Assembly: GCA_050950825.1 (NCBI GenBank)
Contig: JBMNIH010000003.1
Location: forward strand, 333,117 to 397,116
Length of the DNA stretch: 64,000 bases
Direction: 5' to 3'
Origin: Clostridia bacterium
Lineage (GTDB): Bacteria; Bacillota; Clostridia; JAAYHZ01
Of the stretch, positions 1 to 64,000 are shown piece by piece. Numbering within the stretch: position 1 is the stretch's first letter; the number at the start of each line of letters is the position of its first letter. The position numbers and the translations under genes are program-made. Below the pieces are notes generated by a model. That model did no database searches. It was not told where the DNA came from and saw only the letters and a list, made by a program, of their open reading frames with translations.

Positions 1-758
1 CCTATGCAAGAATTCTCGAACCGGATTCAAAACTCGGTACGTATGACCATCTCCACATGTACTATGAAAAACCGACTTTTGAATATGTGCATATACTTCG
101 CACCATGGATATTCTCGCGAAGAATTATGACGAATATATATGTCACTTATTCAAACACAGCAATACGGTAGTGCCTCGTGACACAACCGTATGTTACTTC
201 GATTGTACAAATTACTACTTCGAAACGGAATGTGAGGACGAAGACTACGTTGACGAAGTGACCGGCGAGATTCTCAAAGGTTTGAGAAAATACGGCCCTT
301 CAAAAGACTATAAACCGAATCCTCTTGTGGAAATGGGACTGTTTATGGATGCCCGAGGTATTACGATTTCCATGTGCATCAACTCCGGTTCGGACAATGA
401 GCAAATTTGTGCTCTTCCTCTTGAAAAGAAGTTAATTCAAATGTTGGAAGGCAAAAAATTCATTTATTGTGCCGACGCCGGTTTGGGTTCGCTGAACATT
501 CGGAAATTTAATTCCATGGGAGACAGAGCATTCATAGTGACTCAGTCCATAAAAAAGCTGTCGAATACGCTCAAAGAAGCCGTTTTTAACGATTACGATT
601 ACCGACTGTTATCAAACGGCAAGCCGATCTCGATTGAGCACATGAAATCTTTCGATAAACACGACAAAAAAATCCGGATCTATACCTCGACAAAGCGTAT
701 AAGGTTGTGGAAGCCGATAAGGCGGGAGAACTCGGATTATACGATGAAAAAACATTGA
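1..758 (+). pseudogene. Transposase, N-terminal part (frame 1), interrupted by a frameshift
   Basis: Frame 1 tail (IRIYTSTKRIRLWKPIRRENSDYTMKKH) looks non-native; the downstream frame opens just 5' of the A7 run at 666-672. Confidence 0.55.
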
Positions 759-1465
759 AAAACGGCAAGACGAAAAAAGCCAAATCCAAAGTTGCCTTAA
801 AGCAAAAACTTATCATAACTTTTTCGAGAAGAATAATGGAATATCAAAGACATATAAGAAACAAACAAATCGGTCGGGCGAAAAAGATTATTGAAAGCGG
901 CGATCCCGAGAGTATCAAAAAAGGGCCGAACGATGTCACTCGCTTTATCAAGAGAACATCGAAATCCATATCCGGAGAAAAAGCGACTGACTTTTACTGT
1001 ATAGATCAAGAATTGATTGAGGAAGAAGAAAAATATGACGGTTATTATGCCGTGACCACTAATCCGGATGATGACGTGAAATCGATTCTTGAAATCAACC
1101 ACAAGAGACACAAAATTGAAGACTGTTTCAGGGTCATGAAAACAAACTTTTCATCTCGTCCGGTTTTTCATCATAACAGGGAAAGTATAATCGCTCACTT
1201 TATGATATGCTATACCGCCCTCCTCATTTATCGACTGATGGAGGCAAAACTCGATGATTACGGTACCCACTTCACTACGGATGACATCATTGAAACGCTG
1301 AAGAACATAGCGGTAGTAAATGAGAGAGACTTGTATTACAGTTCCATCTACAATGGATCAAAAATACTAACGGCACTAAATGCCGTATTTGGTCTTGAAT
1401 TGGACAGAAAATACTATCTAACTAAAGAACTAAATAAAAAGATAAGAAAAATTTCAACCGAGTAA
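707..1465 (+). pseudogene. Transposase, C-terminal DDE part (frame 2)
   Basis: Track start is a GTG; this frame is open back to 659 and overlaps frame 1, implying a single-base indel in the A-run. Confidence 0.55.
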
Positions 1466-1749
1466 CTACATACAACATTTTTATAACGATTAAAAAAGAG
1501 GCTGAAACCTGCATAATACAAAGGGTTCAAGCCTCTTTAGTTATTCGTAACTGTCGAAAATCGGATCATGTATATTTCCATGTTTTAAGCATGATCTTGC
1601 TATTTTATATCTTATATACTTTATCCCTTTTATTGCCAATTTTCGATCGAAAGCCGAAGAAAGAAGTATGGAAAACGATGCGAAGAATATTTCATTTCCA
1701 TTCCGCAATCCCTATTCCGGTATTTTTTATTTCCCGCTTCTTGATCGTA

Positions 1750-2808
1750 TTAAGGTAAATTACAGCATACAGCCTTGCAAATCGAAATCTCCCGTTTATA
1801 TATCTGCCTGCACAGCTCCGGCAGACCGGTCAAATCTGTTTTATGCGTAATCAAGTCTTCACATTGAAAGATACCCTTGTCCAGCATATCCATGGTATAC
1901 TGCCACTCATTAACGGGATTGTTGCTGTAATTGGAGTTCCAAACCCCTCTAAACTCCAGCTCTTTACGCAGTATATTGCTATGGCTTTTTAGCGATAGTA
2001 CCGTATCTTTGTGCGGATTGCCCAGCATAACTACGGTTCCGTTAGGTTTGATGCAATCAATGGCCAGGTTCAGGGCAGCCCCCGTTCCCGTACCTTCTAT
2101 AACAACATCCGCCAATCTTCCGCGGTTATGATGTTTCACCAATGACACCGCATCTTCGGTTAATACGTTGTATGTTAACGCAAGTCCCCGCGACTGAGAA
2201 AACTTTACTTTTTCGTCCAACACATCGAATAATATGACCTTGAAGGCACCAAATATTTCACACCATCTTGCAGCCATAATACCGATGGGGCCGGCACCGA
2301 ATATTACAACGACACTTCCGCCGGTGACTCGTCCTTTTCGTACCGCATGTTGCGCTACGGTTGCAGGCTCTACCATGGACATCGCTCCAAACGATGTTCG
2401 GGGATTTGACGAAGGAACCAGATGCCATTTTGAAGGAATGACGCAGTATTCTGCGAAACCGCCGTCACGTCTGGAACCCAGATAATCATAATTATAACAT
2501 TTGGCATAATCTCCGGACTCGCATGAATCGCATGTTCCGCAAGGGATAAGAGGAAAAACCGCCGCTTTGGTACCGATTAAGGAGCTGTCCGCTTTATCTC
2601 CTACCGCGACAATCTCGCCGGCAAACTCATGCCCCAAAGTCAAAGGATACTTTTGGTTGCTAGTCCCCAGTTCATATATACGCGGAATATCGGAGCCGCA
2701 AATTCCGCATGCGCCTACCTTCATCAATAACTGTTCGCCCTGAATCTTAGGGATATCCAAGGTATCCGTTCTGAAATCTCCTATTTTGTGCATTCTTGCT
2801 GCTTTCAT
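1750..2808 (-). CDS. Zn-dependent medium-chain polyol/alcohol dehydrogenase
   Basis: 352 aa; GHEFAGE catalytic-zinc motif, Cys cluster CGTCDSC, Rossmann GAGPIG. Confidence 0.85.
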   Translation of the reverse strand: MKAARMHKIGDFRTDTLDIPKIQGEQLLMKVGACGICGSDIPRIYELGTSNQKYPLTLGHEFAGEIVAVGDKADSSLIGTKAAVFPLIPCGTCDSCESGDYAKCYNYDYLGSRRDGGFAEYCVIPSKWHLVPSSNPRTSFGAMSMVEPATVAQHAVRKGRVTGGSVVVIFGAGPIGIMAARWCEIFGAFKVILFDVLDEKVKFSQSRGLALTYNVLTEDAVSLVKHHNRGRLADVVIEGTGTGAALNLAIDCIKPNGTVVMLGNPHKDTVLSLKSHSNILRKELEFRGVWNSNYSNNPVNEWQYTMDMLDKGIFQCEDLITHKTDLTGLPELCRQIYKREISICKAVCCNLP

Positions 2809-2876
2809 CTTTTATCCCTTTACTAAACATAGCTTCTTATTTTTAAGAAAGAAGCATTTATTATTTTGCCATAGGT

Positions 2877-3557
2877 TTAAATCTTATACTCGTGAGAAAT
2901 GCATTTACGCATTTCCATGGCCGCATTGTAAATGGTCATGTTTTTCATAAACAATCCGGAGGAGCCCACTACAAAAATATCGGCACCGGCATCTCTCATA
3001 TGCCGCGAGTTTTCAAAGCTGACGTTTCCGTCAACCTGTATTTTTATATTAGGATATCCATGATCCAGAAGAAACCACTTTGTTTTCGCGATTTTATTCA
3101 AGCTGTACGGAATCATTTTTTGACCGGCAAAGCCCGGATTAACCGTCATAATCAGTATGAAATCCACATCATCCAAAATTTCCGTTATGGAAGTGACCGG
3201 AGTTGCCGGATTTATTGCCACACCCGGACACGCACCCATTTTTCTGATTCTTTCTAGCAAACGTTGCAGATGATACGTGGTTTCATAATGTACGGAAACC
3301 AGATCTCCCTGTTGAATATTAAAAAAATTCATCTTGTCTTCCGGACGTTCAACCATTAGATGGATATCAAAGGGTATGTCGGTTTGTTCCCTGATTTGGT
3401 CCATAACACAGGGCCCTAAGGTATAATTTGGCACAAACTGTCCATCCATAATATCAAAATGTAAATACTCAATTTCTGCAGCTTGCAGTTCTTTTAAATT
3501 ATTCTGCAAGTCAAGAAAGTTTGCGCACATCATTGATGCAGATAATTCTCCTGCCAT
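2877..3557 (-). CDS. Ribulose-phosphate 3-epimerase family protein (pentulose-5-phosphate 3-epimerase)
   Basis: RPE-type motifs (LHFDIMDG, VNPGFAGQ); start moved to the ATG at 3557, which has AAGGAG 7 nt upstream. Confidence 0.8.
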   Translation of the reverse strand: MAGELSASMMCANFLDLQNNLKELQAAEIEYLHFDIMDGQFVPNYTLGPCVMDQIREQTDIPFDIHLMVERPEDKMNFFNIQQGDLVSVHYETTYHLQRLLERIRKMGACPGVAINPATPVTSITEILDDVDFILIMTVNPGFAGQKMIPYSLNKIAKTKWFLLDHGYPNIKIQVDGNVSFENSRHMRDAGADIFVVGSSGLFMKNMTIYNAAMEMRKCISHEYKI

Positions 3558-3614
3558 GATATTGCTCTCCTTTTTCAAACGTTATTTAAGATATATTTCG
3601 AAATTCTTATTTTC

Positions 3615-5300
3615 TTAGTCAAAATGCGGTTCTTTATTCATTTTTTGCAGTAAATGCATTACATTATTTCCACCCTTGCCGAAATAATCATGCAGTTTTT
3701 CGTATTCTTTAAAACAGGAATCATAAATCTCCCGTTTATTCGAATCCGGTTCGTAATACTTATTACTTAAATGTGACATATGCGATACGGCATCTTCAAG
3801 GCAGTCATAGCCGCCATTTTCCTTCCCTGCCGCCAGTGCTCCCATGATTGCCGAGCCCAATGCAACGGTCTGGGTGGATTCGGCAATCCGGATTCGTATT
3901 CCCAGAATATCTGCAAAAATTTGCATAATGGTAGGGCTCTTTCTTGCAAGTCCTCCGCACGCGTATATTTCATTTATCGTCATGCCGGCATCGGTAATGG
4001 CTTTTACAATCATTTTCAAACCGTAGGCAGTGGACTCAATCAAGGCTCTGTATATATGCTCGGTGGTCGTTGACAATGTTATCCCTACAATTAACCCTGA
4101 CAGGTCGGTATTCTGAAGTATGCATCTATTTCCGTTCAGCCAATCCAATGCCAACAAGCCCGATTTTCCCGGAGGTATTTTTTCCACCTTCCCATTCATG
4201 ACATCAAATATCGATATGCCCTTTTCTTCCGCTTCAATATAATATTTGTATGGAACCAAGTTGTTCATGAACCATTCAAAAATATCGCCAACGGCCGACT
4301 GTCCGAAAATATGACCGTAATATCCCGGCACAAAGATGTCCTTGGCCATGCCTATTGCACCCGGAACCATAATTTCCTCTTTACTGAGCAGCATAAACAC
4401 ACCGGATGTGCCGATGACCAAAAGGGCGGTACCCTCCTGCAGGACTCCAAGGGCCGGAAATGCAACCGGACTGTCGGAGTTACCCATGCAAACAGCAGTG
4501 CCTGCACGCAATTTGGTTTTTGCAGCCATTTCTTCCGTAAGGCCGCCTGCTCTTGTAAAGAAAGATTGGACATGCGTTCCCAGCTTGTCTTCAACTATTT
4601 TTTCCAGTCTTGCGTCGATTGCTTTAAAAAATTCTCCCGAAGGGAAACCTCTGACAGGGTCCCATTGAGCATGCAGACATGCGACCGTGCTATTGCGTAC
4701 TTCTTTTCCCGTCAGAAGATAAACAAGCCAGTCCGAAAGCTCCGTGAACCTGTACGTCGCATCGTAGATCATAGGGGCTTCTTCCAATATCTCCATTGCC
4801 TTGGGATACAGCCATTCCGCCGAAACCTTGCCGCCGCAATGCCGTAAAAATTTCTGCCCCGTTTCTTCCGCAATCCTGTTTAAGGTGTCCGCCTGCTTTT
4901 GTGCACCATGGTGCTTCCACAGCTTAGGCCAGCTATGAGGATTATTTTTAAATTCATCGTGCATGCAAAGAGGCATATAGTTTTTATCGACAGGTATGAT
5001 GGTGGAAGCCGTAGAATCCACGCCGATACCTATAATCCGGTCCGGATCCACGTTGCTCTTCTGCAGTATGTCCCGCAGCAAGCTCTCAAGGGCTTCCATA
5101 TAGTCTTTTGGATTCTGTAGCGCATAGCCTGCAGGCAGCTTTATTTTTGTATCCGGCAGCATGTCATCTATGACCGCGTCCTGATAACCCACAATGGAAA
5201 CGGCAACTTCATCGCCGGTGTCTACGTCGACCAATACGGCGCGAGCCGAAAGGGTACCAAAATCCATGCCGATTGAATATCTTTTATCCATAAAATTCAT
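3615..5300 (-). CDS. araB: FGGY-family ribulokinase (AraB-like)
   Basis: 561 aa; closely matches my recollection of Bacillus AraB (IGIGVDSTASTIIP, NPHSWPKLWKHHGAQ, ALDWLNGNR). Confidence 0.8.
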   Translation of the reverse strand: MNFMDKRYSIGMDFGTLSARAVLVDVDTGDEVAVSIVGYQDAVIDDMLPDTKIKLPAGYALQNPKDYMEALESLLRDILQKSNVDPDRIIGIGVDSTASTIIPVDKNYMPLCMHDEFKNNPHSWPKLWKHHGAQKQADTLNRIAEETGQKFLRHCGGKVSAEWLYPKAMEILEEAPMIYDATYRFTELSDWLVYLLTGKEVRNSTVACLHAQWDPVRGFPSGEFFKAIDARLEKIVEDKLGTHVQSFFTRAGGLTEEMAAKTKLRAGTAVCMGNSDSPVAFPALGVLQEGTALLVIGTSGVFMLLSKEEIMVPGAIGMAKDIFVPGYYGHIFGQSAVGDIFEWFMNNLVPYKYYIEAEEKGISIFDVMNGKVEKIPPGKSGLLALDWLNGNRCILQNTDLSGLIVGITLSTTTEHIYRALIESTAYGLKMIVKAITDAGMTINEIYACGGLARKSPTIMQIFADILGIRIRIAESTQTVALGSAIMGALAAGKENGGYDCLEDAVSHMSHLSNKYYEPDSNKREIYDSCFKEYEKLHDYFGKGGNNVMHLLQKMNKEPHFD

Positions 5301-5507
5301 AAACCTTTTTCTTTAATGTTCATTAAGCAATTCTCCCTAAATTAGGGTGCTTTATGATAATAAAAATAAACTTTTAATACATTCGTTGTATCAAAATCAA
5401 AACCATTATACATTTGAAATTTTACAATCGTCAATGCTGTGAATTATTTCTCACATTTGTGAATAGTGATAAGGAAAGAATTCCAAGACATATTAAGCTC
5501 ATCGAAA

Positions 5508-5536
5508 TTGACAGCTTGATTTTCTTAACATATTAT
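5508..5536 (+). promoter_or_regulatory. Sigma-A-type promoter for the SorC regulator gene
   Basis: TTGACA (5508-5513), 17-nt spacer, TATTAT (5531-5536); about 40 nt upstream of the ATG at 5575. Confidence 0.5.
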
Positions 5537-5574
5537 AGATATAACTTATAAAAAAGCGTAAGGGATTTTTTAAT

Positions 5575-6516
5575 ATGAACGAAAACGAGGAACGCCGTCA
5601 GCTTTTGATCGATGTTGCACGTATGTATTATTTCGAAAATATGTCTCAGCAGCAAATAGCTGACATACTGCACATGTCACGGTCCAATGTTTCGCTGCTG
5701 TTAAGGAGCTGTTTGGAAAACTCGATTATCGAAATCAAAATTAATGATACGGTCTCCAGAGCACATGACTTGGCGGCTCTTATCAAGCAAAAATTCTCTT
5801 TAAAAACCGTATTGATTGCACAATCCTTTAAGAATCCCGAACGATGTCTGGAAAGCGTGTGCCGGCTTGCAGCGCATTATCTTAAGTCAATATTGTCTAA
5901 CGGAATGCTATTAGGATATACAAATGACATTGTGGCATACCATATTGCAGACAAATTGTCTTTTTTGGATTATGTGAAGATCAATACGATTCAGATGATG
6001 GGGGGATTAAGTAATATAATCAAGGATATCGATGGACAAGCACTGGCGCAGATCTTTTCAAAAAAGCTTAACGGTACCTCCTACGTTCTGCAAGCGCCTT
6101 TAAAGGTAAAATCAAGTACGTTAAAGGAGTTGCTGATGGCCGAACCCGTTATTCAAAGTACCTTTGAAATGTATTCGAAGATTGATGTCGCAATCATGCA
6201 AATCACCAAACCAAACCTTTTACCGCATATTCAACAATCGGATGAAATTTGCAGTAAAGCGGAGCTGCTGCAGTTATCCGAGCTTGGCGCCGTTTGTCAT
6301 TTTTGCGGCAGATATCTGGACAAAAACGGATCCTCCTGCAATGCCGGAATAAACGAGCGGATTATGGCGATTGATCCGGAAACAATAAAGAGCATTCCCA
6401 CCGTTATAGGTGTTTCTGCCAATATTAGCAATACCCAAGCGGTATTGAGCTGTGTGAAGGGCGGATATATCAACAGTCTGATCATTGACGAGGCGATGGC
6501 AAGGAGCTTATTGTAA
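5575..6516 (+). CDS. SorC/DeoR-family sugar-binding transcriptional regulator
   Basis: 313 aa; N-terminal HTH (MSQQQIADILHMSRSNVSLLL) plus sugar-binding domain; divergent from the kinase operon. Confidence 0.75.
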   Translation: MNENEERRQLLIDVARMYYFENMSQQQIADILHMSRSNVSLLLRSCLENSIIEIKINDTVSRAHDLAALIKQKFSLKTVLIAQSFKNPERCLESVCRLAAHYLKSILSNGMLLGYTNDIVAYHIADKLSFLDYVKINTIQMMGGLSNIIKDIDGQALAQIFSKKLNGTSYVLQAPLKVKSSTLKELLMAEPVIQSTFEMYSKIDVAIMQITKPNLLPHIQQSDEICSKAELLQLSELGAVCHFCGRYLDKNGSSCNAGINERIMAIDPETIKSIPTVIGVSANISNTQAVLSCVKGGYINSLIIDEAMARSLL

Positions 6517-6672
6517 GGGATCATATCCGGCCCCTACGGCTTCCCGACATTTCTTTAGATTGCATAAGATTCATAGGTTTCATATCAAAAAAACTTCGAT
6601 CACGAACAAAGGGACCGCTTGGATACAAGCAGTCCCTTTATTTCGTATGATTTTCTTAATCCGTTTTTAAAA

Positions 6673-8520
6673 TTATTCTTTCAGTTTAAACTTCAATCCC
6701 GGATCGTAATCTTTGAATTCAGGATTGTTATAGTACTTGTCGATCATCGTTTGCAATCCGTTTGCATAGAGTTGATCGATGTACTGTTGCCATTCCTGAC
6801 TGAAGTTGGAGATTTCGCCTGCCAATGCACGGTTTTTGAAGTCGTTGATGATCGGATTCAACTGGGCATCGATTTCCGCCTTATCTTTTACGTATTCTGC
6901 ATAGAGTTCTCTTCCCATGTAGGCTTCAGCCGTATATTTGAGAGGATTCAACGCATACTTTTCAAACAGACCGTTTGCATGCATGTAAGCCATGTAAGAC
7001 CAGTAGCCGTTTTTAACAGCGTTGTCGATTTGGAATTGAACGGTGGAAGGATAGTTCCACAATCCGAATACGTTCAATTGACCTCTGTATTCTTCGGGAA
7101 GCTCGGCGGTAGGAGTAGCCAATCTTGTGCTGATATAAGGTTCTCCTGCCCATTTCCAATGGATACCTTCGATACCTTCTTTGTAGCGAATCCAGTTATC
7201 CAAGCTGCTGAATGTGGTGTACTGCAGGATTCTGCAGATTCTTTCCAACTTCGCATCGTCAACCTGAGCACCGATCATTTGTACTCTGTATAATCCCGTT
7301 CCGTAGGGGTCAATGTTGTAGGTCATGTCAACCAATTTGCCTTCCGGACCTCTGAACATCGGACCAATGACAAAGCGTGCATCTTCGTCGACAGTCAACA
7401 AGATGTTCTGCGGAGGATATACTCTGTAGGTGTCGCTGTTCAAGGACAAGTATCCGCCGCCGTTAACACCGTAGATACCGTATTTGTTCGTAGCAGACAT
7501 CGCTTGGTATTCGGCTACCCAGCCTTCAACGCCCGGTCTCGGAACCATGTAACCCTTTGTTAAGTTTTCGGATACCCATGCCAAATAATCTCTGTAAGGA
7601 GTATAAGCATACTTCGGTACGATATCTCCCGTATTGGGATCTTTGTATAAGTAGTTCAAGTCATGAACAAATCCGAACAAACCTTCTTGGGTCATATTGG
7701 TCCAAGCGGATTCGATCAAGTACAGCATACCGTACGTATCGTCGATACCGTTTCCGTCGGGGTCATCTTCCGTGAATTTTCTCAACATGTCATTCATTTC
7801 TTCAAATGTGAAGTTTCCTTCGGTGAAGAAAATGTTGTCGTTGAATTTTTCATAGCCTTCTACAACCATCTTAACCGGTACCAATTGATCTTCATCAAAT
7901 CCGTAACCGATATTTTCGAGCCAGTCCAAATTGATGCAGGTTGCATCGTAGAAGTATTGGCATCCGCCTAAGTTGTTGTGGGTAAAGCCAATGTACTCGT
8001 CGGTTTTACCGGGAACCAAATTGTATGAGAACCCTACGGGGATTTTTTCCATAGCTTCAACATAGCCGGGAACCCAATCCTTCATTTGCTGGAGGGTAAT
8101 GGAACGGGTAATTCCTTCTTCGAATAAGCCGTACGGATCTCGGGGAGCTCCGGGAGCAAAGAAGTAGTCGGGAATATCGCCGGCTGCTATTAATGCTGCC
8201 ATTCTTTCGGTATTTCTTCCGTCTTCAGGCCATACTTGGAGGTCGACATTGAACATTTCTTCCAGTTCAAGTTCATCCCATCTGCCGTCTCTCCAGTCGG
8301 CATTCAGCTGGGTCAACCAAGTAATTTCGAAGAACTCTTCGAACGGATTTTCTTCTACTTCAGCCGTAGTAGTTCCGGCAGTGGTGTTTCCTGCCCCTTT
8401 TGTAGTTCCTGTTGTCACTTTTGTAGTTTCACTACCTTTTGGCTCTTGTTCGCTTTTGGTACATGCCACAAAAGAGAAAACCAAAGCCAAAACCAATAGC
8501 AAGGTTAAAACTCTTTTCAT
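6673..8520 (-). CDS. Large extracellular solute-binding lipoprotein (ABC-type sugar-binding protein, Lpl-like)
   Basis: Signal peptide with lipobox (LVFSFVAC), Thr/Gly-rich linker; start set at MKRVL (ATG 8520) with AGGAGG RBS; paralogous to 51823..53661. Confidence 0.75.
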   Translation of the reverse strand: MKRVLTLLLVLALVFSFVACTKSEQEPKGSETTKVTTGTTKGAGNTTAGTTTAEVEENPFEEFFEITWLTQLNADWRDGRWDELELEEMFNVDLQVWPEDGRNTERMAALIAAGDIPDYFFAPGAPRDPYGLFEEGITRSITLQQMKDWVPGYVEAMEKIPVGFSYNLVPGKTDEYIGFTHNNLGGCQYFYDATCINLDWLENIGYGFDEDQLVPVKMVVEGYEKFNDNIFFTEGNFTFEEMNDMLRKFTEDDPDGNGIDDTYGMLYLIESAWTNMTQEGLFGFVHDLNYLYKDPNTGDIVPKYAYTPYRDYLAWVSENLTKGYMVPRPGVEGWVAEYQAMSATNKYGIYGVNGGGYLSLNSDTYRVYPPQNILLTVDEDARFVIGPMFRGPEGKLVDMTYNIDPYGTGLYRVQMIGAQVDDAKLERICRILQYTTFSSLDNWIRYKEGIEGIHWKWAGEPYISTRLATPTAELPEEYRGQLNVFGLWNYPSTVQFQIDNAVKNGYWSYMAYMHANGLFEKYALNPLKYTAEAYMGRELYAEYVKDKAEIDAQLNPIINDFKNRALAGEISNFSQEWQQYIDQLYANGLQTMIDKYYNNPEFKDYDPGLKFKLKE

Positions 8521-8675
8521 GTAAAGCCTCCTTATAAAAACTAATGCATACAGTTTACTATAATATGCATATATTTGTCCATATACGGAGCAAATATTTT
8601 TTGTCGGAGGCGAATTTTTGGGCTTTTTCCCCATTAATTATAGTTATATTTACTTATATTTCCATTTTTACTATG

Positions 8676-8945
8676 TCAAATTATAGTATTCTTTTGTATA
8701 TCCTTACTTATCTCCATAATGTATGCAAACAACTTTGCAATAAGCTCTTTCATGTCGGGATCGTCAACATACCCTTTTACTTTGTGAATAACCTCCGCTT
8801 CTCGACCGGAATCCAAAACCGGAATATGATTCTCCTTCTTGTATCGGGCGATATTTTTAACGACCTCCATTCGCTCGAGAAACAGGCGTACCAGCTCTCT
8901 ATCCAAAGAATCGATCTTTTCTCTATAGGATTTTAATTCGTCCAC
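8676..8945 (-). CDS. Chorismate mutase (AroQ type)
   Basis: 89 aa all-helical motif pattern (REKIDSLDRELVRLFLERMEVVKNIARYK); GTG start with AAAGGAGG 8 nt upstream. Confidence 0.7.
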   Translation of the reverse strand: MDELKSYREKIDSLDRELVRLFLERMEVVKNIARYKKENHIPVLDSGREAEVIHKVKGYVDDPDMKELIAKLFAYIMEISKDIQKNTII

Positions 8946-9009
8946 GGTACATCCCTCCTTTTTGAATATGATTTTACGATTATTATAACAAAGGAAAGCT
9001 CTTTAAGCA

Positions 9010-9041
9010 TGCAAAAAACCCGGAATACAAATTCCGGGTTT
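9010..9041 (-). terminator. Intrinsic terminator downstream of rplL
   Basis: GC-rich hairpin AACCCGGAAT-ACAA-ATTCCGGGTT followed by a T-run on the minus strand. Confidence 0.7.
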
Positions 9042-9071
9042 TCAATAATCCGTTTTCTAAAGCCGGTAATC

Positions 9072-9455
9072 TTATTTAATTTCGATTGTTGCTCCGACTT
9101 CTTTGAATTTAGCTTGGATATCTTCCGCTTCTTGCTTGGAAACGGCTTCCTTAACGGTTCCGGGAGCTCCGTCAACGAGAGCTTTCGCTTCTTTCAAGCC
9201 AAGGCCGGTTACTTCTCTGACAACCTTGATAACCTTAATCTTGTCTGCGCCGACTTCCTTCAAGATAACGTCGAATTCGGTCTTTTCTTCCACTTCTTCA
9301 GCGGCTGCAGCAGCGGCTGCGGGAGCAGCGGCTACGGCTACGGGAGCAGCAGCGGATACGCCAAATTCTTCTTCCAAAGCTTTAACCAATTCAGCCAATT
9401 CCAATACTGTCAGCTGTTTTAATTCATTGATAATTGCAGTTACTTTTTCACTCAT
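9072..9455 (-). CDS. rplL: 50S ribosomal protein L7/L12
   Basis: Ala-rich hinge and conserved C-terminal domain; start at MSEKV with GGAGGG RBS. Confidence 0.95.
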
Positions 9456-9547
9456 TTTATATAACCCTCCGTATGGTTCTTTCATATTTCATTGTCCGGT
9501 TTTACCGGTTTTCATTTATTGAAAATTTCGTTTTTAAAGTTTTATTG

Positions 9548-10084
9548 TTAAGCTTGTGCCTCTTGACGCTTTTCTAAAATAGCGTTTAAAGCCACAACAA
9601 GTCCTCTTAAGTTACCGTTGAGAACGTTAACCAATCCGTACAGCGGTGCACTGAATCCGCCTACAACCTTCGCGATCAATTCTTCCTTCGAAGGAAGCGT
9701 AGCTAATCTTTCCACATGGCTGACATCAATTTTGCTGCCTTCCAATATGCCGGATTTGATCTTAATCTTATCTATTTCCTTTTGGTATTTGAACATGAGC
9801 TTCGAAGGAGCTACCGGATCCTCGCTAAATGCAATGGCGTTCGGACCTTTCAAGTCTTCTTCAAAACCTTTAAACCCCAGCTGCTCGAATGCATGAGCCA
9901 ATATGGCGTTTTTAACCACCTTGTAATGTACACCGGCTTCACGCAATTCTTTTCTCATCTTTGTATCCTTATCAACGGTGATACCTTGATACTCGGAAAT
10001 CACGACGCTTTTGGAGTTTTTCAGTAATTCTACCAGTTCACTGACTTCCTGCTTTTTTTGTTCTAATATTTTCTCACTTGCCAA
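9548..10084 (-). CDS. rplJ: 50S ribosomal protein L10
   Basis: L10 family; likely TTG start at 10084 (ASEKILEQKK...) 7 nt after GGAGG. Confidence 0.9.
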   Translation of the reverse strand: MASEKILEQKKQEVSELVELLKNSKSVVISEYQGITVDKDTKMRKELREAGVHYKVVKNAILAHAFEQLGFKGFEEDLKGPNAIAFSEDPVAPSKLMFKYQKEIDKIKIKSGILEGSKIDVSHVERLATLPSKEELIAKVVGGFSAPLYGLVNVLNGNLRGLVVALNAILEKRQEAQA

Positions 10085-10313
10085 ATATAACACCTCCTTC
10101 CGGGAGTATCGGATATAAAATAAACCTCGTACATATAGACATACGAGGCTTTAAGAATAATCAATGATTATAATCCATTCTATTCTTCATGTTTCATTAA
10201 AACATTACCTCGGTAGGATGGCTTTTTAAGCTCTTACGAGCTCCTACTGTCTATAGTAACGTGTGCCATTATACATCAGTTGTTTTCAAAAAGCAATCGA
10301 TTTTTTAAAATTT
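10085..10313 (-). promoter_or_regulatory. rplJ (L10) leader, probable autoregulatory leader region
   Basis: ~230-nt structured untranslated region between rplA and rplJ, the position where an L10 autoregulatory leader is expected; structure not modelled. Confidence 0.5.
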
Positions 10314-11009
10314 CTATTCAACCAGTGTGTTGGTATTTAACTTAACACCGGGGCTCATTGAAGTAGCCAATACGACACTTCTCAAATACTTACCTTTTGC
10401 TGCAGCCGGTTTTGCTTTAACAACGGCATCGATCAAGGTCTTTAAGTTTTCAATCAGCTTTTCCTTTTCGAAGGACTTCTTGCCGATGATGCAGTGGATA
10501 ATGTTGTTCTTGTCCAAACGATATTCCACTTTACCTGCTTTAACTTCTTCGACGGCTTTGCCGATATCCATAGTAACCGTACCGGCCTTCGGGTTGGGCA
10601 TCAAACCCTTCGGTCCTAAGATTCTTCCCAAACGACCGACAACCTTCATCATATCCGGCGTAGCAACCACTACGTCAAATTCGAACCAGTTTTCTTTTTG
10701 GATTTTTTCCGCCAAGTCGTCATCGCCTACATAATCCGCTCCGGCATTTTGAGCTTCCGTTGCTTTTTCGCCTTTGGCAAATACCAAAACTCTCGGTTGT
10801 TTACCTGTTCCATGGGGCAGAACAACGGCACCACGAACCTGCTGGTCGGCATGTCTCGAGTCGACGCCTAAACGTATATGCAATTCCACGCTTTCATCAA
10901 ACTTCGTAGCGGGCAAGCTTTTGATAATATCGAAAGCTTCGTTCATTTCATAAAGCTTTGTTTTGTCAAAACTATTTAACGCCTGAATATATCTTTTACT
11001 TCTCTTCAT
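10314..11009 (-). CDS. rplA: 50S ribosomal protein L1
   Basis: 231 aa L1 family. Confidence 0.95.
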
Positions 11010-11066
11010 ATAACTTCACTCCTTTGTGGTATTATTCGGGAAACCCCTCCCACTGTTGAAAACAAG

Positions 11067-11492
11067 TTAGTCTTCTACAACAACGCCCATGCTGCGAGCC
11101 GTTCCGGCTATCATAGACATTGCCGCTTCAATACTAGCTGCATTCAAATCCGGCATCTTCTTTTCTGCAATTTCACGCAGTTGCGCTTTCGTGAGAGTTG
11201 CAACTTTGTTTGATTTCGGTTCGCCTGAACCTTTTTCCAATTTGCACGCTTGTTTAATTAATACAGCCGCCGGCGGAGTTTTCGTAATAAAAGTAAACGA
11301 ACGATCCGCATATACCGTAATAACTACAGGTATAATGGTTCCCAAATCGCCACTTGTTCTTGCGTTAAACTCTTTGGTAAATTGCATGATGTTCACGCCA
11401 TATTGTCCAAGAGCTGGTCCAACCGGTGGAGCCGGAGTCGCTTTCCCTCCGGGAATCTGGAGCTTAATGTAACCTAAGACTTTTTTAGCCAT
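11067..11492 (-). CDS. rplK: 50S ribosomal protein L11
   Basis: L11 family ([30 protein letters not shown]); start at ATG 11492 with GGGAGGTG RBS. Confidence 0.95.
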
Positions 11493-11564
11493 GAGTCCAC
11501 CTCCCAAAAAAATTTTAATTACTTACTTTATATTAACAAATCAAAGGATTTGTCGATACCTACA

Positions 11565-12173
11565 TTACAGAATTTGAACTTGGTTGTAGTCAAGTTCCAC
11601 GGGAGTATCTCTTCCAAACATGGAAACCGATACTCTCACCTTCATTCGTTCCGGATTAATTTCCGTCACTACGCCGATAAAGTTTTCCAAAGGACCGGAA
11701 ATAACTCTGACATTATCTCCTACTTCAAAGTTCAGAACCGTCTCTACGACTTCAACGCCCATATTGACCATCTCTTCTTCGCTCAGAGGAACGGGCTTCG
11801 AGCCGGGACCTACAAACCCGGTTACACCTCTGGTATTTCGTACTACATACCAGGATTCATCCGTCATTACCATTTTGACAAGCACATACCCCGGATAGAT
11901 CTTTTTAAATGTAATCTTTGTTTTTCCATCCTTCACTTCCTGATGCTTTTCCATCGGAACAACGATATCGACAATGTAGTCCTGCATGTTTCTGTTTTCT
12001 ACTATCTTTTCCAGGTTCGCTTTAACTTTATTCTCATACCCTGAATACGTATGAATCACGTACCATTTGGCTTCGTCGGCTAAACTCGATTTCTCTTCAG
12101 CCGAAAATCCCGCCCGTTCGTCCTTTTCTTCCGGTACGTTAATATTTTCTTCAGGTATATCATCAAAAAACAT
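11565..12173 (-). CDS. nusG: Transcription termination/antitermination factor NusG
   Basis: NGN domain (WYVIHTYSGYENKV) and KOW domain. Confidence 0.9.
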   Translation of the reverse strand: MFFDDIPEENINVPEEKDERAGFSAEEKSSLADEAKWYVIHTYSGYENKVKANLEKIVENRNMQDYIVDIVVPMEKHQEVKDGKTKITFKKIYPGYVLVKMVMTDESWYVVRNTRGVTGFVGPGSKPVPLSEEEMVNMGVEVVETVLNFEVGDNVRVISGPLENFIGVVTEINPERMKVRVSVSMFGRDTPVELDYNQVQIL

Positions 12174-12227
12174 GGATTACGGGCCTCCTTGTGTTTATCA
12201 TCCGGGTATACACGACTTTAAATGCCA

Positions 12228-12458
12228 TTACCGTAAAAGCGACCATGTTATGACTTTGCTGATCGCCGCATCAAAAATCCAAATGACAATCCCGATAACC
12301 AGGCATGCCGCAATAACCGTTATGGTATTTTTAACAAGCTTAGGCCATGATAGCCAAGTTACCTTTTTCAGTTCGCTTCGAATATCTTTAAAGAACTTCA
12401 GACTTGCTTTTTTTCTTGCGGCGCTTTTTTCACTTTTTTTGTTAACCTTATCAGCCAT
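12228..12458 (-). CDS. secE: Preprotein translocase subunit SecE
   Basis: Single C-terminal TM helix; ATG at 12458 with AGGAG RBS (track start is a TTG). Confidence 0.8.
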   Translation of the reverse strand: MADKVNKKSEKSAARKKASLKFFKDIRSELKKVTWLSWPKLVKNTITVIAACLVIGIVIWIFDAAISKVITWSLLR

Positions 12459-12520
12459 ATAAAACAACTCCTATCCTGCATTTTTCCGAAATACCGGATA
12501 CGATACTCTCCTTTAATGTC

Positions 12521-12670
12521 TTAACGGGTTTCTCTGTGAACGGTATGCTTACGGCAAAATTTGCAGTATTTTTTCAGTTCTATTCTATCCGGATGTTTCC
12601 TCTTATCTTTTTTTGTAATGTAATTTCTTTGTTTGCAGTCCGTGCAAGCTAAAATAATATTCTCTCTCAT
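12521..12670 (-). CDS. rpmG: 50S ribosomal protein L33
   Basis: 49-aa zinc-ribbon protein (CTDCKQRNY...CKFCRKH), internal start MRENI. Confidence 0.85.
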
Positions 12671-12707
12671 TAAAGTGACACCTCCGTACACACTATTATC
12701 TCTACAC

Positions 12708-12757
12708 AAAAAAAAAGAGCTTCCGTGTGAGTAGCATCACTACACTACCACACGGAA
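12708..12757 (-). terminator. Intrinsic terminator between the 336-aa gene and rpmG
   Basis: Hairpin TTCCGTGTG...CACACGGAA followed by a 9-T run on the minus strand. Confidence 0.7.
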
Positions 12758-12807
12758 AGGTATATGTCAATATTTTTTTTTGAAACCGTGAAATATTATT
12801 GCCAAAA

Positions 12808-13818
12808 TCACTCCCAATCATCTTCGATATCTTCGGTTTCAACGGATGCCGGGTCAAAATTCAACAAGAGATCCACCAATTCGAATGCCAATTTGTAATT
12901 GCTAGGCTGATGGAATAACGCTAATGTCAAATCCGTACCCATTATGTTGGTGCCGGTAAAAAACTTCGACTCTTCCAACCGAATACCGAATAAATACTCT
13001 TCGCCCAAGTTGTTCTTTGCGTATACGAGATAATCGTCGTCTCGTTTTTCCGATTTTTCGGTTTGGCTTTGGGAGGTTTCTTCCTCTTTTCCGGCAGCCT
13101 GATTCAACGTACTGTCCAATTTTAAATTTCCCGATCTTGGCGTTGCATCGGATACGTGAATCCGGCCTTCCTCATCCTTTTCTACATCCAAGGGCATAAA
13201 CATTCCCTGAGAAGCCAGATAAGTGAAGGTTTTTCCGTCGCATACGATAACGTCCAAATTCCCCGATGCGATTAATGACATCAGCTTCATGCGAGCATCC
13301 GCAACGAATTGGGCGTCCAATACGGTTTCGCTTTCCAGCATCAGTTGCTCCACGTTAGGCGCTTTTGCATTGGTCAAATGCTCGTACACATCGTCGTAAA
13401 CTTCGTTGATGTCCCTTACGTATAAATCGCCGATAAAATGGAGGTTGACATCGTTGGGTACGGTTTGAATGGAATTGATAACAAGTACCACCAACGCAAA
13501 CGTCGTCGCGATTAGGACCAGCACAGGAACTTTGTAGTGATACCAGAAGTTTTTAAACTTCCCGGCACCGCTTTTGGCATACTTCTCTTCTTCTTCGTCC
13601 ACCACGTAATAACCCATTATACGGTTGTAGGCGTCATCAAGCTCATCGATTTTTTCTTGATTGCCTCGATATTTTTTCAGCAATACCGTATATGTTTTCT
13701 TTACGGTTTCTTCATCGGCGCCTTCTTCTATCCCCAGTATCTCATAAGACTTACGGAGCAACTCCTTTTCTCGCTCTTGCTCCTGCCGTTTAAGGCCTTT
13801 GCTCTTATTTTCCTGCAT
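12808..13818 (-). CDS. Hypothetical single-pass membrane protein with J-domain-like N-terminus lacking HPD
   Basis: N-terminal SYEILGIEEGADEETVKKTYTVLLKKYRG resembles a J domain without HPD; one TM helix; acidic C-terminal domain. Confidence 0.5.
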   Translation of the reverse strand: MQENKSKGLKRQEQEREKELLRKSYEILGIEEGADEETVKKTYTVLLKKYRGNQEKIDELDDAYNRIMGYYVVDEEEEKYAKSGAGKFKNFWYHYKVPVLVLIATTFALVVLVINSIQTVPNDVNLHFIGDLYVRDINEVYDDVYEHLTNAKAPNVEQLMLESETVLDAQFVADARMKLMSLIASGNLDVIVCDGKTFTYLASQGMFMPLDVEKDEEGRIHVSDATPRSGNLKLDSTLNQAAGKEEETSQSQTEKSEKRDDDYLVYAKNNLGEEYLFGIRLEESKFFTGTNIMGTDLTLALFHQPSNYKLAFELVDLLLNFDPASVETEDIEDDWE

Positions 13819-13859
13819 CCTATCACCCTCCTATCCTCTTTTATTATACTACATCCGCT

Positions 13860-15365
13860 TTACATGTCTTTTAACCTCATGGTGGGAAATAGTATGACAT
13901 CGCGGATGGAATAGGAATCGGTCAAAAGCATAACCAAACGGTCGATACCGATCCCAAGTCCTCCGGTCGGCGGCAGGCCGTATTCCATGGCCAGCAAGTA
14001 ATCCTTGTCCTCCATGTTGGCTTCCTCGTCACCGGCTTGTCGTTTTCTCATCTGGTCGTCAAAACGCTCTTTTTGATCAATGGGATCGTTCAGCTCGCTG
14101 TACGCATTGCCGTACTCTCTTCCGCATATAAAAATTTCAAATCGTTCCGTTAATCCCGGTCTTGAATATTTCTTTTTCGTTAAAGGAGAAATCTCAATGG
14201 GATAATCGTAGATGAAGGTAGGTTGTATCAAATGATGCTCTACCAGCTCTTCGAAGGCCAAAGCCAACGCTTCTCCCCAACCGATATTCCCTTCGGTTTC
14301 GATTCCTTTGTCCTTTAACGCCGCCTTAATCTCTTCGGGATCACTCAATTTGTCGAAGTCAATACCGCCGTATTCTTTCACCGCATCCAACATGGTCAAT
14401 CTGCGCCAAGGCGGCGTCAAATCCACGGACACGCCTTGGTAGGTGATTTGGCATGTACCGAGAACCTTTTGGGCTACGGTGGATACCATATCTTCCGTCA
14501 ATTTCATCATATCATGATAATCGGCGTAGGCTTGGTACAGCTCCATCATGGTGAATTCCGGATTGTGCTTTACCGATATCCCTTCGTTTCGGAACATTCT
14601 CCCGATTTCATAGACCCGTTCCATGCCGCCGATAATCAATCGTTTTAAATACAATTCGGGAGCGATACGCAGATACAAGTCCATATCCAAAGCATTATGA
14701 TGGGTTATAAACGGTCTTGCCGCCGCTCCTCCCGGAATCGGGTTCAAAATGGGCGTTTCCACTTCCAAGAACTCTCTATCATCCAAAAATCTTCGGATTT
14801 CTTTAATTATTCTGCTGCGGGTAACAAAAATATTTTTCACTTCGGGGTTCACCAGCAAATCCAAATAACGCTGGCGATAACGCAAATCCGTATCCTTTAA
14901 ACCGTGCCATTTTTCCGGTAAGGGCTGCAAGCTTTTCGACAGCATGACAATGTCGCTGACCTTAATGGAGATTTCACCCTTTTGGGTCTTGAACACTTCC
15001 CCTTTGACACCGACGATGTCGCCGATATCGTATTTTTTAAATTCCGCATACTTTTCTTCTCCCACATCGTTCATGCGGATATACAGCTGGATTTTGCCGT
15101 AGCGGTCGTGCAAATCGCAAAAGGAAACCTTCCCCATTCCTCTTTTCGACATCAGCCTTCCGGCGACGGATACCGTTTGTCCTTCTCTTGTTTCAAACTC
15201 TTCTATAATCTCGCTGCTTTTTGCCGTTACTTCATATTTGACTTGTTCAAAGGGGTCTTTTCCCGTCCTTTGCAATTCCAAAAGCTTTTCTCTTCGCACT
15301 CTTAGTATTTCATTTAAATCTTCTTGCTGAATGTTATTCTCTCGAATTTCGTTATTCTCGGTCAT
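13860..15365 (-). CDS. lysS: Lysyl-tRNA synthetase (class II)
   Basis: 501 aa; OB-fold plus class II core; GGAGGAG RBS. Confidence 0.95.
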
Positions 15366-15437
15366 TCCATACTCCTCCGATAAACTTTTCCTATTTTATC
15401 ATTATACCATCATCTTGGGACGTCTAAAAGGTTCGGT

Positions 15438-15470
15438 CAAAAAAAAAGAAGGCAAGCCTTCTTCTTTTTC
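15438..15470 (-). terminator. Bidirectional-type intrinsic terminator downstream of greA
   Basis: Hairpin AAGAAGG-CAAG-CCTTCTT flanked by an A-run and a T-run. Confidence 0.6.
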
Positions 15471-15473
15471 AGG

Positions 15474-15950
15474 TTACTTGCCGATACCCAGAATCTTGAA
15501 TTTGACAATTCCGCCGGGAGTCATGACTTCCACCGTTTCGCCCACCTTTTTGCCCATAAGCGCTTTTCCGACAGGCGATTCGTTGGATATACGATTCTTT
15601 GACGGATTAGCTTCGGTGGAACCGACGATCCTGTATTCCACTTCTTCGTCAAATTCCAAATCAAGGAGCTTGACGATGCTTCCAATGCTGACCGCATCGG
15701 TGGTAATGTCTTCATCAACGATTATTTGTGAGTATCTTAATGTATCTTCAATCTCCGCAATTTTTGCTTCGACCAAGGCTTGCTCGTTTTTAGCTTCGTC
15801 GTATTCGGAGTTTTCCGAAATATCTCCGAAAGACAGTGCATGTTTTATTCTCGCGGCTACCTCCCGGCGTTTTGTACTTTTCAGGTATTCCAATTCTTCT
15901 TCCAATTGACGCAACCCTTCAGGAGTTAGATATACTTCTTTTTTTAGCAT
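15474..15950 (-). CDS. greA: Transcription elongation factor GreA
   Basis: 158 aa; coiled-coil N-domain and FKBP-like C-domain. Confidence 0.95.
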
Positions 15951-15972
15951 GTTTATTTCACCCTTCTTTTAA

Positions 15973-16003
15973 TCAATCAAATAAAAACCCGTTTACCGGG
16001 TTT
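15973..16003 (-). promoter_or_regulatory. Terminator-like hairpin in the greA leader (putative attenuator)
   Basis: Minus-strand RNA AAACCCG-GUAAA-CGGGUUU followed by UUUAUUUG, between a consensus promoter and the greA RBS. Confidence 0.45.
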
Positions 16004-16026
16004 CCTTCAAAACAACAGGCACATTC

Positions 16027-16055
16027 ATTATAGAAACGCATGAGCAGTTTGTCAA
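16027..16055 (-). promoter_or_regulatory. Consensus sigma-A promoter upstream of greA
   Basis: Minus strand TTGACA (16050-16055), 17-nt spacer, TATAAT (16027-16032). Confidence 0.6.
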
Positions 16056-16166
16056 TATCTTTCCTAGTAATGCTTGTTGTTTCAGCCGGATTTTACCGGA
16101 CCTCGAACCGGTTTCAATTTCTATATATATATTCACTTAATCGACAATTATACAGTCAATAAGACT

Positions 16167-17663
<1,497 letters not shown>

Positions 17664-17809
17664 TCAAAGGATGTAAGAGTTTCAAAAAGCTTCAATTTTT
17701 TATGTTTCGGGTCCTTACCGCTTTTAATTTAATAAAGTATTATATCCTAAGGTTTTTTATAAATCAATGATTTCATAGAATTTGTTTTATTCCAAAAAGG
17801 TATAAATTT

Positions 17810-17850
17810 TAAAATAAAAAAAACAGACCCTCCTAAAGGAAAGTCTGTTC
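17810..17850 (-). terminator. Intrinsic terminator downstream of spoIIR
   Basis: Hairpin AACAGAC...GTCTGTT followed by TTTTTTTATTTT on the minus strand. Confidence 0.7.
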
Positions 17851-17865
17851 ATTCTATGGTAAAAA

Positions 17866-18516
17866 TTACTGCAGCTTCATACGCTTTTTAATGCTTTGAA
17901 AAAATTCTACGATTTTAAAACGAATGGTCGGTTCCCCGGTAGAATCCAAAAAGACAACCTTCGCATTTTCATCCGATAAGGACTGTACAAACAATTCCAT
18001 CCGATCTTTTTCAAAAATTCCTAAAGTCCCTTCCGAAAAGCACAATGGAGGATACAGCACGCACCACCAATTTTCGCCGCAGGATTGTCCGATCTCCACC
18101 CTTAAGGCCGAGTACTGACCGGAAGGCAGCACGAAATTCTCGTATTGCTTCATGGGAAAATAGTAAACACCGTAAGAAGCCCGGGTCATATATTCGTATC
18201 CGCAGTCATAAACCGTTTCTTGTGCAATTCGGTTTATTTCATCCAAATGGCTTTGTATAAATTCCTTCGCTTTACCTAAATCCTGCTCTTCCAGCGGATA
18301 ACCTTCCGTATATTGCTTTAAGTAAGTTAAAATACTGTCTCGAACCTTCAATTTCAAAAATTGATCCTTAGGGTCGTTGCTGTTGGCAATGACATGAAGC
18401 CGAACTATGTTTTCCGAAAGGGCTTGAACCACATGCTTAGAATATATGTCTAAAGCCGTTACAAGTAAGCAGACCGTCAACAAAATAATGGCAAATACAT
18501 AAACCGTTTTATTCAT
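17866..18516 (-). CDS. spoIIR: Stage II sporulation protein R
   Basis: 216 aa, N-terminal signal/TM; recalled SpoIIR motifs (RLHVIANSND, WWCVLYPPLC). Confidence 0.8.
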   Translation of the reverse strand: MNKTVYVFAIILLTVCLLVTALDIYSKHVVQALSENIVRLHVIANSNDPKDQFLKLKVRDSILTYLKQYTEGYPLEEQDLGKAKEFIQSHLDEINRIAQETVYDCGYEYMTRASYGVYYFPMKQYENFVLPSGQYSALRVEIGQSCGENWWCVLYPPLCFSEGTLGIFEKDRMELFVQSLSDENAKVVFLDSTGEPTIRFKIVEFFQSIKKRMKLQ

Positions 18517-18611
18517 CCTATTTACCCCTGTTTCATGAATTTCTCAATGTGTATTCTTTCCAAAATCCGCCGGCATATTCACAAAACGGGAAATAGGTTT
18601 TTGCCTTTTTA

Positions 18612-18648
18612 CGATAAAAAAGCCCTCGATGCTTTAATCGAAGGCTTT
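18612..18648 (-). terminator. Intrinsic terminator downstream of pyrG
   Basis: Hairpin AGCCTTCGA...TCGAGGGCT (one G-U pair) followed by a U-run. Confidence 0.65.
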
Positions 18649-18664
18649 AAGGATCTATTAAAAT

Positions 18665-20335
<1,671 letters not shown>

Positions 20336-20368
20336 TCATCCGCAATATTTTCGGCAACCATTATATAA

Positions 20369-21841
20369 TTAATCGGATAAGATATCAATAGCTTTTCGCA
20401 ATTGTTTGTCTGCATCTTGCTTCATTTTCGCTACATCCCGGTTTAAAGCCTTTTGTGTCTCGAAGTTCAAGCTTCCTGTCGCCGTCAGCCCATTATCTTT
20501 TTGGTATTGTTTGATGATCTCGGAAGCTCTTTCATCCAACGTGTCGCTGTTCAATTCCGTTTGGTATCCCGCCGCTTTCAAAATGTATTTGGCCAACAGG
20601 ATTTCCGGCCCCTTGTCGCCCGGATTATACTCTTTCACCTCGTACAAAGTGCTTAAGGACTCAATATTGACATCGTTTTGGGTCAAAATGTTCAAAATAA
20701 CCTTGTGAGGTCTTACGCCTACGTTGTTAATCCTTCTTCCCGCAGGTGTCAAATATTCTCCTACCGTTAACTTCAAATAGCCCATAATGTACCGTTCGGG
20801 AACAAAAATACCGTATTCGAACAAGTCGTAATAGCTGATCATCGGTATCTTGGTAGCATCGTAGCAAATTTTAAAGGCTTCATAATTGACAATGGGAATC
20901 AGCTGTTGAAAAACGGATTTCCCCCAAGTTTTTTCACCGATCACCGTGCCGCAGTAGGTATCTCTTATGGCTCCGGCCAAAAGCTCCGAGGAGCTTGCCG
21001 TATACTTGTTCACCAATACCACCAAATTATACGGATTTTCCGTCAAGTCGTTGGTATATACGATATCTTGAACGCGGTCCGATTCATAGTCCAACACGGA
21101 TATAACACCGCCCGGCACGAAATGCTTCGCCACGTTGACGGCCGCTTGGACGCTTCCTCCTCCGTTGTTCCTCAAATCCAATATGATATTGTCAATTCCG
21201 GCTTTTTTTACTTCCTCCATAGCCCTGTCAAAAAATACATCGGCATCAAAGGAAAACGTAGAAATTTTTATGTACGCGATACGGTCGTCGATAAATTTCA
21301 ACGTCACCGGATTGATGACAATATGCTTTCGAACCACATCAAAATACAAAATTTTGTCGCTGCCGCCTCTTTTCACTCCGATTCTTACCGTGGTTCCGCT
21401 TTTTCCTTTAATATAATTTACCGCAACGGTGGAAGTCATTCCGGTCAGGTCCTTATCGTCGGCGGATACGATAACGTCCCCTATCATCAAACCGGCTTCC
21501 CTTGCCGGAGAATCCTCTAAAAATTCTACAATCGTGATTCCTCCTGCAATATCCGATACCATAATGCCGATTCCTTCAACGGAGTTTTCCAACTGCTGAA
21601 AAAGAACCTCGGCTTCTTCCAAATCGTAATATTCCGTAAATTCGTCAAGGCTTTCAAACATGTTACGAATCATCTTCTCGTAAACCGCTTGGTTGTCCAG
21701 ATCCCCTTTATACATATCGACGATCATGTCAAAAACCGACTGTATGTATTCTCCCCCGTCGGCTGCCGATACCGAGATAGGCGTGACAAGAATCGCCGCA
21801 ATTACGACTATCGTCAAAACAGAAGATAAAAACTTTTTCAT
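20369..21841 (-). CDS. S41 C-terminal processing peptidase with PDZ and C-terminal peptidoglycan-binding domain (CtpB-like)
   Basis: Signal peptide, PDZ, S41 core (ASSSELLAGA, EKTWGKS), PG-binding-like tail. Confidence 0.8.
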   Translation of the reverse strand: MKKFLSSVLTIVVIAAILVTPISVSAADGGEYIQSVFDMIVDMYKGDLDNQAVYEKMIRNMFESLDEFTEYYDLEEAEVLFQQLENSVEGIGIMVSDIAGGITIVEFLEDSPAREAGLMIGDVIVSADDKDLTGMTSTVAVNYIKGKSGTTVRIGVKRGGSDKILYFDVVRKHIVINPVTLKFIDDRIAYIKISTFSFDADVFFDRAMEEVKKAGIDNIILDLRNNGGGSVQAAVNVAKHFVPGGVISVLDYESDRVQDIVYTNDLTENPYNLVVLVNKYTASSSELLAGAIRDTYCGTVIGEKTWGKSVFQQLIPIVNYEAFKICYDATKIPMISYYDLFEYGIFVPERYIMGYLKLTVGEYLTPAGRRINNVGVRPHKVILNILTQNDVNIESLSTLYEVKEYNPGDKGPEILLAKYILKAAGYQTELNSDTLDERASEIIKQYQKDNGLTATGSLNFETQKALNRDVAKMKQDADKQLRKAIDILSD

Positions 21842-22031
21842 GATAAAATGCTCCCCCTCCGGTTTTCTTAAGTTCAACCTTTCAATTGTCAAACCCCACT
21901 TTTCCATTATACCGGTAAACTCAAGGAATTGAAATAAATAGATGTTAAAACATAATAAAAATACGACGCACCTTTACAAGCGGCATCCCCGTTACGTAAA
22001 CATGCATCGTATTTTCGGGTTTTTCTCAAAT

Positions 22032-22472
22032 TCAGTTTTTGGTTATTTCTCGAACGCTTAAATTAAAATCGTTTTCTACGTATTGGTTGTCATCGATACG
22101 AATGTGATAAGCCACCTTAATGGAGCCTCCCTCGTCACCGATATCCACCTTCATGTACTCCGTAAATACATCCACGGTAAAAGCGCCTTCCCGGATATCG
22201 TAGTGGGAAAAATGGTTTAATCCTTGCTCGAAAACAAATTGTGAATTCACTTTCCCGCTTCTGGTAAGTGTGACCTTGTTTTGATTTACATGAAGCACCG
22301 TCTTCGTTCCCTCCATGCCGGTCACTATACTTTCATCGTATTCAACAAAATACTCCTGGCCTTTTTTTATGTATTTTCCTTCGGTAATAAGCTCCATATT
22401 TTCCCGAAGTGTACCTCCGGTTCCGCTTACCGATATGATCACGTCTTTTCTCAAAGTTAGAACCTCCGTCAC
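22032..22472 (-). CDS. DUF1934-family protein (YwiB-like beta-barrel)
   Basis: 146 aa; sequence pattern typical of this small conserved family; function unknown. Confidence 0.5.
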   Translation of the reverse strand: MTEVLTLRKDVIISVSGTGGTLRENMELITEGKYIKKGQEYFVEYDESIVTGMEGTKTVLHVNQNKVTLTRSGKVNSQFVFEQGLNHFSHYDIREGAFTVDVFTEYMKVDIGDEGGSIKVAYHIRIDDNQYVENDFNLSVREITKN

Positions 22473-22544
22473 GATTATGTGCCCTACATCAGGTAATACT
22501 CTACTTCTTTTTTAAAATGATGTCAATAGAATTAATTACCCAAA

Positions 22545-23615
22545 TCAATACTCCGTTTTAAAGCTCTTTACATAATCGTACCTATTAAAACCGTATTCGA
22601 TCAAACGTGTAATCAGTTCCTTCCCGTTGATCCCTTCTTTTTCCCAAAGCTTGGGATACATGCTGATGGAAGTGAAGCCGGGAATGGTGTTAATTTCATT
22701 GATACAGACCCTTTGCTCCTCCGTATTCACAAAAAAGTCGATTCGTGCAAATCCGCTGCAGTCCATGGCTTTGTATGCGGCAACGGCATAGTCCTTTACT
22801 TTTTGCTCTAAGCCCTTATCCAATCCGGAAGGAATAATAACCTTCGAGTCTTGGCTTATATACTTGGCATGGTAATCGTAAAACTCGTTACCGGCAATGA
22901 TTTTTCCGGTCCCGGATACAAGGGGTTCTTCGTTCCCCATAACGGAGATTTCAATTTCCAAGCCTTTGATATATTCTTCCACCAATACTCGGCCGTCGTA
23001 TTGCAGAGCCAATTGAAGGGCGGCGGACAGCTGCTCTTTGTCATAAACCTTCGAAACTCCGACGGAAGAGCCTGCATTGGCCGGCTTGACAAAACAAGGA
23101 TATTCGATCGCTTCCTCGCATGCTCGGATGCATTCGTCGAGTTTTTCTTCAATATCCCTTTTCAATAAGGTTACGTATTTCCCTTGGGGTATCCCTACCG
23201 TTTCGAAGACCGCTTTGGCTATGCTTTTGTCCATGCAGCCGGATGAAGCCAAAACGCCGCATCCCACATAAGGAATGTCAAGAACCTGTAAGAAACCTTG
23301 AATGGTTCCGTCTTCCCCGTTTTTCCCGTGAAGAACGGGGAAAACGATATCAATATTCTTCAATTCCTTGATGAATTGCTCCGTTTTATACAAAGGCTGC
23401 GGACCTTGTTCCGCTTCCTTCACCCAAGACCCGTTTTCAATATTTTCCGTATTGCCTTCATACAAATACCATACTCCCTTTTTGGTAATTCCAAAAAGAC
23501 GAACATCGTATTTTTCCCGATCAATGTTGCGAATTACAAAAACCGCTGAACGGCATGACACTTCGTGTTCGGTGGACATTCCACCGAAAAGAACCGCTAC
23601 GTTTGCTTTTTTCAT
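22545..23615 (-). CDS. ddl: D-alanine--D-alanine ligase
   Basis: ATP-grasp; start at MKKANVAVLFGG (ATG 23615). Confidence 0.9.
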   Translation of the reverse strand: MKKANVAVLFGGMSTEHEVSCRSAVFVIRNIDREKYDVRLFGITKKGVWYLYEGNTENIENGSWVKEAEQGPQPLYKTEQFIKELKNIDIVFPVLHGKNGEDGTIQGFLQVLDIPYVGCGVLASSGCMDKSIAKAVFETVGIPQGKYVTLLKRDIEEKLDECIRACEEAIEYPCFVKPANAGSSVGVSKVYDKEQLSAALQLALQYDGRVLVEEYIKGLEIEISVMGNEEPLVSGTGKIIAGNEFYDYHAKYISQDSKVIIPSGLDKGLEQKVKDYAVAAYKAMDCSGFARIDFFVNTEEQRVCINEINTIPGFTSISMYPKLWEKEGINGKELITRLIEYGFNRYDYVKSFKTEY

Positions 23616-23625
23616 ATAAATCCTT

Positions 23626-24129
23626 TCAATAACAATCGATGATTTCTCCGATATAGAATACGTGGTAATCCTTTTTCGGATAATGTCTTTTATCAATTTC
23701 TTTATTCAGAAAAGTCGGATCCATGGCCTGCCGGTACAGGATCTTGCACTCGTATTGGGTTTCGCATCCTTCCACCACAGGTGCATTCACCGATCTTCCT
23801 TCTCCCTTTTTCAATCCCGCCAATTCGAATTTATCTCGGTCGCGGCCGGATACCGTACCGCAAATTTGCAAAGCCTCCTTCATCTCGTCAGCCTTCGGCA
23901 CGCCCACAATAAAAACGTCGGAATTCGACAAAAGCTCGTGGGTATATCGGGTAGGCCGTACCACCACGTTTAAAACGGGTTTTCCCCACATGACGCCGAT
24001 GAACCCCCAGCCGATGGTCATTACGTTGTCCCTTTCTTTATCTCTTGTACACAAAAACATTCCTTTCGGCATTTGCAGATTGAAACGATCGGATAATTCG
24101 CCTAAATCTTTTAATTTCACCTCAATCAC
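23626..24129 (-). CDS. Flavin reductase-like (FMN-binding split barrel) protein
   Basis: 167 aa; GTG start. Confidence 0.6.
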   Translation of the reverse strand: MIEVKLKDLGELSDRFNLQMPKGMFLCTRDKERDNVMTIGWGFIGVMWGKPVLNVVVRPTRYTHELLSNSDVFIVGVPKADEMKEALQICGTVSGRDRDKFELAGLKKGEGRSVNAPVVEGCETQYECKILYRQAMDPTFLNKEIDKRHYPKKDYHVFYIGEIIDCY

Positions 24130-24208
24130 CGCTTTCCCAAATGATTTTGTCAGCTCATATTATATACCATTCGGCAGGGGAATGAATCATTTTTGCCGGT
24201 TGATTTTT

Positions 24209-24835
24209 CTATGCTCCGCCGTCCAAAACCAAGCTTACGGATCGGGGAAACGGATTGTCAAACTTGAAATGCCCGGCATATTCTTCCCGAAGCTCTCCGT
24301 TGATCTTAAATACTACGGATTGAATATCCTTCAATTCGGTGAGGGAGTTTACAATGGAATAGATGGTCAGCGCCTCTAATGTTTTTCCGCCTGGATGATT
24401 TTCCACAAAAGCATCGTTTAAGTTCACAATGGCCTTATCTCCGTCGATTTCCACCGTGTCCAGCAAAGCACTGTCTTCCGGTATGACGGCTTTTAAATCC
24501 GAATCGGAAGGACCAAGCAGCAATTGGTTCACAATAGCCGTAGCAAGGCTTGCGGTGCTTTTGGCCGCTTCTTCAATGGGAATGTACCGAACCTCCGTGG
24601 CAAGTCCCGTCAAATCCTCGTTACCGAAATACAGATAAACGGGAACTCTCTGAGGCTTTAAGGTTTCATTGGATACGGCGGATATCCCGCTGACAGGAGC
24701 CGTTTCTTCCCCCCCTAGAGTAAAAACAAGTACGGCCGTCACCGCGCAAGCGACAATCAGCAATCCGGCCAGATAGTATTTCAGATTTTTTCTTAAGTTC
24801 AACCGGGCCAACCGATTTTTTAACATTTTTATCAT
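24209..24835 (-). CDS. GerMN-domain protein (spore germination GerM-like)
   Basis: N-terminal TM anchor plus GerMN-like domain. Confidence 0.6.
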   Translation of the reverse strand: MIKMLKNRLARLNLRKNLKYYLAGLLIVACAVTAVLVFTLGGEETAPVSGISAVSNETLKPQRVPVYLYFGNEDLTGLATEVRYIPIEEAAKSTASLATAIVNQLLLGPSDSDLKAVIPEDSALLDTVEIDGDKAIVNLNDAFVENHPGGKTLEALTIYSIVNSLTELKDIQSVVFKINGELREEYAGHFKFDNPFPRSVSLVLDGGA

Positions 24836-24968
24836 CCTGCCTTTCTACCGATAATATTGGAATCATGTCAAAGACTATCTAATTATTATGCCTTCCCCTT
24901 CCCTATTATTCTTTTAAAAAAGGACAGGAATTTATAAAATTTACGGCAGGATGAAAAAATCTAAAAAA

Positions 24969-26765
24969 TCAAGCTGCGGACTCCCCTTCCTCCGGCTTAT
25001 CGATGTAGTAGGAGAACTGCGCATTTTGGTATTTTGTCAGCCATTCCTCATAAGTCATATCTTTTTTCAAGTTCGCATAGATGGCTTCCCAAACCCTTCG
25101 ATCCGAACAGTTGTAATCCCAAGAACAAACCCCCGCCAAGTTATACTTAAGCACCAAGGAGGTCTTGTAGTTTAAAGAGTTCTCGTCTTCGATCCACATT
25201 CTGTACAAGGAATCCCCTTCTCGGTATTCCAAATAGAATTGCTTGCTCACGTCGTCCCAAGTGATGGATGCGCCTTCGCTGGCTTTTGCAATGTTCCGCA
25301 TACCTTGGATGGAAGGTGTTTTTGCGGTTTTGACCGAAACCTTGCCGTCGGTTGTTACGGTTTCCTCCCAAAGCCTTGAATAAAACGGTATGCCTAAAAG
25401 CAGCTTTTCATTGGGCACCATTTCCAAGGTCCTTCTCAGGCGGTTTTCCACCCATACGTATTGGGCTACGGAGCCTGCAACCGGGCTGCCGTGCCAGTGC
25501 TGGTCGTAAGTCATCAGCATGACGTAATCCATAATTTCGCCTAAGGCTTGGTGATCATAACACAAGGAATAGGTATCGCTTCCGTCCGGTACGCCTACGT
25601 CGATGGATACCGTCAGTCCCTGTTCTTTTAACAAAGGCACCGCTTCTCGCATTAATTGGGTCAGCATATCCTTGTCTTGCTTTAACACGTTTTCAAAATC
25701 AAAATTAATCCCGTCCACTTCGTATAAAGAAGCAAAAACAAGAAGCTGCCGAATCAGGTTTTCCCGCGCTTCCGTGCTGTTTAAAAGCCGGCTTGTTTCT
25801 TGGGCGTCGGAAAAATTGTTTACCACCATGGCCCACACCTTGTATCCCTGTTCATGGGCCCATCTTGTGTAATTCAGGTCGGCTATGTTTTTTAAGTTTC
25901 CGTGTTCGTCGATCACCTCGAACCATCGAGGAGACAAAACGTCCAATCCGTCAATTTTTTCTACTCCGGTCATGTCGGGTGTGCCGGAATACATGCTGTG
26001 CCAGGACAAGCTGATTTTCCCGGTTTCCGGTTTCCAAGAAAAATCCCGAGGAGGAACGTAAGGTATATGGATCACGGTTACCCAACTGACACCCACGTCA
26101 TCCTTTTGAACATACCCTACGGTCCCGTTGTCCAGCCGTACTTTGTACCAATCCTTGTATTCTTCAAAAACCCTCATGGTATCGCCGAAGCTCAATACGG
26201 CCAGCACTTCTCTTTTAATAGACCGGCCGTTTCTTAAATAGGCTTTTTCGGTGATCACGCGAGCTTCTTGGACCATCCGGTTCAAATAGTCAATGATAAC
26301 AATATCGCTTTCACGGACATAGCGGATTTCGATGCTGTAAAATTCTTTTAAAAACTCGATGGGTACGTATACCTTGTTATTGATCTCCGTAACCGGTATA
26401 TCCAATTTCACCGGATTGTTGTTGATATAGGCTTGGAGCTTTTCCGTTTCCATTCGTATGACTTTGTCTTTCGTGGTCACGGTGAGTTTTTTCTCTTTGG
26501 CATCCCACAGGATATTTTTATCGATATAGGTGCGAACGGCTTCCACGGGCAACAGAATGCGGTCTTGGTAGAATAGCGGATTCATGGATTTCGGCGCTTT
26601 TTCCGCTCCTACCATTAAGATGGTTTCGGTATGATCAAAAGGATCGATCATGCTCGTGACCGGCACATATCGATCCACATACGCTTGGTATACGGTTTTA
26701 ACCGCAAGATAAGACCCTCCGGCAATAAAAACGAGAAGAAGAATTAAAACAAGTGCTTTTTTCAC
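24969..26765 (-). CDS. GH18 family glycoside hydrolase-like protein with N-terminal stalk domain (YaaH/YdhD-like)
   Basis: GH18 catalytic motif DGINFDFE; N-terminal signal anchor; GTG start. Confidence 0.7.
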   Translation of the reverse strand: MKKALVLILLLVFIAGGSYLAVKTVYQAYVDRYVPVTSMIDPFDHTETILMVGAEKAPKSMNPLFYQDRILLPVEAVRTYIDKNILWDAKEKKLTVTTKDKVIRMETEKLQAYINNNPVKLDIPVTEINNKVYVPIEFLKEFYSIEIRYVRESDIVIIDYLNRMVQEARVITEKAYLRNGRSIKREVLAVLSFGDTMRVFEEYKDWYKVRLDNGTVGYVQKDDVGVSWVTVIHIPYVPPRDFSWKPETGKISLSWHSMYSGTPDMTGVEKIDGLDVLSPRWFEVIDEHGNLKNIADLNYTRWAHEQGYKVWAMVVNNFSDAQETSRLLNSTEARENLIRQLLVFASLYEVDGINFDFENVLKQDKDMLTQLMREAVPLLKEQGLTVSIDVGVPDGSDTYSLCYDHQALGEIMDYVMLMTYDQHWHGSPVAGSVAQYVWVENRLRRTLEMVPNEKLLLGIPFYSRLWEETVTTDGKVSVKTAKTPSIQGMRNIAKASEGASITWDDVSKQFYLEYREGDSLYRMWIEDENSLNYKTSLVLKYNLAGVCSWDYNCSDRRVWEAIYANLKKDMTYEEWLTKYQNAQFSYYIDKPEEGESAA

Positions 26766-26810
26766 AACATGACCCCACTGTATATCCGTTATTAATTAAT
26801 AAAACAATAC

Positions 26811-27314
26811 TTAAGATATGAAAACGTTTCTCGGAGCTTTTTTTCGGAAATCCTGCAGCATTCTTTCGTTCGGTTCAAAGAAAAGAATGGTTCTTTCTCC
26901 TTTGTAAGGAGCAACCAAAAAGTATACGTCCTCGGATTCCATATGGGAAACCGCTTCGATCTTTTTTTGTATGGACTTGTATTCACCCGTGTACTTTTCG
27001 CTCTTTAGCTTGGCCAAAATCTCCAAGTCCTTGCCTTCAATGGATAAAAGTCTTATTCTCTTTCTCTTGGCGATAATTTTATCCACGTCCAAGTCGCCGT
27101 TTGTTACCGAATACTCGTATTCGACATGCCTTGCGGATATGAGATAAAACAGCCCGTATCCGATTCCGATTACCAAAAGCGGCGTCAGCATGCCCAAATT
27201 TAAAAACACCGTTAAAAATATCAAGAAAAACGCCGCTACTATCAGGCCGACGACAATTAAAAGATCTTGCATATCATAACGTTTTTTCACAATTTTCTCA
27301 TTGAAAATATCCAT
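26811..27314 (-). CDS. Hypothetical membrane protein
   Basis: 167 aa, two predicted TM helices near the N-terminus; no recognisable motif. Confidence 0.5.
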   Translation of the reverse strand: MDIFNEKIVKKRYDMQDLLIVVGLIVAAFFLIFLTVFLNLGMLTPLLVIGIGYGLFYLISARHVEYEYSVTNGDLDVDKIIAKRKRIRLLSIEGKDLEILAKLKSEKYTGEYKSIQKKIEAVSHMESEDVYFLVAPYKGERTILFFEPNERMLQDFRKKAPRNVFIS

Positions 27315-27437
27315 ATATAATTAATCCCCCGAATCATTTGAATCTGGAAGAATCGAAAAGACATTCGCTTCTTGCGATTATTAATCATTATACATGATTT
27401 GAGAAAGGTTGTCCGGTAAAAATATATCCTTCATCCG

Positions 27438-28355
27438 TCAAGGCCGTAAGTAAAGCTTTTCTACCGTTTCCTTGTCCACAACTCCGATTTCTTCAAAGGT
27501 TGCGTTCGAAGCGGCGCAAGCCGTGGCAAAGCGCAGCATGTCGAAAGGCTTGTACCCTCTTTGTAGTCCGACGGCCAAGCCTGCCGTCATGGCGTCGCCG
27601 CAGCCGATGGTATTGACCGCGTTCACGGAAAAAGCCTTCATAAAATGGATTTGATCTTCAAAGGACAAAAACGCTCCTTCCGATCCCATGGAAACGCATA
27701 CATACGAAATGCCTTTTTCCCGAAGACGTCCGCAATATTCCGCTATTTGTTCCTTGCCGGGCTTTTCATTTCCCATTAATGCACCCATTTCCCGAACATT
27801 GGGCTTGATCGCCGTCGGACCTGCTTCGATCCCCTTTTCGAGAGGTTGTCCGGATGCATCCAAAACGGTGTATTTTCCAAGATCCTTCGCAAAAAGTATG
27901 AGCGTTTTGTAAATATCCGGATCAACGCCCTTCGGAAGGCTTCCGCTTAACACAACCACCGAAGCCTCCTCCACGGCTTTTTTTGCCGTCTCGAAAAATT
28001 CATCGATTTTTTGAGGCGGTATCAAAGGCCCCGGTTCGGTAATTTCCGTTTCTTTCCCGGTTTTCAAATCCATAATGTTGACGGTGGTTCTGGTTTCTTG
28101 GTTTTCCAGCCAAACCGGTTTCGTCCGGACACCGCGGCCGTCCAAGTCGGATATAATGTATCGGCCGGCGGCTCCTGCGAAAAAGCCGGTAAGACAAACC
28201 GGCTCCTCCAAAGCGGCAACAACCTTCGCTACATTGACCCCTTTTCCTCCGGCGGAAACAAGAATCTTTTGCCCGCGGTTTAACGTCCCGGTTTTCAATT
28301 CCTGCACATACACGATGCGGTCCAAACAAGGATTCAAGGATACGGCTAATATCAC
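27438..28355 (-). CDS. PfkB-family sugar-phosphate kinase (1-phosphofructokinase / tagatose-6-phosphate kinase-like)
   Basis: 305 aa; ribokinase fold with C-terminal GCGDAMTAG; GTG start. Confidence 0.8.
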   Translation of the reverse strand: MILAVSLNPCLDRIVYVQELKTGTLNRGQKILVSAGGKGVNVAKVVAALEEPVCLTGFFAGAAGRYIISDLDGRGVRTKPVWLENQETRTTVNIMDLKTGKETEITEPGPLIPPQKIDEFFETAKKAVEEASVVVLSGSLPKGVDPDIYKTLILFAKDLGKYTVLDASGQPLEKGIEAGPTAIKPNVREMGALMGNEKPGKEQIAEYCGRLREKGISYVCVSMGSEGAFLSFEDQIHFMKAFSVNAVNTIGCGDAMTAGLAVGLQRGYKPFDMLRFATACAASNATFEEIGVVDKETVEKLYLRP

Positions 28356-28383
28356 GATATCATCTCCACGGATTCCATATTTT

Positions 28384-29721
28384 TTAGCTTCTCGCCACTT
28401 GGATCATAATGGCACATTCGATTCGTTTTTTCTGCAAGGTGCAGGCAATCTTATCCGGCTTGAAAATATCGCCGTTGGTATAATAGGCGTTGGCATGACA
28501 GCCTCCGGAGCAAAAATATTTCGCCCAGCACCCTTTACAGTCTTCTTTTCCGAATACATGGGCGGAGGCAAACTTAAGCTGCATCTGCCTGTCGGTAATT
28601 CCGGTTTCCAAGTCTCCGATGGCAAATTCCTCTTGCCCTACGAACTGATGGCAAGGATAGATTTTCCCGTCGGGAGCAACGGCTACATACTCGGTTCCGG
28701 ATCCGCAAGCGGTAATTCTTTTGGAAAGACAAGGTCCGTCGTAAATATCGATATTAAAATGATAGAACCGGTAATCCGTATCATCTTTTGCGTACTCAAT
28801 CGCAAATTTTTCGTATTCTCTTAAAATATCATCCAAATCTTCTTCTTTAATATGGAAGGATTCCCCCTTCCCGGTCACGGGCTCGATGGAAATTTCACGA
28901 AAACCCAAAGAACGGATATGGCGTACGTCCTCGGAAAAGTCCTTGTTCAAAGACGTAAAGGTACCTCGTATGAAATACGGTTTGCCTTTGCGATTATCCG
29001 TAATCTTTTTGGCGTTTTTCACGATTTGCTCGTAAGTCCCTTTTCCGGCTGCGTTCTTTCGCATCCGGTCGTTCACGCTCTTTCGGCCGTCCAAGCTGAT
29101 TACGATATTTCCCATATGCTCGTTCAAAAATTCCGCTTGCTCTTCCGTAACGTGGACGGCATTGGTGGTCATGGTGAAGAAGAATTTTTTCCCGAATTTT
29201 TCTTCCAAGCTTTTTCCGTATTCTACCGCCGCTTTCACAACGTCAAAATTCATTAAAGGCTCTCCGCCGAAGAAATCCACCTCGATGTTTTTCCGCCTCC
29301 CGGAGTGCTCGACCAAATAATCCAACGCCTTTAAGGCGATTTCCTTGGACATTAACGATCGGCCGGTTTTGTAATCTCCCTTCGAGGCAAAGCAATATTC
29401 GCAGCGGAGATTGCAGTCATGAGCTACATGAAGACATATGGCTTTAAGCCCTTTGTAAAGGCTTAATTCCGGGTCCAAAGCAATTTGGGGGTCCTCCGAA
29501 TACAACACCCCTTCATCGTAAAGCTCTTTAATCTCCTGCCAGACGTCGGTCAAGCGATCTTCCGTATTCCTTCCTTTGAAAAGACTCAGTACCTGCTCCT
29601 TTGTCGGCATCGTATCAAAGGCATTTAATATTTCATAAGTTATATCATCGGTTACATGAATACTGCCGGAGTTGACATCCAGCACGATATTGTAACCGTT
29701 CATTTTATAGGTATGTATCAT
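28384..29721 (-). CDS. Radical SAM / SPASM-domain peptide-modifying enzyme (SCIFF-maturase-like)
   Basis: CNLRCEYC (CxxxCxxC) after a ~100-aa N-terminal domain; Cys-rich C-terminal SPASM region; start set at MIHTYK (ATG 29721, GGAG upstream). Confidence 0.75.
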   Translation of the reverse strand: MIHTYKMNGYNIVLDVNSGSIHVTDDITYEILNAFDTMPTKEQVLSLFKGRNTEDRLTDVWQEIKELYDEGVLYSEDPQIALDPELSLYKGLKAICLHVAHDCNLRCEYCFASKGDYKTGRSLMSKEIALKALDYLVEHSGRRKNIEVDFFGGEPLMNFDVVKAAVEYGKSLEEKFGKKFFFTMTTNAVHVTEEQAEFLNEHMGNIVISLDGRKSVNDRMRKNAAGKGTYEQIVKNAKKITDNRKGKPYFIRGTFTSLNKDFSEDVRHIRSLGFREISIEPVTGKGESFHIKEEDLDDILREYEKFAIEYAKDDTDYRFYHFNIDIYDGPCLSKRITACGSGTEYVAVAPDGKIYPCHQFVGQEEFAIGDLETGITDRQMQLKFASAHVFGKEDCKGCWAKYFCSGGCHANAYYTNGDIFKPDKIACTLQKKRIECAIMIQVARS

Positions 29722-29874
29722 TTTCCTTCTCCAAAACATTTATTGTCTGTCCATTATACATGACTTTGCCTTGCAGGTAAAGTATCGGAAAATCATGCCG
29801 GAAAACGGTATAAAAAAAGAAACACAATCTTTTAAAAAAGATCATGTTTCCTTGTAGGATCTAAGCCAAACTAA

Positions 29875-29903
29875 TTTTATCAATAGTTATTTTATCAATA
29901 GTT
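29875..29903. repeat. Tandem direct repeat TTTTATCAATAGTT x2 (15-bp period)
   Basis: Identical 14-mers at 29875-29888 and 29890-29903, upstream of the radical SAM gene and overlapping the stop of the upstream ORF. Confidence 0.8.
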
Positions 29904-31179
29904 TTTTCTTGCGTATTCGTCGGCCTTGTCAATCATAGCCTGGTGCTGTTGGTCTACGCGATTGGTGCTATGGGTTTTGCTCATATAGAAGTGAACGTCG
30001 AAAACGCCGTGCATGTTATTTCCTTTTACCGCGTCCAAGTTATCCCCGTATCCGTAGGCCGCCGCTTCGATCATAGACCTTGACGGCGGAAGGCTTGTCA
30101 TCCCGCCCCGCATGAGGCATTCCCGCCATGGAAGCCGCAATATAGGTATCGCCTACGATAAGGATAATGGCTCTTCTTTCCCAACTGAAGCTGCCGCCAA
30201 ACACGCTTTTCATAATGGCGGTATCTTGAGCCGTTAACGTTTCGGTATCGGCATGATTGTAACCGAAGGTTCTTTTGACCTGAAACGTTTTACCGGTGTC
30301 GATATCCAAAACGGTAGCAACCGTTCCGATTTTGAAAATGTTTTGCGCTTGACTCCAAGGAATCTTAAAAGTATTGTTGGACGGAGAAGAATAGCTTGCA
30401 GCCAAAGCACTTTGGCCGGTTACGGTCGTGACTTTTCCGGCGATAATGTCTTGAATCAACGAGTAGGTTTCCGCACCTACCACACCGTCGCTCACTTTAC
30501 CGTACTTGTATTGAAGATTCTTCACCGCTTGCTCCGTATAGGAACCGAAATAGCCCGTACACGTACCGGAAAAATAGCCGATTAACTTCAAATTTTCTTG
30601 TAAGGCTTTTACTTCCGCTCCGGACATTCCTTTTTTCAAAACGACGTTCCGATATGTTTGTGCCGTAAGAGCTCTTTTGATTGTTTCCGCCGTTTTTGAC
30701 CCTACCACACCGTCACTGTACAAATTATATGCTCTTTGGAAAGCCTTTACGGCATTTTCGGTTGCTTCTCCGAAATACCCGGTTGCATTACCGCTAAAAT
30801 ACCCTAACGCTTTCAAGTCCTCCTGCAATTGAGAAACATCATCGCCGGATAAGCCTTCCTTTAGGGTTCGGCTATAGGATTCATTTCGCTCCAGCAATGA
30901 ACGGATTAAAGACAACGTCTGAGACCCTGCGATTCCGTCTTGTATGTACCCGTTACTACCTTGCAGTTTTTTCACCGCTTGTTCTGTCACATCACCATAA
31001 TATCCCGTGCACTCCTCTTGGAAATACCCCAATTTCTTTAAATCTCTCTGGAGCTGCACTACTTGTTCCCCACTCATTCCTTTTTGCAGGAGAGTCGATG
31101 CTGATACTTTGGAACCGATCGGCACTGTCAGAAGCACCAAGGATAAAATACAGGCCGCGGCTCCTTTCGCTTTTAGCAT
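29895..31179 (-). pseudogene. Secreted protein with three peptidoglycan-binding repeats and a C-terminal domain of unknown family; apparent frameshift
   Basis: ORF 30040..31188 carries three LxxGxxGxxVxxLQxxLKxLGYF repeats; a protein-like continuation lies in another frame (29895..30140) across a G-run near 30105-30125. Confidence 0.6.
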
Positions 31180-31414
31180 TCGCGACAACCCCCTTGTATA
31201 TAATTGTTGTCCATATTATAGCACAATAGGATAACCTGCGAAAGTTTCTAGGGGGGTGAAAAATTTTCCATGCAGATTCTTAATCGTTTTGAAATATGTC
31301 TGTAATATTTCACCCGAATTTTTCCGGATCCGAAAAATATGTAAGGCAAAAGCGCTAAATGCTTTTGCCTTGCTGTTTTTGAAGGGTTTTAAATCTCCTG
31401 AAAACCGGTTTACG

Positions 31415-32221
31415 TTAATTGCCGATAAATTGCTGAACAAACACTTTTCCGTACCGGTCGCTCTTGCATATGCCGATGCCGATATACTTGTAATCCGGAT
31501 TCAATATATTGCTTTTGTTACCTTCCTTCTTCATCCATGCCTTGAATGCGCCTTCCACCGTTTTGTTTCCGGCAATGTTTTCACCGGCGGAACGAAACTC
31601 CAGTTTATGTTCCTTCATCATATCAAAAGGTGAACCGTATTTCGGAGACTGATGAGAAAAGTAGTTGTTTTCCACCATGTCATTGGCTTTCAATCTTGCC
31701 GTTTCCATCAACGTTTCATGAACTTCCAAAGGAGGCAGCTTCGCTTTTGCTCTTTCGGCGTTGACCAAATCGAGCATGGCCTGTTCGTCCTTGCTCAGCT
31801 TGAGTTTCTTTAACACCGGCTCGTCGTCTTCCGTGTTACCGTCATCGCCCCCGGATTTTTCGGAATCGTTCTTGCTTGCCGGAACTTCCGCACTTACTTC
31901 CTCTTCCAGCATGACGTAGTTGCTGTTTACCGTTCCTAAGCAACCGGTATTTTCGTCATAAACCGCATACCATTCGCCTATTTGTGCCAAAACCCACACC
32001 CTGTCTCCGGCTTTCAATACCTGCAGCACTTCGTAATCGGTAGAGGGTCCTTGGCGTACATTTAAATAATCGGCAACTACGACTCCTACGGATGAAGTCA
32101 TTCCCCTGAACACGGGTAAATCAACTTCTTGATCCGCATTTTGTGCCATTGCCGGTAAACCCGTTAAGGTCACTGCAATGCTTAGAAGCAGCAGTAATAA
32201 GAAAAGAACTTTTTTGTTCAT
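31415..32221 (-). CDS. Secreted SH3b plus CAP/SCP (YkwD-like) domain protein
   Basis: Signal peptide, SH3-like segment, acidic linker, CAP-like C-terminus. Confidence 0.65.
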   Translation of the reverse strand: MNKKVLFLLLLLLSIAVTLTGLPAMAQNADQEVDLPVFRGMTSSVGVVVADYLNVRQGPSTDYEVLQVLKAGDRVWVLAQIGEWYAVYDENTGCLGTVNSNYVMLEEEVSAEVPASKNDSEKSGGDDGNTEDDEPVLKKLKLSKDEQAMLDLVNAERAKAKLPPLEVHETLMETARLKANDMVENNYFSHQSPKYGSPFDMMKEHKLEFRSAGENIAGNKTVEGAFKAWMKKEGNKSNILNPDYKYIGIGICKSDRYGKVFVQQFIGN

Positions 32222-32343
32222 ACCATCCCTCCGTTATACAAATTTGGTACAAATTGTTCGTCCAAATATAGTATTGACAATATATAGAATATTATTAGCC
32301 AAAATTTGAAATTTTTTCACACGGAGGGATTTTTCAAATATTT

Positions 32344-34044
32344 TTATTCTCCCTTAACGAAGGCGATCGCGGATTCGATGGCTTCTTCCGTCGTAAGCTC
32401 GGTAAATCCGTCTTCCTTCCTCAGCTTATACTCCACTCGACCTTCCTTCGCTTTTTTACCTACGGTTATTCGAACGGGGAATCCGATCAGGTCCGCATCC
32501 TTGAACTTGACTCCCGGTCTTTCGCTGCGGTCGTCCCAAAGAACCTCCACGCCTTTTTCCGTAAGCTCGTTATAAATTTTTTCCGACAGAGCTTTTTGTT
32601 CTTCGTCCTCCATGCTTACCGTCACAATCACGACATGGTAGGGAGCTATGGATACCGGCCAAATAATGCCGTATTCGTCGTGGTTTTGCTCGATAACGGA
32701 AGCCATGGTACGGCCTACGCCGATTCCGTAGCAGCCCATGATCATCGGCTTTTCTTTTCCGTTTTCATCTAAAAAGGTGCAATGCAAGGCTTCGGAGTAT
32801 TTGGTTCCTAACTTGAAGATATGTCCTACTTCAATGCCTCGCGCCACACTGATTTTGGCTCCGCAGACGGGGCAAGGATCTCCTTCCGTAATCGTTCGCA
32901 AATCGACAATTTCCTTCGTCTCGAAATCGCGGCCGAAATTCACGTTTTTGTAATGGTACCCGGTATCGTTCGCCCCGGTAATAAAGTTTTTCATGTAGGG
33001 GATTTCCAAATCCACGATCAATCTTGTTTTTAATCCTACGGGACCTGCAAAACCCACTTGGGCTTTGGTTTCTTTTTGTACCGTCTCTTCGTCGGCCAAT
33101 GCCAGCTCGTTGCATTTCAGATAATTCTTAAGCTTCGTTTCATTTACGTCCCGATCTCCTCGAACCATAACGGCTACCGTTTGGTCGTCGGCTTTATACA
33201 AAAGAGTTTTTCCGAATCGAGAGGGCGTACAGCCGAAAAAGCCTACCAAATCCTCAATGGTTTTTACGTCGGGCGTAGCCACCTTTTCCATGGGGGCAAA
33301 AGGCGAATTGTCTTCTTCGGGAACCGGCTTGCATTCGGCCTTTTCATCGTTGGCCGCATAACCGCAGGCCTCGCAAAAAGCCAATACCGATTCGCCGATT
33401 TCGGATTTCACCGTAAATTCTTCGGAGCCGGAGCCTCCCATGGCGCCACTGTCGGCTTGCACCACGGTGTAATCCAGGTTTAACCGGTCAAATATTCTGC
33501 AATATGCGTCCCGCATAGCCTGATAGGATTGATCCAACCCTTTTTCGTCACGGTCGAAGCTGTAAGCGTCTTTCATAACGAATTCTCGGCAGCGCATAAC
33601 GCCAAAGCGAGGACGGATTTCATCTCGGAACTTCGTTTGGATCTGGTAAAGAGTGATGGGAAGAGATTTGTAGGATTTAATTTCGTTACGTACGGTCGTG
33701 GTAAACACTTCTTCGTGGGTCGGCCCTAAGCAAAAGTCGCGGCCGCCGCGATCCTTCAATCGGAACATTTCGGGACCGAACACTTCCCATCTGCCGGATT
33801 CCATATATGCTTCGGCAGGCAACAGAGCGGACATGATCAATTCCTGCGCTCCGCTTCGGTCCATTTCTTCACGAATAATATTTTCAACTTTTTTTAAAGC
33901 CCTTAAGCCCAAAGGCAAATACGAATAAATGCCGGATGCCAATTTCCTCATCAGCCCTGCTCTTAACATCAGCCGGTGGCTGGCGATTTCCGCTTCGGCA
34001 GGCACTTGCCGTAATGTGGGCATGAACAGCCTTGATGCTTTCAT
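32344..34044 (-). CDS. proS: Prolyl-tRNA synthetase (bacterial type with editing insert)
   Basis: Start at [10 protein letters not shown] (ATG 34044, GGAGG RBS); class II motifs. Confidence 0.95.
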
Positions 34045-34065
34045 GATTACCTCCTGGTTTTTCAT

Positions 34066-34320
34066 ATATAAATAAAGCCCCTTGTATTAAAATTTATACA
34101 AGGGGCGAATTAGCCGCGGTACCACCCTTCTTGAAACACGTAAAAATACGTGTTTCCACTCCTTCGCATTATCGCTGCGTAAACGTCGGTTATTTCATAA
34201 ACCGCTTCTCAGGGGTGGGAAGACGTATAACTCGTAAGAAAAACTCTCACCTTGCTTTTTCTCGCTGTATTACGGTACTTATACTCTATTCCCCGTCATC
34301 GAATGAACAATATCAATTTT
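34066..34320 (-). promoter_or_regulatory. T-box leader (tRNA-sensing riboswitch) of proS
   Basis: Minus strand carries the T-box AAGGGTGGTACCGCGG (34110-34127) followed by terminator hairpin GCCCCTTGTAT...ATACAAGGGGC and a U-run; specifier codon not determined. Confidence 0.8.
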
Positions 34321-34359
34321 TATCAATATATACGAATCATAAAATATTGTCAAATATAT

Positions 34360-34400
34360 TCCCGCTTATTCCTCAAAAAATCGGAGTTTATGCTATAATG
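34360..34400 (+). promoter_or_regulatory. Putative promoter of ispF (extended -10)
   Basis: TGCTATAAT at 34391-34399, about 25 nt upstream of the ispF ATG; no clear -35. Confidence 0.4.
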
Positions 34401-34423
34401 GCGAAAAAGGAGATGAAAAAAAC

Positions 34424-34912
34424 ATGATCAAAGTGGGAATCGGTCAAGACAGCCACCGTTTCGAAGAAAAGCCGTCGGGAAAACCCTTGGTGTTAGGAGG
34501 CCTTATCATACCCCGGCATAAGGCTTTAGACGGAAACAGCGACGCCGACGTGGTTTTGCATGCCTTAACCAATGCCATTTCTTCGGTGACCGGCGTAAAT
34601 ATACTAGGGAAAATCGCAGACGATATGTGCAAATCCGGTATTACGGACAGCAAGGCTTACGTTAAGGAAGCTTTAAAATACATGAACCGTATGACCGTCT
34701 CCCATGTGGCCATCTCCATTGAATGCAAAACTCCGAAGCTTTTCGACCATATTCCTTTGATGAAAAAATCCGTAGCGGACCTTTTGTCCATATCTCCCGA
34801 TTCCGTAGGAATTACCGCAACATCGGGAGAAGGCCTTACGGCATTCGGGCAGGGCTTGGGGATTCAAGCCTTTTGCATCCTGACCGTATTGTGTACTCCC
34901 GAATCCGTATAA
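34424..34912 (+). CDS. ispF: 2-C-methyl-D-erythritol 2,4-cyclodiphosphate synthase
   Basis: 162 aa; IGQDSHRF motif. Confidence 0.9.
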   Translation: MIKVGIGQDSHRFEEKPSGKPLVLGGLIIPRHKALDGNSDADVVLHALTNAISSVTGVNILGKIADDMCKSGITDSKAYVKEALKYMNRMTVSHVAISIECKTPKLFDHIPLMKKSVADLLSISPDSVGITATSGEGLTAFGQGLGIQAFCILTVLCTPESV

Positions 34913-34916
34913 AAAA

Positions 34917-35642
34917 TCATAAATCTTCGGATAAGATGACTTCCAATAATCTTTCGGCAATCGTAAAATCCTCCGGGGTGGTGATTTTAATATTGTCGTG
35001 GGATCCTAAAACAACGGCTACCTTGTATCCCGCCATTTCGGCAAGGGTAGCGTCATCGCTTCCCTGAAGGTTTTTAGCAAAGGCTTGCTCGTATGAATCC
35101 AAAATGATTTCTCTTCGAAACACTTGGGGCGTTTGCATCGCAATCAATTCTTCCCGGTTCAAGGTTTCCGTAATGAATCCGTTTTGATCCGTTCTTTTTA
35201 CGGTATCCTTCACCTTGACGCCCAAGCAAGCGCTTCCTACGGACAAGGCTTTATCGAATACTTTGTAGATGTCGGCGATGCGGACCAAGGGGCGTGCACC
35301 GTCATGGACCGCAACAAGGGTGGTTTCGGGATCCGTTTTTAAAAGTCCGTTATACACCGATTCCTGCCTTGTGGCACCGCCGTAAGCAAAAGTAATTTTA
35401 TCATTGTATTTTTTAATTTTTTCGTTTTCCAAAACCAAGCGGTTGAAATAAAAAAGGTCGTCTTGGGAAATGGAAACGATGACTTGCTTGGTTTGCGGCA
35501 ATTGCAAAAAGGGAAGTATGGAATGAACAAGAACAGGCTGTCCCTTCAAGCCGGCATACACTTTATTCATCTTCAAGCCGGCTCGCGTTCCTCTGCCCGC
35601 AGCCACAATAACCGCACTGACGGAAAAATCCCTATTCATCAT
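34917..35642 (-). CDS. ispD: 2-C-methyl-D-erythritol 4-phosphate cytidylyltransferase
   Basis: 241 aa; VIVAAGRGTRAG nucleotidyltransferase motif. Confidence 0.9.
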   Translation of the reverse strand: MMNRDFSVSAVIVAAGRGTRAGLKMNKVYAGLKGQPVLVHSILPFLQLPQTKQVIVSISQDDLFYFNRLVLENEKIKKYNDKITFAYGGATRQESVYNGLLKTDPETTLVAVHDGARPLVRIADIYKVFDKALSVGSACLGVKVKDTVKRTDQNGFITETLNREELIAMQTPQVFRREIILDSYEQAFAKNLQGSDDATLAEMAGYKVAVVLGSHDNIKITTPEDFTIAERLLEVILSEDL

Positions 35643-35643
35643 T

Positions 35644-36687
35644 CTAACTGCCTTTAACTCTCGAGAATATCATTCGACCGGCGTTGGTTTGAAGCACTTT
35701 GGTAACCACCACGTCTACGCTGCTGCCGATAAACTTAATACCGTTTTCAACAACCACCATGGTTCCGTCTTCCAAAAAGCCGACGCCTTGTTTTTCTTCC
35801 TTGCCGGACTTGATGACCTGGATGCTCATTTCGTCTCCCGGCAAAGCGATGGGTTTTAGAGCGTTGCACAATTCGTTTATGTTCAAAACCTGAACACCTT
35901 TAAACGATGCGATTTTATTCAAGTTGTAATCAAGGGTCAAAACTTGGGCATTGATCTCGGAAGCGTACCTTAAAAGGGCGCTGTCCACTTCCTCGTCCTT
36001 GTCCATATAGACCGTAGGTGTGTCCAGATAAATATTGCTGTCTTCCTGCATCGAGTTTAAAATATCCAATCCTCTTCTTCCTTTGCTTCGCGTCAAATCG
36101 TCTTTCGAATCCGCTATATGCCTTAACTCGTTCAATACAAAGGAGGGAACCACCAGTCTTCCTTCGATAAAGCCGCATTTGACCAAATCGCCGATGCGGC
36201 CGTCGATAATGACGCTGGTATCGATGACCTTGGGTCTGATTTCCGACTGGTTTCTTTTTTTGAAGGATTCAATAAAGTTTTCGCTCTTTTTGGTAATGGA
36301 AACCGCCATTCCCAGAACACCGAAAAAGATATTGAGCAATACGGCAATCGGCATGCCGACCACCGGGATTCTGTAAATGGGTATGGATATTAAATTGGCA
36401 ATGATTAATCCGGCTATTAATCCGAGTGCCGTAATAGACACTTCGTAAATGGTCATTTTATGCAGAATTTTTTCTGCTTGCGAATACAGATTGTCGATTA
36501 ATTGAACCAGATTGGATCCGAATATGAAAAAAACCATTGCGGTTATGATGCCGGCCAATACATACAGTGCGATTTGAACGGTGCCTAACGCTTCAAAGTC
36601 CACGGATTTGACAAAGAACCTAACTAACGAAACGCCGGTAAAAGCACCGATCAGTGCAAATAAATATTTAATGATTCGGTCGAGCAT
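35644..36687 (-). CDS. PIN/TRAM-domain membrane protein (YacL-like)
   Basis: N-terminal TM helices, PIN-like and TRAM-like C-terminal domains; start at MLDRII (ATG 36687). Confidence 0.7.
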   Translation of the reverse strand: MLDRIIKYLFALIGAFTGVSLVRFFVKSVDFEALGTVQIALYVLAGIITAMVFFIFGSNLVQLIDNLYSQAEKILHKMTIYEVSITALGLIAGLIIANLISIPIYRIPVVGMPIAVLLNIFFGVLGMAVSITKKSENFIESFKKRNQSEIRPKVIDTSVIIDGRIGDLVKCGFIEGRLVVPSFVLNELRHIADSKDDLTRSKGRRGLDILNSMQEDSNIYLDTPTVYMDKDEEVDSALLRYASEINAQVLTLDYNLNKIASFKGVQVLNINELCNALKPIALPGDEMSIQVIKSGKEEKQGVGFLEDGTMVVVENGIKFIGSSVDVVVTKVLQTNAGRMIFSRVKGS

Positions 36688-36722
36688 GATGTATCTCCCT
36701 GTATCTTTTTTCTTTTCATACA

Positions 36723-37214
36723 TTAGCCTTTTGCTTCGTCGCACAGCTTATGCTGAATCCTGTTTTCCAGCTCTTCCATGTTAAAGCCTGCGGCTAACAT
36801 CAATTCGCTGTACAATATCTTTTTTGCACTGTTTAACATCTTCCGTTCCCCGGTAGACAATCCTTTTTCCTTTTCACGCACCATTAATGTGTTTACCACA
36901 TCCGCCACTTCTTCGATGTCTCCGGTCTTCAACCGGTCCATGTTTTCACGGTACCTTTTGTTCCAGTTGGTATTGTCGTCAACCTTTTTAGGCGAGAAGA
37001 AATCAATCACTTGATATGCGCGATTTTTAGAAATAATACTCCGAATACCGATTTCATCCGAATTGGAAATAGGAATCATGACCTTCATGTCTCCGAAGGG
37101 CATCTTTAAAACATAGTATTCCTTTACTTCCCCTAATATCTCTTTCTTTTCGATTTTCTCAATTTCACCCGCTCCGTGGAGAGGGTATACGATCTTGTCT
37201 CCAATTTCAAACAT
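36723..37214 (-). CDS. carD: CarD-family transcriptional regulator
   Basis: Start at MFEIGDKIVYPLHGAG (ATG 37214, GGGAGGA RBS); CarD/TRCF RNAP-interacting domain. Confidence 0.8.
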   Translation of the reverse strand: MFEIGDKIVYPLHGAGEIEKIEKKEILGEVKEYYVLKMPFGDMKVMIPISNSDEIGIRSIISKNRAYQVIDFFSPKKVDDNTNWNKRYRENMDRLKTGDIEEVADVVNTLMVREKEKGLSTGERKMLNSAKKILYSELMLAAGFNMEELENRIQHKLCDEAKG

Positions 37215-37347
37215 ATTATCCTCCCGCAGTAATATATTTAATCCTATCCATACATCATTTACTGCCGGATTACCATTAAACATTCTTATTATACCTTAAT
37301 CATGGCAAAATGTCAAAATGCCACAAAATCGTACACCCGAAGCTCTA

Positions 37348-40131
37348 TTATTCTTCCGCCTTTTCCAAAGTTACCGTCTCGCTCTTTGCTTTGGAAGGGA
37401 ACGTAAAGGTATACCACTTGACAACGTATTGTTTATCACCGATCAAGCCGATCAGCGCTTGGTCCTTCCAATTGTTGAAGACGTGGATACCGTCACAGCC
37501 TGCCTTGTACAGCTCATAGGCTCGTTCCAAGTATTGATCCAAGGTTACATAGCTGTGTCCCAAGTCCACTTGAACGCCTTTTTTGATTAAATCTTCCTCC
37601 TGCTTGGTCATATCGTGACCGCCCAAATAGTGGTTAATTCCCCCGTACAACAAAACGTCGCTGCCTTTTACCAGCTCTACGAAGGGCGTAATGTCGTAAA
37701 AGTTCTCATACCCGACGGTAGAAGGAATCAAAATATCGATGTATCCTTCTTGGATCCAGGTTTTTAAATCGAATCCGTATTCTTTCCAGCCGGTTTCGGG
37801 AATACGAACGGATATTTCTTTGTCCGGCAGCTTCTCTCTTAAAGTCCTCAGAAATACATTGTAAACGGAAGCTTTCCAAGCAATCCATTCTTCTTTTTGG
37901 GCCTCGTTCATTTCTTTTCTCGGGTCAAATCCGTATTCTTCGATGAAGGGGTCTACCAATTCGTCTTCGTAGCCTAAGCAGTCCGGATAACGGTTAAAGT
38001 CCAAATTCACACCGTCCACCCCTTCGAAGGATGCCGCTTCGACTAAAATATCGATTATGAGATTGCGGATCGTTTCCGAAGCGTAGCTGATGTTTTTCGT
38101 ATACTCTCCGTATGCATTCTTGATCCGATAATCGGCGTATTGATCGTAAACATTGCCGTTCAGCCAAGGATAAGCATTCGGATCGTAAAAGGCGTTCATA
38201 CGTAAGGAAGCGAAGGTTTTAATGCCGTATTCGTCGGCTCTTTTCGCAACCTCTTGGACGGGAATGATGTCTCTATTTGAAAAATACGTAATTTGATTTA
38301 CTCCCGTTTTGTCTATATCCCGCATCAGATGGTCTTTTGCATATTCGCTGATGCTTTCGAAGGGTTTTCCCACAATACTGCTGTTGTGATTCAATGCGAA
38401 GGTGGTGCCCAAGCAAAATTCAAATATCCCCACATCCTTGTCTTTATAAATATCCACGGCTCTTTGAAGAAGAGACGATAAATCCGGATAATAGCCGGAG
38501 CAAAAATCCGAATACCCGTCGTTGTTGAAGATCGCCCGCTTTACCCCGTCGGAGGAGGAGTTATAGACCGAAACTTCTTCGTCGCTTAAGCCTACGAATT
38601 TAATATAGGCAATACGAGCTTTTTTCGGACTTGCCGCCTTCAGCTTTAATTTTTGTCCCGTAAAATTCGCCGCTCCTAAGAAGACTTCCTTTAAGATGCC
38701 GTCTCCCGTTTCGTATTTGGGCAAGAAGATGGTTTTTTCCACTTCGATTTCCCGATAGCCTTCTCCAAGATCCGCCGCAACGGCTTGGGTTCCGTTAAAA
38801 TATCCCATCACAATGCCGAACCAGCCTACCGCATCTACCGGGATTTCAATCTCTTCGGAGGAGGCCACGCTGTCAAGGAAGTAATACTCCTCTTCATTGC
38901 CGTTGTATTTGTATTTATATAGCTTCCAATTCTTTTCTTTGTAACCTTCGATAAACTCCATTTGGTCAAACAAATAGGTTTTTCCGGGAACCGACGCGAT
39001 TTTTCCGCCCTTCGGTACCGATTCCGTGCTTGCGGGAATATAGATTTTTCTGTTGAATTCGTGAATAATGGTATTGTCACGTATTAAGAAAGCCTTTAAA
39101 TCATAGATCCCGGTTTGGTTGTTGGAATTCATATGTACATAAGCGTAACCGGCGGACAGTACGGATCCGGTTTGAGATACCACGTCTTTTCCCGACATTA
39201 AGTAAAGGTCCACACGGGTTTTTCCGTCCGAAATCCATTCTTTTTGAATGTTGGTTACCCTTGCGGTTATCAAAATATCCTTGCTGTCGGATTTCGGCAT
39301 GACGTTGACAAAGGCAATCTTCGGATCGCTTTCGATCCAATCCGGTATTCCTTCCTTGCTGAATCCGATGTGGTCGATAATTACATGGTTCTTCCCTTTT
39401 TCAATGTTTAAAGGTACGTTCCTTATATTAATGCCGTCCGGTGCGTCGGCGACAGTCCAAGGTCCGTCAAAGCTTCCTACGGGTTGATCGTCTACCAAAA
39501 CGAACATCTTCGACACCCCGTTATAGATAAAGCGCCAGGTGTGAAATCCTTTGTAGTTTTCTACGCGGATGGGAGTTTGGGTATTGTTATTTCCCTGCTG
39601 CCCGTACACGTTGCCGTTTCCGTTTATCGCGATATAGAATCTTTTGTTGGCGGCAAAAATGTCAAACACAAGACCCCTCCATTCTTTGTTGGCGGAGGGA
39701 ACGATCAAATCCTTAATATCCATTCGAATTTCGAAAATCCACGGTCCGCTTCCGATATCCACGCTCTTGCCGACGGATGCATAGGTTCCGGTTTCCTTGT
39801 CCGCGTAAATACCGAAATAGCCTTCTTCCACCTGCAAGCTTTTGTTGTCCAAGGTAGAATCGCCGATAATCACTTGATCGGACACGCCGGAGGTTCTCCA
39901 TTCGAATTCGGCAAGAGAATCGCAAGGATCAAAAAACAGATAGGGCATTTCCGGGTCCTTGTAGCTTATGACTTCCATATTCTCCGTCTCCTTTTCGGTT
40001 GTTGTTTCAACGGACGTTGTTACGGTTGTTTCGGTTTCCTGATAGGTATCCTGCTTTGGACTGCAGGAGGACAATAGAAACAGTATATATGTAAATAACA
40101 ATATCAGCGGAATTATTGATGATTTTCTCAC
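37348..40131 (-). CDS. Large lipoprotein with C-terminal glycoside-hydrolase-like TIM-barrel (GHL10/YngK-like) domain
   Basis: 927 aa; lipobox LLSSC; Thr/Glu-rich linker; C-terminal region (GVDGVNLDFNRYP) resembles the GH-like family; N-terminal ~500 aa unassigned. Confidence 0.55.
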   Translation of the reverse strand: MRKSSIIPLILLFTYILFLLSSCSPKQDTYQETETTVTTSVETTTEKETENMEVISYKDPEMPYLFFDPCDSLAEFEWRTSGVSDQVIIGDSTLDNKSLQVEEGYFGIYADKETGTYASVGKSVDIGSGPWIFEIRMDIKDLIVPSANKEWRGLVFDIFAANKRFYIAINGNGNVYGQQGNNNTQTPIRVENYKGFHTWRFIYNGVSKMFVLVDDQPVGSFDGPWTVADAPDGINIRNVPLNIEKGKNHVIIDHIGFSKEGIPDWIESDPKIAFVNVMPKSDSKDILITARVTNIQKEWISDGKTRVDLYLMSGKDVVSQTGSVLSAGYAYVHMNSNNQTGIYDLKAFLIRDNTIIHEFNRKIYIPASTESVPKGGKIASVPGKTYLFDQMEFIEGYKEKNWKLYKYKYNGNEEEYYFLDSVASSEEIEIPVDAVGWFGIVMGYFNGTQAVAADLGEGYREIEVEKTIFLPKYETGDGILKEVFLGAANFTGQKLKLKAASPKKARIAYIKFVGLSDEEVSVYNSSSDGVKRAIFNNDGYSDFCSGYYPDLSSLLQRAVDIYKDKDVGIFEFCLGTTFALNHNSSIVGKPFESISEYAKDHLMRDIDKTGVNQITYFSNRDIIPVQEVAKRADEYGIKTFASLRMNAFYDPNAYPWLNGNVYDQYADYRIKNAYGEYTKNISYASETIRNLIIDILVEAASFEGVDGVNLDFNRYPDCLGYEDELVDPFIEEYGFDPRKEMNEAQKEEWIAWKASVYNVFLRTLREKLPDKEISVRIPETGWKEYGFDLKTWIQEGYIDILIPSTVGYENFYDITPFVELVKGSDVLLYGGINHYLGGHDMTKQEEDLIKKGVQVDLGHSYVTLDQYLERAYELYKAGCDGIHVFNNWKDQALIGLIGDKQYVVKWYTFTFPSKAKSETVTLEKAEE

Positions 40132-40260
40132 GGTGACATTTCTCCTTATTTCTTAATGGAAGTATTATACCACTTACGCTTTGAAAAGCAAAATGAAGGC
40201 GGGTTCCGGCTTTGGATTTCCTGTGGTATAATAGACCTTCGGAAAGGCAGATATTTTTTC

Positions 40261-42201
40261 ATGAAATATATTACGATAAAGAATTTGACATTTTCATACG
40301 GCGACAACGTCATATTCAAAGACGCTTCGGCGGACATATTCGGCGAATCGAGAATCGGGGTTGTAGGACTGAACGGTTCCGGAAAAACAACCCTGTTTCA
40401 CCTTATTCAAAAAAAGCTGGAACCGGACGAAGGCTCCATTACCATTGCTCCCGGCATTACCGTCGGCACATTAGAGCAAGACCTTCAGCTCAACAAGGAC
40501 TTGACCCTTTGGGAAGAAGGACTGCGGGCATTTGAGGATGTGATTCAAATAGAAAAGCAAATGGAAGAGCTGAATCAAATCCTCCACAAAACCGAAGACC
40601 CGGAGGAGCAGGTTCGGCTGATCAAGCAAATATCGCGCCTTTCGGAAGAATTCGAGAGCCTGAAAGGATACGAATACATATCGAGGACAAAAGGCGTCCT
40701 GCAAGGCTTGGGTTTTAGCCAAGAAAATTTTTCATTGAAGGTATCGGCACTAAGCGGAGGGCAAAAAACCCGCTTCGCTTTGGCCAAGCTCTTGCTGTCC
40801 AAGCCGGATCTTCTTTTGTTGGACGAGCCTACCAACCATTTGGACATCGAATCCATCGCTTGGTTAGAAGACTTCTTAAAAAGCTATACCGGCGCTTTTA
40901 TGGTGATCTCCCACGACCGCTACTTTTTAGACAAGACCGTCAACGGCATTATTCATATTGATAATAAAAAGCTAAACGAATACAACGGAAACTATACCGA
41001 ATTTATTCGAAAGAAAGAAAAGCGGTACGAAATACAAGCTCGTCACTACAAAATACAGCAATCGAAAATATTGAAAATCGAAAAGTTTATCGAACAGCAG
41101 CGGCAATGGAATCGGGAAAGAAACATTATCGCCGCCGAAAGCCGAATGAAAATGCTGGAGAAGATGGAGCGAATCGATAAACCCAATTTGACGGAGCAGA
41201 AAATTTTAATCCGCTTGAAAACCGATGTGGTATCCTCCAACGATGTCCTGTGGGTGGAGGATTTGTCCAAATCCTACGGCAGCAAGCATTTGTTTTCCCA
41301 TTTGACCTTCCAAATCCGAAGAGGGGAAAAAGTTTTCGTCACGGGACCCAACGGCTGCGGAAAATCCACGCTGTTAAAAATCATATCCGGAAAGATCGAG
41401 CCGGACGAAGGGGAATTTCATATAGCAAAAACGGTGAAAACCGCCTACTTCGACCAAGAGCTTGAAAATTTGGATCCGGACAATACCATTATCGACGAGG
41501 TTTGGGCGGGTAATGAAAAAGTCACCGAAACCCAAATTCGAAACCTTTTGGCGGCCTTTTTGTTCAAAGGAGACGATGTCTTTAAAATCATTAACACCCT
41601 AAGCGGCGGCGAACAGACAAGGGTCAGTATTGCAAAGCTCCTTTTATCCGATGCGGATTTTTTGATATTGGACGAGCCTACCAACAACTTGGACATCTCT
41701 TCGAGAGAAGTATTGGAAAACGCCTTAATGGAATTCGAGGGAGCGGTTTTATGCGTATCCCACGACCGATATTTTGTGCAGAAAATCGGGACAAGATTTT
41801 TAAATTTCACGCCCCAAGGCATCACGGATTTTACCGGCGATTATGAAGCATGGCAGGAACGATTGGCACAAGAAAAAGAGCGCACGGAAAGCCGGAAGAC
41901 GGAAAAATCCCAAAAAGCCTTGGACTATTTGCGACGAAAGGAACTTTCAAGCGAGTACCGGAAAATAAAGAATGCGATGGAGCGCTTGGAAAAAGAAATC
42001 GAAGAAATCGAGGAACAAATCCGCCTGATTGAAACGGAAATGTCCGATCCGGATTATTCGTCCGACCACGAACGCTTAACCGAGCTGCAGGAGCGGTTAG
42101 ACGAACAATCCGGTATATTAGAGCAAAAGTATGAGGAGTGGGCATCCAAAGAAGATGCGTATCGTTCATTTCTTCAGGAACACGGCGATATCATTGTTTA
42201 A
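40261..42201 (+). CDS. ABC-F family ATPase (tandem ABC domains, no transmembrane domain)
   Basis: Two Walker A motifs (GLNGSGKTT, GPNGCGKST), two LSGGQ-type signatures, C-terminal coiled-coil; start set at MKYITIKNL. Confidence 0.85.
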   Translation: MKYITIKNLTFSYGDNVIFKDASADIFGESRIGVVGLNGSGKTTLFHLIQKKLEPDEGSITIAPGITVGTLEQDLQLNKDLTLWEEGLRAFEDVIQIEKQMEELNQILHKTEDPEEQVRLIKQISRLSEEFESLKGYEYISRTKGVLQGLGFSQENFSLKVSALSGGQKTRFALAKLLLSKPDLLLLDEPTNHLDIESIAWLEDFLKSYTGAFMVISHDRYFLDKTVNGIIHIDNKKLNEYNGNYTEFIRKKEKRYEIQARHYKIQQSKILKIEKFIEQQRQWNRERNIIAAESRMKMLEKMERIDKPNLTEQKILIRLKTDVVSSNDVLWVEDLSKSYGSKHLFSHLTFQIRRGEKVFVTGPNGCGKSTLLKIISGKIEPDEGEFHIAKTVKTAYFDQELENLDPDNTIIDEVWAGNEKVTETQIRNLLAAFLFKGDDVFKIINTLSGGEQTRVSIAKLLLSDADFLILDEPTNNLDISSREVLENALMEFEGAVLCVSHDRYFVQKIGTRFLNFTPQGITDFTGDYEAWQERLAQEKERTESRKTEKSQKALDYLRRKELSSEYRKIKNAMERLEKEIEEIEEQIRLIETEMSDPDYSSDHERLTELQERLDEQSGILEQKYEEWASKEDAYRSFLQEHGDIIV

Positions 42202-42907
42202 AGAAATCGTCGATGCCCGCTTTTACGGCTTCCGCAATTTTTTGTCTGTACTCGCTGTCCTGAAGCCTTTTTTCCTCTTCTTGGTTCGATAAGAATCCGC
42301 ACTCGACAATGCAAATGGTTTTCGTGTTGTTTTTAAGAATAATCAGCTCTTCTTTGGTACCCTGGGGCTCTCGCTTGTTAGTAGGATCCACGATTTCCCG
42401 GATACGATTTTGAATGCATTCCGCAAGTCGTTTGGAATCGTTGCTTTTTACCGGGTAGAAGGTCTGCGCCCCGTAATATTTCGTTTGATCGAACTTATTC
42501 ATATGAAGGCTGACGATGATGTCTGCGTCGGATTCATCCATCATTTTTCTTCGATTATTCAAATCTTCTCTTCTTTTAGCGGTATAGCCGGGAGTACCGT
42601 CAGGATACTTTAACACATCGCTGTCTCTTGTCATGAGGACTTCATAGCCCTGATCCTCCAACAGCGCTTTCAATTTGAAAGCGATATCCAAATTCAGATC
42701 TTTTTCTTTGATTCCGGAATAATCGCTTACCGCCCCCGGGTCTTCTCCGCCGTGGCCGGGGTCCAGCATGATCTTAATCGGCCTGTAAGAGATGTTCGAA
42801 ACGGGGGACGCCTGCTCGGATGCATAGGTTAATCCGTAAATCGATACGGCCAGCAGCAAAACAAGAAGTACCAATACAATATTATGTTTTCTGATAACAA
42901 TAAACAT
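42191..42907 (-). CDS. cwlD: N-acetylmuramoyl-L-alanine amidase, Amidase_3 family (CwlD-like)
   Basis: 238 aa, N-terminal TM anchor, Amidase_3 zinc motifs (DPGHGG...E...H). Confidence 0.75.
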   Translation of the reverse strand: MFIVIRKHNIVLVLLVLLLAVSIYGLTYASEQASPVSNISYRPIKIMLDPGHGGEDPGAVSDYSGIKEKDLNLDIAFKLKALLEDQGYEVLMTRDSDVLKYPDGTPGYTAKRREDLNNRRKMMDESDADIIVSLHMNKFDQTKYYGAQTFYPVKSNDSKRLAECIQNRIREIVDPTNKREPQGTKEELIILKNNTKTICIVECGFLSNQEEEKRLQDSEYRQKIAEAVKAGIDDFFKQ

Positions 42908-42974
42908 GCAATCACCAACCCATCCAATCTTTGTACTAGTCTATTCAACCGTCGGTCGGTTCATGCATAAGTTT

Positions 42975-43781
42975 TCAGAAAAGGTCCACTTGTCCTCCCA
43001 AAGCTTTTATACAGTGCAGAATTTCATAATAGGTTTCTCGGGAAAGCTCGGCCTTATGCCTGTTCAGATAGCCGAAAAGAAAAGCAATTCCCCGCCTGTC
43101 GTTAAATTCCGCTATACACAAGGCTCCGATATCCTTGTTTTTCATTCTTAAAAAAGCGGATTTTAAGCAGTTGAAAACCTCCGGATTTTTTTCGACCTTG
43201 CCTAATTGGGACAAGGCTTGGAGCATGTATTCCATGTTGTTGTTGATCTCCTCCGCCTTGTTTATGCACTCCGTCATGGGCATGACGGCAGGCTGTCCCA
43301 TCTCCAGCAGCCCTTCCGTTGCGCTTTCGATAAACAAATCCTCTTCCGGAGGAAGCTTTTCAATGTATGAAATCAAGGATGGGATATACTCCGTTCTTTT
43401 CAATCTTCCTAACGCTTTTGCCGCCTGTATGCTTAAGTGCACGTCGGGATTGCCCTTTCGCTCCATCATCTCGAAGGCATGGCTTGCCAAATATTCGCTT
43501 GCCTGCAGATCAAAACGGCTCATCGATTCCAATACCGCTAAGGGAATATCGAAATCTCCTTTGCAAAAGCTTTCATAAACCTTGATTATTTCTTGAAAAT
43601 CAAGGGTGTTTAAAAAATCCCGAACGGTTCCTTTGTCTTCGGAAAGGGGCAGCTTGGCCCATTCCTTTTGACATTGCATAAGAATTTCATCGAATTCCCG
43701 CGTATCAAAATCCGTATCCGGATGATCTTGGTAAGCTTTTTCGCAAATTCGGTAGTATTCATTTATTAAAAAGTCGATCAT
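42975..43781 (-). CDS. Hypothetical soluble protein (helical, unknown function)
   Basis: 268 aa; no recognisable catalytic motif. Confidence 0.5.
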   Translation of the reverse strand: MIDFLINEYYRICEKAYQDHPDTDFDTREFDEILMQCQKEWAKLPLSEDKGTVRDFLNTLDFQEIIKVYESFCKGDFDIPLAVLESMSRFDLQASEYLASHAFEMMERKGNPDVHLSIQAAKALGRLKRTEYIPSLISYIEKLPPEEDLFIESATEGLLEMGQPAVMPMTECINKAEEINNNMEYMLQALSQLGKVEKNPEVFNCLKSAFLRMKNKDIGALCIAEFNDRRGIAFLFGYLNRHKAELSRETYYEILHCIKALGGQVDLF

Positions 43782-43805
43782 TTGCTAAGCCCTTTCTAGT
43801 ACGAA

Positions 43806-44327
43806 CTATTCTTTTTTACCCAAGAAGCGTGCCATCGGATAGATTCCGTAATAGCCCATCAAATACCCTGCTCCTGCGATTATAGGGACGATTAGACAAA
43901 CCAAGAAGAAGGATAAGGGCGTGTCTCCGGTCATTTCCACAAACGCATGCAAGGGGCCGAAGATCAATTTGACAACCAACAGCTTTCGGGCGTTGAAAAT
44001 GTCTTTCGGAAAAATTACGATGCTATTTAACAGAGCAACCAAAAGATTCGGTATCATGGCAAACAATCCGTAAACGAATCCTTTATACGGGTACGGGTGC
44101 AAATCGTATTGGGGAATCACTTCTTTTTGGGCAACCTGCTTCATTCTTGAATATATCATCATCATCATCATGATAAACCATACCAAGCTGTAGCCGATAA
44201 GCCAAGGCCGAGCCGTTTCCGGAGTGGCGATCAACAATACCGAAATCAAGAAAGCGCAAAAGAGAAAAACCGTGGTTATATAGTCAACAAACACTCTTGC
44301 CGCCGTTTTAAAAAAATATTTATTCAT
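43806..44327 (-). CDS. Hypothetical integral membrane protein
   Basis: 173 aa, about 4 TM helices, MMMMM tract. Confidence 0.5.
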   Translation of the reverse strand: MNKYFFKTAARVFVDYITTVFLFCAFLISVLLIATPETARPWLIGYSLVWFIMMMMMIYSRMKQVAQKEVIPQYDLHPYPYKGFVYGLFAMIPNLLVALLNSIVIFPKDIFNARKLLVVKLIFGPLHAFVEMTGDTPLSFFLVCLIVPIIAGAGYLMGYYGIYPMARFLGKKE

Positions 44328-44466
44328 TTCACACCTACTGAAAAGGGATTTTACTAAAGGGATTATATCACATACAAGTACGAGGGCACAACCAAAGGAA
44401 AAACGAAAAGGACGGCGAGAACCGTCCCTTTATTCATACCATACAACCGTTTATTAAGCTCGAATA

Positions 44467-45777
44467 TTATTTGCCCTTTTGCATTTCGTCAACCGCTTCC
44501 AGTACCGCATCGGCCATATATACCAATTGGTCTTCGTTTAAGCCGTACAGCGGCAAGTGAGTAAAGCGTCTGTTGAATACTTCTTCGGTAACGGGGCAGG
44601 TTTCCGCAATGGCCGCTTGGTCGTAGCCCAATTCACGGACGATGTCAAAGTAGTACAAGGGTCCGAAGTGCGGAATATTCGTAACGCTCTTTTCGGACAG
44701 CTTCTGCTTCAACACTTGAACGTCTCCGCCGGCTTTGTCCGGATCGATTTGCAGCAGATAGAGGTGGAAAGAAGGTTTGATCTCATCATTACCCAAATCT
44801 TGCGGAATAATCGCCGGATTTTCGGCAAAGCGCTTGTTCAAGTATTCGGCGGCTTTTCTGCGTTCTTCCATAATCTTATCGTTACGAGCGATTTGAAGCT
44901 GCAGACCCAAAGCCTGAATTTCCGTGGTGGAGCAGTTGCCCGCTACGAAAGGACCGTATTTTCCTTTAATCGCTCTTACGTCATACAGCCAATTCTTAAT
45001 CTTTCTTGAAAAGTCCGCGCCTAAGAAACGAGCACGCTTCAATTCATCGCGGAATTCTTCGATATTGGTGGTCAGTATACCGCCTTCTCCGAAGGAGGTA
45101 ATATTTTTAACTTCGTGGAGGCTGAATGCGGTAAAGTCTCCGATGGTACCGACCTTCTTGCCCTTGTATTCGGCTCCGAATGCATGAGCGGCATCTTCGA
45201 GAACCGTAATGTCATGCTTTTTCGCCAATTCCAAAATAGGATCCATATCCACGGGATAACCGCCCAAATGAACCGGTACAATCATTTTCGTTCTCGGAGT
45301 GATTTTGCGAGCCACATCGGCAGGATCCATATTCAATGTTCTCGGATCCACATCGGCAAATACGACTTTCGCTCCTACTTCCAAAGGATAAGCCATGGTT
45401 GCGATAAAGGTAATGGCGGGAACAATCACTTCGTCTCCGGGTTTAAGATTTGCATACTTGAATGCAATCTCAAATCCTTCGGTACAGTTGGTCACAAACA
45501 AGCTGCCTTTTGATCCAAGATATTTGTCTACCATTTCTTCCGCTTTTTCTACCTGTGTTCCTAAAGACAATTTTCCCGGAGGAGAAGACACTTGGGTGAG
45601 TTTTTCCACTTCCTCGGCAATCTTGCCGAGGATTTTTTCATATTCTTCTCCCTCGCCTTGCGCAAGGAAGCGAATAACAGCCATCAAGTCCTGTGCATTG
45701 TAATTCTCACCTACTGCAGCCCAGGGTACACGAGTTGCTCCGGTATTGTATCGAAAATCCGACGCTTTTTTAACCAT
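44467..45777 (-). CDS. DegT/DnrJ/EryC1/StrS-family PLP-dependent aminotransferase
   Basis: Fold-type I sugar-aminotransferase-like motifs (FSLHEVKNITSFGEGG); ATG at 45777 with AAAGAGGTG RBS (track start is a GTG). Confidence 0.7.
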   Translation of the reverse strand: MVKKASDFRYNTGATRVPWAAVGENYNAQDLMAVIRFLAQGEGEEYEKILGKIAEEVEKLTQVSSPPGKLSLGTQVEKAEEMVDKYLGSKGSLFVTNCTEGFEIAFKYANLKPGDEVIVPAITFIATMAYPLEVGAKVVFADVDPRTLNMDPADVARKITPRTKMIVPVHLGGYPVDMDPILELAKKHDITVLEDAAHAFGAEYKGKKVGTIGDFTAFSLHEVKNITSFGEGGILTTNIEEFRDELKRARFLGADFSRKIKNWLYDVRAIKGKYGPFVAGNCSTTEIQALGLQLQIARNDKIMEERRKAAEYLNKRFAENPAIIPQDLGNDEIKPSFHLYLLQIDPDKAGGDVQVLKQKLSEKSVTNIPHFGPLYYFDIVRELGYDQAAIAETCPVTEEVFNRRFTHLPLYGLNEDQLVYMADAVLEAVDEMQKGK

Positions 45778-45845
45778 AATACGCACCTCTTTATATTTTT
45801 TTAAACCATTATTGATTTCGAAGTGAATAATTATTATAAATTATA

Positions 45846-46995
45846 TCAAGTTCGACATGAATAATCAAGTTTTATCCGTCGGTACGGACTTGGTCTGCCG
45901 GGTATCCTCCGTATTCCTCCACAAGGTAATTTGATACGTTTCCGCTCCGTTCCCGGCGGAACCTGATCTCCTGCCGATTGAACTAACATTGGGCTCGTTT
46001 TCCTAAGATCCGGCCATTCTCTTACATGCGCTATGAATTCCTTTTCCGGGGTTTGCGGCAGCCACTTTTCAGGAGATACGCCCCCGAAAAGAATAAGATT
46101 CTCTCCCGCTTGCATCCTGATTTGTAAAGGGGTTAAATCTCCGCAAGGAGCGGGAGTACATGCATCGGCCACATCCACGCCGGTTTTTGCCACAAGTCCT
46201 AATATTCCGTTCAATCGGCCGTCCAAATGAGAGGATACCGTTTTCCCTGCGGCATGAAGCCTTTCGGCAATATTTTTGTAATGCGAAAAGCTGTATTCCA
46301 TAAAGATATCCGGAGACTGAATATCCGAGGATAAATTGTCTCCGAAGAAAATGTGAGGTGCCGGAGATTTTGCATAGATATCCGTCAATTCCGGGTGCTT
46401 TTGGTTATAGATATCCACATACGCTTTAACGGCCTTAGGATCGTCGTAAAGAGCATATACGGTATTTTCTACCCCCATGTAATAGGATATGAGAGAGCCG
46501 AATCCCGTGTATCCCATGCTCGGAAAACCGAGGCCGACATCTTTGCCCGCTTCTTCAATCAAAGTCCAATTTTCATAACAAGGCTCGTATACTCGTCTTT
46601 ACACGGCATAGGTGAGAATTTTTAAATCCTCCAAGGACTCCACCATGCGTTTTTTTCACATCCCAAGAAAAGCTTATCGGATTCCATTTCCGTATCATTT
46701 GCAAGTTTCCGACGGGCGTGATGTATTCTTCGATCGCCAAGCCGTTACGGATGCCTTTTTCTCTTTTAACGCCGTCGATATAGGTTTCGCGGTGAAGCGA
46801 GCCTACTTCGATATACCACCCGGCTTTTACTTCCTTATGCAAAGCCAACATTCCTTGGGTTCGGTTGGAAATATTGAATAAATCCCACGGTTCCCCGGAT
46901 TGAGACCGATACCAATGTCCCAAATCGGCAAACCAAGGCACCCGATCCGGAGTCTCCCCCTTTAAAACCTTCATCAATCTTTCTCTTTCATTCAT
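45846..46995 (-). pseudogene. Uroporphyrinogen-decarboxylase (URO-D)-family protein, apparently disrupted by frameshifts
   Basis: N-terminal part 46573..46995 and C-terminal part 45846..46598 lie in different frames; a second apparent shift after ...DQVPPGT gives a more native-looking end (NVSNYLVEEYGGYPADQVRTDG) in the +1 frame. Confidence 0.6.
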
Positions 46996-47009
46996 AACAA
47001 AATTTCCTC

Positions 47010-48167
47010 TCACCGCAAAGCACGGCACTTTATTCTTGCATATTCAATCCGTGTATTGTTATGATTTTTTCCTGCATACCAATAAGCAAGAAGCTCCGAA
47101 TCGTTTAAACGAAGCAGCGAGGGATGTCCCACGGAAAACCGGTACATCTCCTTCCAAGCGTCTTGCATACTGACATTTTTACTGTCCTGCCCCGTTATTC
47201 GATAATCCAAGACGATTAACGACTCCTTGCACGGCTTCCCGTAACCGGGATAACACCGTACCGTGATCACGGGATTTAAGCTTCTGTCGATATCGATCGT
47301 AAAAAGACGGCCGTCAGGAAGTGAAGCGGGTATACCCGGCTGGCCGTAGATTCCGGTGTCGGTAAATTCGCTCCAAGTCCCCCCTCCGTCCAAGCTGATT
47401 TTGGAATGGATGTTTAAATACCGCTTCCTTTTCCCGTCCAGCGTCCGGAAATAATCGACGATGGATTTCCCGTCCGCCAATACATTCGGCCTTTGGTCCC
47501 AATAATACATATCCTGAACGTTAGTAACGATAACCGTATTTCCCCATGTTCTCCCTTGATTCTTCGAAAAGATCATGGCGGACCGATGCACCCATTTCGA
47601 CGGATCTCCAACGGCTTTGTTTACTTCAAAATGACATACAAGGGTTCCGTCTTTCAACCGAAAGGGAGGACCGGTCAACGGTACCGGCTCGTTGTCGGGC
47701 AAAACCTTCATCAAAAAGGGCTCGCACCAAGTTTCTCCGCCATCTTCCGAAAAACTGTAGTAAATCTTGGTATCCTTTAGGGTTTCCGTTTCCTCGTCAT
47801 AATAGGGCAAGGACAGGTTCGAGGCATCCGTCCAATTGAGGACCATCAGCACCCGATTTCCTCCTAAAGACAAAGGATATCCCGCACGGTATTGCCCGGG
47901 CACCTTGATTTCCTTCGGCAAAGGAATCGGTTCAAAAGGATCGGACCAGGTCTTTCCTTCGTCGTCGGACCGCATTAACATGCAATAAGTCGAATCATTA
48001 TCCTCCTTCGTTTTCGAAGCTTTGAAGGAAACCAACCATCTTCCGGAGGGTAGCTTTTCAATACAAGGGAAGGTAATGCTGTTAAATCTTTCGTCATGGA
48101 CGGGCTTCGGTATGACGCCTTTTTCGACGATTTCCATTTCCCCTTTCTGCATGCACCTTGTTTCCAT
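47010..48167 (-). CDS. Cytoplasmic BNR/Asp-box repeat beta-propeller protein (sialidase-like fold)
   Basis: Four Asp-box motifs (SDDEGKTW, SEDGGETW, SKNQGRTW, SLDGGGTW); no signal peptide; start set at METRC (ATG 48167, AAGGAG RBS). Confidence 0.7.
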   Translation of the reverse strand: METRCMQKGEMEIVEKGVIPKPVHDERFNSITFPCIEKLPSGRWLVSFKASKTKEDNDSTYCMLMRSDDEGKTWSDPFEPIPLPKEIKVPGQYRAGYPLSLGGNRVLMVLNWTDASNLSLPYYDEETETLKDTKIYYSFSEDGGETWCEPFLMKVLPDNEPVPLTGPPFRLKDGTLVCHFEVNKAVGDPSKWVHRSAMIFSKNQGRTWGNTVIVTNVQDMYYWDQRPNVLADGKSIVDYFRTLDGKRKRYLNIHSKISLDGGGTWSEFTDTGIYGQPGIPASLPDGRLFTIDIDRSLNPVITVRCYPGYGKPCKESLIVLDYRITGQDSKNVSMQDAWKEMYRFSVGHPSLLRLNDSELLAYWYAGKNHNNTRIEYARIKCRALR

Positions 48168-48178
48168 TAGCTTCTCCT

Positions 48179-49330
48179 TTATTTCATCAACCACTTTTCG
48201 TCAAAGACGGCAAAATCCAAATCGCTCGTGGCGGGATGCACCGCACGATAATGGCTGATACCTAATAAAATCCGTCCGTCTTCAAGCTGTATCATTCCGT
48301 GATTACTCAATTGGTTGGTACCGGTTTCATTGGCAATCATTTTCGGCTCGCTCCATGTACGTCCGCCGTCCTTCGATACGGTCGCCACAAGAGGATACCG
48401 GGGATGCTGCGTCGTTGAAGAAGCGTTGTTCCGGACCGCCAATAAATTTCCGCTTTGAAGTCTGATCATACGGGTTATGGATTCCGGTGCCGTTAAAGAA
48501 GAAGGCTCCGACCTGCTCCAGGTTTTACCTCCGTCTAAAGATACGGTTTGGTACACATAGCCGCCCTTGGTTCGAAACAAGCCGAGGATCCGATTCGGTT
48601 CGGTTTCGGCCAATTGTATTTCCATGACGCCTCTTAACGTATCCACGGTAATTTCTTCGCTTCTTGTCCAAGTTTGCCCGCCGTCGTCGGATAAAAGGCA
48701 TGCTCCCGTATAATGCTGCTTCGGATTATCCAAATCTCCTATACAATCCGGATCCAAGAACGTAAATGCCGCCACTATTCGACCGTTTTTTAGTTGGATC
48801 AGGCTGTCAATCCCGCCGTAAAACTTGGTGACCGGCAATTCCTTCCCTCCGGATACCCGGTCCCAAGGCAATTCTTCGCCCGCGTCAAAGGTATGACCTT
48901 TGTCTTCCGAACGGCGAATAAACAGGCGCGTGGTGCTTTGAAAATAGTTGCTGCCCTTAACTAAGCGGTGCAGCTTTTTGTCTACTTCGATGTGATGTCT
49001 TGTTCTTGTGTGCAGCATAATGGCCTTATCGGAATCGGAAAGGCGTAGCATATGGATAAAGCCCGGAACGCCGCCTAAATAATCGGCCATAAAAACTTGG
49101 GGGTCGGACCAAGTGACGCCGTAGTCTTCCGATACGGAATAAAGGACGACGCCGTTTCCGGAGCATTCGTCAAAATCATAGGCGTGCCAATACAAAAGTA
49201 CCTTCCCGTCTTCATACGAAAAAAAACTCGGACCTTGGTGATAGTCGCTGCCGATTCCCCCGCGAATAAATTGATAATAGGACAGTTCCCCGGGTTTATA
49301 GGGCATAGGCTTAATATCGGTAATTTTCAT
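48179..49330 (-). CDS. Cytoplasmic BNR/Asp-box repeat beta-propeller protein (sialidase-like fold), paralog
   Basis: Asp-boxes SEDYGVTW, SDDGGQTW, SLDGGKTW, SKDGGRTW; no signal peptide; GAGGAGG RBS. Confidence 0.7.
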   Translation of the reverse strand: MKITDIKPMPYKPGELSYYQFIRGGIGSDYHQGPSFFSYEDGKVLLYWHAYDFDECSGNGVVLYSVSEDYGVTWSDPQVFMADYLGGVPGFIHMLRLSDSDKAIMLHTRTRHHIEVDKKLHRLVKGSNYFQSTTRLFIRRSEDKGHTFDAGEELPWDRVSGGKELPVTKFYGGIDSLIQLKNGRIVAAFTFLDPDCIGDLDNPKQHYTGACLLSDDGGQTWTRSEEITVDTLRGVMEIQLAETEPNRILGLFRTKGGYVYQTVSLDGGKTWSRSEPSSLTAPESITRMIRLQSGNLLAVRNNASSTTQHPRYPLVATVSKDGGRTWSEPKMIANETGTNQLSNHGMIQLEDGRILLGISHYRAVHPATSDLDFAVFDEKWLMK

Positions 49331-49360
49331 GGGATCCTCCTCATAAAAAAATATGTTCTA

Positions 49361-51688
49361 CTACAGCAGCCTCTGAAAACCGGTATGGTGTACCGGTCCT
49401 TTCAACATGTTTTCAATCCGGTCTTCCGTGATACATTGGGATAGGATTTGAAAGACATCATCGACTGCATGCTCGTATAAGCTTAAGACATCTTCCGTGT
49501 GGGCTAGGGTAGTGCTGAATAGCGTCCCGGCTAAAAATCCTCTTTCCAGCATCAATTGGGTAAATAAGGTTTCCATCTCCCTTGTCTTCGGATGACGAAA
49601 AGAAAACTTGGCTAAACAAGGATAACCGCTGTCTAACGACAAAGGCAAACCGTGTTTCTCCCCGTATTTTTGCCATATAGCCATCACTTTTTCCCCGATT
49701 CGATTCACTCTGTTTGCCACATCCAATCGTTCCAACTTATTGATCGTGGCAAGAGCGGCGGCAGGACCGATGCCTTCCGTCCAATAAGTACTGGATATGA
49801 AAGAAAGATTCGCTCCTTCCATTGCTTCCTTCGTACCGATTACGGCCGCTATGGGATGACCGTTTCCAAGAGCTTTCGCAAAAATAGCCATATCCGGATT
49901 GACACCCAGTCCCAAATGAGAACCGCCGAAATTTCTTCGCCATCCGATGGTAATTTCGTCGAAAATCAATAAAATGCCTTTCTTTTTCGTTTCTTGGCGT
50001 ATGTACTCCAAATAACCTTCTTCCGGGTCATGATAGCGGCAAGGCTCCATAATGACGGCTGCAAGATCCTTGCCGTATGCGTCCATTACACGGTCAAAAG
50101 CCTTTTTGTCTCCATGCGTAAAGGTGACCGCCGTTCCTCTTAATTCCGTCGGCACCCCCAACGGGTCAAGTCCTTGCAAAAGATGTCCTTTTAAAGCATC
50201 CTCTTCTCTTAAATTCGCCGCCAAATACCAATCGTGCCATCCGTGGTAACCGGATATGGCGATTCCGGATCGATTCGTTGTTGCCCGGGCAATACGTACC
50301 GCGATGGCGCCGATTTCTCCCCCGCATCTTGCGAAACGAACTTTCTCGGCCCAAGGATGGATGGCGCATAATCGATCGGCCAATTCCACTTCATCGGGAG
50401 AGTTTAGGGTACACATGCTTCCCAATCGGATTCTTCGGATAACCGCATCGGAAACGTCCGGATCGTTATAGCCTAACAAACAGGTGCTGACACCGTTTAT
50501 GGACATGTCGTAATAATGTCGGCCGTCCAAGTCGATGATTTCACAGCCCCGTGCTTCTTTGTAATAGGCGGGCCATAAATCGGGAGCAAACATTTCGGGG
50601 CGTTTGCTTAAAAGCTGCACTCCTCCCGGGATGATTCTTTTTGCATGCTCATAAAATGTTTGTGTTTTGTTCTTTTTTTCATTTGGGGGATCAAGAAGAT
50701 TTATGGCGTTAGCGTAAAAAATGTTTTGAATGTCTTCGGAAGAAAGTCCGAAATAACCGGCGGCTTCTTTCAAGGCTCGCAAAGATTCCAAAGCCACAAT
50801 AGCAGGACTTTTACAGTTCTTCGCGTTTTCATAATCGCAGGTGTCGGGCTGCAGCCAGAAGAATCCGTCCCCTAACGTTACGCTTCGACCGATAATCTGT
50901 GATATGGGAAAATCGCTTCCCCATAAAAGTCGTGTCGGTCCGAATTCCTGCAAGATCGCCATAATCGGAGAAGCTTCGCAAATGCCGGACATATCAAACC
51001 AAACGTTTTGTATTCCTCTTAAAAAAGTAACTCCTTTACGGGTGTTAGGAGAATGAAATCCTCTTCCTGCATGGGCTAATATGAGTTTTACATGGGGATA
51101 ACGGCGGCATATATCTTGAATCATAGAAAGATTTTCATCATCCGCCAAGGCTTTGTCCTTAACGATATGAAGCGTTACAACAAAATTTTTACGATTCGCT
51201 TCTTCCCATACCCACTCCGGTACAAATGAATTTATAGATCCTTGGTCCTTCGGCTCATGATTCCCGTAGAAATAATAGGGTTTAAAGCCGCGAATACAAG
51301 GATGATCAAGATACTTTTCTATATACTCGGGCATTTCTTCGGTCATGGGAACCAACAGCAAGCCTCTGCTGTCCGGATTATCGTTTAACTCTTTGATAAG
51401 AAATTCATTGGCTTCCTCGATATCCGAAACCGGATAAGGCATGAAAAGCCCGCCTTGAAGATTTTTTCCGAATACGGATTTCATGCAGGATTGCCATATG
51501 GCGATACCGGTGTTTTCGGGACACCCGGCTAAAAAAATCGATTCGGGTACGGAATCAATGGAACGGCGGTACACATGGGCATGTACGTCAAAGATTTTTG
51601 CAGGAAAAAAGTCGATTAGATCTTCCAAAATCGCTTGGGGGTGAGGGTTACCGATACTTTCGGGATAAAAGCTGCATAGATTTTTCAT
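49361..51688 (-). CDS. Fusion protein: N-terminal amidohydrolase-2-type metal-dependent hydrolase domain plus C-terminal class III aminotransferase domain
   Basis: N-terminal FDVHAHVY ... LILAHAGRGFH ... WGSDFP resembles the amidohydrolase_2 metal site; the C-terminal ~430 aa resemble PLP class III (GSA-aminomutase-like) enzymes; start at MKNLC (ATG 51688, AGGAGA RBS). Confidence 0.65.
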   Translation of the reverse strand: MKNLCSFYPESIGNPHPQAILEDLIDFFPAKIFDVHAHVYRRSIDSVPESIFLAGCPENTGIAIWQSCMKSVFGKNLQGGLFMPYPVSDIEEANEFLIKELNDNPDSRGLLLVPMTEEMPEYIEKYLDHPCIRGFKPYYFYGNHEPKDQGSINSFVPEWVWEEANRKNFVVTLHIVKDKALADDENLSMIQDICRRYPHVKLILAHAGRGFHSPNTRKGVTFLRGIQNVWFDMSGICEASPIMAILQEFGPTRLLWGSDFPISQIIGRSVTLGDGFFWLQPDTCDYENAKNCKSPAIVALESLRALKEAAGYFGLSSEDIQNIFYANAINLLDPPNEKKNKTQTFYEHAKRIIPGGVQLLSKRPEMFAPDLWPAYYKEARGCEIIDLDGRHYYDMSINGVSTCLLGYNDPDVSDAVIRRIRLGSMCTLNSPDEVELADRLCAIHPWAEKVRFARCGGEIGAIAVRIARATTNRSGIAISGYHGWHDWYLAANLREEDALKGHLLQGLDPLGVPTELRGTAVTFTHGDKKAFDRVMDAYGKDLAAVIMEPCRYHDPEEGYLEYIRQETKKKGILLIFDEITIGWRRNFGGSHLGLGVNPDMAIFAKALGNGHPIAAVIGTKEAMEGANLSFISSTYWTEGIGPAAALATINKLERLDVANRVNRIGEKVMAIWQKYGEKHGLPLSLDSGYPCLAKFSFRHPKTREMETLFTQLMLERGFLAGTLFSTTLAHTEDVLSLYEHAVDDVFQILSQCITEDRIENMLKGPVHHTGFQRLL

Positions 51689-51822
51689 AAACCTATCTCC
51701 TAACCGTCGAAGTAAGTTCATAAGACAATATCGACATCTCTATCTTTCCAAGAAGTCCGTTTCGTTGTCAAGACGAAACGGACTTCTTTTACAACTTTAT
51801 TTTACATCTGTCTAAATTGTAA

Positions 51823-53661
51823 CTAATTTGCGTCTCTGTATTCTTTAAACGTTTTTATATCGCTGCCGTTCCAAATCTCAACCCATTCCTCCAATCCTGC
51901 AGCATAAAGCCGGTCGATATATTGCTCCCATTCGGTGTTGATATTGGCAATTTGTCCGCTCCATACCCTGGATGAGAATTCGTTATGAACGGTTGATATT
52001 TGATCAATGGTTTCTTCTCGCAGTTCTTTGAATTCTTCATATCGATCCGCAGGCATGGTAAAGGCGTTATAGAACTTCTCCGGTCGCAGCCACAGCTTCT
52101 CGTTGTAATACCCTCCGTGTTTTTCCCAGTAGTCGATGAATTGAACACAATGAGCATCGAAGTTGTAAACGACCTTGATATCGGTTATAAAATTGTTGTT
52201 GCCGAATTGGCCGAAGGTTTTCGTGCCCTTACCTGCATATTTTGCAGGTATCTTATCGGCTTCCGTAAAAATAACCGGGCTTTTAAAGGGCTCGCTGTAC
52301 CATTTGTAGTGAACGCCTTCGATTCCCCATTTATACCGCAGCCAATCTTCACCAAAGTACGCATACTCCAGTAATTGGAACAAACGAATCATTTTTTCAT
52401 CCGAGATATTGCCTACTGTATAACACCTCTCATCCCAATTAAAGGGAGTGTAAGGTAAGTATTTGCCGCTGCCCGGACAGGGGGTAATAACAAAGGTCGC
52501 ATCCGGATCGGTATTGTCAAGAATATTTGCCGGCGGCCATTGGTCCCCGTCTCCGTATCCCAAACCTAAGACTCTAGGAGCGCCTAATGTGTTCATAAAA
52601 CCGGTTTTTGCCGTATTCCATATACCTCGAAGCTCCAGCCAATAATCCATTTCGCCCGGCACAAACCGCATATATCCTTTGTCAATCATCTCGGTTAAAA
52701 AGACCAAGCTGTCACGATACGGAGCGTATGCTATGTAGGGAACATAATCTCCGGTAATTGGATCCTTGTAAAAATGGTTCATGTCTTTTGTAAAACCGAA
52801 CATAACGTAAGAAAGATAGCAGTCATACCACGAGTTGGCAAAACCGGATCCGAACGTATCGTCTACCCCGTTTCCGTCGGGATCGTCCTCCGTAAAGCCT
52901 CTTAAAATTTCTCGTACGTCATCTTCCGTAAACACGGTGGTAGAGTAATATACTCTTTCATTCCATGCCTCGGGTTTAATAACGCTGATCATAGGCTCCA
53001 GGTTCTCGAGTGTGTAGCCGAGAGTTTCCAGCCAATCCAAACGCCACATCGGTACGAAACCGTCTACATACGCCGAGCTTGTATTCATACTTATGCCGTA
53101 ATACTCGTCTTCCGTTCCTTCTACCAAGTTAAACTTAAAACCTAAAGGCTCGTCCACAAGCATTTTGTAATAACTTGGTAAATACTGTCGAATCATGTCC
53201 AAAGGTATGGTTCGTCCAAGTCCGTTTTCATACAAGTATTTTCCCGAGGTATAGTAGAACCCCCAGTCCGGAACGTCTCCTGCGGCCAGCATCATCTGTA
53301 CTTGCTCCATGTTGCTCGAATCAATCAGGATGTTCCACATTTTCAAGTCCACATTGAACTTTTCTTCGAGCTCCAACTCATCCCATCGGCCTTCCTCATA
53401 CAGATGGGATGAATAGGTACCTACCAGCCAGTTAATTACCATTTTTTCTGCAAAAGGATTGGCATCCGCCGTCGTTGTTTCCGCTTTTGTCGTTGTTGTC
53501 TGCGCCTTTGTTGTTGTCTGCTTTGCGGAAGCGGTTGTTACGACCGTATCTTCCGGCGATGTTTCAACAACCTCGGAGGTTCCGGAGCATGCCGCCATAC
53601 TGAAAATGATGGCAAGCAACAGTAAGAACGATAAAGACTTCTTAACCGAATTCATCTTCAT
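51823..53661 (-). CDS. Large extracellular solute-binding lipoprotein (paralog of 6673..8520)
   Basis: Lipobox IIFSMAAC, Thr-rich linker, shared blocks with the other binding protein (EEGRWDELELEEKFNVDL vs RDGRWDELELEEMFNVDL). Confidence 0.75.
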   Translation of the reverse strand: MKMNSVKKSLSFLLLLAIIFSMAACSGTSEVVETSPEDTVVTTASAKQTTTKAQTTTTKAETTTADANPFAEKMVINWLVGTYSSHLYEEGRWDELELEEKFNVDLKMWNILIDSSNMEQVQMMLAAGDVPDWGFYYTSGKYLYENGLGRTIPLDMIRQYLPSYYKMLVDEPLGFKFNLVEGTEDEYYGISMNTSSAYVDGFVPMWRLDWLETLGYTLENLEPMISVIKPEAWNERVYYSTTVFTEDDVREILRGFTEDDPDGNGVDDTFGSGFANSWYDCYLSYVMFGFTKDMNHFYKDPITGDYVPYIAYAPYRDSLVFLTEMIDKGYMRFVPGEMDYWLELRGIWNTAKTGFMNTLGAPRVLGLGYGDGDQWPPANILDNTDPDATFVITPCPGSGKYLPYTPFNWDERCYTVGNISDEKMIRLFQLLEYAYFGEDWLRYKWGIEGVHYKWYSEPFKSPVIFTEADKIPAKYAGKGTKTFGQFGNNNFITDIKVVYNFDAHCVQFIDYWEKHGGYYNEKLWLRPEKFYNAFTMPADRYEEFKELREETIDQISTVHNEFSSRVWSGQIANINTEWEQYIDRLYAAGLEEWVEIWNGSDIKTFKEYRDAN

Positions 53662-53876
53662 TTCCCCCTTTTTAAACAAACAACCTATTTTGAATATTTT
53701 GCTTTTCTTATACTGTAATTGATTAAAGCTCATTATGAAATGGTAGAATAAGACAGTTTATTCAGATTCATGTCCTATTTTAACTAAATTATTAATGTTA
53801 TATATTTTTACTATTTGCTATTTATGATAAAATAATATTGCCTGTTAGCGAAGAAAGAAGGGACGGATTCCAAATC

Positions 53877-54146
53877 ATGATTATCAATGGAAATCCAATC
53901 ATTTCGGATTCTATCTTAAAATTTTCGGATAGCGAAATTCATGTGGATATCGAGGGAATTCGTTTTTATATACTTTTAGACAGAAATTTTTTCAGCAGAA
54001 AACACATTTTATCCTTCCTTCGGCACAAGCACGGAGCTATTGAAATCTTCTTTGTTCGCGACGGTCAAGGGGAAATGAGCATCGGTAATAAAACATATGA
54101 GCTGTCGAAAAATAGAATCTATATCGTCAATAAGTGTTTACGCTGA
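53877..54146 (+). pseudogene. AraC-family regulator, N-terminal fragment truncated by an insertion element
   Basis: Frame ends 13 nt inside the insertion; joins in frame to 57296..57944 if the element and one duplication copy are removed. Confidence 0.7.
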
Positions 54147-54354
54147 GTTAAAATGTCCAAAAACTGATGGAATTGCCTGTCCAGATATTGCTGGTATATA
54201 ATGGCCATATACATTCTATAGAAAGAAAAAAGCGTCCTTGTTTCAATGTGATACTGTTACAGCAGTAGCACCAAGGACGTCCCCAAACTATGATCATTAT
54301 ATCAAAATATGAACTAGAAGAAAAGGCAGAAGAACAAGTTTTTATGTAAGAAGT

Positions 54355-54819
54355 TTGGAGCAGTTTCTATGTCCCTGCTGCAGGAGTAACCGTATGAAGG
54401 TTGTAGGGAGCAGGCCCAGGAAGTACCTGCAGGAGGATGCCTCGCAAGTGATATTGATAATACGCAGGCTGCGCTGCCTGGAATGTAACAAGATACATCA
54501 CGAATTGCCCGATATACTGGTTCCATACAAACGGTACAAAAGCGAATGCATAGAGACAGTTGTAGCAGAAGATAACAACACTCCGCTAGCAATAGCATGT
54601 GATGAATCTACGCTATACCGGTGGAAAAAGTGGTTTAACTCTTTAAGCAGGTATTTTGCAGGTTGCTTGCAGTCCATAGCAATACAGCTGGGAAGAGAAA
54701 CTGAAGAAGCTTCAGGACCAATATCCGTCCTCCATAGGATATGGTTTTATGTTATCGCCACTGCTGGCCGAGGGCCTGGATCCTGCAAAAGCGAAAGAGA
54801 TCAAAGCCCGTATATGTGA
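54355..54819 (+). CDS. Element-encoded zinc-ribbon protein of unknown function
   Basis: CPCC ... CLEC Cys4 motif at the N-terminus; overlaps the transposase start in another frame. Confidence 0.4.
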   Translation: MEQFLCPCCRSNRMKVVGSRPRKYLQEDASQVILIIRRLRCLECNKIHHELPDILVPYKRYKSECIETVVAEDNNTPLAIACDESTLYRWKKWFNSLSRYFAGCLQSIAIQLGRETEEASGPISVLHRIWFYVIATAGRGPGSCKSERDQSPYM

Positions 54820-56056
54820 ACAAACCGGTATATCAGAGCGTACTCTCCGAAGATATGTGGCACAATACCGGGAAGCCGGATTCGACGGTTTAAAGCCTAA
54901 AGGAAAGAGCCAAAGAAAAACAGAGGATGCCATACCATCCCATGTATTGGAGCAGGCTATTCTTCTGCGCAGGCAGGTTCCAAGCCGTAGCGTATCACAG
55001 TTGATAAACATCCTGGAGTGGGAAGGAATTGTAGAGCCGGGCCGGATAAAGCGCAGCACACTGCAGGAGCAATTGGCAAACCGGGGGTACAGTGCAAGAC
55101 AGATGAAAATGTACACATCAACGGGAGTAGCAGCGCGCAGGTTCCAACATCGGTATCGCAATAAGCTCTGGCATTCGGACATCAAGTATGGCCCTTATCT
55201 TCCTATCGGCAGGGATGGAGAAAAAAAGCAGGTGTTTTTGGTTCTCTTCGTGGATGATGCTACCAGATACGTTCTTCATGGAGAATTTTATCCCACCCTG
55301 GATAAAGTCATCGTAGAGGATTGCTTCCGGAAGTCCATTCTTAAGCATGGTGTGCCCGAAGCCGTATTTTTTGATAACGGCAGCCAATACAGGAACAAGT
55401 GGATGACACGGGCATGTGCAAAAATGGGCATTCGTCTGCTCTATGCCCGCCCCTACTCGCCGGAAGCAACCGGCAAAGTTGAGAGGCTGAACCGGGTAGT
55501 GGATTCCTTTCTTACAGAGGCCGCTTTGGAGAAACCACAGACCCTGGAAAGGTTGAACGAGCTGTTCCAGGTATGGCTTACCGAATGCTATCAGAACAGG
55601 CCCCATTCCGCCCTGGTGAATCACATGAGTCCGGAGGTTGCATACCGAAGTGATACGAAACCCCAAAGGTTTATTGACCCGGACGTCCTGGCTCAGGCGT
55701 TTTTGCATTTTGAGGAACGCAAGGTGGATAAAGCAGGCTGTATCAGCTTCAACGGCCAAAAGTATGAGGTTGGCCTTCCCTTTATTGGCTGCACCGTAGA
55801 TGTGATCTATGATCCGGCATACACCGACGAGCTTACCATTGAGTATGAAGGCCATAGCCCATGGAAGGCTAAGAAGCTGGTAATAGGTGAACGATCCGGT
55901 CGACGGCCTGATTTACCGGAATATCTTACCACCGAAAAAGCGGAGGCATCCCGCTTGCTAAGAGCAGCCAAAAAGAAGAACGAGCAGCGCATAGAACAGT
56001 ACATGCCTGCCGTCTCTTACAGAAACGTGGCCAAGGGTGGTGAGCAGAATGTTTGA
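54749..56056 (+). CDS. DDE (rve/integrase-core) transposase with N-terminal HTH (IstA/TniA-like)
   Basis: HTH (ISERTLRRYVAQYREAG); catalytic-triad candidates WHSD, FDNGSQY, KVERLN. Confidence 0.75.
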   Translation: MLSPLLAEGLDPAKAKEIKARICEQTGISERTLRRYVAQYREAGFDGLKPKGKSQRKTEDAIPSHVLEQAILLRRQVPSRSVSQLINILEWEGIVEPGRIKRSTLQEQLANRGYSARQMKMYTSTGVAARRFQHRYRNKLWHSDIKYGPYLPIGRDGEKKQVFLVLFVDDATRYVLHGEFYPTLDKVIVEDCFRKSILKHGVPEAVFFDNGSQYRNKWMTRACAKMGIRLLYARPYSPEATGKVERLNRVVDSFLTEAALEKPQTLERLNELFQVWLTECYQNRPHSALVNHMSPEVAYRSDTKPQRFIDPDVLAQAFLHFEERKVDKAGCISFNGQKYEVGLPFIGCTVDVIYDPAYTDELTIEYEGHSPWKAKKLVIGERSGRRPDLPEYLTTEKAEASRLLRAAKKKNEQRIEQYMPAVSYRNVAKGGEQNV

Positions 56057-56849
56057 AGCCTTTTATGGGTTTAAACGCACACCCTTCACACGTGATATTC
56101 CTACTGACCAGCTTTATCAGCCCATCATACCGGAAGAGACATTAGGGCGCCTGCAATATGCTGCAGATCGTCAGTTGTTCGCTGTTGTTACCGGGGACTG
56201 CGGTACCGGCAAAACCACAGCTATCCGCCGTTTCCGGGATATTCTGGACTCTTCACGATTTCATGTTATGTACCTTGCCGATTCCAAACTGACGCCCAGG
56301 CATTTCTACAAGGGTTTACTGGAGCAGCTGGGGTGTGAGGCAAAATTCTACCGTGGAGATGCCAAACGCCAGCTGCACCGGGAAATTGAGCTTATGAAGG
56401 GAATCCATAAACTGCAGCCTGTTGTCATAGTTGATGAAGCTCATCTTTTAGACCGAGAGATGCTGGAAGAGGTTCGTTTCCTGCTGAATTTCAAGATGGA
56501 CTCAGAAAGCCCAATGGCTTTAATTCTGGTGGGACAGTCAGAGTTGTGGGATAAATTCCAGCTCCAGGCATATGCCGCCATCAAGCAACGTATTGATATT
56601 CAGTGCAAACTGAATCATTATGATCGGGCTCAGGTGGGTGAATACGTACATAGACATTTAGAGTATGCAGCTTGCGACAGGGAAATTTTCTCTGAAGCGG
56701 CGTTGGATGAGATATTTAAGTATTCCAGCGGCTCTGCCAGGCTCATAAACAAGCTTTGCACCCATTGCCTGCTGTTCGGTGCTCAAAATGGCCGCAAAAT
56801 CATTGATGACCATATGGTAAAGCTCGTGATACAGGGGGAATTGGCGTGA
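56037..56849 (+). CDS. AAA+ transposition helper ATPase (IstB/TniB/ExeA-like)
   Basis: Walker A GDCGTGKTT, Walker B VIVDEAHLL, C-terminal GSARLINKLC block; overlaps the transposase end by 20 nt. Confidence 0.7.
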   Translation: MVSRMFEAFYGFKRTPFTRDIPTDQLYQPIIPEETLGRLQYAADRQLFAVVTGDCGTGKTTAIRRFRDILDSSRFHVMYLADSKLTPRHFYKGLLEQLGCEAKFYRGDAKRQLHREIELMKGIHKLQPVVIVDEAHLLDREMLEEVRFLLNFKMDSESPMALILVGQSELWDKFQLQAYAAIKQRIDIQCKLNHYDRAQVGEYVHRHLEYAACDREIFSEAALDEIFKYSSGSARLINKLCTHCLLFGAQNGRKIIDDHMVKLVIQGELA

Positions 56850-57172
56850 TACAATTCCACTGTTCTTATCAATGGGATGATGGTAGTAAAGACATATGGC
56901 ATGGTACTGTTAGCCAGGTTATTAATTTCGGCAGCCACTATGAGATTTTCATTTTAAGCCGGAGCAGCTTGCGGGTACTGGTTGGTCAATCAACCTCAGG
57001 GTTGTTTGCCTGTCTTCCTGATTGTAGCGCAGGGTGCCATTTGAGTACCCTTAATGATACTTTCTACAACAGTGAGAAGTTGATTTATGCTTTAGGAAAT
57101 GTTGTAGACGGTATGACAATAGCTTATGCTTTCAAAGCATTGGAACCATTTTTAAACTTCAATAACGACTAA
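56846..57172 (+). CDS. Element-encoded small hypothetical protein
   Basis: 108-aa ORF overlapping the ATPase stop; followed by perfect 10-bp hairpin AGCGGATAAC-CTTTTA-GTTATCCGCT (57179-57204). Confidence 0.35.
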   Translation: MIQFHCSYQWDDGSKDIWHGTVSQVINFGSHYEIFILSRSSLRVLVGQSTSGLFACLPDCSAGCHLSTLNDTFYNSEKLIYALGNVVDGMTIAYAFKALEPFLNFNND

Positions 57173-57278
57173 ATACATAGCGGATAACCTTTTAGTTATC
57201 CGCTCATGCCTTCGCTTTATTGGCAGTTATACCGTCAACTTTTGGTCAATTAACAACATCTATTTCGGGACAATTTGA

Positions 57279-57944
57279 GCTAGCATTAACAATAAAGGAT
57301 CGTATCATTGCCAATCAATCCATAATACGATCGAAGGATACTCCTTTCAGTTTCGTTATGAAGTACAAAAGCCTGCGGAATCCGTCTTCGCTCACAGCGA
57401 GCGCAATCTTTTTCTTGAAAGATTAAACCGACTCCGGGACTGCGTCCTTGAGGATGAATACGACTGCTGCGATACCATCGAAAAAATTCATCAAGAGATG
57501 AGAGAAATGAAATTCGGGTTTTATAACAAGATCCAGACGTATTTTGCACAAATGATCATTCATATATTGCGGATGTATCAACCGAAAAATCCGGAGAAAA
57601 TCGAGCTTGAGAAAAAGAGCCCGGAGCAGTCACGGACGGAAATCATCGACAACTTCTTCTATGACAATTTTGATAAGCGATGCGGTATAGATGATCCGGC
57701 ATCCCTAGTAGGCGTGAGCAGCAGACAATTAAACCGAATCCTTAAAGAAGAATACGGTTATAGCTTTAAGCAAATCATCATGGAAATGCGAGTGGAAGTG
57801 GCAAAAGATTATCTAATCCAAACGGACGTCACCGTATCCGACATCTCCTACATCGTCGGATATACCGAACCAAGCAACTTTTGCGCCGTATTCAGAAAAG
57901 CGACAGGCAAATCTCCCGGCGCCTATAGGAAACACCGTAGATAA
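57279..57944 (+). pseudogene. AraC-family regulator, C-terminal fragment (end of sensor domain plus HTH)
   Basis: Frame open from 57279; AraC-type HTH (SDISYIVGYTEPSNFCAVFRKATGKSPGAYR). Confidence 0.7.
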
Positions 57945-57974
57945 CGGTATTGACAGTTCTACAATGATGTTTCG

Positions 57975-58010
57975 ATAAAAAAATAAAACCCACGGAAACA
58001 TGTTCCGTAG
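57975..58010 (-). terminator. Intrinsic terminator at the 3' end of the tRNA cluster
   Basis: Hairpin ACGGAA-ACATG-TTCCGT followed by GGGTTTTATTTTTTT on the minus strand. Confidence 0.65.
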
Positions 58011-58014
58011 GATT

Positions 58015-58089
<75 letters not shown>

Positions 58090-58090
58090 G

Positions 58091-58165
58091 TGGAGCGGGT
58101 TACGAGATTCGAACTCGCGACTTTCACCTTGGCAAGGTGACACTCTACCGCTGAGTTAAACCCGC
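58091..58165 (-). tRNA. tRNA-Gly (GCC)
   Basis: Acceptor stem GCGGGUU/AACCCGC, anticodon loop UUGCCAA, T-loop GUUCGAAUC, encoded CCA. Confidence 0.85.
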
Positions 58166-58168
58166 AAG

Positions 58169-58244
<76 letters not shown>

Positions 58245-58247
58245 AAA

Positions 58248-58324
58248 TGGCGACCCGGAAGGGACTCGAACCCTCGACCTCTAGCGTGACAGGCTAGCAT
58301 TCTAACCGACTGAACTACCGGGCC
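58248..58324 (-). tRNA. tRNA-Asp (GUC)
   Basis: Anticodon stem-loop CUAGC-CUGUCAC-GCUAG; encoded CCA. Confidence 0.85.
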
Positions 58325-58328
58325 ATAT

Positions 58329-58404
58329 TGGTGGGCGCTACAGGGATCGAACCTATGACCCCCTGCTTGTAAGGCAGGTGCTCTCCCGGCTGAGCTAAGC
58401 GCCC
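58329..58404 (-). tRNA. tRNA-Val (UAC)
   Basis: Anticodon stem-loop CCUGC-CUUACAA-GCAGG; encoded CCA. Confidence 0.85.
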
Positions 58405-58433
58405 TCGGTACTGTCCTCAAAAGGACAATTCCA

Positions 58434-58462
58434 AGTATACAAGAAATGATATTTAATGTCAA
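58434..58462 (-). promoter_or_regulatory. Consensus sigma-A promoter of the tRNA operon
   Basis: Minus strand TTGACA (58457-58462), 17-nt spacer, TATACT (58434-58439), about 30 nt upstream of tRNA-Val. Confidence 0.65.
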
Positions 58463-58490
58463 CTGCAAAATTTTGAATTTTTCTTGTCAC

Positions 58491-59366
58491 CTAATGCTTT
58501 ATAATATCCAGCAGCTCTTCTTTTGTAAATTGGTACTTCTTGTTACAGAAGTTACATTGGGTCTCAACTATATCTTGCGTATCTATTATATCCATAATCT
58601 CTTCTTTGCCAAGAGCCAATATGTTGGTTTCCATCCGGAATCGAGAGCAAGTGCAGCGATATTCTACAGGACTTGTATCAATGATCTTCATGTCTAACGA
58701 ACCTAAGATCATTTGCAAGACATTTTCGATAGTATCCCCTCCGGATAGCAGTTCCGAAACGGCCGGATAAGTATAAATCTTCTGTTCAATCAAGGAAAGG
58801 GTTTCCTCCGTTGCTCCCGGCATCAATTGAATAATATACCCTCCGCAGGAGGTAAAGGTACCTTTTTTATCGATGGTCTCTCCCAAACTGAAGGCCGTGG
58901 GAATTTGCTCGGAGGTTACAAAATACGAAGCCAAATCATCGGCAATCTCTCCGGAGACCAAATCCACATAACCGGTATAGGGTTCCTTTAACCCGATGTC
59001 TTTTACAACATACAAAAACCCGGTATCTCCCACGATTTTCGACATATCGATCTTTCCGTTGGGCTTATGATACAACGGCACATTGGGATTTCCTACGTAC
59101 CCTCGTACGGCATCTCTTGTATCCGAAACCACCACAATACCGTCGATAGGCCCGTTGCCTCGTACTTGTAGGGTCAACTTATCTTTTTCATTTTCCATCA
59201 TCTTCGTCATTAAAGCCGTTGCGGTTAAAGCTCTGCCTAAAGCCGCAGCGGATGCCGGCGACAAATGATGAATATCCATCGCTTTTTGTACCGTATGCAA
59301 AGTCGTAGCACCGTATGCCCGAACCGTGGCATCCGCTGCAAGCACTCTTACGATATAATCTTTCAT
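58491..59366 (-). CDS. hslO: Redox-regulated chaperone Hsp33
   Basis: 291 aa; C-terminal zinc centre CTC ... CNFC. Confidence 0.9.
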   Translation of the reverse strand: MKDYIVRVLAADATVRAYGATTLHTVQKAMDIHHLSPASAAALGRALTATALMTKMMENEKDKLTLQVRGNGPIDGIVVVSDTRDAVRGYVGNPNVPLYHKPNGKIDMSKIVGDTGFLYVVKDIGLKEPYTGYVDLVSGEIADDLASYFVTSEQIPTAFSLGETIDKKGTFTSCGGYIIQLMPGATEETLSLIEQKIYTYPAVSELLSGGDTIENVLQMILGSLDMKIIDTSPVEYRCTCSRFRMETNILALGKEEIMDIIDTQDIVETQCNFCNKKYQFTKEELLDIIKH

Positions 59367-60115
59367 TTGTTTTTCTCTCCACTCTTTCTGACAATATAAA
59401 ATACTCTTTCGCTATTCTCGGTATAAGGGTTAAATGTAAATTCGTCGAACATCCCTTCGCAAACAAACCCCGCTTTCGTGCAGGCTTCCTTCAAATCCTC
59501 AAGATCAAAAGCGGTTTCGATTATCGTGTCCTCAAACTTTTGATATAAATCGTTTAATTTTTGAAACAACACGATATCAATGAAGGATCTTCTTTCATTC
59601 GGATCGTATTCACACTGCCAAATGCATGTGAAATCTTCTTCATCTACATAGAAGACATTGTCGCCGTAAATGTTCTCCAGCTTGTGCAGGGTATTCACGT
59701 CGAAAATCAAAAGTCCCCCCGGATCCAAATAATTATAACATAAACGCAGCATTTTCTTAACATCTTCCATATCCTGAAGATGATTGACACTGTCCAACAA
59801 ACAAACAATAGCGCCTACCGTTCCGTAAAGCTCGAAGGAAGTCATATCCTGCTGCAAGAACAGTATGTTTTGCCCTGCGGCTTCCGCTTTTTGTCCGGCT
59901 TCCGTCAGCATTTCCTCCGAGATATCCACGCAAATCATTTCGTACCCTTTTTTAGACATGATAATAGCAAAAGAACCGGTACCGCAAGCAAGCTCCAATA
60001 CCAAATCGGGCTTACATCCGTATTTGTTGAAAAGCCGTGTCACATAATCCGCCCATTTTTCATAATCCACGTCTTCATTAAGCCGATCATAAACTCTTGC
60101 AATTCCGGTATACAT
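59363..60115 (-). CDS. Class I SAM-dependent methyltransferase
   Basis: Motif I LELACGTGSF. Confidence 0.75.
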   Translation of the reverse strand: MYTGIARVYDRLNEDVDYEKWADYVTRLFNKYGCKPDLVLELACGTGSFAIIMSKKGYEMICVDISEEMLTEAGQKAEAAGQNILFLQQDMTSFELYGTVGAIVCLLDSVNHLQDMEDVKKMLRLCYNYLDPGGLLIFDVNTLHKLENIYGDNVFYVDEEDFTCIWQCEYDPNERRSFIDIVLFQKLNDLYQKFEDTIIETAFDLEDLKEACTKAGFVCEGMFDEFTFNPYTENSERVFYIVRKSGEKNK

Positions 60116-60146
60116 AATGCGTATTTTTTACCTCGTCTTATGCTTT

Positions 60147-60302
60147 TTATCCTTTGAATCTTCTGCTAATAATCCCGCCGATTCTTCCGGATTCTTTTGC
60201 GGTAAGGCTATCCCAACCGCTTTTTTCTACCTTCTCTAACAAGCCAAGCTCTTGGGCTACCTTGTATTTCATGGAGGAACGATCCTCCTTCTTTTTCTTC
60301 AT
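60147..60302 (-). CDS. Small protein resembling an alpha/beta-type small acid-soluble spore protein (51 aa)
   Basis: Below the track size cutoff; hand translation MKKKKEDRSSMKYKVAQELGLLEKVEKSGWDSLTAKESGRIGGIISRRFKG; GGAGGTGA RBS; two SASP-like blocks (K-x-A-x-E-x-G and G-x-IGG-x-I-x-RR). Confidence 0.5.
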   Translation of the reverse strand: MKKKKEDRSSMKYKVAQELGLLEKVEKSGWDSLTAKESGRIGGIISRRFKG

Positions 60303-60376
60303 TTTTCCTCACCTCCAAAGCTAATATGTGCCGGTCGAACAACAATTATACTTAAAAGGCGAGTACATACATTCTT

Positions 60377-61603
60377 TTAAGGTGCCAGCTTCCCTTTCAT
60401 GATTTCCACCGCCGCATGGAACTGGAGATCCTCCTGTCGAGGGATGGAAGAGATGGGGCTGTCTTTATACGTTCCTTGAATTTCCACCTTATGGTCCGGT
60501 GTAATGCCTACGTCCTGAACGACATTTCCTTTGGGCGTATAATAGCCTGCTATGGTCACTCGAAGCCCCGAGCCGTCTTTCGTAGGAATAATCGCTTGAA
60601 CGACACCTTTACCGTAGGTTTGGGTACCTACAATAGTCGCTCTTCCGTTGTCCTGGAATGCGCCGGCCAATACCTCCGAAGCACTGGCACTTCTTTCGTT
60701 CACCAATACCACAAGAGGGATGTCGATATGGGCTGCGTTGGACCTTTCATACTCCCGATTGCCGTCTTTATCTTCGGTGTAAAGAATGATTGCTTCCGGC
60801 AAGAACATATCGGCAATGCTCACCACTTGGTCGTAGCTTCCGCCGGGGTTATCCCGTACATCTATAATCAACCCTTTAATGCCCTTTTTAAGCAGCAAAT
60901 TAAGCTCGTTATAAAAATCCATGGCAACCATGGTATCAAACATGGTAATTCGAATATACCCTATCAGGTTATCAATAATCTCGGATTTTACACTGGGAAT
61001 ATGGACCTTTTTCCTTACCATCTTAAAATCCAAATATTGAAATTCCGAAGGTCTGTAAACGGTAACGACAACCTCCGTACCTTCTTCTCCTTTAATCAGA
61101 TTCACTACAAAATCGGCTTCTTCCTCGGTAACGTCGTCGCCGTTGACCTTAACGATCAAATCGCCTTCTTTGATTCCCGCCGCTTTTGCAGGACCGCCGC
61201 CTACCGCTTCAATAACCTCCAAGATGCCGTCTTTGGTTTCGGAAACGATCAGTCCTACACCTACATAGCTGCTGGAGGAATACTCGCGCAATTGCTTCAT
61301 TTGCTCTTTGGTATAGTAGATGGTATACGGATCCTTTAATCCTGCCGCTAATCCGGCAATGGCTCCTTCGAACATTTCCCTTTCATCGATATCATAGTAA
61401 AAGTTTTCCTTAAGCAAGTTCCAAACCTCGGAAAACTTAGCGACATCCGACTTTGTCAATTCGTCTTTATTAAAATATAAAACATATTCGTTCCGAGGAT
61501 TATACAAGCTTCTCGTATACGAATATGTCAGCGCCGAAGAAATCAGTGCCGTCGCAAGAACGAGCACAAGGACGAGTGCCCATCTGGGTTTATTGTTCAA
61601 CAT
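60377..61603 (-). CDS. S41 C-terminal processing peptidase (CtpA-like) with PDZ domain
   Basis: 408 aa; signal anchor, PDZ, S41 core (ERSASASEVLAGA, TYGKGVVQ). Confidence 0.85.
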   Translation of the reverse strand: MLNNKPRWALVLVLVLATALISSALTYSYTRSLYNPRNEYVLYFNKDELTKSDVAKFSEVWNLLKENFYYDIDEREMFEGAIAGLAAGLKDPYTIYYTKEQMKQLREYSSSSYVGVGLIVSETKDGILEVIEAVGGGPAKAAGIKEGDLIVKVNGDDVTEEEADFVVNLIKGEEGTEVVVTVYRPSEFQYLDFKMVRKKVHIPSVKSEIIDNLIGYIRITMFDTMVAMDFYNELNLLLKKGIKGLIIDVRDNPGGSYDQVVSIADMFLPEAIILYTEDKDGNREYERSNAAHIDIPLVVLVNERSASASEVLAGAFQDNGRATIVGTQTYGKGVVQAIIPTKDGSGLRVTIAGYYTPKGNVVQDVGITPDHKVEIQGTYKDSPISSIPRQEDLQFHAAVEIMKGKLAP

Positions 61604-61701
61604 TATGCCTCCAAATGCTTTTAATTGATAAATACATTATACGCTATTTTATTGTCAAAAAAAACAGTTCATGCCTAAATTTCGAACCGGGCACCTTGAA
61701 A

Positions 61702-61744
61702 CATAATAAAAATCCCCTGTTCGTTTCGGATACAAGGGATTTTG
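61702..61744 (-). terminator. Intrinsic terminator downstream of the M23 peptidase gene
   Basis: Hairpin AAATCCCTTGT...ACAGGGGATTT (one mismatch) followed by a U-rich tract. Confidence 0.55.
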
Positions 61745-61770
61745 TCTACCGCAGTTATATAACAATCGAT

Positions 61771-62898
61771 TTATTGCTTCTTGAAATAGTTCATCGGATC
61801 GACAGGATCTCCGTTAATTCGAACTTCAAAATGGAGATGAGGTCCTGTAGCTACACCGGTACTGCCTACAAGAGCGATGGTTTGCCCTTTTTGAACATAT
61901 GTACCTTTGCTTACCAGCAATTTGCTGCTATGGCCGTACAAGGTGGAGTATCCGCCGCCGTGGTCGATGATGATATAATACCCGTATCCGGATCCGTATC
62001 CGGAGAAAATTACGGTTCCGCTGTTAGCTGCAACGATAGCGGCTCCGTAGGGACCTCCGATATCCACTCCGGTGTGCATCCTGTAATCGCCGTATACGGG
62101 ATGGCGTCTCCATCCGAACTTCGAATGAACGGTGTAGTCCGAAGGCAACGGCCATGTGAATGTTCCTCCCACATATTTGCCGCTTGTCTGCATGTTCTTG
62201 ATTTGGGCCGCCAAGTTGCGAGACTCTTGTTCCAGCTGGTCTTCTTGAGAAGACAGCGATCTTATTTGTTCTTGTGCTTTGCTGATGTTTTCCAGCAATT
62301 CCGCTCTTGTAATTCGTAAATTATCCAAATCCTCTTTGGTTTTATTGATGTCAGCAACCAGTTGGGTATAGTCCCCGTCCAACATGGCTCTTTTTATTTC
62401 CAACTCTTTTCGAGCGACATCCAATTCCATGATCACTTCATTGTCTTTTTGAGCAATCCATTTATAAAGCTCAAGCTTTTCAAAAAACTCCGACAGATTT
62501 CCGGACTCCGCCAGCAAATCGAATATGGTTTTATTGGAGTTTTCATACATGACTCGCAGTCGTTCAACCGCTTCCTCTTCCCGTTGCTTCAGGTTTTCTT
62601 CCGCTTCGGCTATACTTGCCTGTACCTCGTTGAGATATGCAATGATATTTTGCAAATCTTGAGTCAGTTCATCCAACTGTTTCTCTTTCTCATCCACGTT
62701 GCCCTTTAATTCTTCCGCTTCTCCCAGCAATTCTTGGGCTTTTTGTTGCTGCTGCGCTTTCTGCTGTCGTATGGTTTGGATTCTGTTGTCTACGTTTGCC
62801 TTGCTGTTTTCCAAATCTTTGACAGTGGCACCCAGTGCAGTCATCGTATGTACTATTAAAATTAAGAAGGTAATCACAATCGTATATACTTTTTTCAT
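61771..62898 (-). CDS. Coiled-coil M23-family peptidoglycan endopeptidase (EnvC-like)
   Basis: Signal peptide, long coiled-coil, C-terminal M23 motifs (HTGVDIG, GSTGVATGPHLHFE). Confidence 0.85.
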   Translation of the reverse strand: MKKVYTIVITFLILIVHTMTALGATVKDLENSKANVDNRIQTIRQQKAQQQQKAQELLGEAEELKGNVDEKEKQLDELTQDLQNIIAYLNEVQASIAEAEENLKQREEEAVERLRVMYENSNKTIFDLLAESGNLSEFFEKLELYKWIAQKDNEVIMELDVARKELEIKRAMLDGDYTQLVADINKTKEDLDNLRITRAELLENISKAQEQIRSLSSQEDQLEQESRNLAAQIKNMQTSGKYVGGTFTWPLPSDYTVHSKFGWRRHPVYGDYRMHTGVDIGGPYGAAIVAANSGTVIFSGYGSGYGYYIIIDHGGGYSTLYGHSSKLLVSKGTYVQKGQTIALVGSTGVATGPHLHFEVRINGDPVDPMNYFKKQ

Positions 62899-62912
62899 TT
62901 TTATTTCCCTTT

Positions 62913-63809
62913 CTATAATTTTAAGTATTTACTCATCGATACCATACTGCCGAACACACCGATACCCACACCGAAAAAGGTGAAGATAACCGATAAAACC
63001 ATGCTTATATCCGAGATCTTAACAAACTTGAACATGTTAAAAAAGGTGCTGCCTTGCGAATAGTAGTAGATCAAAAATTGTTCGTACAAATACAACACCA
63101 AAAATATGGATAAAATCGCTCCAATAACACCCAAAATCATTCCTTCCAAAATAAACGGCCATCGAATGAAATCTTCCGTGGCTCCTACGTATTTCATAAT
63201 GGCGATTTCATTCTTTCGAGCCATTACCGTAAGCTTCACCGTGTTGGATATGATGGTGATTGCAATGAAAGAAAGCAAAAGAGACAAGGCAACCGTCACC
63301 ACTTTCATCCAACCGCTAATTTTCGATATGACGCTGACCATCTCTTGAGAATAGTCGGCCTTATATATGCCCGGTATCTCCCTGGCCTTTCTGCTAATCT
63401 CGTCCGAAAAGGAAGCGTCCTCTAAAGACAAAACAAAGGACACGGGAAATATTTCTTCCCCGAACCCTTGCAATAACCGATCATCGTTTCCCAACATTTC
63501 GACCGCTCTTTGGTAGGCTTCCGCTTTGGTTACTACCGTTACGCCGGTAACCCCCTCTATTCCCCGAATACTTTCATAGGCCGAGTCGATTTCTTCCTGT
63601 GACATATCGGGATCGCAATAGGCTACGATTTCCGGCAAACTCTTCATTTGTTCGCTGTTATAGCGAAGATTCACCACGACAGCTGCCGATAAACCGGCCA
63701 ACACCAGCGTGATTAATATCATCATTAACGAAATGCCTGACATGATTTTATTTTTCAAAATGTTACTAAATCCTTCTTTGAAAACGATCCATATCATGTT
63801 AAGCTTCAT
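62913..63809 (-). CDS. ftsX: Cell-division ABC transporter permease-like protein FtsX
   Basis: 298 aa; four-TM FtsX topology with extracellular loop; directly downstream of ftsE. Confidence 0.85.
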
Positions 63810-64000
63810 TTTTGTAAAACCCTCTTAAATCGTCTCGAACGATTCGGCCCTGCGAAAGCTCGATGACTCTTTTGTTCATTTTATTCACCATATTCGTATC
63901 GTGGGTGGCAACAAGGACGGTAGTTCCACCCTCGTTGATTCTGTCCAATAAATACATAATGTGCTCCGATGTATTCGGGTCCAAATTCCCCGTAGGCTCG
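63799..64000 (-). CDS. ftsE: Cell-division ATP-binding protein FtsE (3' part only; 5' end beyond window)
   Basis: C-terminal ABC ATPase segment (VLVATHD, H-loop); reading frame runs off the window end. Confidence 0.8.

Follow-up and report, generated by a model that had tools for sequence, protein, structure and literature searches.

A candidate GraL-like leader terminator behind an exact-consensus promoter of greA in a Clostridia bacterium

In an uncultured Clostridia bacterium, the leader of greA, which encodes a rescue factor of RNA polymerase, is probably (probability about 0.6) a leaky terminator, or attenuator, resembling that of the E. coli leader RNA GraL, and would release an RNA of about 43 nt. 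In order of transcription, its elements are a perfect sigma-A promoter, a hairpin, a U tract and a ribosome-binding site (RBS), all located between guaB (the IMPDH gene) and greA in a 64-kb stretch of DNA, here called the window. From these elements we infer that RNA polymerase terminates at the hairpin, that it does so partially, and that GreA may feed back on its own expression. The more surprising result is the promoter itself, as the exact consensus TTGACA-17-TATAAT is found upstream of greA and nearly nowhere else in the loci listed.

The greA leader in the window

All elements of the leader fall in the guaB-greA intergenic region (Table 1). The encoded protein is identical to one found in public MAGs labelled Clostridia bacterium, where it is named GreA (protein look-up). 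Since greA has a 3' terminator and the downstream gene lysS has a promoter-like site of its own, greA is probably monocistronic. The spacer between the two genes (15366..15473) is 108 nt long in the window. In L088, a 71% relative, a separate promoter-like site precedes lysS (3168..4692), and behind it, 113 nt ahead of the start, come a strong hairpin and U tract; this suggests a separate lysS leader element in that lineage.

Table 1. Features of the greA locus in the window (all on the minus strand).
Feature	Position	Strand	Evidence or remark
guaB (IMPDH gene)	16167..17621	-	upstream of greA
guaB-greA intergenic region	15951..16166	-	216 nt; holds all leader elements
Candidate second greA promoter, extended -10 TGTATAAT	16147..16154	-	directly 3' of guaB stop; weak -35
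greA promoter, TTGACA-17 nt-TATAAT (sigma-A/sigma-70 consensus)	16027..16055	-	12/12 match in promoter scan
-35 hexamer TTGACA	16055..16050	-	
-10 hexamer TATAAT	16032..16027	-	
Predicted transcription start G16020	16020	-	7th nt after -10 hexamer, by position rule
U-rich 5' leader segment CCUGUUGUUUUGAA	16006..16019	-	core UUGUUUU(UUU) conserved in relatives (alignment)
Leader hairpin GGAAACCCG-GUAAA-CGGGUUUUU	15983..16005	-	terminator scan and fold
U tract UUUUUAUUUGAUU (U5AU3)	15975..15987	-	scan and sequence reading
RBS GAAGGGUG	15959..15966	-	8 nt before ATG at 15950; downstream of hairpin
greA CDS	15474..15950	-	158 aa; ORF, Pfam PF03449 (GreA_GreB_N) and PF01272 (GreA_GreB)
greA 3' terminator GAAAAAGAAGAAGG-CUUG-CCUUCUUUUUUUUU	15439..15470	-	fold; directly after stop codon
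lysS promoter-like site	15428..15401	-	promoter scan; separate from greA promoter
lysS	13860..15365	-	downstream of greA

The 64-kb window has two copies of the exact promoter pattern, against an expectation of 0.02. The end of the -10 hexamer lies 76 nt before the greA ATG and the predicted start of transcription 70 nt before it, in agreement with the initial annotation, which had placed a perfect TTGACA-17-TATAAT about 70 nt upstream of greA. All relatives in the alignment retain the two hexamers at a spacing of 17 nt, with an A at the position equivalent to G16020. The extended -10 next to the guaB stop may mark a further greA promoter, upstream of the first, reminiscent of E. coli, where greA has several promoters; CTGTATAATTG at this site is kept in the 82% relatives but not in the 75% relatives.

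The core stem of the leader hairpin (AAACCCG/CGGGUUU) pairs 16003..15997 with 15991..15985 and contains four G-C pairs in 7 bp. With 7-9 bp in all and a 5-nt loop, the stem-loop is within the range of intrinsic terminators (about 5-14 bp, loop 3-8 nt). Its energy is -10.6 to -12.1 kcal/mol (z = -2.2 against shuffles). The sequence 3' of the hairpin in the terminator scan is AUUUGAUUG, and UUUUUAUUUG, directly 3' of the stem, has 8 U in 10 nt, as does the U tract of an intrinsic terminator. Adenosines stand just 5' of the hairpin, as in terminators of an E. coli study in which adenosines at this place reduce read-through (bioRxiv 10.64898/2026.07.06.736697). The hairpin starts at about +15 to +18 of the predicted transcript, and hairpin and U tract together take up about +16 to +42; 3' ends would be expected at about 15981..15976, giving a leader RNA of 40-45 nt. 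The stem ends 33 nt before the ATG, leaving no space for another promoter before the RBS. The order of promoter, hairpin, RBS and ATG is the placement seen in GraL. The hairpin, its 7-bp core and its position upstream of the RBS, about 35 nt before the start codon, had been described correctly from the outset; its description as GC-rich is half true, given the number of G-C pairs.

In folding predictions, the pair probability of the hairpin core is >=0.99 both in the leader truncated at the U tract and in the full leader, for the window and three relatives. No competing fold or antiterminator was predicted for any of these four leaders, so the hairpin is predicted to form unconditionally. A classical attenuator would be recognised by an alternative structure and a conserved short ORF, and the greA leader has neither. 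In a comparison of leader frames in the window, L170 and L085 (L081 left out), no conserved ORF was found: the frame ending in the stop codon of the loop is open for 47, 23 and 4 codons, respectively, and in-frame starts after the predicted start of transcription are limited to TTG in the window and L170, with none in L085. A permissive Rfam scan of 15300..16500 returned chance-level matches only (E-values 4-9), and nothing above chance was found in 20 related greA loci. A riboswitch, T-box or other curated RNA family was rejected on the lack of any Rfam covariance match and a leader length of just 70 nt. Two intergenic ORFs (minus strand, 47 aa; plus strand, 40 aa) were rejected as leader peptides, as both run across the promoter and lack conservation. 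A role of the hairpin on the plus strand was also rejected: the U tract of the reverse complement is weak, and there is no plus-strand promoter or gene facing the hairpin.

Terminator-like hairpins are by themselves not beyond chance in this DNA (6 in 3 kb, against 3.5 expected), and a loose scan of the whole window gives 226 at <= -7 kcal/mol. The leader hairpin appears to exceed chance through its position and conservation rather than through its structure. It is built like canonical Rho-independent terminators at gene ends, including the 3' terminator of greA itself, with a G-C core stem, a loop of 5 nt, and A and U tracts on the 5' and 3' sides, respectively. Unlike these, it lies within a 5' leader, downstream of a promoter, and is of moderate stability: at -10.6 kcal/mol it falls short of the -14 to -18 kcal/mol seen for the clearest terminators at gene ends in the window. 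Such moderate stability would fit leaky termination.

The U tract of the window contains TTATTT, which fits TTNTTT, the motif recognised by the pause-promoting NusG of B. subtilis (PMC12288461). The interruption of the tract is an A in the window and a G in the relatives, with TTNTTT always kept (TTATTT or TTGTTT). This fit may be treated as a lead rather than a result.

Elsewhere in the intergenic region, a stem-loop ACCGG-UUCGAGGU-CCGGU at 16095..16112 overlaps CCGGUAAAAUCCGG, and its fold does not surpass that of shuffled sequences (z = -0.47). The stem-loop is similar to the leader hairpin (GAAACCGG versus GAAACCCGG), is partly kept in the 82% relatives (CCCCGGTAAATTCCGG), and has its terminator-like score on the plus strand.

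Conservation and survey of greA upstream regions

Among the matches listed in genome and metagenome scans, none was closer to the window GreA than 68% identity. Closer relatives were obtained by exact-protein look-ups, giving four related lineages with GreA 75-82% identical to that of the window. In all relatives whose sequence reaches far enough, guaB is upstream of greA. The four lineages keep AAACCCGGT..ACGGGTTTTT.TTT exactly in the alignment, and the block kept in the relatives is AAACCCGGT-(A/G)A(A)-CGGGTTTTT-(A/G)TTT plus the RBS. The hairpin stem is invariant, with a loop of GUAAA, GUAA or GUGA; the U tract of the relatives is UUUUUGUUU, and the RBS region has the invariant block AAAGAAGGGTG.

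This conservation is far above neutral. Four-fold degenerate sites of greA are 25-35% identical between the window and the relatives and are therefore saturated, versus 75-77% identity in the leader from the -10 to the ATG and 47-68% in the spacer upstream of the -35. As the stem never varies, there is no covariation among the four lineages; an invariant stem amid saturated four-fold sites indicates purifying selection even so. The conservation could instead reflect a role at the DNA level or in protein binding.

Upstream regions of greA were surveyed in at least 80 loci from reference genomes and at least 80 from metagenomes, with simple scripts of our own that search behind any promoter match scoring 10/12 or better for a hairpin with a U tract. 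Start codons of greA were assigned by similarity, taxon labels were taken from record titles, and control intergenic regions were drawn from the same DNA as the greA loci. A promoter followed by hairpin and U tract is found in 24/84 listed greA regions and 2/56 control regions (Fisher p = 1e-4). The enrichment is modest once the comparison is restricted to regions whose promoter scores 10/12 or better (24/63 for the listed greA loci, 2/17 for the controls, p = 0.045). Behind perfect promoters, 29 of the 81 greA leaders among the loci listed carry a canonical terminator-like hairpin. Thus, the terminator is not essential to greA control.

Enrichment upstream of greA extends to other phyla. In Actinobacteria of the Thermoleophilia and Gaiellaceae types, the gene upstream of greA is divergent and the promoter is TTGACG-17/18-TACnAT. 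The leader there is very short: a G+C-rich hairpin (CGCGACGGCGC...GCGCCGCGCG) begins at about +2, and a U tract (UUUUCUUU) stands between it and the RBS; the hairpin lies 19-37 nt before greA (loci L026, L034, L049, L060, L065, L072, L074, L078 and L080). As the upstream gene is divergent, these hairpins cannot be the terminator of another gene. Veillonella greA loci have the layout of the window: behind a perfect promoter, a hairpin with its U tract stands 31-39 nt upstream of the ATG.

Possible mechanism and alternative readings

In E. coli, GraL is made from a strong promoter; 19 nt precede its 11-bp hairpin, the U tract behind the hairpin is interrupted, and the RNAs are 40-60 nt long. Termination is about 66%, and repression needs catalytically active GreA, which in vivo lowers read-through via the leader and not the promoter (PMC2836576, PMC6829880). 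The window leader shares with it the gene, a strong promoter of the sigma-70 type, a short stretch at the 5' end that is unstructured (about 16 nt, against 19 nt in E. coli), one unconditional hairpin, an interrupted U-rich tract, a predicted RNA of 40-60 nt, and an RBS downstream. It differs in the stem (7-9 bp versus 11 bp), in the U tract (AU7GCU2 in GraL), and in having a single exact-consensus promoter where E. coli has overlapping sigma-70 and sigma-E promoters. No sequence similarity links the two, judging from the published features of GraL and the lack of an Rfam match; nor does the hairpin of the window clade appear to share sequence with the hairpin common in other Firmicutes. The resemblance to GraL is thus likely one of design, not ancestry. 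Partial termination, GreA-dependent repression and action in trans are known for GraL of E. coli.

Premature terminators upstream of greA in bacilli and Clostridia have been predicted before by Naville and Gautheret (2010); there, greA/rnk ranks seventh among gene families often regulated by attenuation, and 'a clear antiterminator structure' is reported for each cluster (PMC2965389). By that description, the window leader terminator is of the same element class and logic, although no antiterminator is predicted for it. Thus, a leader terminator of greA is not new in kind, and the claim that the arrangement had not been described for Firmicute greA is not supported. The other part of that claim, a GraL-like arrangement, is supported, as far as sequence can show, by the promoter, the early stable hairpin, the U tract, the conservation and the enrichment. 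In the searchable literature, no experimental work or transcript evidence was found for any Firmicute greA leader.

Under the attenuator reading, RNA polymerase would initiate very frequently at the full-consensus sigma-A promoter and transcribe about 16 nt of U-rich RNA, then the 7-9 bp hairpin and the U5AU3 tract. Some polymerases would terminate at the U tract and release the leader RNA, and the remaining ones would read through 25 further nt into the RBS and greA. The output of greA would be the saturated initiation rate multiplied by the fraction of read-through, and it is proposed that expression is in this way set by the kinetics of elongation and termination rather than by promoter regulation. 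Kinetic inputs could be pausing at the U tract, NusA and NusG, and perhaps, as in E. coli, GreA. In vitro, however, the influence of GreA on the E. coli leader was not reproduced (PMC6829880), which leaves the feedback step uncertain in the E. coli model itself; repression there depends on both the GraL terminator and active GreA (PMC6829880). A 70-nt leader with one promoter, one hairpin and no competing structure would be a simpler test system for direct GreA action. To our knowledge, Firmicutes have GreA only, with no GreB or DksA as competitors, and this absence would remove competing factors from such tests.

The leader hairpin would also stop read-through from guaB, an effect compatible with attenuation. 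That it is mainly the guaB terminator, with the greA promoter happening to sit between the guaB stop and the hairpin, is unlikely. The gene is co-directional, no other same-strand hairpin with a U tract is found between the guaB stop (16167) and the leader hairpin, and the stem-loop at 16112..16095 is followed 3' by A residues rather than U, so guaB has no terminator there. However, a terminator downstream of the greA promoter must act on greA transcripts too, and the same arrangement recurs where the upstream gene is divergent (Actinobacteria) or a different one (Veillonella and others).

It is quite improbable that the hairpin acts post-transcriptionally, as a 5' UTR structure that stabilises greA mRNA or that tunes translation through pairing of the U-rich segment with the RBS. 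In minimum-free-energy folds of the full leader (window, L081 and L170), the 5' U-rich segment does pair near the A/G-rich RBS region and encloses the hairpin, and the actinobacterial hairpins, at about +2, are positioned as is typical of 5' stabilisers. The window hairpin, on the other hand, starts at about +16 to +18 rather than at the 5' end, L085 lacks the outer pairing, and the fold of the whole leader does not surpass that of shuffled sequences (z = -1.45). Conservation of the U tract would also be left unexplained.

Short-leader attenuators without an antiterminator exist, for example that of B. subtilis pyrG. A conditional attenuator of this kind at greA, sensing a signal other than GreA (UTP via the U runs, NusG/NusA pausing or an RNA-binding protein), would be in keeping with a conserved U run at about +6 to +12 and with the constant fit of the U-tract interruption to TTNTTT. 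It is very doubtful all the same, as no competing fold is predicted, the U run lies away from the start of transcription, where reiterative transcription would require it, and greA has no obvious link to pyrimidine supply. Finally, loose terminator-like hairpins are frequent enough in the window (see above) for the structure to be a functionless product of chance, but this is extremely unlikely, as lineages with saturated synonymous sites show 100% conservation of hairpin and U tract.

Exact-consensus promoters and other leader motifs at greA

Of the 163 distinct loci listed, 79 have the exact TTGACA-17-TATAAT no more than 330 nt upstream of greA. The remaining sequence of all these loci has 6 exact matches in 819 kb of strand, four of which lie 400-590 nt upstream of greA on the same strand. 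In the genome set, 58/84 listed loci have exact hexamers (55 with a 17-nt and 3 with an 18-nt spacer). Most of the other 26 are Actinobacteria, and only about five are Firmicutes; for genomes labelled as Firmicutes, the count is 58 of about 63 among the loci listed. Promoter scores in this set are bimodal, with 58 listed loci at 12/12 and just 5 at 10-11. The fraction is lower in the metagenome set (25/74 among the loci listed). Two nominal control regions with a perfect promoter were greA itself, with over-extended ORF starts, and the exact promoter is found in 0/54 true control intergenic regions.

No description of this trait of greA promoters was found in the searchable literature. No natural E. 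coli promoter has the full consensus, as restated in PMC12464699, and the greA promoter trait bears on this textbook statement. The exact consensus being a near-rule at greA of the sampled Firmicutes suggests selection for a saturated or escape-limited promoter at one gene. Gre factors speed escape from escape-limited promoters (PMC12464699). The exact promoter, U-rich initial transcript and early hairpin with U tract might accordingly form a conserved device that measures GreA activity, a possibility put forward tentatively and considered doubtful. Escape from the full-consensus promoter would be limiting and would be accelerated by Gre factors that rescue backtracked initial complexes, and the terminator a few nucleotides later would be a second step sensitive to pausing and backtracking. 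If this were true, greA would read the backtracking load of the cell from its own polymerase, with no dedicated regulator; the window would carry a minimal, 70-nt version of the module, of which most sampled Firmicutes would share the promoter level.

The sole other perfect promoter in the window is at 37288..37316 (minus strand) and drives carD (36723..37214, minus strand; real start ATG at 37214), which encodes an RNA-polymerase-binding factor (Pfam CarD_TRCF_RID and CarD_C). The carD leader can form CCGGCAGUAA...UUACUGCGGG, overlapping the RBS. That this promoter is as conserved as that of greA was ruled out: of five carD relatives, two match the consensus exactly (in one of them the spacer is 18 nt), and the other three score 10-11/12. 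Thus, greA is a special case.

Seventeen Firmicute loci from several classes share a hairpin with the near-invariant base GCACUG...CAGUGC, placed behind a perfect promoter (22-59 nt from its -10) and about 100-250 nt upstream of greA (L001, L002, L003, L005, L006, L008, L010, L015, L023, L025, L033, L051, L062, L088, L092, L093 and L094). The taxa are Clostridia, Desulfotomaculia, Alicyclobacillaceae and Bacillales, and include the 71% relative of the window (L088). The upper stem varies in length and covaries (e.g. U-A versus C-G at the seventh pair). Like the window hairpin, it stands behind the -10 of a perfect greA promoter and has U-rich sequence 3'. However, these leaders are long, with 65-205 nt after the hairpin and often a second motif GCAUAUAUU, and the U tracts are weak (e.g. 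UUUAAAUG), unlike the canonical tract of the window. With such weak U tracts, these hairpins may serve for pausing or protein binding instead of canonical termination. The window leader is not a member of the family, as the core is absent from the guaB-greA intergenic region even with one mismatch per arm allowed. In the window clade, a short canonical terminator seems to take the place of the GCACUG hairpin and 100-250-nt leader of other Firmicutes.

In L035, L052 and L064, and in Veillonella (L046, L056 and L075), GCACUG is replaced by GUGUCA...UG(A/G)CAC; neither hairpin is in Rfam. The long greA leaders of many Firmicutes have a recurring motif between hairpin and RBS, GCATATATT or CATATATTAT (L001, L005, L010, L012, L015, L021, L023, L025, L027, L062 and others), which matches CATAnnnTA, the -10 pattern of sigma-K promoters. 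In Paenibacillus and relatives (L021, L027, L029, L040, L045 and L058), a conserved hairpin GUGAAAAUnUUUCAC adjoins the RBS GACGGGAGA on its upstream side, and a conserved AGTGAATTCA(T/C)(A/T) box is found farther upstream in the leader of the same loci.

Follow-up and report, generated by a model that had tools for sequence, protein, structure and literature searches.

The window, the 64-kb stretch of DNA analysed here, carries on its minus strand a gene for a ScfB-like radical SAM/SPASM protein. The enclosing open reading frame in the ORF list runs over 28384..29739 on that strand, and the ATG at 29721 is the likely start, because the Shine-Dalgarno sequence GGAGAAGG is placed 7 nt upstream of it and the homologues all open with M[IV]H. 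The protein is thus 445 residues long, and the length of 446 in a preliminary description of this DNA is corrected accordingly. The span of 28384–30040 assigned to the gene in that description does contain it, but also takes in 173 nt of intergenic DNA and, upstream of that, the 3' end of a peptidoglycan-binding gene that stops at 29895; the 28-nt gap on the downstream side (28356–28383) had been given correctly. The exact protein is found in NCBI as MGI6561841.1, where it is already named a SCIFF maturase. The gene is intact and under purifying selection (pN/pS of 0.16–0.19 against the related loci L001 and L002, with synonymous sites saturated), and its cluster ligands are conserved. The features of the locus are as follows.

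29816..29853, minus strand: terminator-like hairpin with a T-run (terminator scan), predicted to close the peptidoglycan-binding gene and split it from the maturase unit
29753..29781, minus strand: promoter-like site TTTACC-17 nt-TATAAT, matching the consensus at 10/12 positions and conserved in L001
29725..29732, minus strand: Shine-Dalgarno sequence GGAGAAGG, its GGAG core 7 nt upstream of the ATG at 29721 and conserved in L001
28384..29721, minus strand: coding sequence, including the stop codon, for the ScfB-like radical SAM/SPASM protein of 445 aa (ORF list and sequence)
29452..29721, minus strand: N-terminal RRE-like peptide-recognition domain, residues 1 to about 90, whose alignment to the N-terminal domain of CteB starts at residue 1
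29392..29415, minus strand: CxxxCxxC radical SAM cluster motif, C103/C107/C110, with Cys in 88/88 aligned family members
28414..28731, minus strand: SPASM region (TIGR04085) with C331, C339, C357, C395, C398, C404, C408, C427 and C436, every one of which aligns with a Cys of CteB
27438..28355, minus strand: 1-phosphofructokinase-family hexose kinase gene, 28 nt downstream (TIGR03168, 286 bits, cut-off 216)

Judging from the promoter, terminator and ribosome-binding signals, the maturase gene would be the first of a separate transcription unit, driven by a predicted promoter of its own, and it is probably co-transcribed with the hexose kinase gene, a pfkB-family gene that also lies 3' of the maturase in L001 and L002. 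An extended -10 promoter had been suggested upstream of the gene. A promoter-like site is indeed present there, but it does not have the canonical TGnTATAAT form, since the TG abuts TATAAT directly. No Rfam match to a riboswitch or leader was found nearby, upstream of the maturase.

The protein belongs to the radical SAM superfamily (PF04055, 61.3 bits, cut-off 29.5) and to its SPASM subfamily, marked by a C-terminal Cys set for two auxiliary [4Fe-4S] clusters (TIGR04085, 72.5 bits, cut-off 27), with the Pfam SPASM model scoring marginally below its cut-off (21.2 against 21.5 bits). It passes the ScfB model TIGR03974 (609.3 bits, cut-off 425) and matches CteB (5WGG) with 487 bits over residues 1–441, at ~55% identity over the full length; given that identity to a solved structure, the fold is taken as settled. 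Eight of the nine C-terminal cysteines are kept in 88/88 aligned family members, and C436 in 89%. ScfB/CteB of Acetivibrio thermocellus and Tte1186, the SCIFF ranthipeptide maturases described by TIGR03974, which introduce cross-links into the small, Cys-rich SCIFF peptides of Clostridia, have the same order of RRE, radical SAM and SPASM domains, the cysteine ligand set is identical to that of CteB, and the thioether-forming radical chemistry is presumably the same. In the CteB structure the N-terminal domain is an RRE on which the CteA leader docks in the form of a beta-strand (PMC6231123), and by homology the N-terminus of the window protein is assigned to the RRE domains as well. The RRE-like N-terminus, the CxxxCxxC motif and the full set of SPASM cysteines thus point to the architecture of a thioether-forming RiPP maturase, as had been proposed, and the suggested resemblance to the SCIFF-maturase family was confirmed by the HMM search.

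The window gene differs from the SCIFF maturases in context: it has neither the upstream SCIFF gene nor the queA-tgt-yajC genes that precede about half of the SCIFF-linked loci. Six-frame scans that ignored start codons were run over the 64-kb window and ~18 kb of flanking sequence, the latter added from near-identical metagenome contigs by way of the end genes of the window. Neither contained a Cys-rich or SCIFF-like ORF in any frame, no SCIFF gene (TIGR03973/PF13165) lies immediately upstream, and the flanks contain no SCIFF or tgt-yajC genes. Relaxed searches for SCIFF peptides by Cys density, core motifs and the MKHIKT leader motif, applied to the window and all loci, returned nothing in the window. 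The sole apparent match, reading MDNNYIQGGCREC followed by a stop, at 31176–31247 on the minus strand and also present in L001 and L002, was rejected as the out-of-frame ribosome-binding site and start of the peptidoglycan-binding gene. Among 35 loci of the clade described below (34 fetched and the window), no small ORF is conserved beside the maturase, and the conserved small-ORF clusters near orphan maturases were, every one, shadow frames of neighbouring genes. The preliminary observation that no short Cys-rich ORF flanks the gene therefore holds for the whole window and its flanks, re-annotation brought no adjacent precursor to light, and the proposal that the precursor is elsewhere, novel or absent is supported.

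In neighbour-joining trees, the only kind constructed, the window protein and 36 relatives form one bipartition in 200/200 bootstraps (100%), separate from the SCIFF-linked maturases. No SCIFF gene occurs within 10 kb of any of the 37 clade members, in a sample biased by the retrieval of genome loci with peptide words from the query. SCIFF genes, for their part, are usually provided for: 73 of 76 assessable metagenome genes (96%) have their own ScfB 57–961 nt downstream, and these 73 enzymes fall on the other branch, none exceeding 51% identity to the query. The other three (L104, L124 and L129) truly have no adjacent ScfB, so SCIFF maturases acting in trans must exist somewhere. The window protein scores 717 bits against a profile of the orphan clade and 620 bits against one of the SCIFF-linked enzymes (98 bits apart); the orphan-clade profile was built without the window lineage, and held-out controls separate by 120–190 bits in the expected direction. 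TIGR03974 cannot separate the two clades, since every orphan-clade protein tested passes it with 586–625 bits. Lack of a linked precursor characterizes a whole, well-supported clade of ScfB-like paralogues, distinct from both the SCIFF-linked enzymes and the NCBIfam family NF040492.

Within the clade, the window protein, L001 and L002 make up a lineage that is sister to all other members. Its first RRE strand reads IVLDVNSG, which is the SCIFF-linked type, where the clade type is IAVDGNSG, and 4/12 discriminating positions are SCIFF-like in this lineage. Since the strong clade-separating positions number only four, specificity may not have changed; specificity-determining residues were considered as proof of a changed substrate and set aside as too few and too conservative. 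In a search for SCIFF/ScfB and an orphan enzyme in one genome, no Pseudobacteroides orthologue was present among the best 120 CteB matches, and matches to a SCIFF profile offered no usable connection to organisms.

Many relatives share a gene island of the iron-sulfur/'orange protein' (ORP) type. It was found at 10/37 main-clade loci (10 of the 36 members besides the window) and at 3/10 other orphan loci, and encodes NifX-like PF02579 proteins, CbiA/Fer4 ATPases, Mrp, NifU/NifS, Fur or DtxR and ZnuABC, together with DUF134, DUF1847, ARMT1-like, MBL, a PDF paralogue, Flavin_Reduct and small DUF5320 proteins, the last with a conserved N-terminal motif, MPRxDGTGPxGxGxxTGRGxGxC. Island genes are absent from all SCIFF-linked loci (0/35 genome and 0/80 metagenome loci, 0/115 in all), giving a Fisher p of ~0.001 for the association with phylogeny ignored. 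For the ORP-type metallocluster genes, the maturation factors are explicitly described as unknown (PMC6345978), and no paper connecting radical SAM maturases with islands of DUF5320 or DUF134 was found. Neighbour genes common to the whole clade were at first not seen, with synteny at the level of lineages only; the ORP-island signal emerged only when Pfam-labelled contexts were compared. Near the window gene no ORP-island or DUF5320 genes occur within about 82 kb (window and flanks), so that extending the association to it is an extrapolation. The sole candidate, a PF01613 flavin reductase gene at 23626–24129, 4.2 kb downstream, was considered as a remnant of the island; its product is just 29% identical to the island type, and the likeness is therefore probably a coincidence.

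Orphan ScfB-like enzymes are already recognized as a kind by NF040492, the 'ScfB-related radical SAM/SPASM orphan maturase', an NCBIfam exception model centred on Clostridium, whose members likewise lack a SCIFF gene beside them. Of the orphan loci outside the main clade, the three with an island (L064, L068 and L069) are the Clostridium group nearest to NF040492, and carry the same ORP/Fe-S/DUF5320 genes as many members of the window clade, genes that are missing at the window locus; L064, the one of the three that was scored, reaches 844 bits against a cut-off of 855. The window protein, in contrast, scores 532.1 bits, and the NF040492 group branches among the Clostridium SCIFF-linked enzymes and not with the window clade.

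We propose, with a probability of roughly 0.6, that the product of the window gene is an active ScfB-like enzyme, maintained by vertical descent, of the orphan paralogue clade rather than a SCIFF-linked maturase, with its substrate gene located elsewhere. Its chemistry and the location of its target elsewhere in the genome are both inferred, the former by homology with CteB. The N-terminal RRE domain would dock a peptide or small-protein substrate encoded away from the maturase gene. The [4Fe-4S] cluster of the CxxxCxxC motif would cleave SAM reductively to a 5'-deoxyadenosyl radical, which would take a hydrogen from a substrate side chain, and a substrate Cys held at the open site of auxiliary cluster I would then form an intramolecular thioether cross-link. 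The chances are about even that the target is a non-SCIFF peptide or protein tied to the Fe-S/ORP-type island, for example a DUF5320 protein, while a SCIFF peptide modified in trans is ranked as the less likely target, though a substantial one. More speculatively, orphan ScfB-like enzymes, that of the window included, could provide the missing maturation step of an Fe-S/ORP system specific to anaerobes by cross-linking the N-terminal motif of DUF5320 proteins or another island metalloprotein, the window gene having moved off the island. We regard this specific proposal as rather unlikely, but if true it would represent a new RiPP-like or peptide-derived-cofactor pathway.

The strongest competing explanation is that the enzyme is a genuine SCIFF maturase acting in trans, on a SCIFF gene that is unlinked or that lies at a yajC locus with a second ScfB, where it might add further cross-links. 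The ScfB equivalog score, the identity to CteB with the RRE included, and the SCIFF-type RRE strand kept in the window lineage are all in line with this, as are the three known unlinked SCIFF genes. Also in its favour, only one thioether has been demonstrated in the six-Cys SCIFF peptides, and cross-linking of the remaining Cys is still a question (PMC8326336). However, none of the 37 clade members is SCIFF-adjacent whereas 96% of SCIFF genes have a maturase of the other branch, the clade-specific profile is ahead by 98 bits, the relatives keep company with a quite different gene island, and no SCIFF gene occurs within about 82 kb of the window gene. We consider this explanation unlikely on balance.

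A second alternative, which we hold to be improbable, is that the protein is not a peptide maturase, being instead an anaerobic sulfatase-maturating enzyme (anSME) or a QhpD-type cross-linker of a housekeeping protein. In its favour, no precursor gene is present nearby, and some pipelines do give relatives (P0040) the name 'anaerobic sulfatase-maturating enzyme'. Structurally characterized anSMEs (4K36–4K39), whose auxiliary clusters are fully ligated (PMC6231123), share the SPASM radical SAM fold and act on protein substrates without a dedicated precursor gene. They lack an N-terminal RRE, however, which is retained and conserved here, and the window protein matches their structures with just ~50 bits and the anSME model TIGR03942 with 110.4 bits against a cut-off of 349, so that the possibility of an anSME raised in the preliminary description falls away. 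QhpD (TIGR03906) is the next best characterized relative at 277.8 bits and acts on a protein subunit, QhpC, where it makes Cys-to-Asp/Glu side-chain thioethers, showing that enzymes of this type can modify a protein in place of a dedicated RiPP precursor (PMC8326336), but this score is well short of the cut-off of 453. Neither a sulfatase nor a quinohemoprotein amine dehydrogenase gene is present among the annotated neighbours (Pfam labels for 18.4–39.7 kb of the window, and NCBIfam for eight neighbours). Other radical SAM/SPASM thioether enzymes, namely the PapB-family ranthipeptide maturases (NF047865), CcpM and the nif11-type, score 186–276 bits, all below their cut-offs, and unlike the window gene have adjacent, Cys-rich precursors.

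That an adjacent precursor was overlooked, because of a frameshift from sequencing, an atypical start codon or a novel peptide that is not Cys-rich, is very improbable. At least one 1-nt indel does separate the window from its sibling assemblies, in the gene immediately upstream of the maturase, but five independent assemblies are 99.9% identical and the three in which gaps were located (L081, L084 and L086) have none in or beside the maturase gene. The scans did not depend on start codons, and the 173-nt spacer is taken up by the terminator hairpin, promoter and ribosome-binding site, with a downstream gap of just 28 nt. The sole upstream ORF (46 aa, 29705–29845) overlaps these same signals, in a region that is poorly conserved and has gaps in both L001 and L002. 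Small ORFs conserved throughout the clade are likewise absent, no clade member has a SCIFF gene within 10 kb, and an overlooked small gene does not account for the missing precursor.

The orphan-clade assignment bears on annotation. Public pipelines name the window protein and hundreds of its relatives 'SCIFF peptide maturase', a name that probably assigns the wrong substrate, given that they group in a clade of their own, without the SCIFF partner. This could be fixed with a narrower model, or with a new one built on positions that tell the clades apart, such as H98, G169, I208 and A338.

SCIFF systems are near-universal in Clostridia, and their function is debated. A second widespread ScfB-like lineage would mean either that SCIFF peptides receive extra modifications or that there is an unrecognized class of substrate. 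The recurrence of relatives beside ORP-type metallocluster genes, in the same islands that encode uncharacterized DUF5320 proteins, offers a concrete lead. The window gene itself appears to be a conserved orphan ScfB-like maturase that by homology would form thioethers, on a substrate that is encoded elsewhere and may not be SCIFF.

The maturase gene of the window, encoding a ScfB-like radical SAM/SPASM enzyme, and the elements in the spacer upstream of it are as follows:

28384..29739, minus strand: maturase ORF, from the ORF listing
29781..29753, minus strand: promoter-like site TTTACC-17-TATAAT
29853..29816, minus strand: terminator-like hairpin

Translation likely starts at the ATG at 29721, which is preceded by the Shine-Dalgarno sequence GGAGAAGG, its GGAG core 7 nt away, and at which every homologue has the N-terminus M[IV]H. 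The product is therefore 445 aa, rather than the 446 aa of the preliminary description, whose 28-nt downstream gap is borne out. The stop of the neighbouring gene, at 29895, leaves an upstream spacer of only 173 nt. The promoter described there as an extended -10 stands as a promoter-like site but not as a canonical extended -10, since the TG directly adjoins TATAAT; together with the ribosome-binding site it is kept in L001, an 81%-identical relative. Rfam gave no element near the maturase gene. The exact protein is already held by NCBI (MGI6561841.1, 'MAG: thioether cross-link-forming SCIFF peptide maturase [Clostridia bacterium]', from a 467,850-bp contig), and many JGI and Logan metagenome assemblies carry the gene at about 99.9% DNA identity.

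The protein contains the CxxxCxxC motif (C103/C107/C110) and nine more C-terminal cysteines in the same columns as in CteB, a solved ScfB (SCIFF maturase); eight of the nine occur in 88/88 aligned family members and the ninth (C436) in 89%, and all cluster ligands are kept. With matches to Radical_SAM (PF04055, 61 bits) and SPASM (TIGR04085, 72.5 bits against a cut-off of 27), the architecture first proposed, a CxxxCxxC motif with a Cys-rich SPASM tail, is confirmed. The suggested resemblance to SCIFF maturases is likewise upheld by the NCBIfam ScfB equivalog TIGR03974 (609 bits, cut-off 425) and, among solved structures, by CteB (5WGG; residues 1-441, 487 bits, roughly 55% identity). The protein falls under the cut-off of NF040492, the NCBI exception model for a 'ScfB-related orphan maturase' (532 against 855), and of the QhpD, PapB, nif11-type and CcpM models. 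Classification as an anaerobic sulfatase-maturating enzyme, which the preliminary description had named as contrary to its reading, is rejected (110 bits against a cut-off of 349, and about 50 bits for the structures). Against L001 and L002, the closest relatives, pS is 0.76-0.86 (saturated) and pN 0.12-0.16, and the gene encodes a maintained enzyme, not a relic.

Six-frame, start-codon-independent scans for Cys density, SCIFF core motifs and the MKHIKT leader found no SCIFF-like ORF in all 64 kb of the window, nor in about 18 kb of extra flank from near-identical metagenome contigs. The claim that no Cys-rich precursor ORF adjoins the gene thus holds, and re-annotation yielded no adjacent precursor in any frame. 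The listed window neighbours of the maturase include no transporter, no peptidase and no further RiPP gene. The enzyme's own locus does not reveal the substrate. One candidate SCIFF fragment, MDNNYIQGGCREC followed by a stop at 31176-31247 (minus strand), is a mimic produced by wrong-frame reading of the start of the peptidoglycan-binding gene. The leader and start region of that gene is conserved as DNA in the window (31176-31247, minus strand), L001 (8459-8563) and L002 (7451-7510); the proteins of these three genomes share only 75-81% identity. A further promoter-like site lies here:

31242..31215: TTCGCA-16-TATAAT, with the scan's flag for TG before the second hexamer set

To place the enzyme among its relatives, 80 loci with 10-kb flanks were retrieved from species-representative genomes by peptide words from the window protein. 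A typical SCIFF gene lies directly upstream in 40/80, and is absent throughout the locus (10-kb flanks) in the 30 relatives most similar to the window protein, namely L001 (81%), L002 (75%) and 28 at 51-57% (L003-L028, L031, L035). Seven further relatives were added from the protein database. The window protein and 36 relatives form one bipartition in 200/200 bootstraps (neighbour-joining only), in which the window, L001 and L002 are the sister branch to the rest. A profile of this orphan clade, built without the window lineage, gave the window protein 717 bits and a SCIFF-linked profile 620; held-out controls were 120-190 bits apart in the expected directions. Mean identity of the N-terminal domain is 0.41 within the orphan clade and 0.40 within the SCIFF-linked clade. 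The clade spans Desulfotomaculia, Dehalobacter, Caldicoprobacter, Mahella, Acetivibrionales and Oscillospirales; no neighbour is universal in it and no small ORF is conserved across it. The missing precursor is a lineage trait, not an accident of the window locus. A third SCIFF-less group (L032, L034, L036, L043, L044, L051, L065; Thermosediminibacter, Tepidanaerobacter, Fervidicola, Thermovorax) is placed among the SCIFF-linked enzymes in the tree and gets its higher score from the SCIFF-linked profile; its loci lack SCIFF, tgt-yajC and most of the island genes described below.

The converse test began from SCIFF peptides in metagenomes (80 loci), an independent control on the query-based retrieval. 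ScfB lies 57-961 nt downstream of the SCIFF gene in 73/80, so a SCIFF gene nearly always comes with its own maturase; none of the 73 exceeds 51% identity to the window protein. Four loci were not assessable (three without room before the contig end, and L153, whose SCIFF gene runs off it). Only three SCIFF genes are genuinely unlinked, with no ScfB within 4 kb downstream:

2997-3140 of L104: SCIFF gene
3992-4135 of L124: SCIFF gene
3992-4135 of L129: SCIFF gene

Any of them could be the partner of an ScfB-like enzyme acting in trans. L129 has queA-tgt-yajC-SCIFF and then a gene for a cell-wall-binding repeat protein; its SCIFF gene is still at the canonical site and the maturase is gone from there. 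About half of the SCIFF-linked loci and no orphan locus directly follow queA-tgt-yajC, and none of these genes is in the window. The lineage of the window enzyme is a different one, without a precursor gene at its loci.

Of the 37 main-clade loci, ten (L009, L013, L016, L017, L018, L087 from Caproicibacter fermentans CP060286, L089, L177, L178, L179) lie in one kind of gene island, as do 3/3 Clostridium loci closest to NF040492 (L064, L068, L069). The island comprises NifX-like proteins (PF02579), paired CbiA ATPases with ferredoxin inserts, a Mrp/ParA protein, NifU, cysteine desulfurase, Fur or DtxR, a ZnuABC-type transporter, DUF134, DUF1847, an ARMT1-like protein, an MBL-fold protein, a peptide deformylase paralogue, a second radical SAM protein of about 310 aa, small DUF5320 proteins and a PF01613 flavin reductase, often right beside the maturase. 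Its PF02579, CbiA-Fer4 and Mrp proteins match the set of components (Orp3/4, Orp5/8 and MrpORP) described for the 'orange protein' (ORP) complex of Desulfovibrio, whose maturation factors were stated to be unknown (PMC6345978). Island genes occur in 0/35 genome SCIFF-linked loci (10-kb flanks) and 0/80 metagenome SCIFF loci (4-kb flanks), an enrichment with Fisher p about 0.001, uncorrected for phylogeny. Our literature search found no paper joining these islands to ScfB-like enzymes, and no described function for DUF5320 (PF17253). The N-terminal motif of the latter, MPRxDGTGPxGxGxxTGRGxGxC, has its Cys in 12/13 proteins compared; near orphan ScfB-like genes this invariant-looking motif is followed by a coiled-coil tail, and often only the peptide deformylase paralogue lies between the two genes. 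The DUF5320 gene is about 75-800 nt from the maturase in L068, L064, L069 and L017. The DUF5320 genes close to orphan maturases are:

9724-9897 of L068: DUF5320 gene
11590-12202 of L064: DUF5320 gene
9099-9371 of L069: DUF5320 gene
8896-9246 of L017: DUF5320 gene
5675-6004 of L178: DUF5320 gene
7556-7900 of L179: DUF5320 gene

No island gene was found in the window, its flanks or L001; the window's flavin reductase (23626-24129) shares only 29% identity with its island counterpart. The maturase neighbours in the window are housekeeping and sporulation genes. The minus-strand order is proS (preceded by a T-box leader), SH3/CAP (YkwD-like), SleB-like peptidoglycan-binding gene, maturase, 1-PFK-family hexose kinase (28 nt downstream), DUF6106, GH18/SH3 protein, GerM, flavin reductase, ddl, DUF1934, ctpA, pyrG and spoIIR; the maturase-kinase pair is kept in L001 and L002. 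Other features are:

10109-10274, minus strand: ribosomal protein L10 leader (Rfam)
31341-31373: strong bidirectional terminator-like hairpin (14 bp stem), between the YkwD-like and peptidoglycan-binding genes
34098-34308, minus strand: T-box leader upstream of proS (Rfam)
54749-56056, plus strand: ORF, 435 aa
56037-56849, plus strand: ORF, 270 aa
58018-58404, minus strand: run of five tRNA genes (Rfam)

The SleB-like gene is split (30040..31188 and 29895..30140, minus strand) by a 1-nt insertion at about 30058, an extra C in a GGCGGCC run, and is intact (427 aa) in three same-population assemblies (L081, L084, L086); the split reflects a genuine frameshift or else an error of assembly. Another 1-nt difference, an extra G relative to L081/L086, lies at 24209, where the GerM-like gene (24209..24835) ends; depending on the assembly, this gene is called with 208 or 205 aa. 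About 3.1 kb (54134-57289), where the GC skew changes sign, is absent from the otherwise collinear contig L180; its two ORFs resemble an integrase (rve) and AAA-ATPase pair elsewhere in L181, possibly an IS21-type insertion sequence with two genes.

In CteB, which has a radical SAM core and a SPASM domain, the RRE domain binds the leader of its peptide CteA as a beta-strand and the open Aux I site takes the substrate cysteine (PMC6231123). By analogy, the substrate or its leader would dock on the RRE of the window enzyme, the CxxxCxxC cluster would cleave SAM, the 5'-deoxyadenosyl radical would abstract a hydrogen, and a Cys held at Aux I would form the thioether; we have fair confidence that the chemistry would be as in CteB, the enzyme working like ScfB in this respect. 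We favour, with a probability of about 0.6, an orphan ScfB-like paralogue whose substrate is encoded elsewhere. Three points speak against a substrate that is simply SCIFF: the clade is never SCIFF-linked, SCIFF genes carry their own enzyme, and two phylogenetically separate orphan groups share the Fe-S/ORP/DUF5320 island. Four points speak in the opposite direction: the window lineage is the first branch in the clade and lies away from the island, it has a SCIFF-type RRE strand (IVLDVNSG, not IAVDGNSG), its residues are SCIFF-like at 4/12 discriminating positions, and a few SCIFF genes are truly unpaired. According to reviews, a single cross-link has been demonstrated for the six-Cys SCIFF peptides (PMC8326336). 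The rival reading, a genuine SCIFF maturase with the SCIFF gene elsewhere in the genome, is rather unlikely. For an orphan paralogue, a non-SCIFF target has about an even chance and is somewhat likelier than SCIFF in trans.

Among the defining features of ScfB that were tested, two are missing: the window enzyme neither has a SCIFF gene next to it nor groups with the SCIFF-linked enzymes, and it is therefore not filed as ScfB. Like NF040492 it is an ScfB-related orphan maturase, a kind already recognised by NCBI, but it scores under that cut-off and its clade is different, larger and taxonomically broader. Other clade members score 586-625 bits on TIGR03974, and this NCBI ScfB model takes in a precursor-less lineage too. 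As a lead, the association with the island could make the window enzyme more important.

Follow-up and report, generated by a model that had tools for sequence, protein, structure and literature searches.

Here, I show that the minus-strand gene at 49361..51688 of the window (the whole 64-kb stretch of clostridial DNA that was analysed) is intact and codes for a genuine cytoplasmic enzyme of two domains from a widespread family, in which an amidohydrolase domain is joined to a class-III aminotransferase domain. The enzyme is probably truly bifunctional and at work in the catabolism of amino sugars or sugar acids; a specific lactonase-plus-transaminase mechanism is put forward more tentatively, as a possibility rather than as the probable answer.

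The ORF (49361..51688, minus strand) is read without interruption and contains one stop in total, the terminal TAG (49361-49363), giving a protein of 775 aa. A GGAGA Shine-Dalgarno sequence, read directly at 51696..51700 (minus strand), lies 7 nt 5' of the ATG at 51688; an upstream ATG at 51721 is an alternative start that adds 11 aa, and the longest form, counted from this first ATG (49361..51721, minus strand; 786 aa), is likewise devoid of internal stops. The preliminary description had read the gene as a one-polypeptide fusion with neither stop nor frameshift between the domains, and had suggested a Pfam scan and a search for the same fusion in other genomes; both bear the reading out. On the 786-aa form, Amidohydro_2 (PF04909) matches aa 105-342 with 66.7 bits (cut-off 26.4) and Aminotran_3 (PF00202) matches aa 385-763 with 132.1 bits (cut-off 30.5). 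More than 120 full-length homologues share this architecture at 53-72% identity in at least six phyla, the carriers including Paenibacillus, Bacteroidota, Planctomycetota, Verrucomicrobiota, Lentisphaerota and Clostridia, and the Amidohydro_2 match is also precomputed for all 120 homologues listed. Paenibacillus agricola (L002) and Dyadobacter (L025) are examples of cultivable carriers. P0001, a JGI metagenome protein that was called independently, matches the protein at 100% identity, and an independent contig (L001) has 99.6% DNA identity over the entire gene, domain junction included.

A slight difference in GC content between the two gene halves (0.434 vs 0.483) might suggest that two genes were merged by a sequencing frameshift or a chimeric assembly. 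Such an artefact is effectively refuted by the architecture common to the more than 120 independent proteins and by the L001 contig, and its probability is negligible; the linker, too, varies in length among homologues while the frame is always continuous. This inter-domain linker (aa 336-348, the NEKKNKTQTFYEH region; 50645..50683, minus strand, by alignment) is also variable in sequence and takes insertions of up to ~45 aa (alignment columns ~375-425), and the full-length AlphaFold model (pLDDT 76.5, pTM 0.72) drops in pLDDT around aa 333-380. In two genomes the halves are encoded as adjacent genes, and in others they are kept nearby. In L028 and L035, the gene right after a stand-alone aminotransferase codes for a putative amidase of another, ceramidase-like kind. 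A fusion of an aminotransferase with an M81/MlrC peptidase in L010 (a 912-aa ORF) was recognised by Pfam as an ORF-calling artefact, MlrC being merely the adjacent gene. The literature searched contained no characterised member of the family, in agreement with the earlier remark that the fusion was not recognised as a described enzyme, and nothing relevant was found there on the fusion, the Amidohydro_2/Aminotran_3 Pfam pair, nonulosonic-acid catabolism or pseudaminidases.

The N-terminal domain (aa 1-335; 50684..51688, minus strand) is an Amidohydro_2 TIM barrel. Competent amidohydrolases were recognised by residues at the C-terminal ends of the strands, namely a beta-1 HxH, a beta-5 His, a beta-6 His and a beta-8 Asp, with a beta-4 Lys added in binuclear subtypes. 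In the fusion, H36-x-H38 (codons 51581-51583 and 51575-51577), K136 (51281-51283), H174 (51167-51169), H206 (51071-51073), D232 (50993-50995) and D259 (50912-50914; all on the minus strand) do not vary among 45 diverse members with identities as low as 22%, and map to barrel strand ends in the structure model. On these residues the domain is predicted to be a catalytically competent member of the superfamily, and the metal-site pattern noticed in the preliminary description, HxH/K/H/H/D, runs through all 45 members.

A sequence-only search of the PDB gave the N-domain marginal matches only; its relatives emerged by profile and fold search. Its fold appears closest to the COG3618 sugar lactonases, the nearest solved relatives being the L-fucono-1,5-lactonase BmulJ_04915 (PDB 4dlf/4do7) and LigI, a 2-pyrone-4,6-dicarboxylate lactonase (4d8l), at just 13-16% identity and a profile E-value of only 6e-3. 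Unlike these lactonases, the fusion N-domain shows an invariant Lys on beta-4 and Asp on beta-7 and is joined to a PLP domain. That small lactonase-type proteins give the better TM-scores and Z speaks against a non-oxidative decarboxylase of the ACMSD/IDCase/LigW type, acting before or after transamination, and so does the carbohydrate-like context of the fusion; the carboxylates on which known decarboxylases of the Amidohydro_2 family act are aromatic or vinylogous. A decarboxylase is very improbable. The interpretation in the preliminary description, coupled hydrolysis or decarboxylation and transamination of one substrate, is supported in part.

The same hydrolysis and transamination of one substrate would be matched by an N-deacylase, with the N-domain stripping an N-acyl group (e.g. 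N-acetyl) off an acylamino sugar or a nonulosonic acid. The fused C-domain would at once turn the freed amine, which may be unstable, into a carbonyl; an analogy is offered by DoeB/DoeD, a pair from ectoine degradation. Most amino sugars of glycans are N-acylated, and a deacylase would therefore be required ahead of any transaminase. Along the same line, the invariant residue set fits the pattern of ligands in binuclear amidohydrolases that hydrolyse amides, fusion would suit the channelling of an unstable free amine, and the ceramidase-like amidase of L028 and L035 could be a non-orthologous replacement. Neither a Pfam match to Amidohydro_1 nor a close fold relation to NagA-type carbohydrate N-deacetylases was found for the N-domain. 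On the whole, a deacylase deserves consideration and is unlikely.

The C-terminal domain (aa 349-775; 49364..50644, minus strand) falls, by Pfam, NCBIfam and PDB alignments, within the class-III (fold-type I) PLP aminotransferases, for which a score over the cut-off, a Schiff-base lysine and a pyridine-N aspartate were looked for and found. The PLP lysine K605 (codon 49874-49876) and D577 (49958-49960, both on the minus strand) align with the Lys and Asp of the GSA aminomutase 5i92 and are invariant in the homologue alignment; the family motifs are IPGGxQLLSKRPE (R363), GYHGWHDWYLA and an invariant C-terminal tail, GFxRL (R773). The label "GSA-aminomutase-type" given earlier is sound at the level of the subgroup, where HemL and PRK06209-type GSAM-like proteins provide the best NCBIfam models, but goes no further: TIGR00713 scores 168.4 (cut-off 527.3), PRK00062 179.2 (cut-off 398) and PRK06209 209.1 (cut-off 486). 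HemL/GSAM identity is rejected because every named NCBIfam equivalog scores far beneath its cut-off, the label glutamate-1-semialdehyde 2,1-aminomutase in the source databases notwithstanding. Unlike HemL, the fusion family lacks a tetrapyrrole context, and where GSAM has CYHGHSDSLL it has GYHGWHDWYLA. Likewise, the GntE guanitoxin transaminase model (NF041362) gives 189.1, under its equivalog cut-off of 525.

The top PDB sequence matches of the C-domain are aminoglycoside C-6' aminotransferases (7lld, 7lm0; GenB-type class-III; E 5.7e-38, over ~300 of 430 residues and with a deletion), enzymes acting on sugar carbonyl/amine groups. They share with it the motifs GYHGWH(D/E)W, (S/G)TY..E, the PLP Lys and DE..G.R; they differ in belonging to antibiotic biosynthesis, whereas the fusion has a catabolic context, and the IPGGxQLLSKRPE motif and GFxRL tail are extra, invariant features of the fusion family. 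The C-domain is assigned to the GSAM/GenB subgroup of the class-III PLP aminotransferases and, in its motifs, resembles the sugar C-6' aminotransferases.

The affinity with the GSA aminomutases, whose models are the top ones in NCBIfam, raises the question of a PLP reaction other than transamination. Alongside the hydrolase, the C-domain would then turn over an amino-aldonate as an aminomutase, a racemase/epimerase or an ammonia-lyase, for example by beta-elimination to a 2-keto-3-deoxy acid as in glucosaminate ammonia-lyase. The class-III-fold relatives matched include racemases, the PbfA ammonia-lyase and phospho-lyases; RidA, an enamine/imine deaminase, is encoded in L006 and L025; and the core loci carry a 2-keto-3-deoxy-type aldolase, often in the absence of a sugar-acid dehydratase. 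These models, however, all score far under their cut-offs, RidA is limited to those 2 loci, and E-value and shared motifs both point to true sugar aminotransferases as the closest proteins of solved structure. Moreover, the paralogues described below have AKR/GFO oxidoreductases as partners, which is what an interconversion of carbonyl and amine would lead one to expect, and a non-transaminase reaction is improbable.

In the window, the operon opens with the gene of a large lipoprotein-type extracellular solute-binding protein (51823..53733, minus strand; 636 aa, lipobox ...MAACSG, weak DUF3502 match in Pfam), which has no adjoining permease genes. Between it and the fusion gene lies a perfect 16-bp hairpin (51750..51788, minus strand; fold -30.5 kcal/mol, z = -5.5), which lacks a following T-tract and is not scored as an intrinsic terminator. 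Downstream of the fusion, a sialidase-fold beta-propeller (BNR_2) protein of 383 aa, without signal peptide (48179..49330, minus strand; Pfam 114 bits), is weakly matched in the PDB by GH33-type sialidases and uncharacterised BNR/Asp-box proteins (E 1e-8 to 1e-5). Both genes keep their places relative to the fusion in L001 and L083. A second BNR_2 protein (47010..48194, minus strand; 394 aa, Pfam 52.5 bits), whose PDB sequence matches, in the same weak range, are nearly all sialidases, belongs to a cluster (BNR2a) present in 8 of the 30 fusion-set loci. GH33 is defined by a BNR_2/Asp-box propeller together with an Arg triad and a Tyr/Glu nucleophile pair; here, the BNR_2 score exceeds the cut-off.

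Next comes a URO-D-like gene (Pfam; 45846..47028, minus strand), frameshifted near 46651 into two ORFs (46573-47028 and 45846-46562): in tblastn with an intact homologue, aa 1-116 lie in frame -3 and aa 115-357 in frame -1, and the gene is intact in L083 (385 aa). It is followed by a DegT/DnrJ/EryC1-family sugar aminotransferase (44467..45786, minus strand; 439 aa, Pfam 274.5 bits), closest to the 4-amino-4,6-dideoxyhexose transaminases, with PseC as top NCBIfam model (204 bits vs a cut-off of 423.5). On the plus strand, a divergent AraC-family regulator gene is split into an N-terminal remnant (cupin/AraC_binding; 53838..54146) and a C-terminal one (HTH_18/HTH_AraC; 57498..57944) by a 3.16-kb transposon (54134..57289, plus strand; DUF6431, rve integrase and AAA_22/TniB-like ATPase by Pfam). 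L001, with 98.8-99.6% identity on either flank, lacks the transposon and has an intact AraC gene (301 aa). With a transposon in the regulator and a frameshift in the URO-D gene, the locus looks partly decayed.

Elsewhere, fusion loci repeatedly carry BNR_2 proteins, SSF/MFS/ABC transporters, GFO/SDR/AKR oxidoreductases, PhyH and HpcH/DHDPS aldolases, along with AraC or two-component sugar-type regulators; no HpcH, AKR, GFO, DHDPS, PhyH, SSF, NeuB or CTP-transferase was found in the rest of the 64-kb window. Sialidase-fold proteins, SSF/MFS/ABC uptake and a DHDPS-family lyase are features shared with nan loci, to which L085 adds a GFO_IDH_MocA oxidoreductase and DUF386/YhcH; the comparison is with NanA, NanY and NanQ. 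The DHDPS neighbour does not qualify as a NanA equivalog, with 37 bits against 382. Unlike nan loci, fusion loci show no NanK/NanE/NagA/NagB set, and their BNR_2 proteins are merely remotely similar to GH33.

More distant, stand-alone paralogues of the C-domain (47-52% identity to it) reside in genuine pseudaminic-acid biosynthesis clusters, laid out as PseB-DegT-(AKR/GFO)-CTP_transf_3-AT3-PseG-PseI, in which PseI scores 494.6 (cut-off 340) and PseG 233.5 (cut-off 153.6). GSA-aminomutase-like genes in pseudaminic-acid clusters, for example in Legionella, have long been reported (PMC3694923), though not characterised. Like the fusion C-domain, the paralogues are paired with AKR or GFO oxidoreductases; unlike it, they have no amidohydrolase domain and are accompanied by PseB, PseC, PseG, PseH-like and PseI. 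Some are fused to a cytidylyltransferase (CTP_transf_3). The cytidylyltransferase fused or adjacent to the paralogues is not a PseF equivalog, being just weakly KdsB-like, and a direct tie of the family to nonulosonic acids via PseF was therefore dropped.

These paralogues, and the PseC-like DegT near the fusion, are what could suggest that the fusion enzyme itself modifies a nonulosonic acid or other surface sugar during synthesis. Of the cluster-defining PseB, PseC, PseG, PseH, PseI and PseF, however, the window holds the PseC-like DegT alone, under its cut-off, and no NeuB/PseI, cytidylyltransferase or 4,6-dehydratase was detectable in its 64 kb. Fusion loci carry transporters, sugar-type regulators, glycosidase-fold proteins and aldolases instead. 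The biosynthetic paralogues also form a separate clade in a rough neighbour-joining tree (distance-based, midpoint-rooted, without support values), which served solely to separate, in broad terms, the biosynthetic forms from those in a catabolic context. A biosynthetic role for the fusion has only a very slight probability.

The lactonase-plus-transaminase mechanism would place the enzyme on an undescribed oxidative route, within a module for breaking down an imported glycoside of an amino sugar or sugar acid. The sugar unit would be freed by BNR_2 proteins of the sialidase fold and oxidised by GFO/SDR/AKR dehydrogenases; the N-domain would open the resulting lactone to an (amino)aldonic acid, from which the C-domain would take off the amino group by transamination; and the keto-acid so formed could be cleaved by HpcH/DHDPS-type aldolases. 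Lactonase chemistry, transaminase rather than mutase/lyase chemistry, the order of the steps and the substrate class are inferred here.

A bolder proposal, speculative and rather unlikely as a whole, is that the module of BNR_2, transporter, PhyH, fusion, GFO/SDR/AKR and HpcH/DHDPS proteins serves an undescribed catabolism of bacterial di-amino deoxy sugars or of pseudaminic/legionaminic-type nonulosonic acids. The BNR_2 proteins would then be the missing glycosidases of such sugars, the fusion would process a 6-deoxy-amino-hexose (or amino-aldonate) fragment barred from the phosphorylative Nan/Nag route, and the paralogues in the Pse clusters would run the reverse amination. I know of no described catabolic pathway for pseudaminic or legionaminic acids.

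The finding corrects a widespread mis-annotation of these fusion proteins as glutamate-1-semialdehyde 2,1-aminomutase, and it gives a handle on the GSA-aminomutase-like genes in the pseudaminic-acid clusters of pathogens. The enzyme would be a natural hydrolase-transaminase fusion, useful in cascade biocatalysis on amino sugars. Should the proposed role be true, it would disclose an unrecognised route by which polysaccharide degraders of soil, aquatic and gut environments consume amino sugars or sialic-acid-like sugars.

The preliminary description's single polypeptide is encoded by one uninterrupted open reading frame on the minus strand, 49361..51721, which counts 786 aa from its first ATG and over which no competing long ORF occurs in the other frames. 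From a second ATG at 51688, the upper coordinate adopted in that description, preceded by a GGAGA 7 nt upstream, the protein has 775 aa and ends at a TAG, the only stop in the translation. It is 100% identical to P0001, a protein independently called on the JGI metagenome contig L001, whose DNA is near-identical and matches the window at 99.6% over the entire fusion gene. Pfam recognises both Amidohydro_2 (PF04909; 66.7 bits, cut-off 26.4) and Aminotran_3 (PF00202; 132.1 bits, cut-off 30.5); in GC content the halves are only slightly different (0.434 vs 0.483). The ORF, these identities and the two Pfam domains thus confirm a fusion without stop or frameshift, and an artefact is exceedingly improbable. 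A structure model of the full-length protein has a pLDDT of 76.5, its confidence being lowest over aa 357-380 and at the C-terminal end. Judged from its sequence, the fusion, which unites two known enzyme superfamilies, is a real, well-conserved enzyme with both predicted active sites intact.

Full-length homologues (757-804 aa, 53-72% identity) number more than 120 among about 5.8 billion proteins searched. Each of them has both Pfam domains, and their sources are Clostridiales, Paenibacillus, Chloroflexota, Armatimonadota, Omnitrophota and Bacteroidales; the same fusion, for which a search of other genomes had been advised, is therefore shared. Databases already contain this architecture in abundance, so that the sequence is no novelty; its homologues are named there solely 'class III aminotransferase' or 'glutamate-1-semialdehyde 2,1-aminomutase' (GSAM, HemL), that is, the fusion is mis-named. 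The literature searched gave no characterised member or description of it. In an alignment of 27 sequences each domain is strongly conserved; the linker (aa ~336-348 in the window protein) differs from protein to protein in length and sequence, insertions reaching ~45 residues, but the frame is always continuous.

A genome scan limited to one genome per species retained 80 loci. The domains are fused in 25 of them, separate but adjacent and in unchanged order in two (L015, Anaerolineales, gap of 51 nt; L017, Planctomycetota, 15 nt), and represented by a stand-alone aminotransferase only in the remaining 53 (47-63% identity to the window C-domain), two of which (L039 and L042) have a separate N-domain gene less than 3 kb away. 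An exhaustive profile search with the N-domain yielded, at E <= 1e-30, 315 clusters (50% identity), predominantly of stand-alone proteins of ~325-350 aa. Both modules therefore exist fused, split and alone. Fused and stand-alone forms of catabolic context are interleaved in a rough neighbour-joining tree of the C-domains, which implies repeated fusion or fission. Paenibacillus contaminans (L018) has, less than 5 kb apart, a stand-alone aminotransferase (5526-6815) that shares 63% identity with the window C-domain and a fused copy (10001-12214) that shares 54%.

HemL identity is ruled out for the fusion protein, since all its NCBIfam matches lie far below their cut-offs (hemL 168 vs 527; PRK06209 209 vs 486; GntE 189 vs 525); it belongs neither to GntE, nor to the NagA-type deacetylases, nor to any named NCBIfam equivalog, its membership being that of the two Pfam families. 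The top PDB sequence matches of the C-domain are the aminoglycoside C-6' aminotransferases 7lld (E 5.7e-38) and 7lm0 (8.6e-37), followed by the GSAM 5i92. The former have in common with it the GYHGWHDWYLA segment and, past the PLP lysine, the STYWTE segment, whereas GSAM has CYHGHSDSLL in place of the first. K605 and D577, aligned with the PLP-binding Lys and Asp, are invariant, as are the family-specific N-terminal motif IPGGxQLLSKRPE and C-terminal tail GFxRL; the conserved R363 and R773 could bind a substrate carboxylate. With aminotransferases as closest structures, a PLP reaction other than transamination is clearly improbable for this domain. That the N-domain is a decarboxylase, which the preliminary description had entertained beside hydrolysis, is very unlikely.

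Gene neighbourhoods, analysed by clustering ORFs over all loci and annotating cluster representatives, fall into three settings. The first comprises 30 fusion loci (the 25 fused and two split reference loci, the window, L001 and L002, Paenibacillus agricola). Recurrent neighbours are HpcH/HpaI aldolases (9), SDR (9), BNR_2 (8, up to four copies per locus), AKR (7), PhyH (7), an unannotated secreted protein (6), GFO-like (5), SSF (5) and DHDPS-family proteins (4), besides MFS, RidA, FAD amine oxidase, 3-hydroxyacid dehydrogenase, enolase-type dehydratase, ceramidase-like amidase and SGSH_C sulfatase. A typical order (L021, L025, L030, L006) is BNR_2 x n, DHDPS, PhyH, x, fusion, MFS/SSF, HpcH, AKR, GFO-like, SDR; in P. 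agricola it is Amidohydro_1, fusion, PhyH, AKR ... SDR, GFO-like, HpcH, SDR, SDR, and L085 adds URO-D, MFS, DHDPS, an SBP_bac_1 ABC system, GFO_IDH_MocA and DUF386/YhcH. In three loci of Planctomycetota and Verrucomicrobiota (L012, L013, L033) a sulfatase gene lies directly upstream of the fusion; its product ends in an SGSH_C domain of the N-sulfoglucosamine sulfohydrolase type, so that in these loci the substrates may be N- or O-sulfated amino sugars.

The second setting holds the closest stand-alone aminotransferases (54-63% identity; Lentisphaerota, Eubacteriales/Faecousia, Planctomycetota), with AraC, BNR_2, URO-D, DHDPS or GFO-like/HpcH/AKR as neighbours, so that the context is again catabolic. 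The same module houses the stand-alone N-domain: PhyH-Amidohydro_2-MTTB-BNR_2-URO-D opposite GntR-SSF-GFO-like-HpcH-SDR in L086, and SDR-Amidohydro_2-DHDPS with an ABC transporter alongside in L088. A non-Pyl MTTB-family (trimethylamine methyltransferase-like) gene adjoins the amidohydrolase of L086 (9117-10550), at the slot of the aminotransferase in the fusion, and another lies close to the fusion in L084 (7428-8843). The URO-D-like proteins weakly resemble MtaA-type methyltransferases. Taken together, the MTTB and URO-D/MtaA-like genes hint that certain variants of the module include an N-demethylation.

In L-fucose and L-rhamnose pathways, a sugar dehydrogenase, an Amidohydro_2 lactonase and a 2-keto-acid aldolase form an oxidative non-phosphorylative route, and the recurrent partners of the fusion (GFO/SDR/AKR dehydrogenase, Amidohydro_2, 2-keto-acid aldolase) fit it. 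Most fusion loci lack the sugar-acid dehydratase customary in such routes but have a PLP enzyme, and I therefore propose lactone opening and removal of an amino group. The BNR_2 proteins, acting upstream, would release a unit from an imported glycoside; the N-domain would open an (amino)aldonolactone; the C-domain would take the amino group off the resulting amino-aldonate or a related intermediate; and the keto-acid product would go to the HpcH/DHDPS aldolases. This lactonase-plus-transaminase model, drawn by analogy, is held tentatively. That the N-domain is instead an N-deacylase, coupled to the same transaminase, is more doubtful: the fold-score margin for a lactonase is small and the invariant beta-4 Lys suits amide hydrolases equally well, yet separate candidate deacylases occur in several fusion loci, and the N-domain is dispensable in the second setting, which favours a lactonase because lactones, unlike amides, can open spontaneously. 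None of the wider module's dehydrogenase, aldolase or nonulosonate-synthesis genes was found in the 64-kb window, the lack of dehydrogenase and aldolase partners counting against the lactonase route.

The window operon, all on the minus strand, is headed by a lipoprotein-type solute-binding protein (51823-53733, 636 aa), an orphan, since neither in the window nor in L001 or L083 (the nearest relative on a long contig) do genes for an ABC permease or ATPase adjoin it. A perfect 16-bp hairpin lacking a T-tract (51750-51788; dG -30.5 kcal/mol, z -5.5) separates it from the fusion gene (49361-51688) and may be an mRNA stabiliser or stoichiometry-setting element, not a terminator. Two cytoplasmic BNR_2 propellers follow (48179-49330 and 47010-48194). 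The best PDB match of the first is the uncharacterised Dyadobacter fermentans 5hx0 (Dfer_1899), with true sialidases behind, and Dyadobacter loci (L025) have four such genes adjoining the fusion. Next come a URO-D-like gene (45846-47028), a DegT-family aminotransferase nearest to 4-amino-4,6-dideoxyhexose transaminases (PseC model 204 vs 423.5), and finally a small membrane protein and a HEAT-like protein. The URO-D-like gene is frameshifted near 46651 (homologue aa 1-116 in frame -3, aa 115-357 in frame -1); either the gene is a pseudogene or the sequence contains an error. The divergent AraC-family regulator persists as remnants (53838-54146 and 57498-57944), split by a 3.16-kb transposon (54134-57289) encoding DUF6431, an rve integrase with HTH and an AAA_22/TniB-like ATPase; in L001 the transposon is absent and AraC intact at 301 aa. 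L083 (66% identity) keeps the ceramidase-like gene, AraC and SBP-fusion-BNR_2-BNR_2-URO-D, with URO-D intact. The operon of the window genome thus shows signs of decay.

The third setting comprises more distant stand-alone aminotransferases (47-52% identity) in PseB-DegT-(AKR or GFO)-CTP_transf_3-AT3-PseG-PseI clusters, which are genuine pseudaminic-acid biosynthesis clusters (PseI 494.6 vs cut-off 340; PseG 233.5 vs 153.6). Flanked by PseC on one side and PseG/PseI on the other, a conserved accessory trio of AKR or GFO_IDH_MocA, CTP_transf_3 and class III aminotransferase recurs in about 30 of the loci L041-L081 (for example L047, L049, L054, L055, L060, L064), from CPR bacteria, Campylobacterota, Bacteroidota, cyanobacteria and a methanogen. 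Inside such clusters, Synechococcus, Desulfocapsa and an alphaproteobacterium carry CTP_transf_3-Aminotran_3 fusions of 675-710 aa (L070:9173-11302, L079:1165-3189, L081:9221-11290), whose cytidylyltransferase is not a PseF equivalog. 'GSAM' genes of Pse-type clusters have been listed without characterisation (PMC3694923). A biosynthetic role, such as the clusters suggest for these paralogues, is hardly to be expected of the fusion itself.

The surrounding module matches no described pathway and is apparently an undescribed catabolic one. Candidate glycosidases of sialidase fold, DHDPS lyases, the PseC-like DegT of the window and the paralogues in Pse clusters point to the module as the missing pathway that breaks down sugars of pseudaminic/legionaminic type or related di-amino deoxy sugars, a rather unlikely reading to which the DHDPS and cytidylyltransferase tests brought no confirmation. 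The predicted function of the fusion protein is constrained: it is probably a truly bifunctional enzyme in the catabolism of amino sugars or sugar acids and, by analogy, would combine the action of a lactonase (or amidase) with that of a sugar aminotransferase.

Follow-up and report, generated by a model that had tools for sequence, protein, structure and literature searches.

Evidence for a recent DDE transposon insertion that interrupts an AraC/XylS-family regulator of an uncultured Clostridia bacterium, with a proposed mechanism

Insertion sequences of the IS481 family carry one transposase gene in about 1-1.3 kb, and TGT is typical of their ends. Elsewhere a DDE transposase works with an AAA+ partner, as in Mu (MuA with MuB), in the Tn7-like and Tn5053 elements (TnsB, or TniA, with TnsC, or TniB) and in IS21. 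Tn552 of Staphylococcus aureus, in which the transposase gene is followed by an ATPase gene, duplicates 6 bp of its target and is bounded by long terminal inverted repeats (PMC3276174). Similar in gene layout to the element that we describe here are a 'repetitive gene cassette' of Clostridium sp. JS66 (DUF6431, DDE and AAA ATPase), which is present in 15 copies, two of which mediated a 63-kb deletion (bioRxiv 10.64898/2026.08.16.744336), and a locus of Ruminococcus gnavus RJX1126 in which DDE and DUF6431 genes adjoin a 456-bp fragment of an AraC ligand-binding domain (PMC12323340). The same three named genes recur in the same arrangement, and neither paper describes ends, duplications, a family name or a mechanism for them (bioRxiv 10.64898/2026.08.16.744336, PMC12323340). 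Our element belongs to a widespread family of four-gene transposons for which there appears to be no formal description.

The DNA analysed, called the window throughout, is a 64,000-nucleotide stretch from an uncultured Clostridia bacterium, and the parts of it that define the insertion are as follows.
53877-54146, plus strand: araC 5' fragment, with native codons 1-86 (to 54134), then three element codons (C-L-R) and a stop
54128-54133, no strand: left copy of CAATAA, target DNA, single in the empty site
54135-57291, plus strand: transposon proper, 3157 bp, 5'-TGTTTACGC...GCATTAACA-3', a 191-bp-deleted derivative of a 3348-bp element
57290-57295, no strand: right copy of CAATAA, of which 57290-57291 are the element's terminal CA, with target DNA from 57292 (ATAAAGG...)
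57292-57944, plus strand: araC 3' fragment, residues 87-301

It had been predicted that an AraC-type regulator is cleanly split here by a mobile element, and this is borne out: when the 3156 bp between the two CAATAA copies (54134-57289) are removed with one of the copies, so that 53877-54133 is joined to 57296-57944, the result is a 906-nt open frame for a 301-aa protein with the junction ...NRIYIVNK-GSYHCQSIHNTIEGYSF... This rejoined protein has both hallmarks of the AraC/XylS family, namely a C-terminal double helix-turn-helix (residues 221-298; HTH_18 at 80.7 bits against a cut-off of 33.6, HTH_AraC at 56.9 against 26.6) and an N-terminal cupin ligand-binding and dimerisation domain (residues 46-92; AraC_binding at 24.7 bits against 21.1, Cupin_2 at 27.2, exactly its cut-off), and it is within the latter domain that the insertion point lies. 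The check suggested at the time, a search of related genomes for the uninterrupted allele, found the predicted junction in three contigs. One, L001, encodes a 301-aa homologue (P0001) that is 97% identical and contains one CAATAA; the other two, the conspecific contigs L046 and L055, encode an unbroken AraC of 301 or 314 aa and are fully syntenic with the window, with flanks that are 99.3-99.6% identical over 4.3-6.8 kb per side and alignments that meet from left and right across the 6-bp CAATAA. The view that the insertion is recent holds as well. In the interrupted state JGI annotates the 5' part as an 89-aa Cupin_2 fragment (in L019, L022 and L027) and the 3' part as a 145-aa HTH_AraC fragment, and an in-frame TGA inside the element (57276-57278), upstream of the 3' fragment, makes an element-AraC fusion protein impossible.

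Might a repeated element simply have been mis-threaded during assembly between two unrelated AraC-like fragments? The element is multicopy, and in two contig pairs (L024/L052 and L026/L050) the araC right flank is joined to the left flanks of other copies, which means that path switching or true recombination does occur at the repeat. Against this, joining the fragments in frame yields a protein that is intact in conspecific genomes, the insert is flanked by a target duplication, and both junctions recur across several independent JGI and Logan assemblies, the left one in L019, L022 and L027-L030 and the right one in L019, L022, L024 and L026 and, judging from gene order, in L033 and L034. The junctions are therefore not an artefact of assembly, an explanation that is already close to refuted and to which we attach next to no credence. 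We are instead highly confident that this is a simple, recent DDE transposon insertion at codon 86/87 of an AraC/XylS-family regulator, made by the kind of mechanism proposed below, and as an insertion into AraC it is an ordinary event.

Within the element, the genes and signals are these.
54173-54202, plus strand: promoter-like TTGCCT-18-TATAAT, a consensus match only, overlapping the inner left-end repeat
54355-54819, plus strand: DUF6431 zinc-ribbon gene, with a TTG start, authentic to about 54752; Pfam PF20020, E = 2.9e-27
54749-56056, plus strand: DD35E transposase gene (tnpA), 435 aa, N-terminally truncated, with rve and HTH_28 domains
56049-56849, plus strand: AAA+ ATPase gene, 266 aa, overlapping the tnpA stop; AAA_22, E = 6e-25 (88 bits)
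56846-57172, plus strand: small fourth gene, 108 aa, with a weak DUF6618 match and a position conserved across the element family
57179-57204, no strand: hairpin with an 11-bp stem, immediately past the last element gene

All four genes of the full-length element point the same way, and they encode a zinc-ribbon protein (DUF6431), a DD35E transposase, an AAA+ ATPase resembling MuB and TniB, and a small protein of the DUF6618 type. The TTGCCT-18-TATAAT match is a candidate promoter for this operon, and the hairpin, which the scan scored on the minus strand and which has no clear T-run on the plus strand, may mark the end of the transcript. Catalytic residues D144, D209 and E245 of the transposase are intact, as are the Walker A (GDCGTGKT) and Walker B (VIVDEAH) motifs of the ATPase; in PHROGs they match phrog_310, a transposase (E = 9e-47), and phrog_296, a 'DNA transposition protein' (E = 8e-30), respectively. 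Homologous transposases have 451 aa, some being called as 461 aa, and PGAP labels them only 'DDE-type integrase/transposase/recombinase'.

The N-terminal part of the transposase is like that of IS481, and across the catalytic core and past it the protein can be aligned with Tn552 p480 and TnsB. IS481 is by far its best match among IS-family models (NF033577; 185 bits, E = 2e-54, residues 18-295 of the 435), the DD35E motif and TGT...ACA ends are shared with that family, and IS21 likewise couples a DDE transposase with an AAA+ helper, so that the element might be a regular member of one of these established families and not a Tn552/Mu-like module. We think this unlikely. The IS481 score lies under NCBI's curated cut-off of 224, and the PGAP label of the homologues is the unspecific one quoted above; IS481 elements have a single gene in about 1 kb, whereas here there are four genes including an ATPase, a full length of 3348 bp (three times what is usual for IS481) and some 150 additional C-terminal transposase residues, which align with Tn552 p480 and TnsB. 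An IS21 element would have an IstA-type transposase with an IstB-type helper, and what we found is an IstA score of 43.6 bits, where the cut-off is 160, and no IstB_IS21 (PF01695) match to the ATPase in the Pfam domain search.

The relatives of the ATPase are instead MuB (the sole PDB match to its profile, E = 5e-5), TniB (25.4 bits in Pfam against a cut-off of 22.4, a marginal score) and Tn552 p271 (hhalign probability 79%, E = 1.5e-5). For the transposase, hhalign aligns Tn552 p480 over 348 columns at 25% identity (probability 98.2%, E = 3e-14), the best solved relative of its profile is TnsB of ShCAST (E = 4e-6), and the top 15 Foldseek matches of a low-confidence model (pLDDT 59) are all TnsB, IstA or MuA. 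We therefore favour the Tn552/Mu-like module over IS481 or IS21. As in Tn552, homologues of p480 and p271 are adjacent and in the same order, with a stop/start overlap and comparable sizes (480 and 271 aa in Tn552, 451 and 266 aa here). The proteins are, however, only about 20-25% identical, and the element has terminal repeats of about 60 bp where Tn552 has about 120 bp; it also lacks a res site and cargo genes such as bla, as well as a resolvase (no recombinase domain was found in its four ORFs with Pfam, NCBIfam or PHROGs), and it carries the two additional family-specific genes for DUF6431 and DUF6618. With Mu, Tn7-like elements and Tn5053 it shares a DDE transposase whose RNase-H core lies between N-terminal HTH domains and a beta-rich C-terminal region, an AAA+ partner for that transposase, TG...CA termini and multiple internal repeats that are putative transposase-binding sites, and with the latter two a TniB/TnsC-type AAA+ regulator. 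It differs from them in having neither TnsA nor a TniQ/TnsD target selector (no TniQ or TnsA domain by Pfam or NCBIfam, and no TniQ match to DUF6431 by Pfam or a fold search of its model), and its family makes duplications of 6-7 bp, not 5 bp. At 3.35 kb it is also far smaller than any of them, and although it encodes homologues of MuA and MuB, the ORF list and Pfam revealed no structural or lysis genes of a phage in it.

The ends of the element were defined by comparing more than 20 copies, and they read 5'-TGT...ACA-3'. Each is an imperfect inverted repeat of about 60 bp containing two 17-bp repeats at the same offsets.
54135-54196, plus strand: left terminal inverted repeat; its 17-bp repeats are 54154-54170 (20-36 of the element) and 54178-54194 (44-60 of the element)
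57230-57291, minus strand: right terminal inverted repeat; its 17-bp repeats are 57256-57272 (20-36 from the terminus) and 57232-57248 (44-60 from the terminus)

That the terminal repeats are imperfect had been noticed from the outset, and we agree: in register from TGTT, 17 of 25, 26 of 40 and 37 of 60 positions match. The 17-bp motif occurs four times in the window against 0.29 expected, three of these in the two element ends and one at 36021, and its copies in the ends are putative transposase-binding sites. More delicate is the exact border. The original prediction had an element running from GTGTTT to CATTAA (54134-57289) between exact 6-bp duplications of CAATAA; CAATAA is indeed a perfect 6-bp direct repeat, 6 bp is the most frequent duplication length in the family, and 7 of 10 different left flanks have a G in front of TGTTT. 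We nevertheless consider this anatomy quite improbable. All 11 different right flanks examined have 'CA' after TTAA (ATAA in L008), other near-identical copies show a T, C or A there in place of the G, a related subfamily ends in TGTTA...TAACA with contigs breaking exactly there, and an element without the CA is mechanistically unlikely, because a DDE transposase of that class transfers a 3'-CA end. The right-hand 'CA' of CAATAA is element sequence. The 3.16-kb size and the location of the insert stand, with its ends shifted to 54135-57291, and the CAATAA repeat is real without simply being the true duplication: the net duplication in the window is 5 nt, and the neat 6-bp repeat is partly a coincidence. 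Elsewhere, all five resolved insertions of the P0104 subfamily and that in L025 have 6-bp duplications, and those in L017 and L008 have 7-bp ones. With canonical ends the junctions of the window (left ...CAATAAG|TGT, right ACA|ATAAAGG) contain no perfect duplication, so one additional event is needed: either a 6-bp duplication of ATAAAG has since lost an A, or a 5-bp duplication has had an A replaced by G.

By homology with Mu, Tn7, IS21 and Tn552, a mechanism can be proposed in which the transposase would bind the two 17-bp repeats of each terminal inverted repeat and expose the 3'-CA ends, after which the ATP-bound, target-DNA-binding ATPase would help it to join these ends to the target with a 6-7-bp staggered cut, and gap repair would leave the flanking duplication. 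Transposition activity and the roles of the ATPase, DUF6431 and DUF6618 are what we infer along these lines. In the present case, the insertion parts the cupin sensor half of the regulator from its helix-turn-helix half, so that production of the full-length, ligand-responsive protein is no longer possible.

What this means for the neighbourhood depends on the divergent cluster, which is led by the following gene.
51823-53733, minus strand: lipoprotein-type solute-binding protein gene, divergent from araC

Further members encode an Amidohydro_2+Aminotran_3 fusion, two BNR_2 proteins, a URO-D-like protein and a DegT aminotransferase. From the gene arrangement, this cluster is the presumed target of AraC, and a loss of its regulation is plausible and a reasonable inference. 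It is also conceivable, and in our opinion doubtful, that the surviving C-terminal part acts as a ligand-independent regulator or that the insertion is one of several selected expression changes. Some AraC/XylS proteins have a C-terminal domain that is constitutively active when isolated, and the earliest in-frame ATG of the 3' fragment, at 57498, opens a 148-aa ORF that contains the entire HTH_18 domain; this ORF, however, has no convincing outward promoter or ribosome-binding site (a consensus promoter scan did no better than on shuffled sequence) and lies beyond the hairpin that follows the last element gene. As for selection, a 1966-bp IS1182-like IS sits in the intergenic region between araC and the solute-binding protein gene of conspecific L047, L051 and L053, and duplication-type junctions span the locus in L028/L054. 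Taken together, they may represent parallel hits on a single regulatory region, but parallel IS hits are equally compatible with a neutral locus, and plausible loss of regulation is the reading that we retain. A broader proposal is best regarded as tentative, namely that the four-gene element represents a formally undescribed, very abundant and compact ATPase-assisted transposon family of anaerobic Bacillota, that DUF6431, with its invariant C-terminal motif, and DUF6618 are new transposition accessory factors, and that selection on the adjacent cluster, not chance, lies behind the events at the araC locus. The element had, in addition, been called visibly more GC-rich than its flanks, which is right in comparison with the araC gene (46.5% against 40.7%, with 43.8% for the whole window) and does not extend beyond the host, whose segments reach 0.51-0.52; the contrast is local only and falls inside the range of the host itself.

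Contigs encoding an identical Hsp33 present three states of the one araC site.
Empty site: L046, L055
Full-length element: L022/L049
191-bp-deleted element: the window, L019/L027/L048

Compared with the full-length 3348-bp copy in L022, the copy in the window has no mismatches and a single 191-bp gap, so the deletion arose in place, after insertion; all contigs that have a 435-aa transposase and a visible flank are at the araC site. Its position is as follows.
54752-54753, no strand: deletion junction, where positions 619-809 of the full-length element are lost

Through this deletion the DUF6431 gene has lost its 3' end and tnpA its initial 16 codons, together with the Shine-Dalgarno sequence between the two genes. 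Intact DUF6431 has 152 aa in L022, and its C-terminus is invariant among 33 aligned homologues (GWLARIV..N.N.W..TRSA), a motif that is replaced past the junction by out-of-frame residues. The copy in the window is probably crippled and no longer autonomous, and it could be mobilised by intact sister copies, both of its ends being intact. An identical ATPase is encoded at several other insertion sites (L017, L018, L020, L023 and L025). A new ATG at 54749, with AGGA 9 nt upstream, makes translation of the 435-aa transposase possible, and 'crippled' is to be read as a judgement.

The original prediction held that an AraC-type regulator in this window is cleanly split by a 3.16-kb insertion, and the layout of the sequence is just as first read: 3156 bp lie between two copies of CAATAA, at 54128-54133 and 57290-57295. 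With the insert and one CAATAA taken out, the two fragments do rejoin in frame, since 53877-54133 joined to 57296-57944 yields a 906-nt open frame whose 301-aa product reads NRIYIVNK-GSYHCQS across the join. This protein carries a cupin/AraC_binding domain towards its N-terminus (residues 46-92), inside which the insertion point falls, and an HTH_18/HTH_AraC domain at its C-terminus (residues 221-298). The features of the interrupted gene and its immediate surroundings are as follows.

53877-54146: araC 5' fragment, an 89-aa open frame that closes after three codons supplied by the element
First in-frame ATG at 57498: araC 3' fragment, a 148-aa open frame that includes the entire DNA-binding domain
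58015-58404, minus strand: tight cluster of five tRNA genes (Cys-GCA, Gly-GCC, Phe-GAA, Asp-GTC, Val-TAC), between araC and hsp33

Because of an in-frame TGA at 57276-57278, no fusion protein can arise by translation running on into the 3' fragment. As a point of annotation, araC in the window is a pseudogene, and we infer that a full-length, ligand-responsive regulator cannot be made from this allele.

The uninterrupted allele that the prediction calls for does exist among relatives, with the junction where it was expected. A homologue search with the rejoined protein found P0001, an intact AraC of 301 aa that is 97% identical over its full length, and the 1062-bp contig encoding it (L001) aligns to both window flanks with a single CAATAA at the predicted junction. 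Further contigs were picked by their encoding exactly the window's Hsp33 protein, the gene for which lies 0.5 kb downstream. Two of these, L046 and L055, encode an uninterrupted AraC (301 or 314 aa), share with the window the order Hsp33, tRNA cluster, AraC, solute-binding protein, Amidohydro_2/Aminotran_3 fusion and BNR_2, and are 99.3-99.6% identical to it over 4.3-6.8 kb on each side, the two flank alignments abutting across the six bases CAATAA. Because these empty-site contigs are near-identical to the window, the insertion is a presence/absence polymorphism in one species-level population of an uncultured Clostridia bacterium, which supports the earlier description of it as recent. An assembly artefact can be ruled out, since both junctions between araC and the element reappear across several independent assemblies from JGI and Logan. 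The window proteins are also identical to those of an NCBI MAG (MGI6561851 to MGI6561871, on a 467,850-bp contig), where the accession numbers skip from the ABC-F gene to Hsp33, as would fit the presence of the element there.

The copy resident in the window is itself altered. Full-length copies of the element measure 3348 bp, and one of these sits at the same araC site in L022/L049, with a DUF6431 protein of 152 aa and a transposase called at 461 aa; over 3157 positions the window copy has 0 mismatches to it, the sole difference being one 191-bp gap at element positions 619-809. Lost with these bases are roughly the final 32 DUF6431 codons, including a motif with nine invariant residues among 33 homologues, the intergenic GGGGG Shine-Dalgarno sequence, and codons 1-16 of the 451-aa transposase; by chance the deletion junction supplies a new ATG, at 54749, for a frame of 435 aa. 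Exactly this 435-aa transposase is encoded by five contigs, of which four place it at araC and one lies wholly within the element, so the deletion arose in place after insertion, and there is no sign among these five contigs that the deleted form has moved elsewhere. The resident copy is probably defective. Several further sites within the same sample series also carry a gene for the identical ATPase, and intact helper copies probably exist, possibly in the same genome. Empty site, full-length insertion and in-place deleted insertion are thus all observed in one population, which makes for an unusually well-documented series in microevolution; the insertion event itself is ordinary, and insertion sequences often inactivate regulators.

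The exact ends of the element need to be defined from more than one locus, and we set them from the flanks of >20 copies. At 11/11 different right flanks "CA" comes after TTAA (ATAA in L008, another element copy), and the base preceding TGTTT varies by copy (G, T, C or A); because of this constancy on the right and variability on the left, the element is taken to run 5'-TGTTTACGC...GCATTAACA-3', at window 54135-57291 (3157 bp). In a related, 72%-identical subfamily (P0104), the ends are TGTTAAAG...GTAACA, some contigs break exactly at these bases, and five clean 6-bp duplications are seen (ATATAT, GAATGG, TCGTAT, CCTTAC and AGATGG). Duplications in the window's own subfamily are CTGAAG (6 bp) and ATTGAAG and CCATGAG (7 bp each). 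The CAATAA repeat, originally read as a 6-bp target duplication, is perfect as a string, but the "CA" of its right-hand copy is the element's own terminus. With the canonical ends, the left flank reads ...CAATAAG, the right flank ATAAAGG... and the empty site ...CAATAAAGG..., a net gain of 3157 + 5 nt. No perfect duplication of 4-7 bp fits at these ends in the window, and one extra mutational step is therefore assumed: an A dropped from a 6-bp ATAAAG, or A turned to G within a duplication of 5 bp, would fit. The in-frame rejoining of araC is unaffected by the redefined ends. A copy in a Tepidanaerobacteraceae MAG (L007) has a normal 6-bp duplication, ACATAT, with two extra bases (AT) before the left terminus; the irregularity is on the left both there and in the window, whose left duplication copy is one base short, and may point to imprecise processing or repair of the left junction.

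Imperfect terminal inverted repeats had been noticed from the start and are borne out, the two ends matching at 37/60 positions in register. Counted from the terminus, positions 20-36 and 44-60 of each end are occupied by 17-bp repeats (consensus about TGTCCnnAAnnnnnTGG), and these four repeats are likely to be transposase-binding sites; over the inner left one lies a promoter-like TTGCCT-18-TATAAT, a match to consensus only. As for the element being GC-richer than its flanks, this is true against the locally AT-rich araC gene and intergenic region, but not against the genome: the element is at 46.5%, araC at 40.7%, the window at 43.8% and both 5-kb flanks at about 44%, and host segments reach 0.51-0.52. 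The contrast stems from that local AT-richness, and GC content was therefore rejected as a sign of foreign origin.

The insert carries four genes, all in the same orientation.

DUF6431 zinc-ribbon protein gene: Pfam PF20020, E = 2.9e-27
DDE transposase gene: HTH_28 and rve domains; phrog_310 "transposase", E = 9e-47
AAA+ ATPase gene: AAA_22, E = 6e-25; TniB slightly over threshold; phrog_296 "DNA transposition protein", E = 8e-30
Fourth gene, 108 aa: weak match to DUF6618

The DD35E residues of the transposase are intact in the window copy, as are the Walker A and B motifs of the ATPase. Among solved structures, sequence profiles put TnsB of a type V-K CRISPR-associated transposon closest to the transposase (E = 4e-6, over the catalytic core and the stretch that follows), and MuB is the only solved relative of the ATPase (E = 5e-5). 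Profile comparison with Tn552 matched the transposase to p480 (98.2% probability, E = 3e-14, 348 aligned columns) and the ATPase to p271 (E = 1.5e-5). The element shares its gene order with Tn552 and has proteins of similar size, and Tn552, from S. aureus, makes 6-bp duplications (PMC3276174); it differs from Tn552 in having no resolvase, and from Tn7-type elements in having neither TnsA nor TniQ. Both core proteins are homologous to the transposase-ATPase pairs of Mu, Tn7 and Tn552, a mechanistic class with which the TG...CA ends, the several repeats per end and the 6-7-bp duplication agree, so that the cassette appears, from sequence, to be a stripped-down relative of all three. The best IS-family model for the transposase is IS481, at 185 bits against a curated cut-off of 224; the element falls short of the curated thresholds for both IS481 and IS21, and it is not a phage. 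A structure model of the transposase, built on a shallow alignment of sequences all >70% identical, had low confidence over the catalytic core (pLDDT 59, pTM 0.28), and its Foldseek matches to TnsB, IstA and MuA can be supportive only, while a structural search with the DUF6431 protein model gave no informative match. DUF6431 and DUF6618 are conserved, uncharacterised partners that may have roles in target choice or regulation.

The family to which the element belongs is large: among 8000 candidates scored, the transposase search gave 2554 significant matches, the best 120 of which are each at least 71% identical, many of these on contigs of about 3 kb, the typical signature of a collapsed repeat. 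Transposases 99% identical occur in Caldicoprobacterales and Tepidanaerobacteraceae MAGs. Every full-length copy recovered has the four-gene layout, and an Alicyclobacillus dauci plasmid carries a 65%-identical element with the same first three genes and a small fourth gene annotated DUF5348; the PGAP names in that record ("DUF6431 domain-containing protein", "DDE-type integrase/transposase/recombinase", "AAA family ATPase") go no further. A literature search for a named family returned two descriptive mentions and no family definition. Genome papers mention the cassette merely as a "repetitive gene cassette", and in Clostridium sp. JS66 there are 15 copies, two of which mediated a 63-kb deletion (bioRxiv 10.64898/2026.08.16.744336). 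In the nan cluster of R. gnavus RJX1126 (NZ_NIHU01000030.1), DDE-type transposase and DUF6431 genes adjoin a 456-bp 'AraC family ligand-binding domain' gene (PMC12323340, Table 1), and this sialic-acid locus may hold another AraC regulator cut by the same kind of cassette. Judged against the literature searched, the family itself may be undescribed; what had only been mentioned now has ends, binding repeats, a duplication length and a gene set.

What the insertion means for the host hinges on the genes divergent from araC, namely one for a lipoprotein-type solute-binding protein followed by those for an amidohydrolase-aminotransferase fusion, two BNR-repeat proteins, a URO-D-like protein and a DegT aminotransferase. 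From gene arrangement, this cluster is presumed to be the AraC regulon. If AraC is an activator, loss of induction, in line with the loss of regulation first proposed, would be the most likely outcome; conceivably, the C-terminal fragment, with its complete DNA-binding domain, could be constitutively active instead. A promoter scan gave no convincing outward promoter for the 3' fragment, and in the promoter/terminator scan promoter-like sites were no commoner than in shuffled sequence, with terminator-like sites at about twice the shuffled level (9 vs 4.5 ± 1.9). The tRNA cluster lies 70 bp past the araC stop codon, and an Rfam scan of 53.0-58.6 kb found its five tRNAs and nothing else.

Several other insertions and rearrangements came to light around araC and the element. 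Three conspecific contigs with intact AraC (L047, L051 and L053) carry a different element in the intergenic (promoter) region between araC and the solute-binding protein gene, at about window 53792-53823; it is IS1182-like, 1966 bp long and bounded by terminal repeats GATTCTACTGCAAAAA, encodes a 508-aa DDE_Tnp_1_6/DUF772 transposase, and is a second, independent IS event at the araC regulatory region. In L028/L054 (JGI 3300065809), window 61366 is joined directly to 50037 in the same orientation with 12-bp microhomology, truncating the S41 peptidase and amidohydrolase genes, as a tandem duplication of 11.3 kb, or a circle, spanning araC::Tn would produce; the 281-aa truncated S41 peptidase is present in a Logan contig too. 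Window homology ends within the ATPase gene in L029 (Logan SRR31128984) and L030 (JGI 3300060992), at 56114 and 56181, past which lie unrelated genes (Peptidase_M28; Glug/Peptidase_S8), and L029 re-enters the window at 48412-51082; each is either a rearrangement or a chimeric contig. L024/L052 and L026/L050 have araC-3'/Hsp33 on their right, and their left flank comes from other element copies, with Flavodoxin_5/PRiA4 genes or a TniQ/TnsD gene as neighbours; either the copies have recombined or the assembly has switched paths at the repeat. A relative of the element at 72% identity, with its left flank in L041 and its right in L040 and the 6-bp duplication TCGTAT common to both, has a site that looks like a CRISPR spacer, the repeat GTTACTAGGTTTCCTATAAGGAATTGAAAC being found on both flanks. 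Two other element copies have themselves been invaded, one by an IS4-like element (DDE_Tnp_1, 515 aa) within its ATPase gene (L003:3493-5195), the other by a 1.87-kb insert about 119 bp from its left end (L007:2519-4385).
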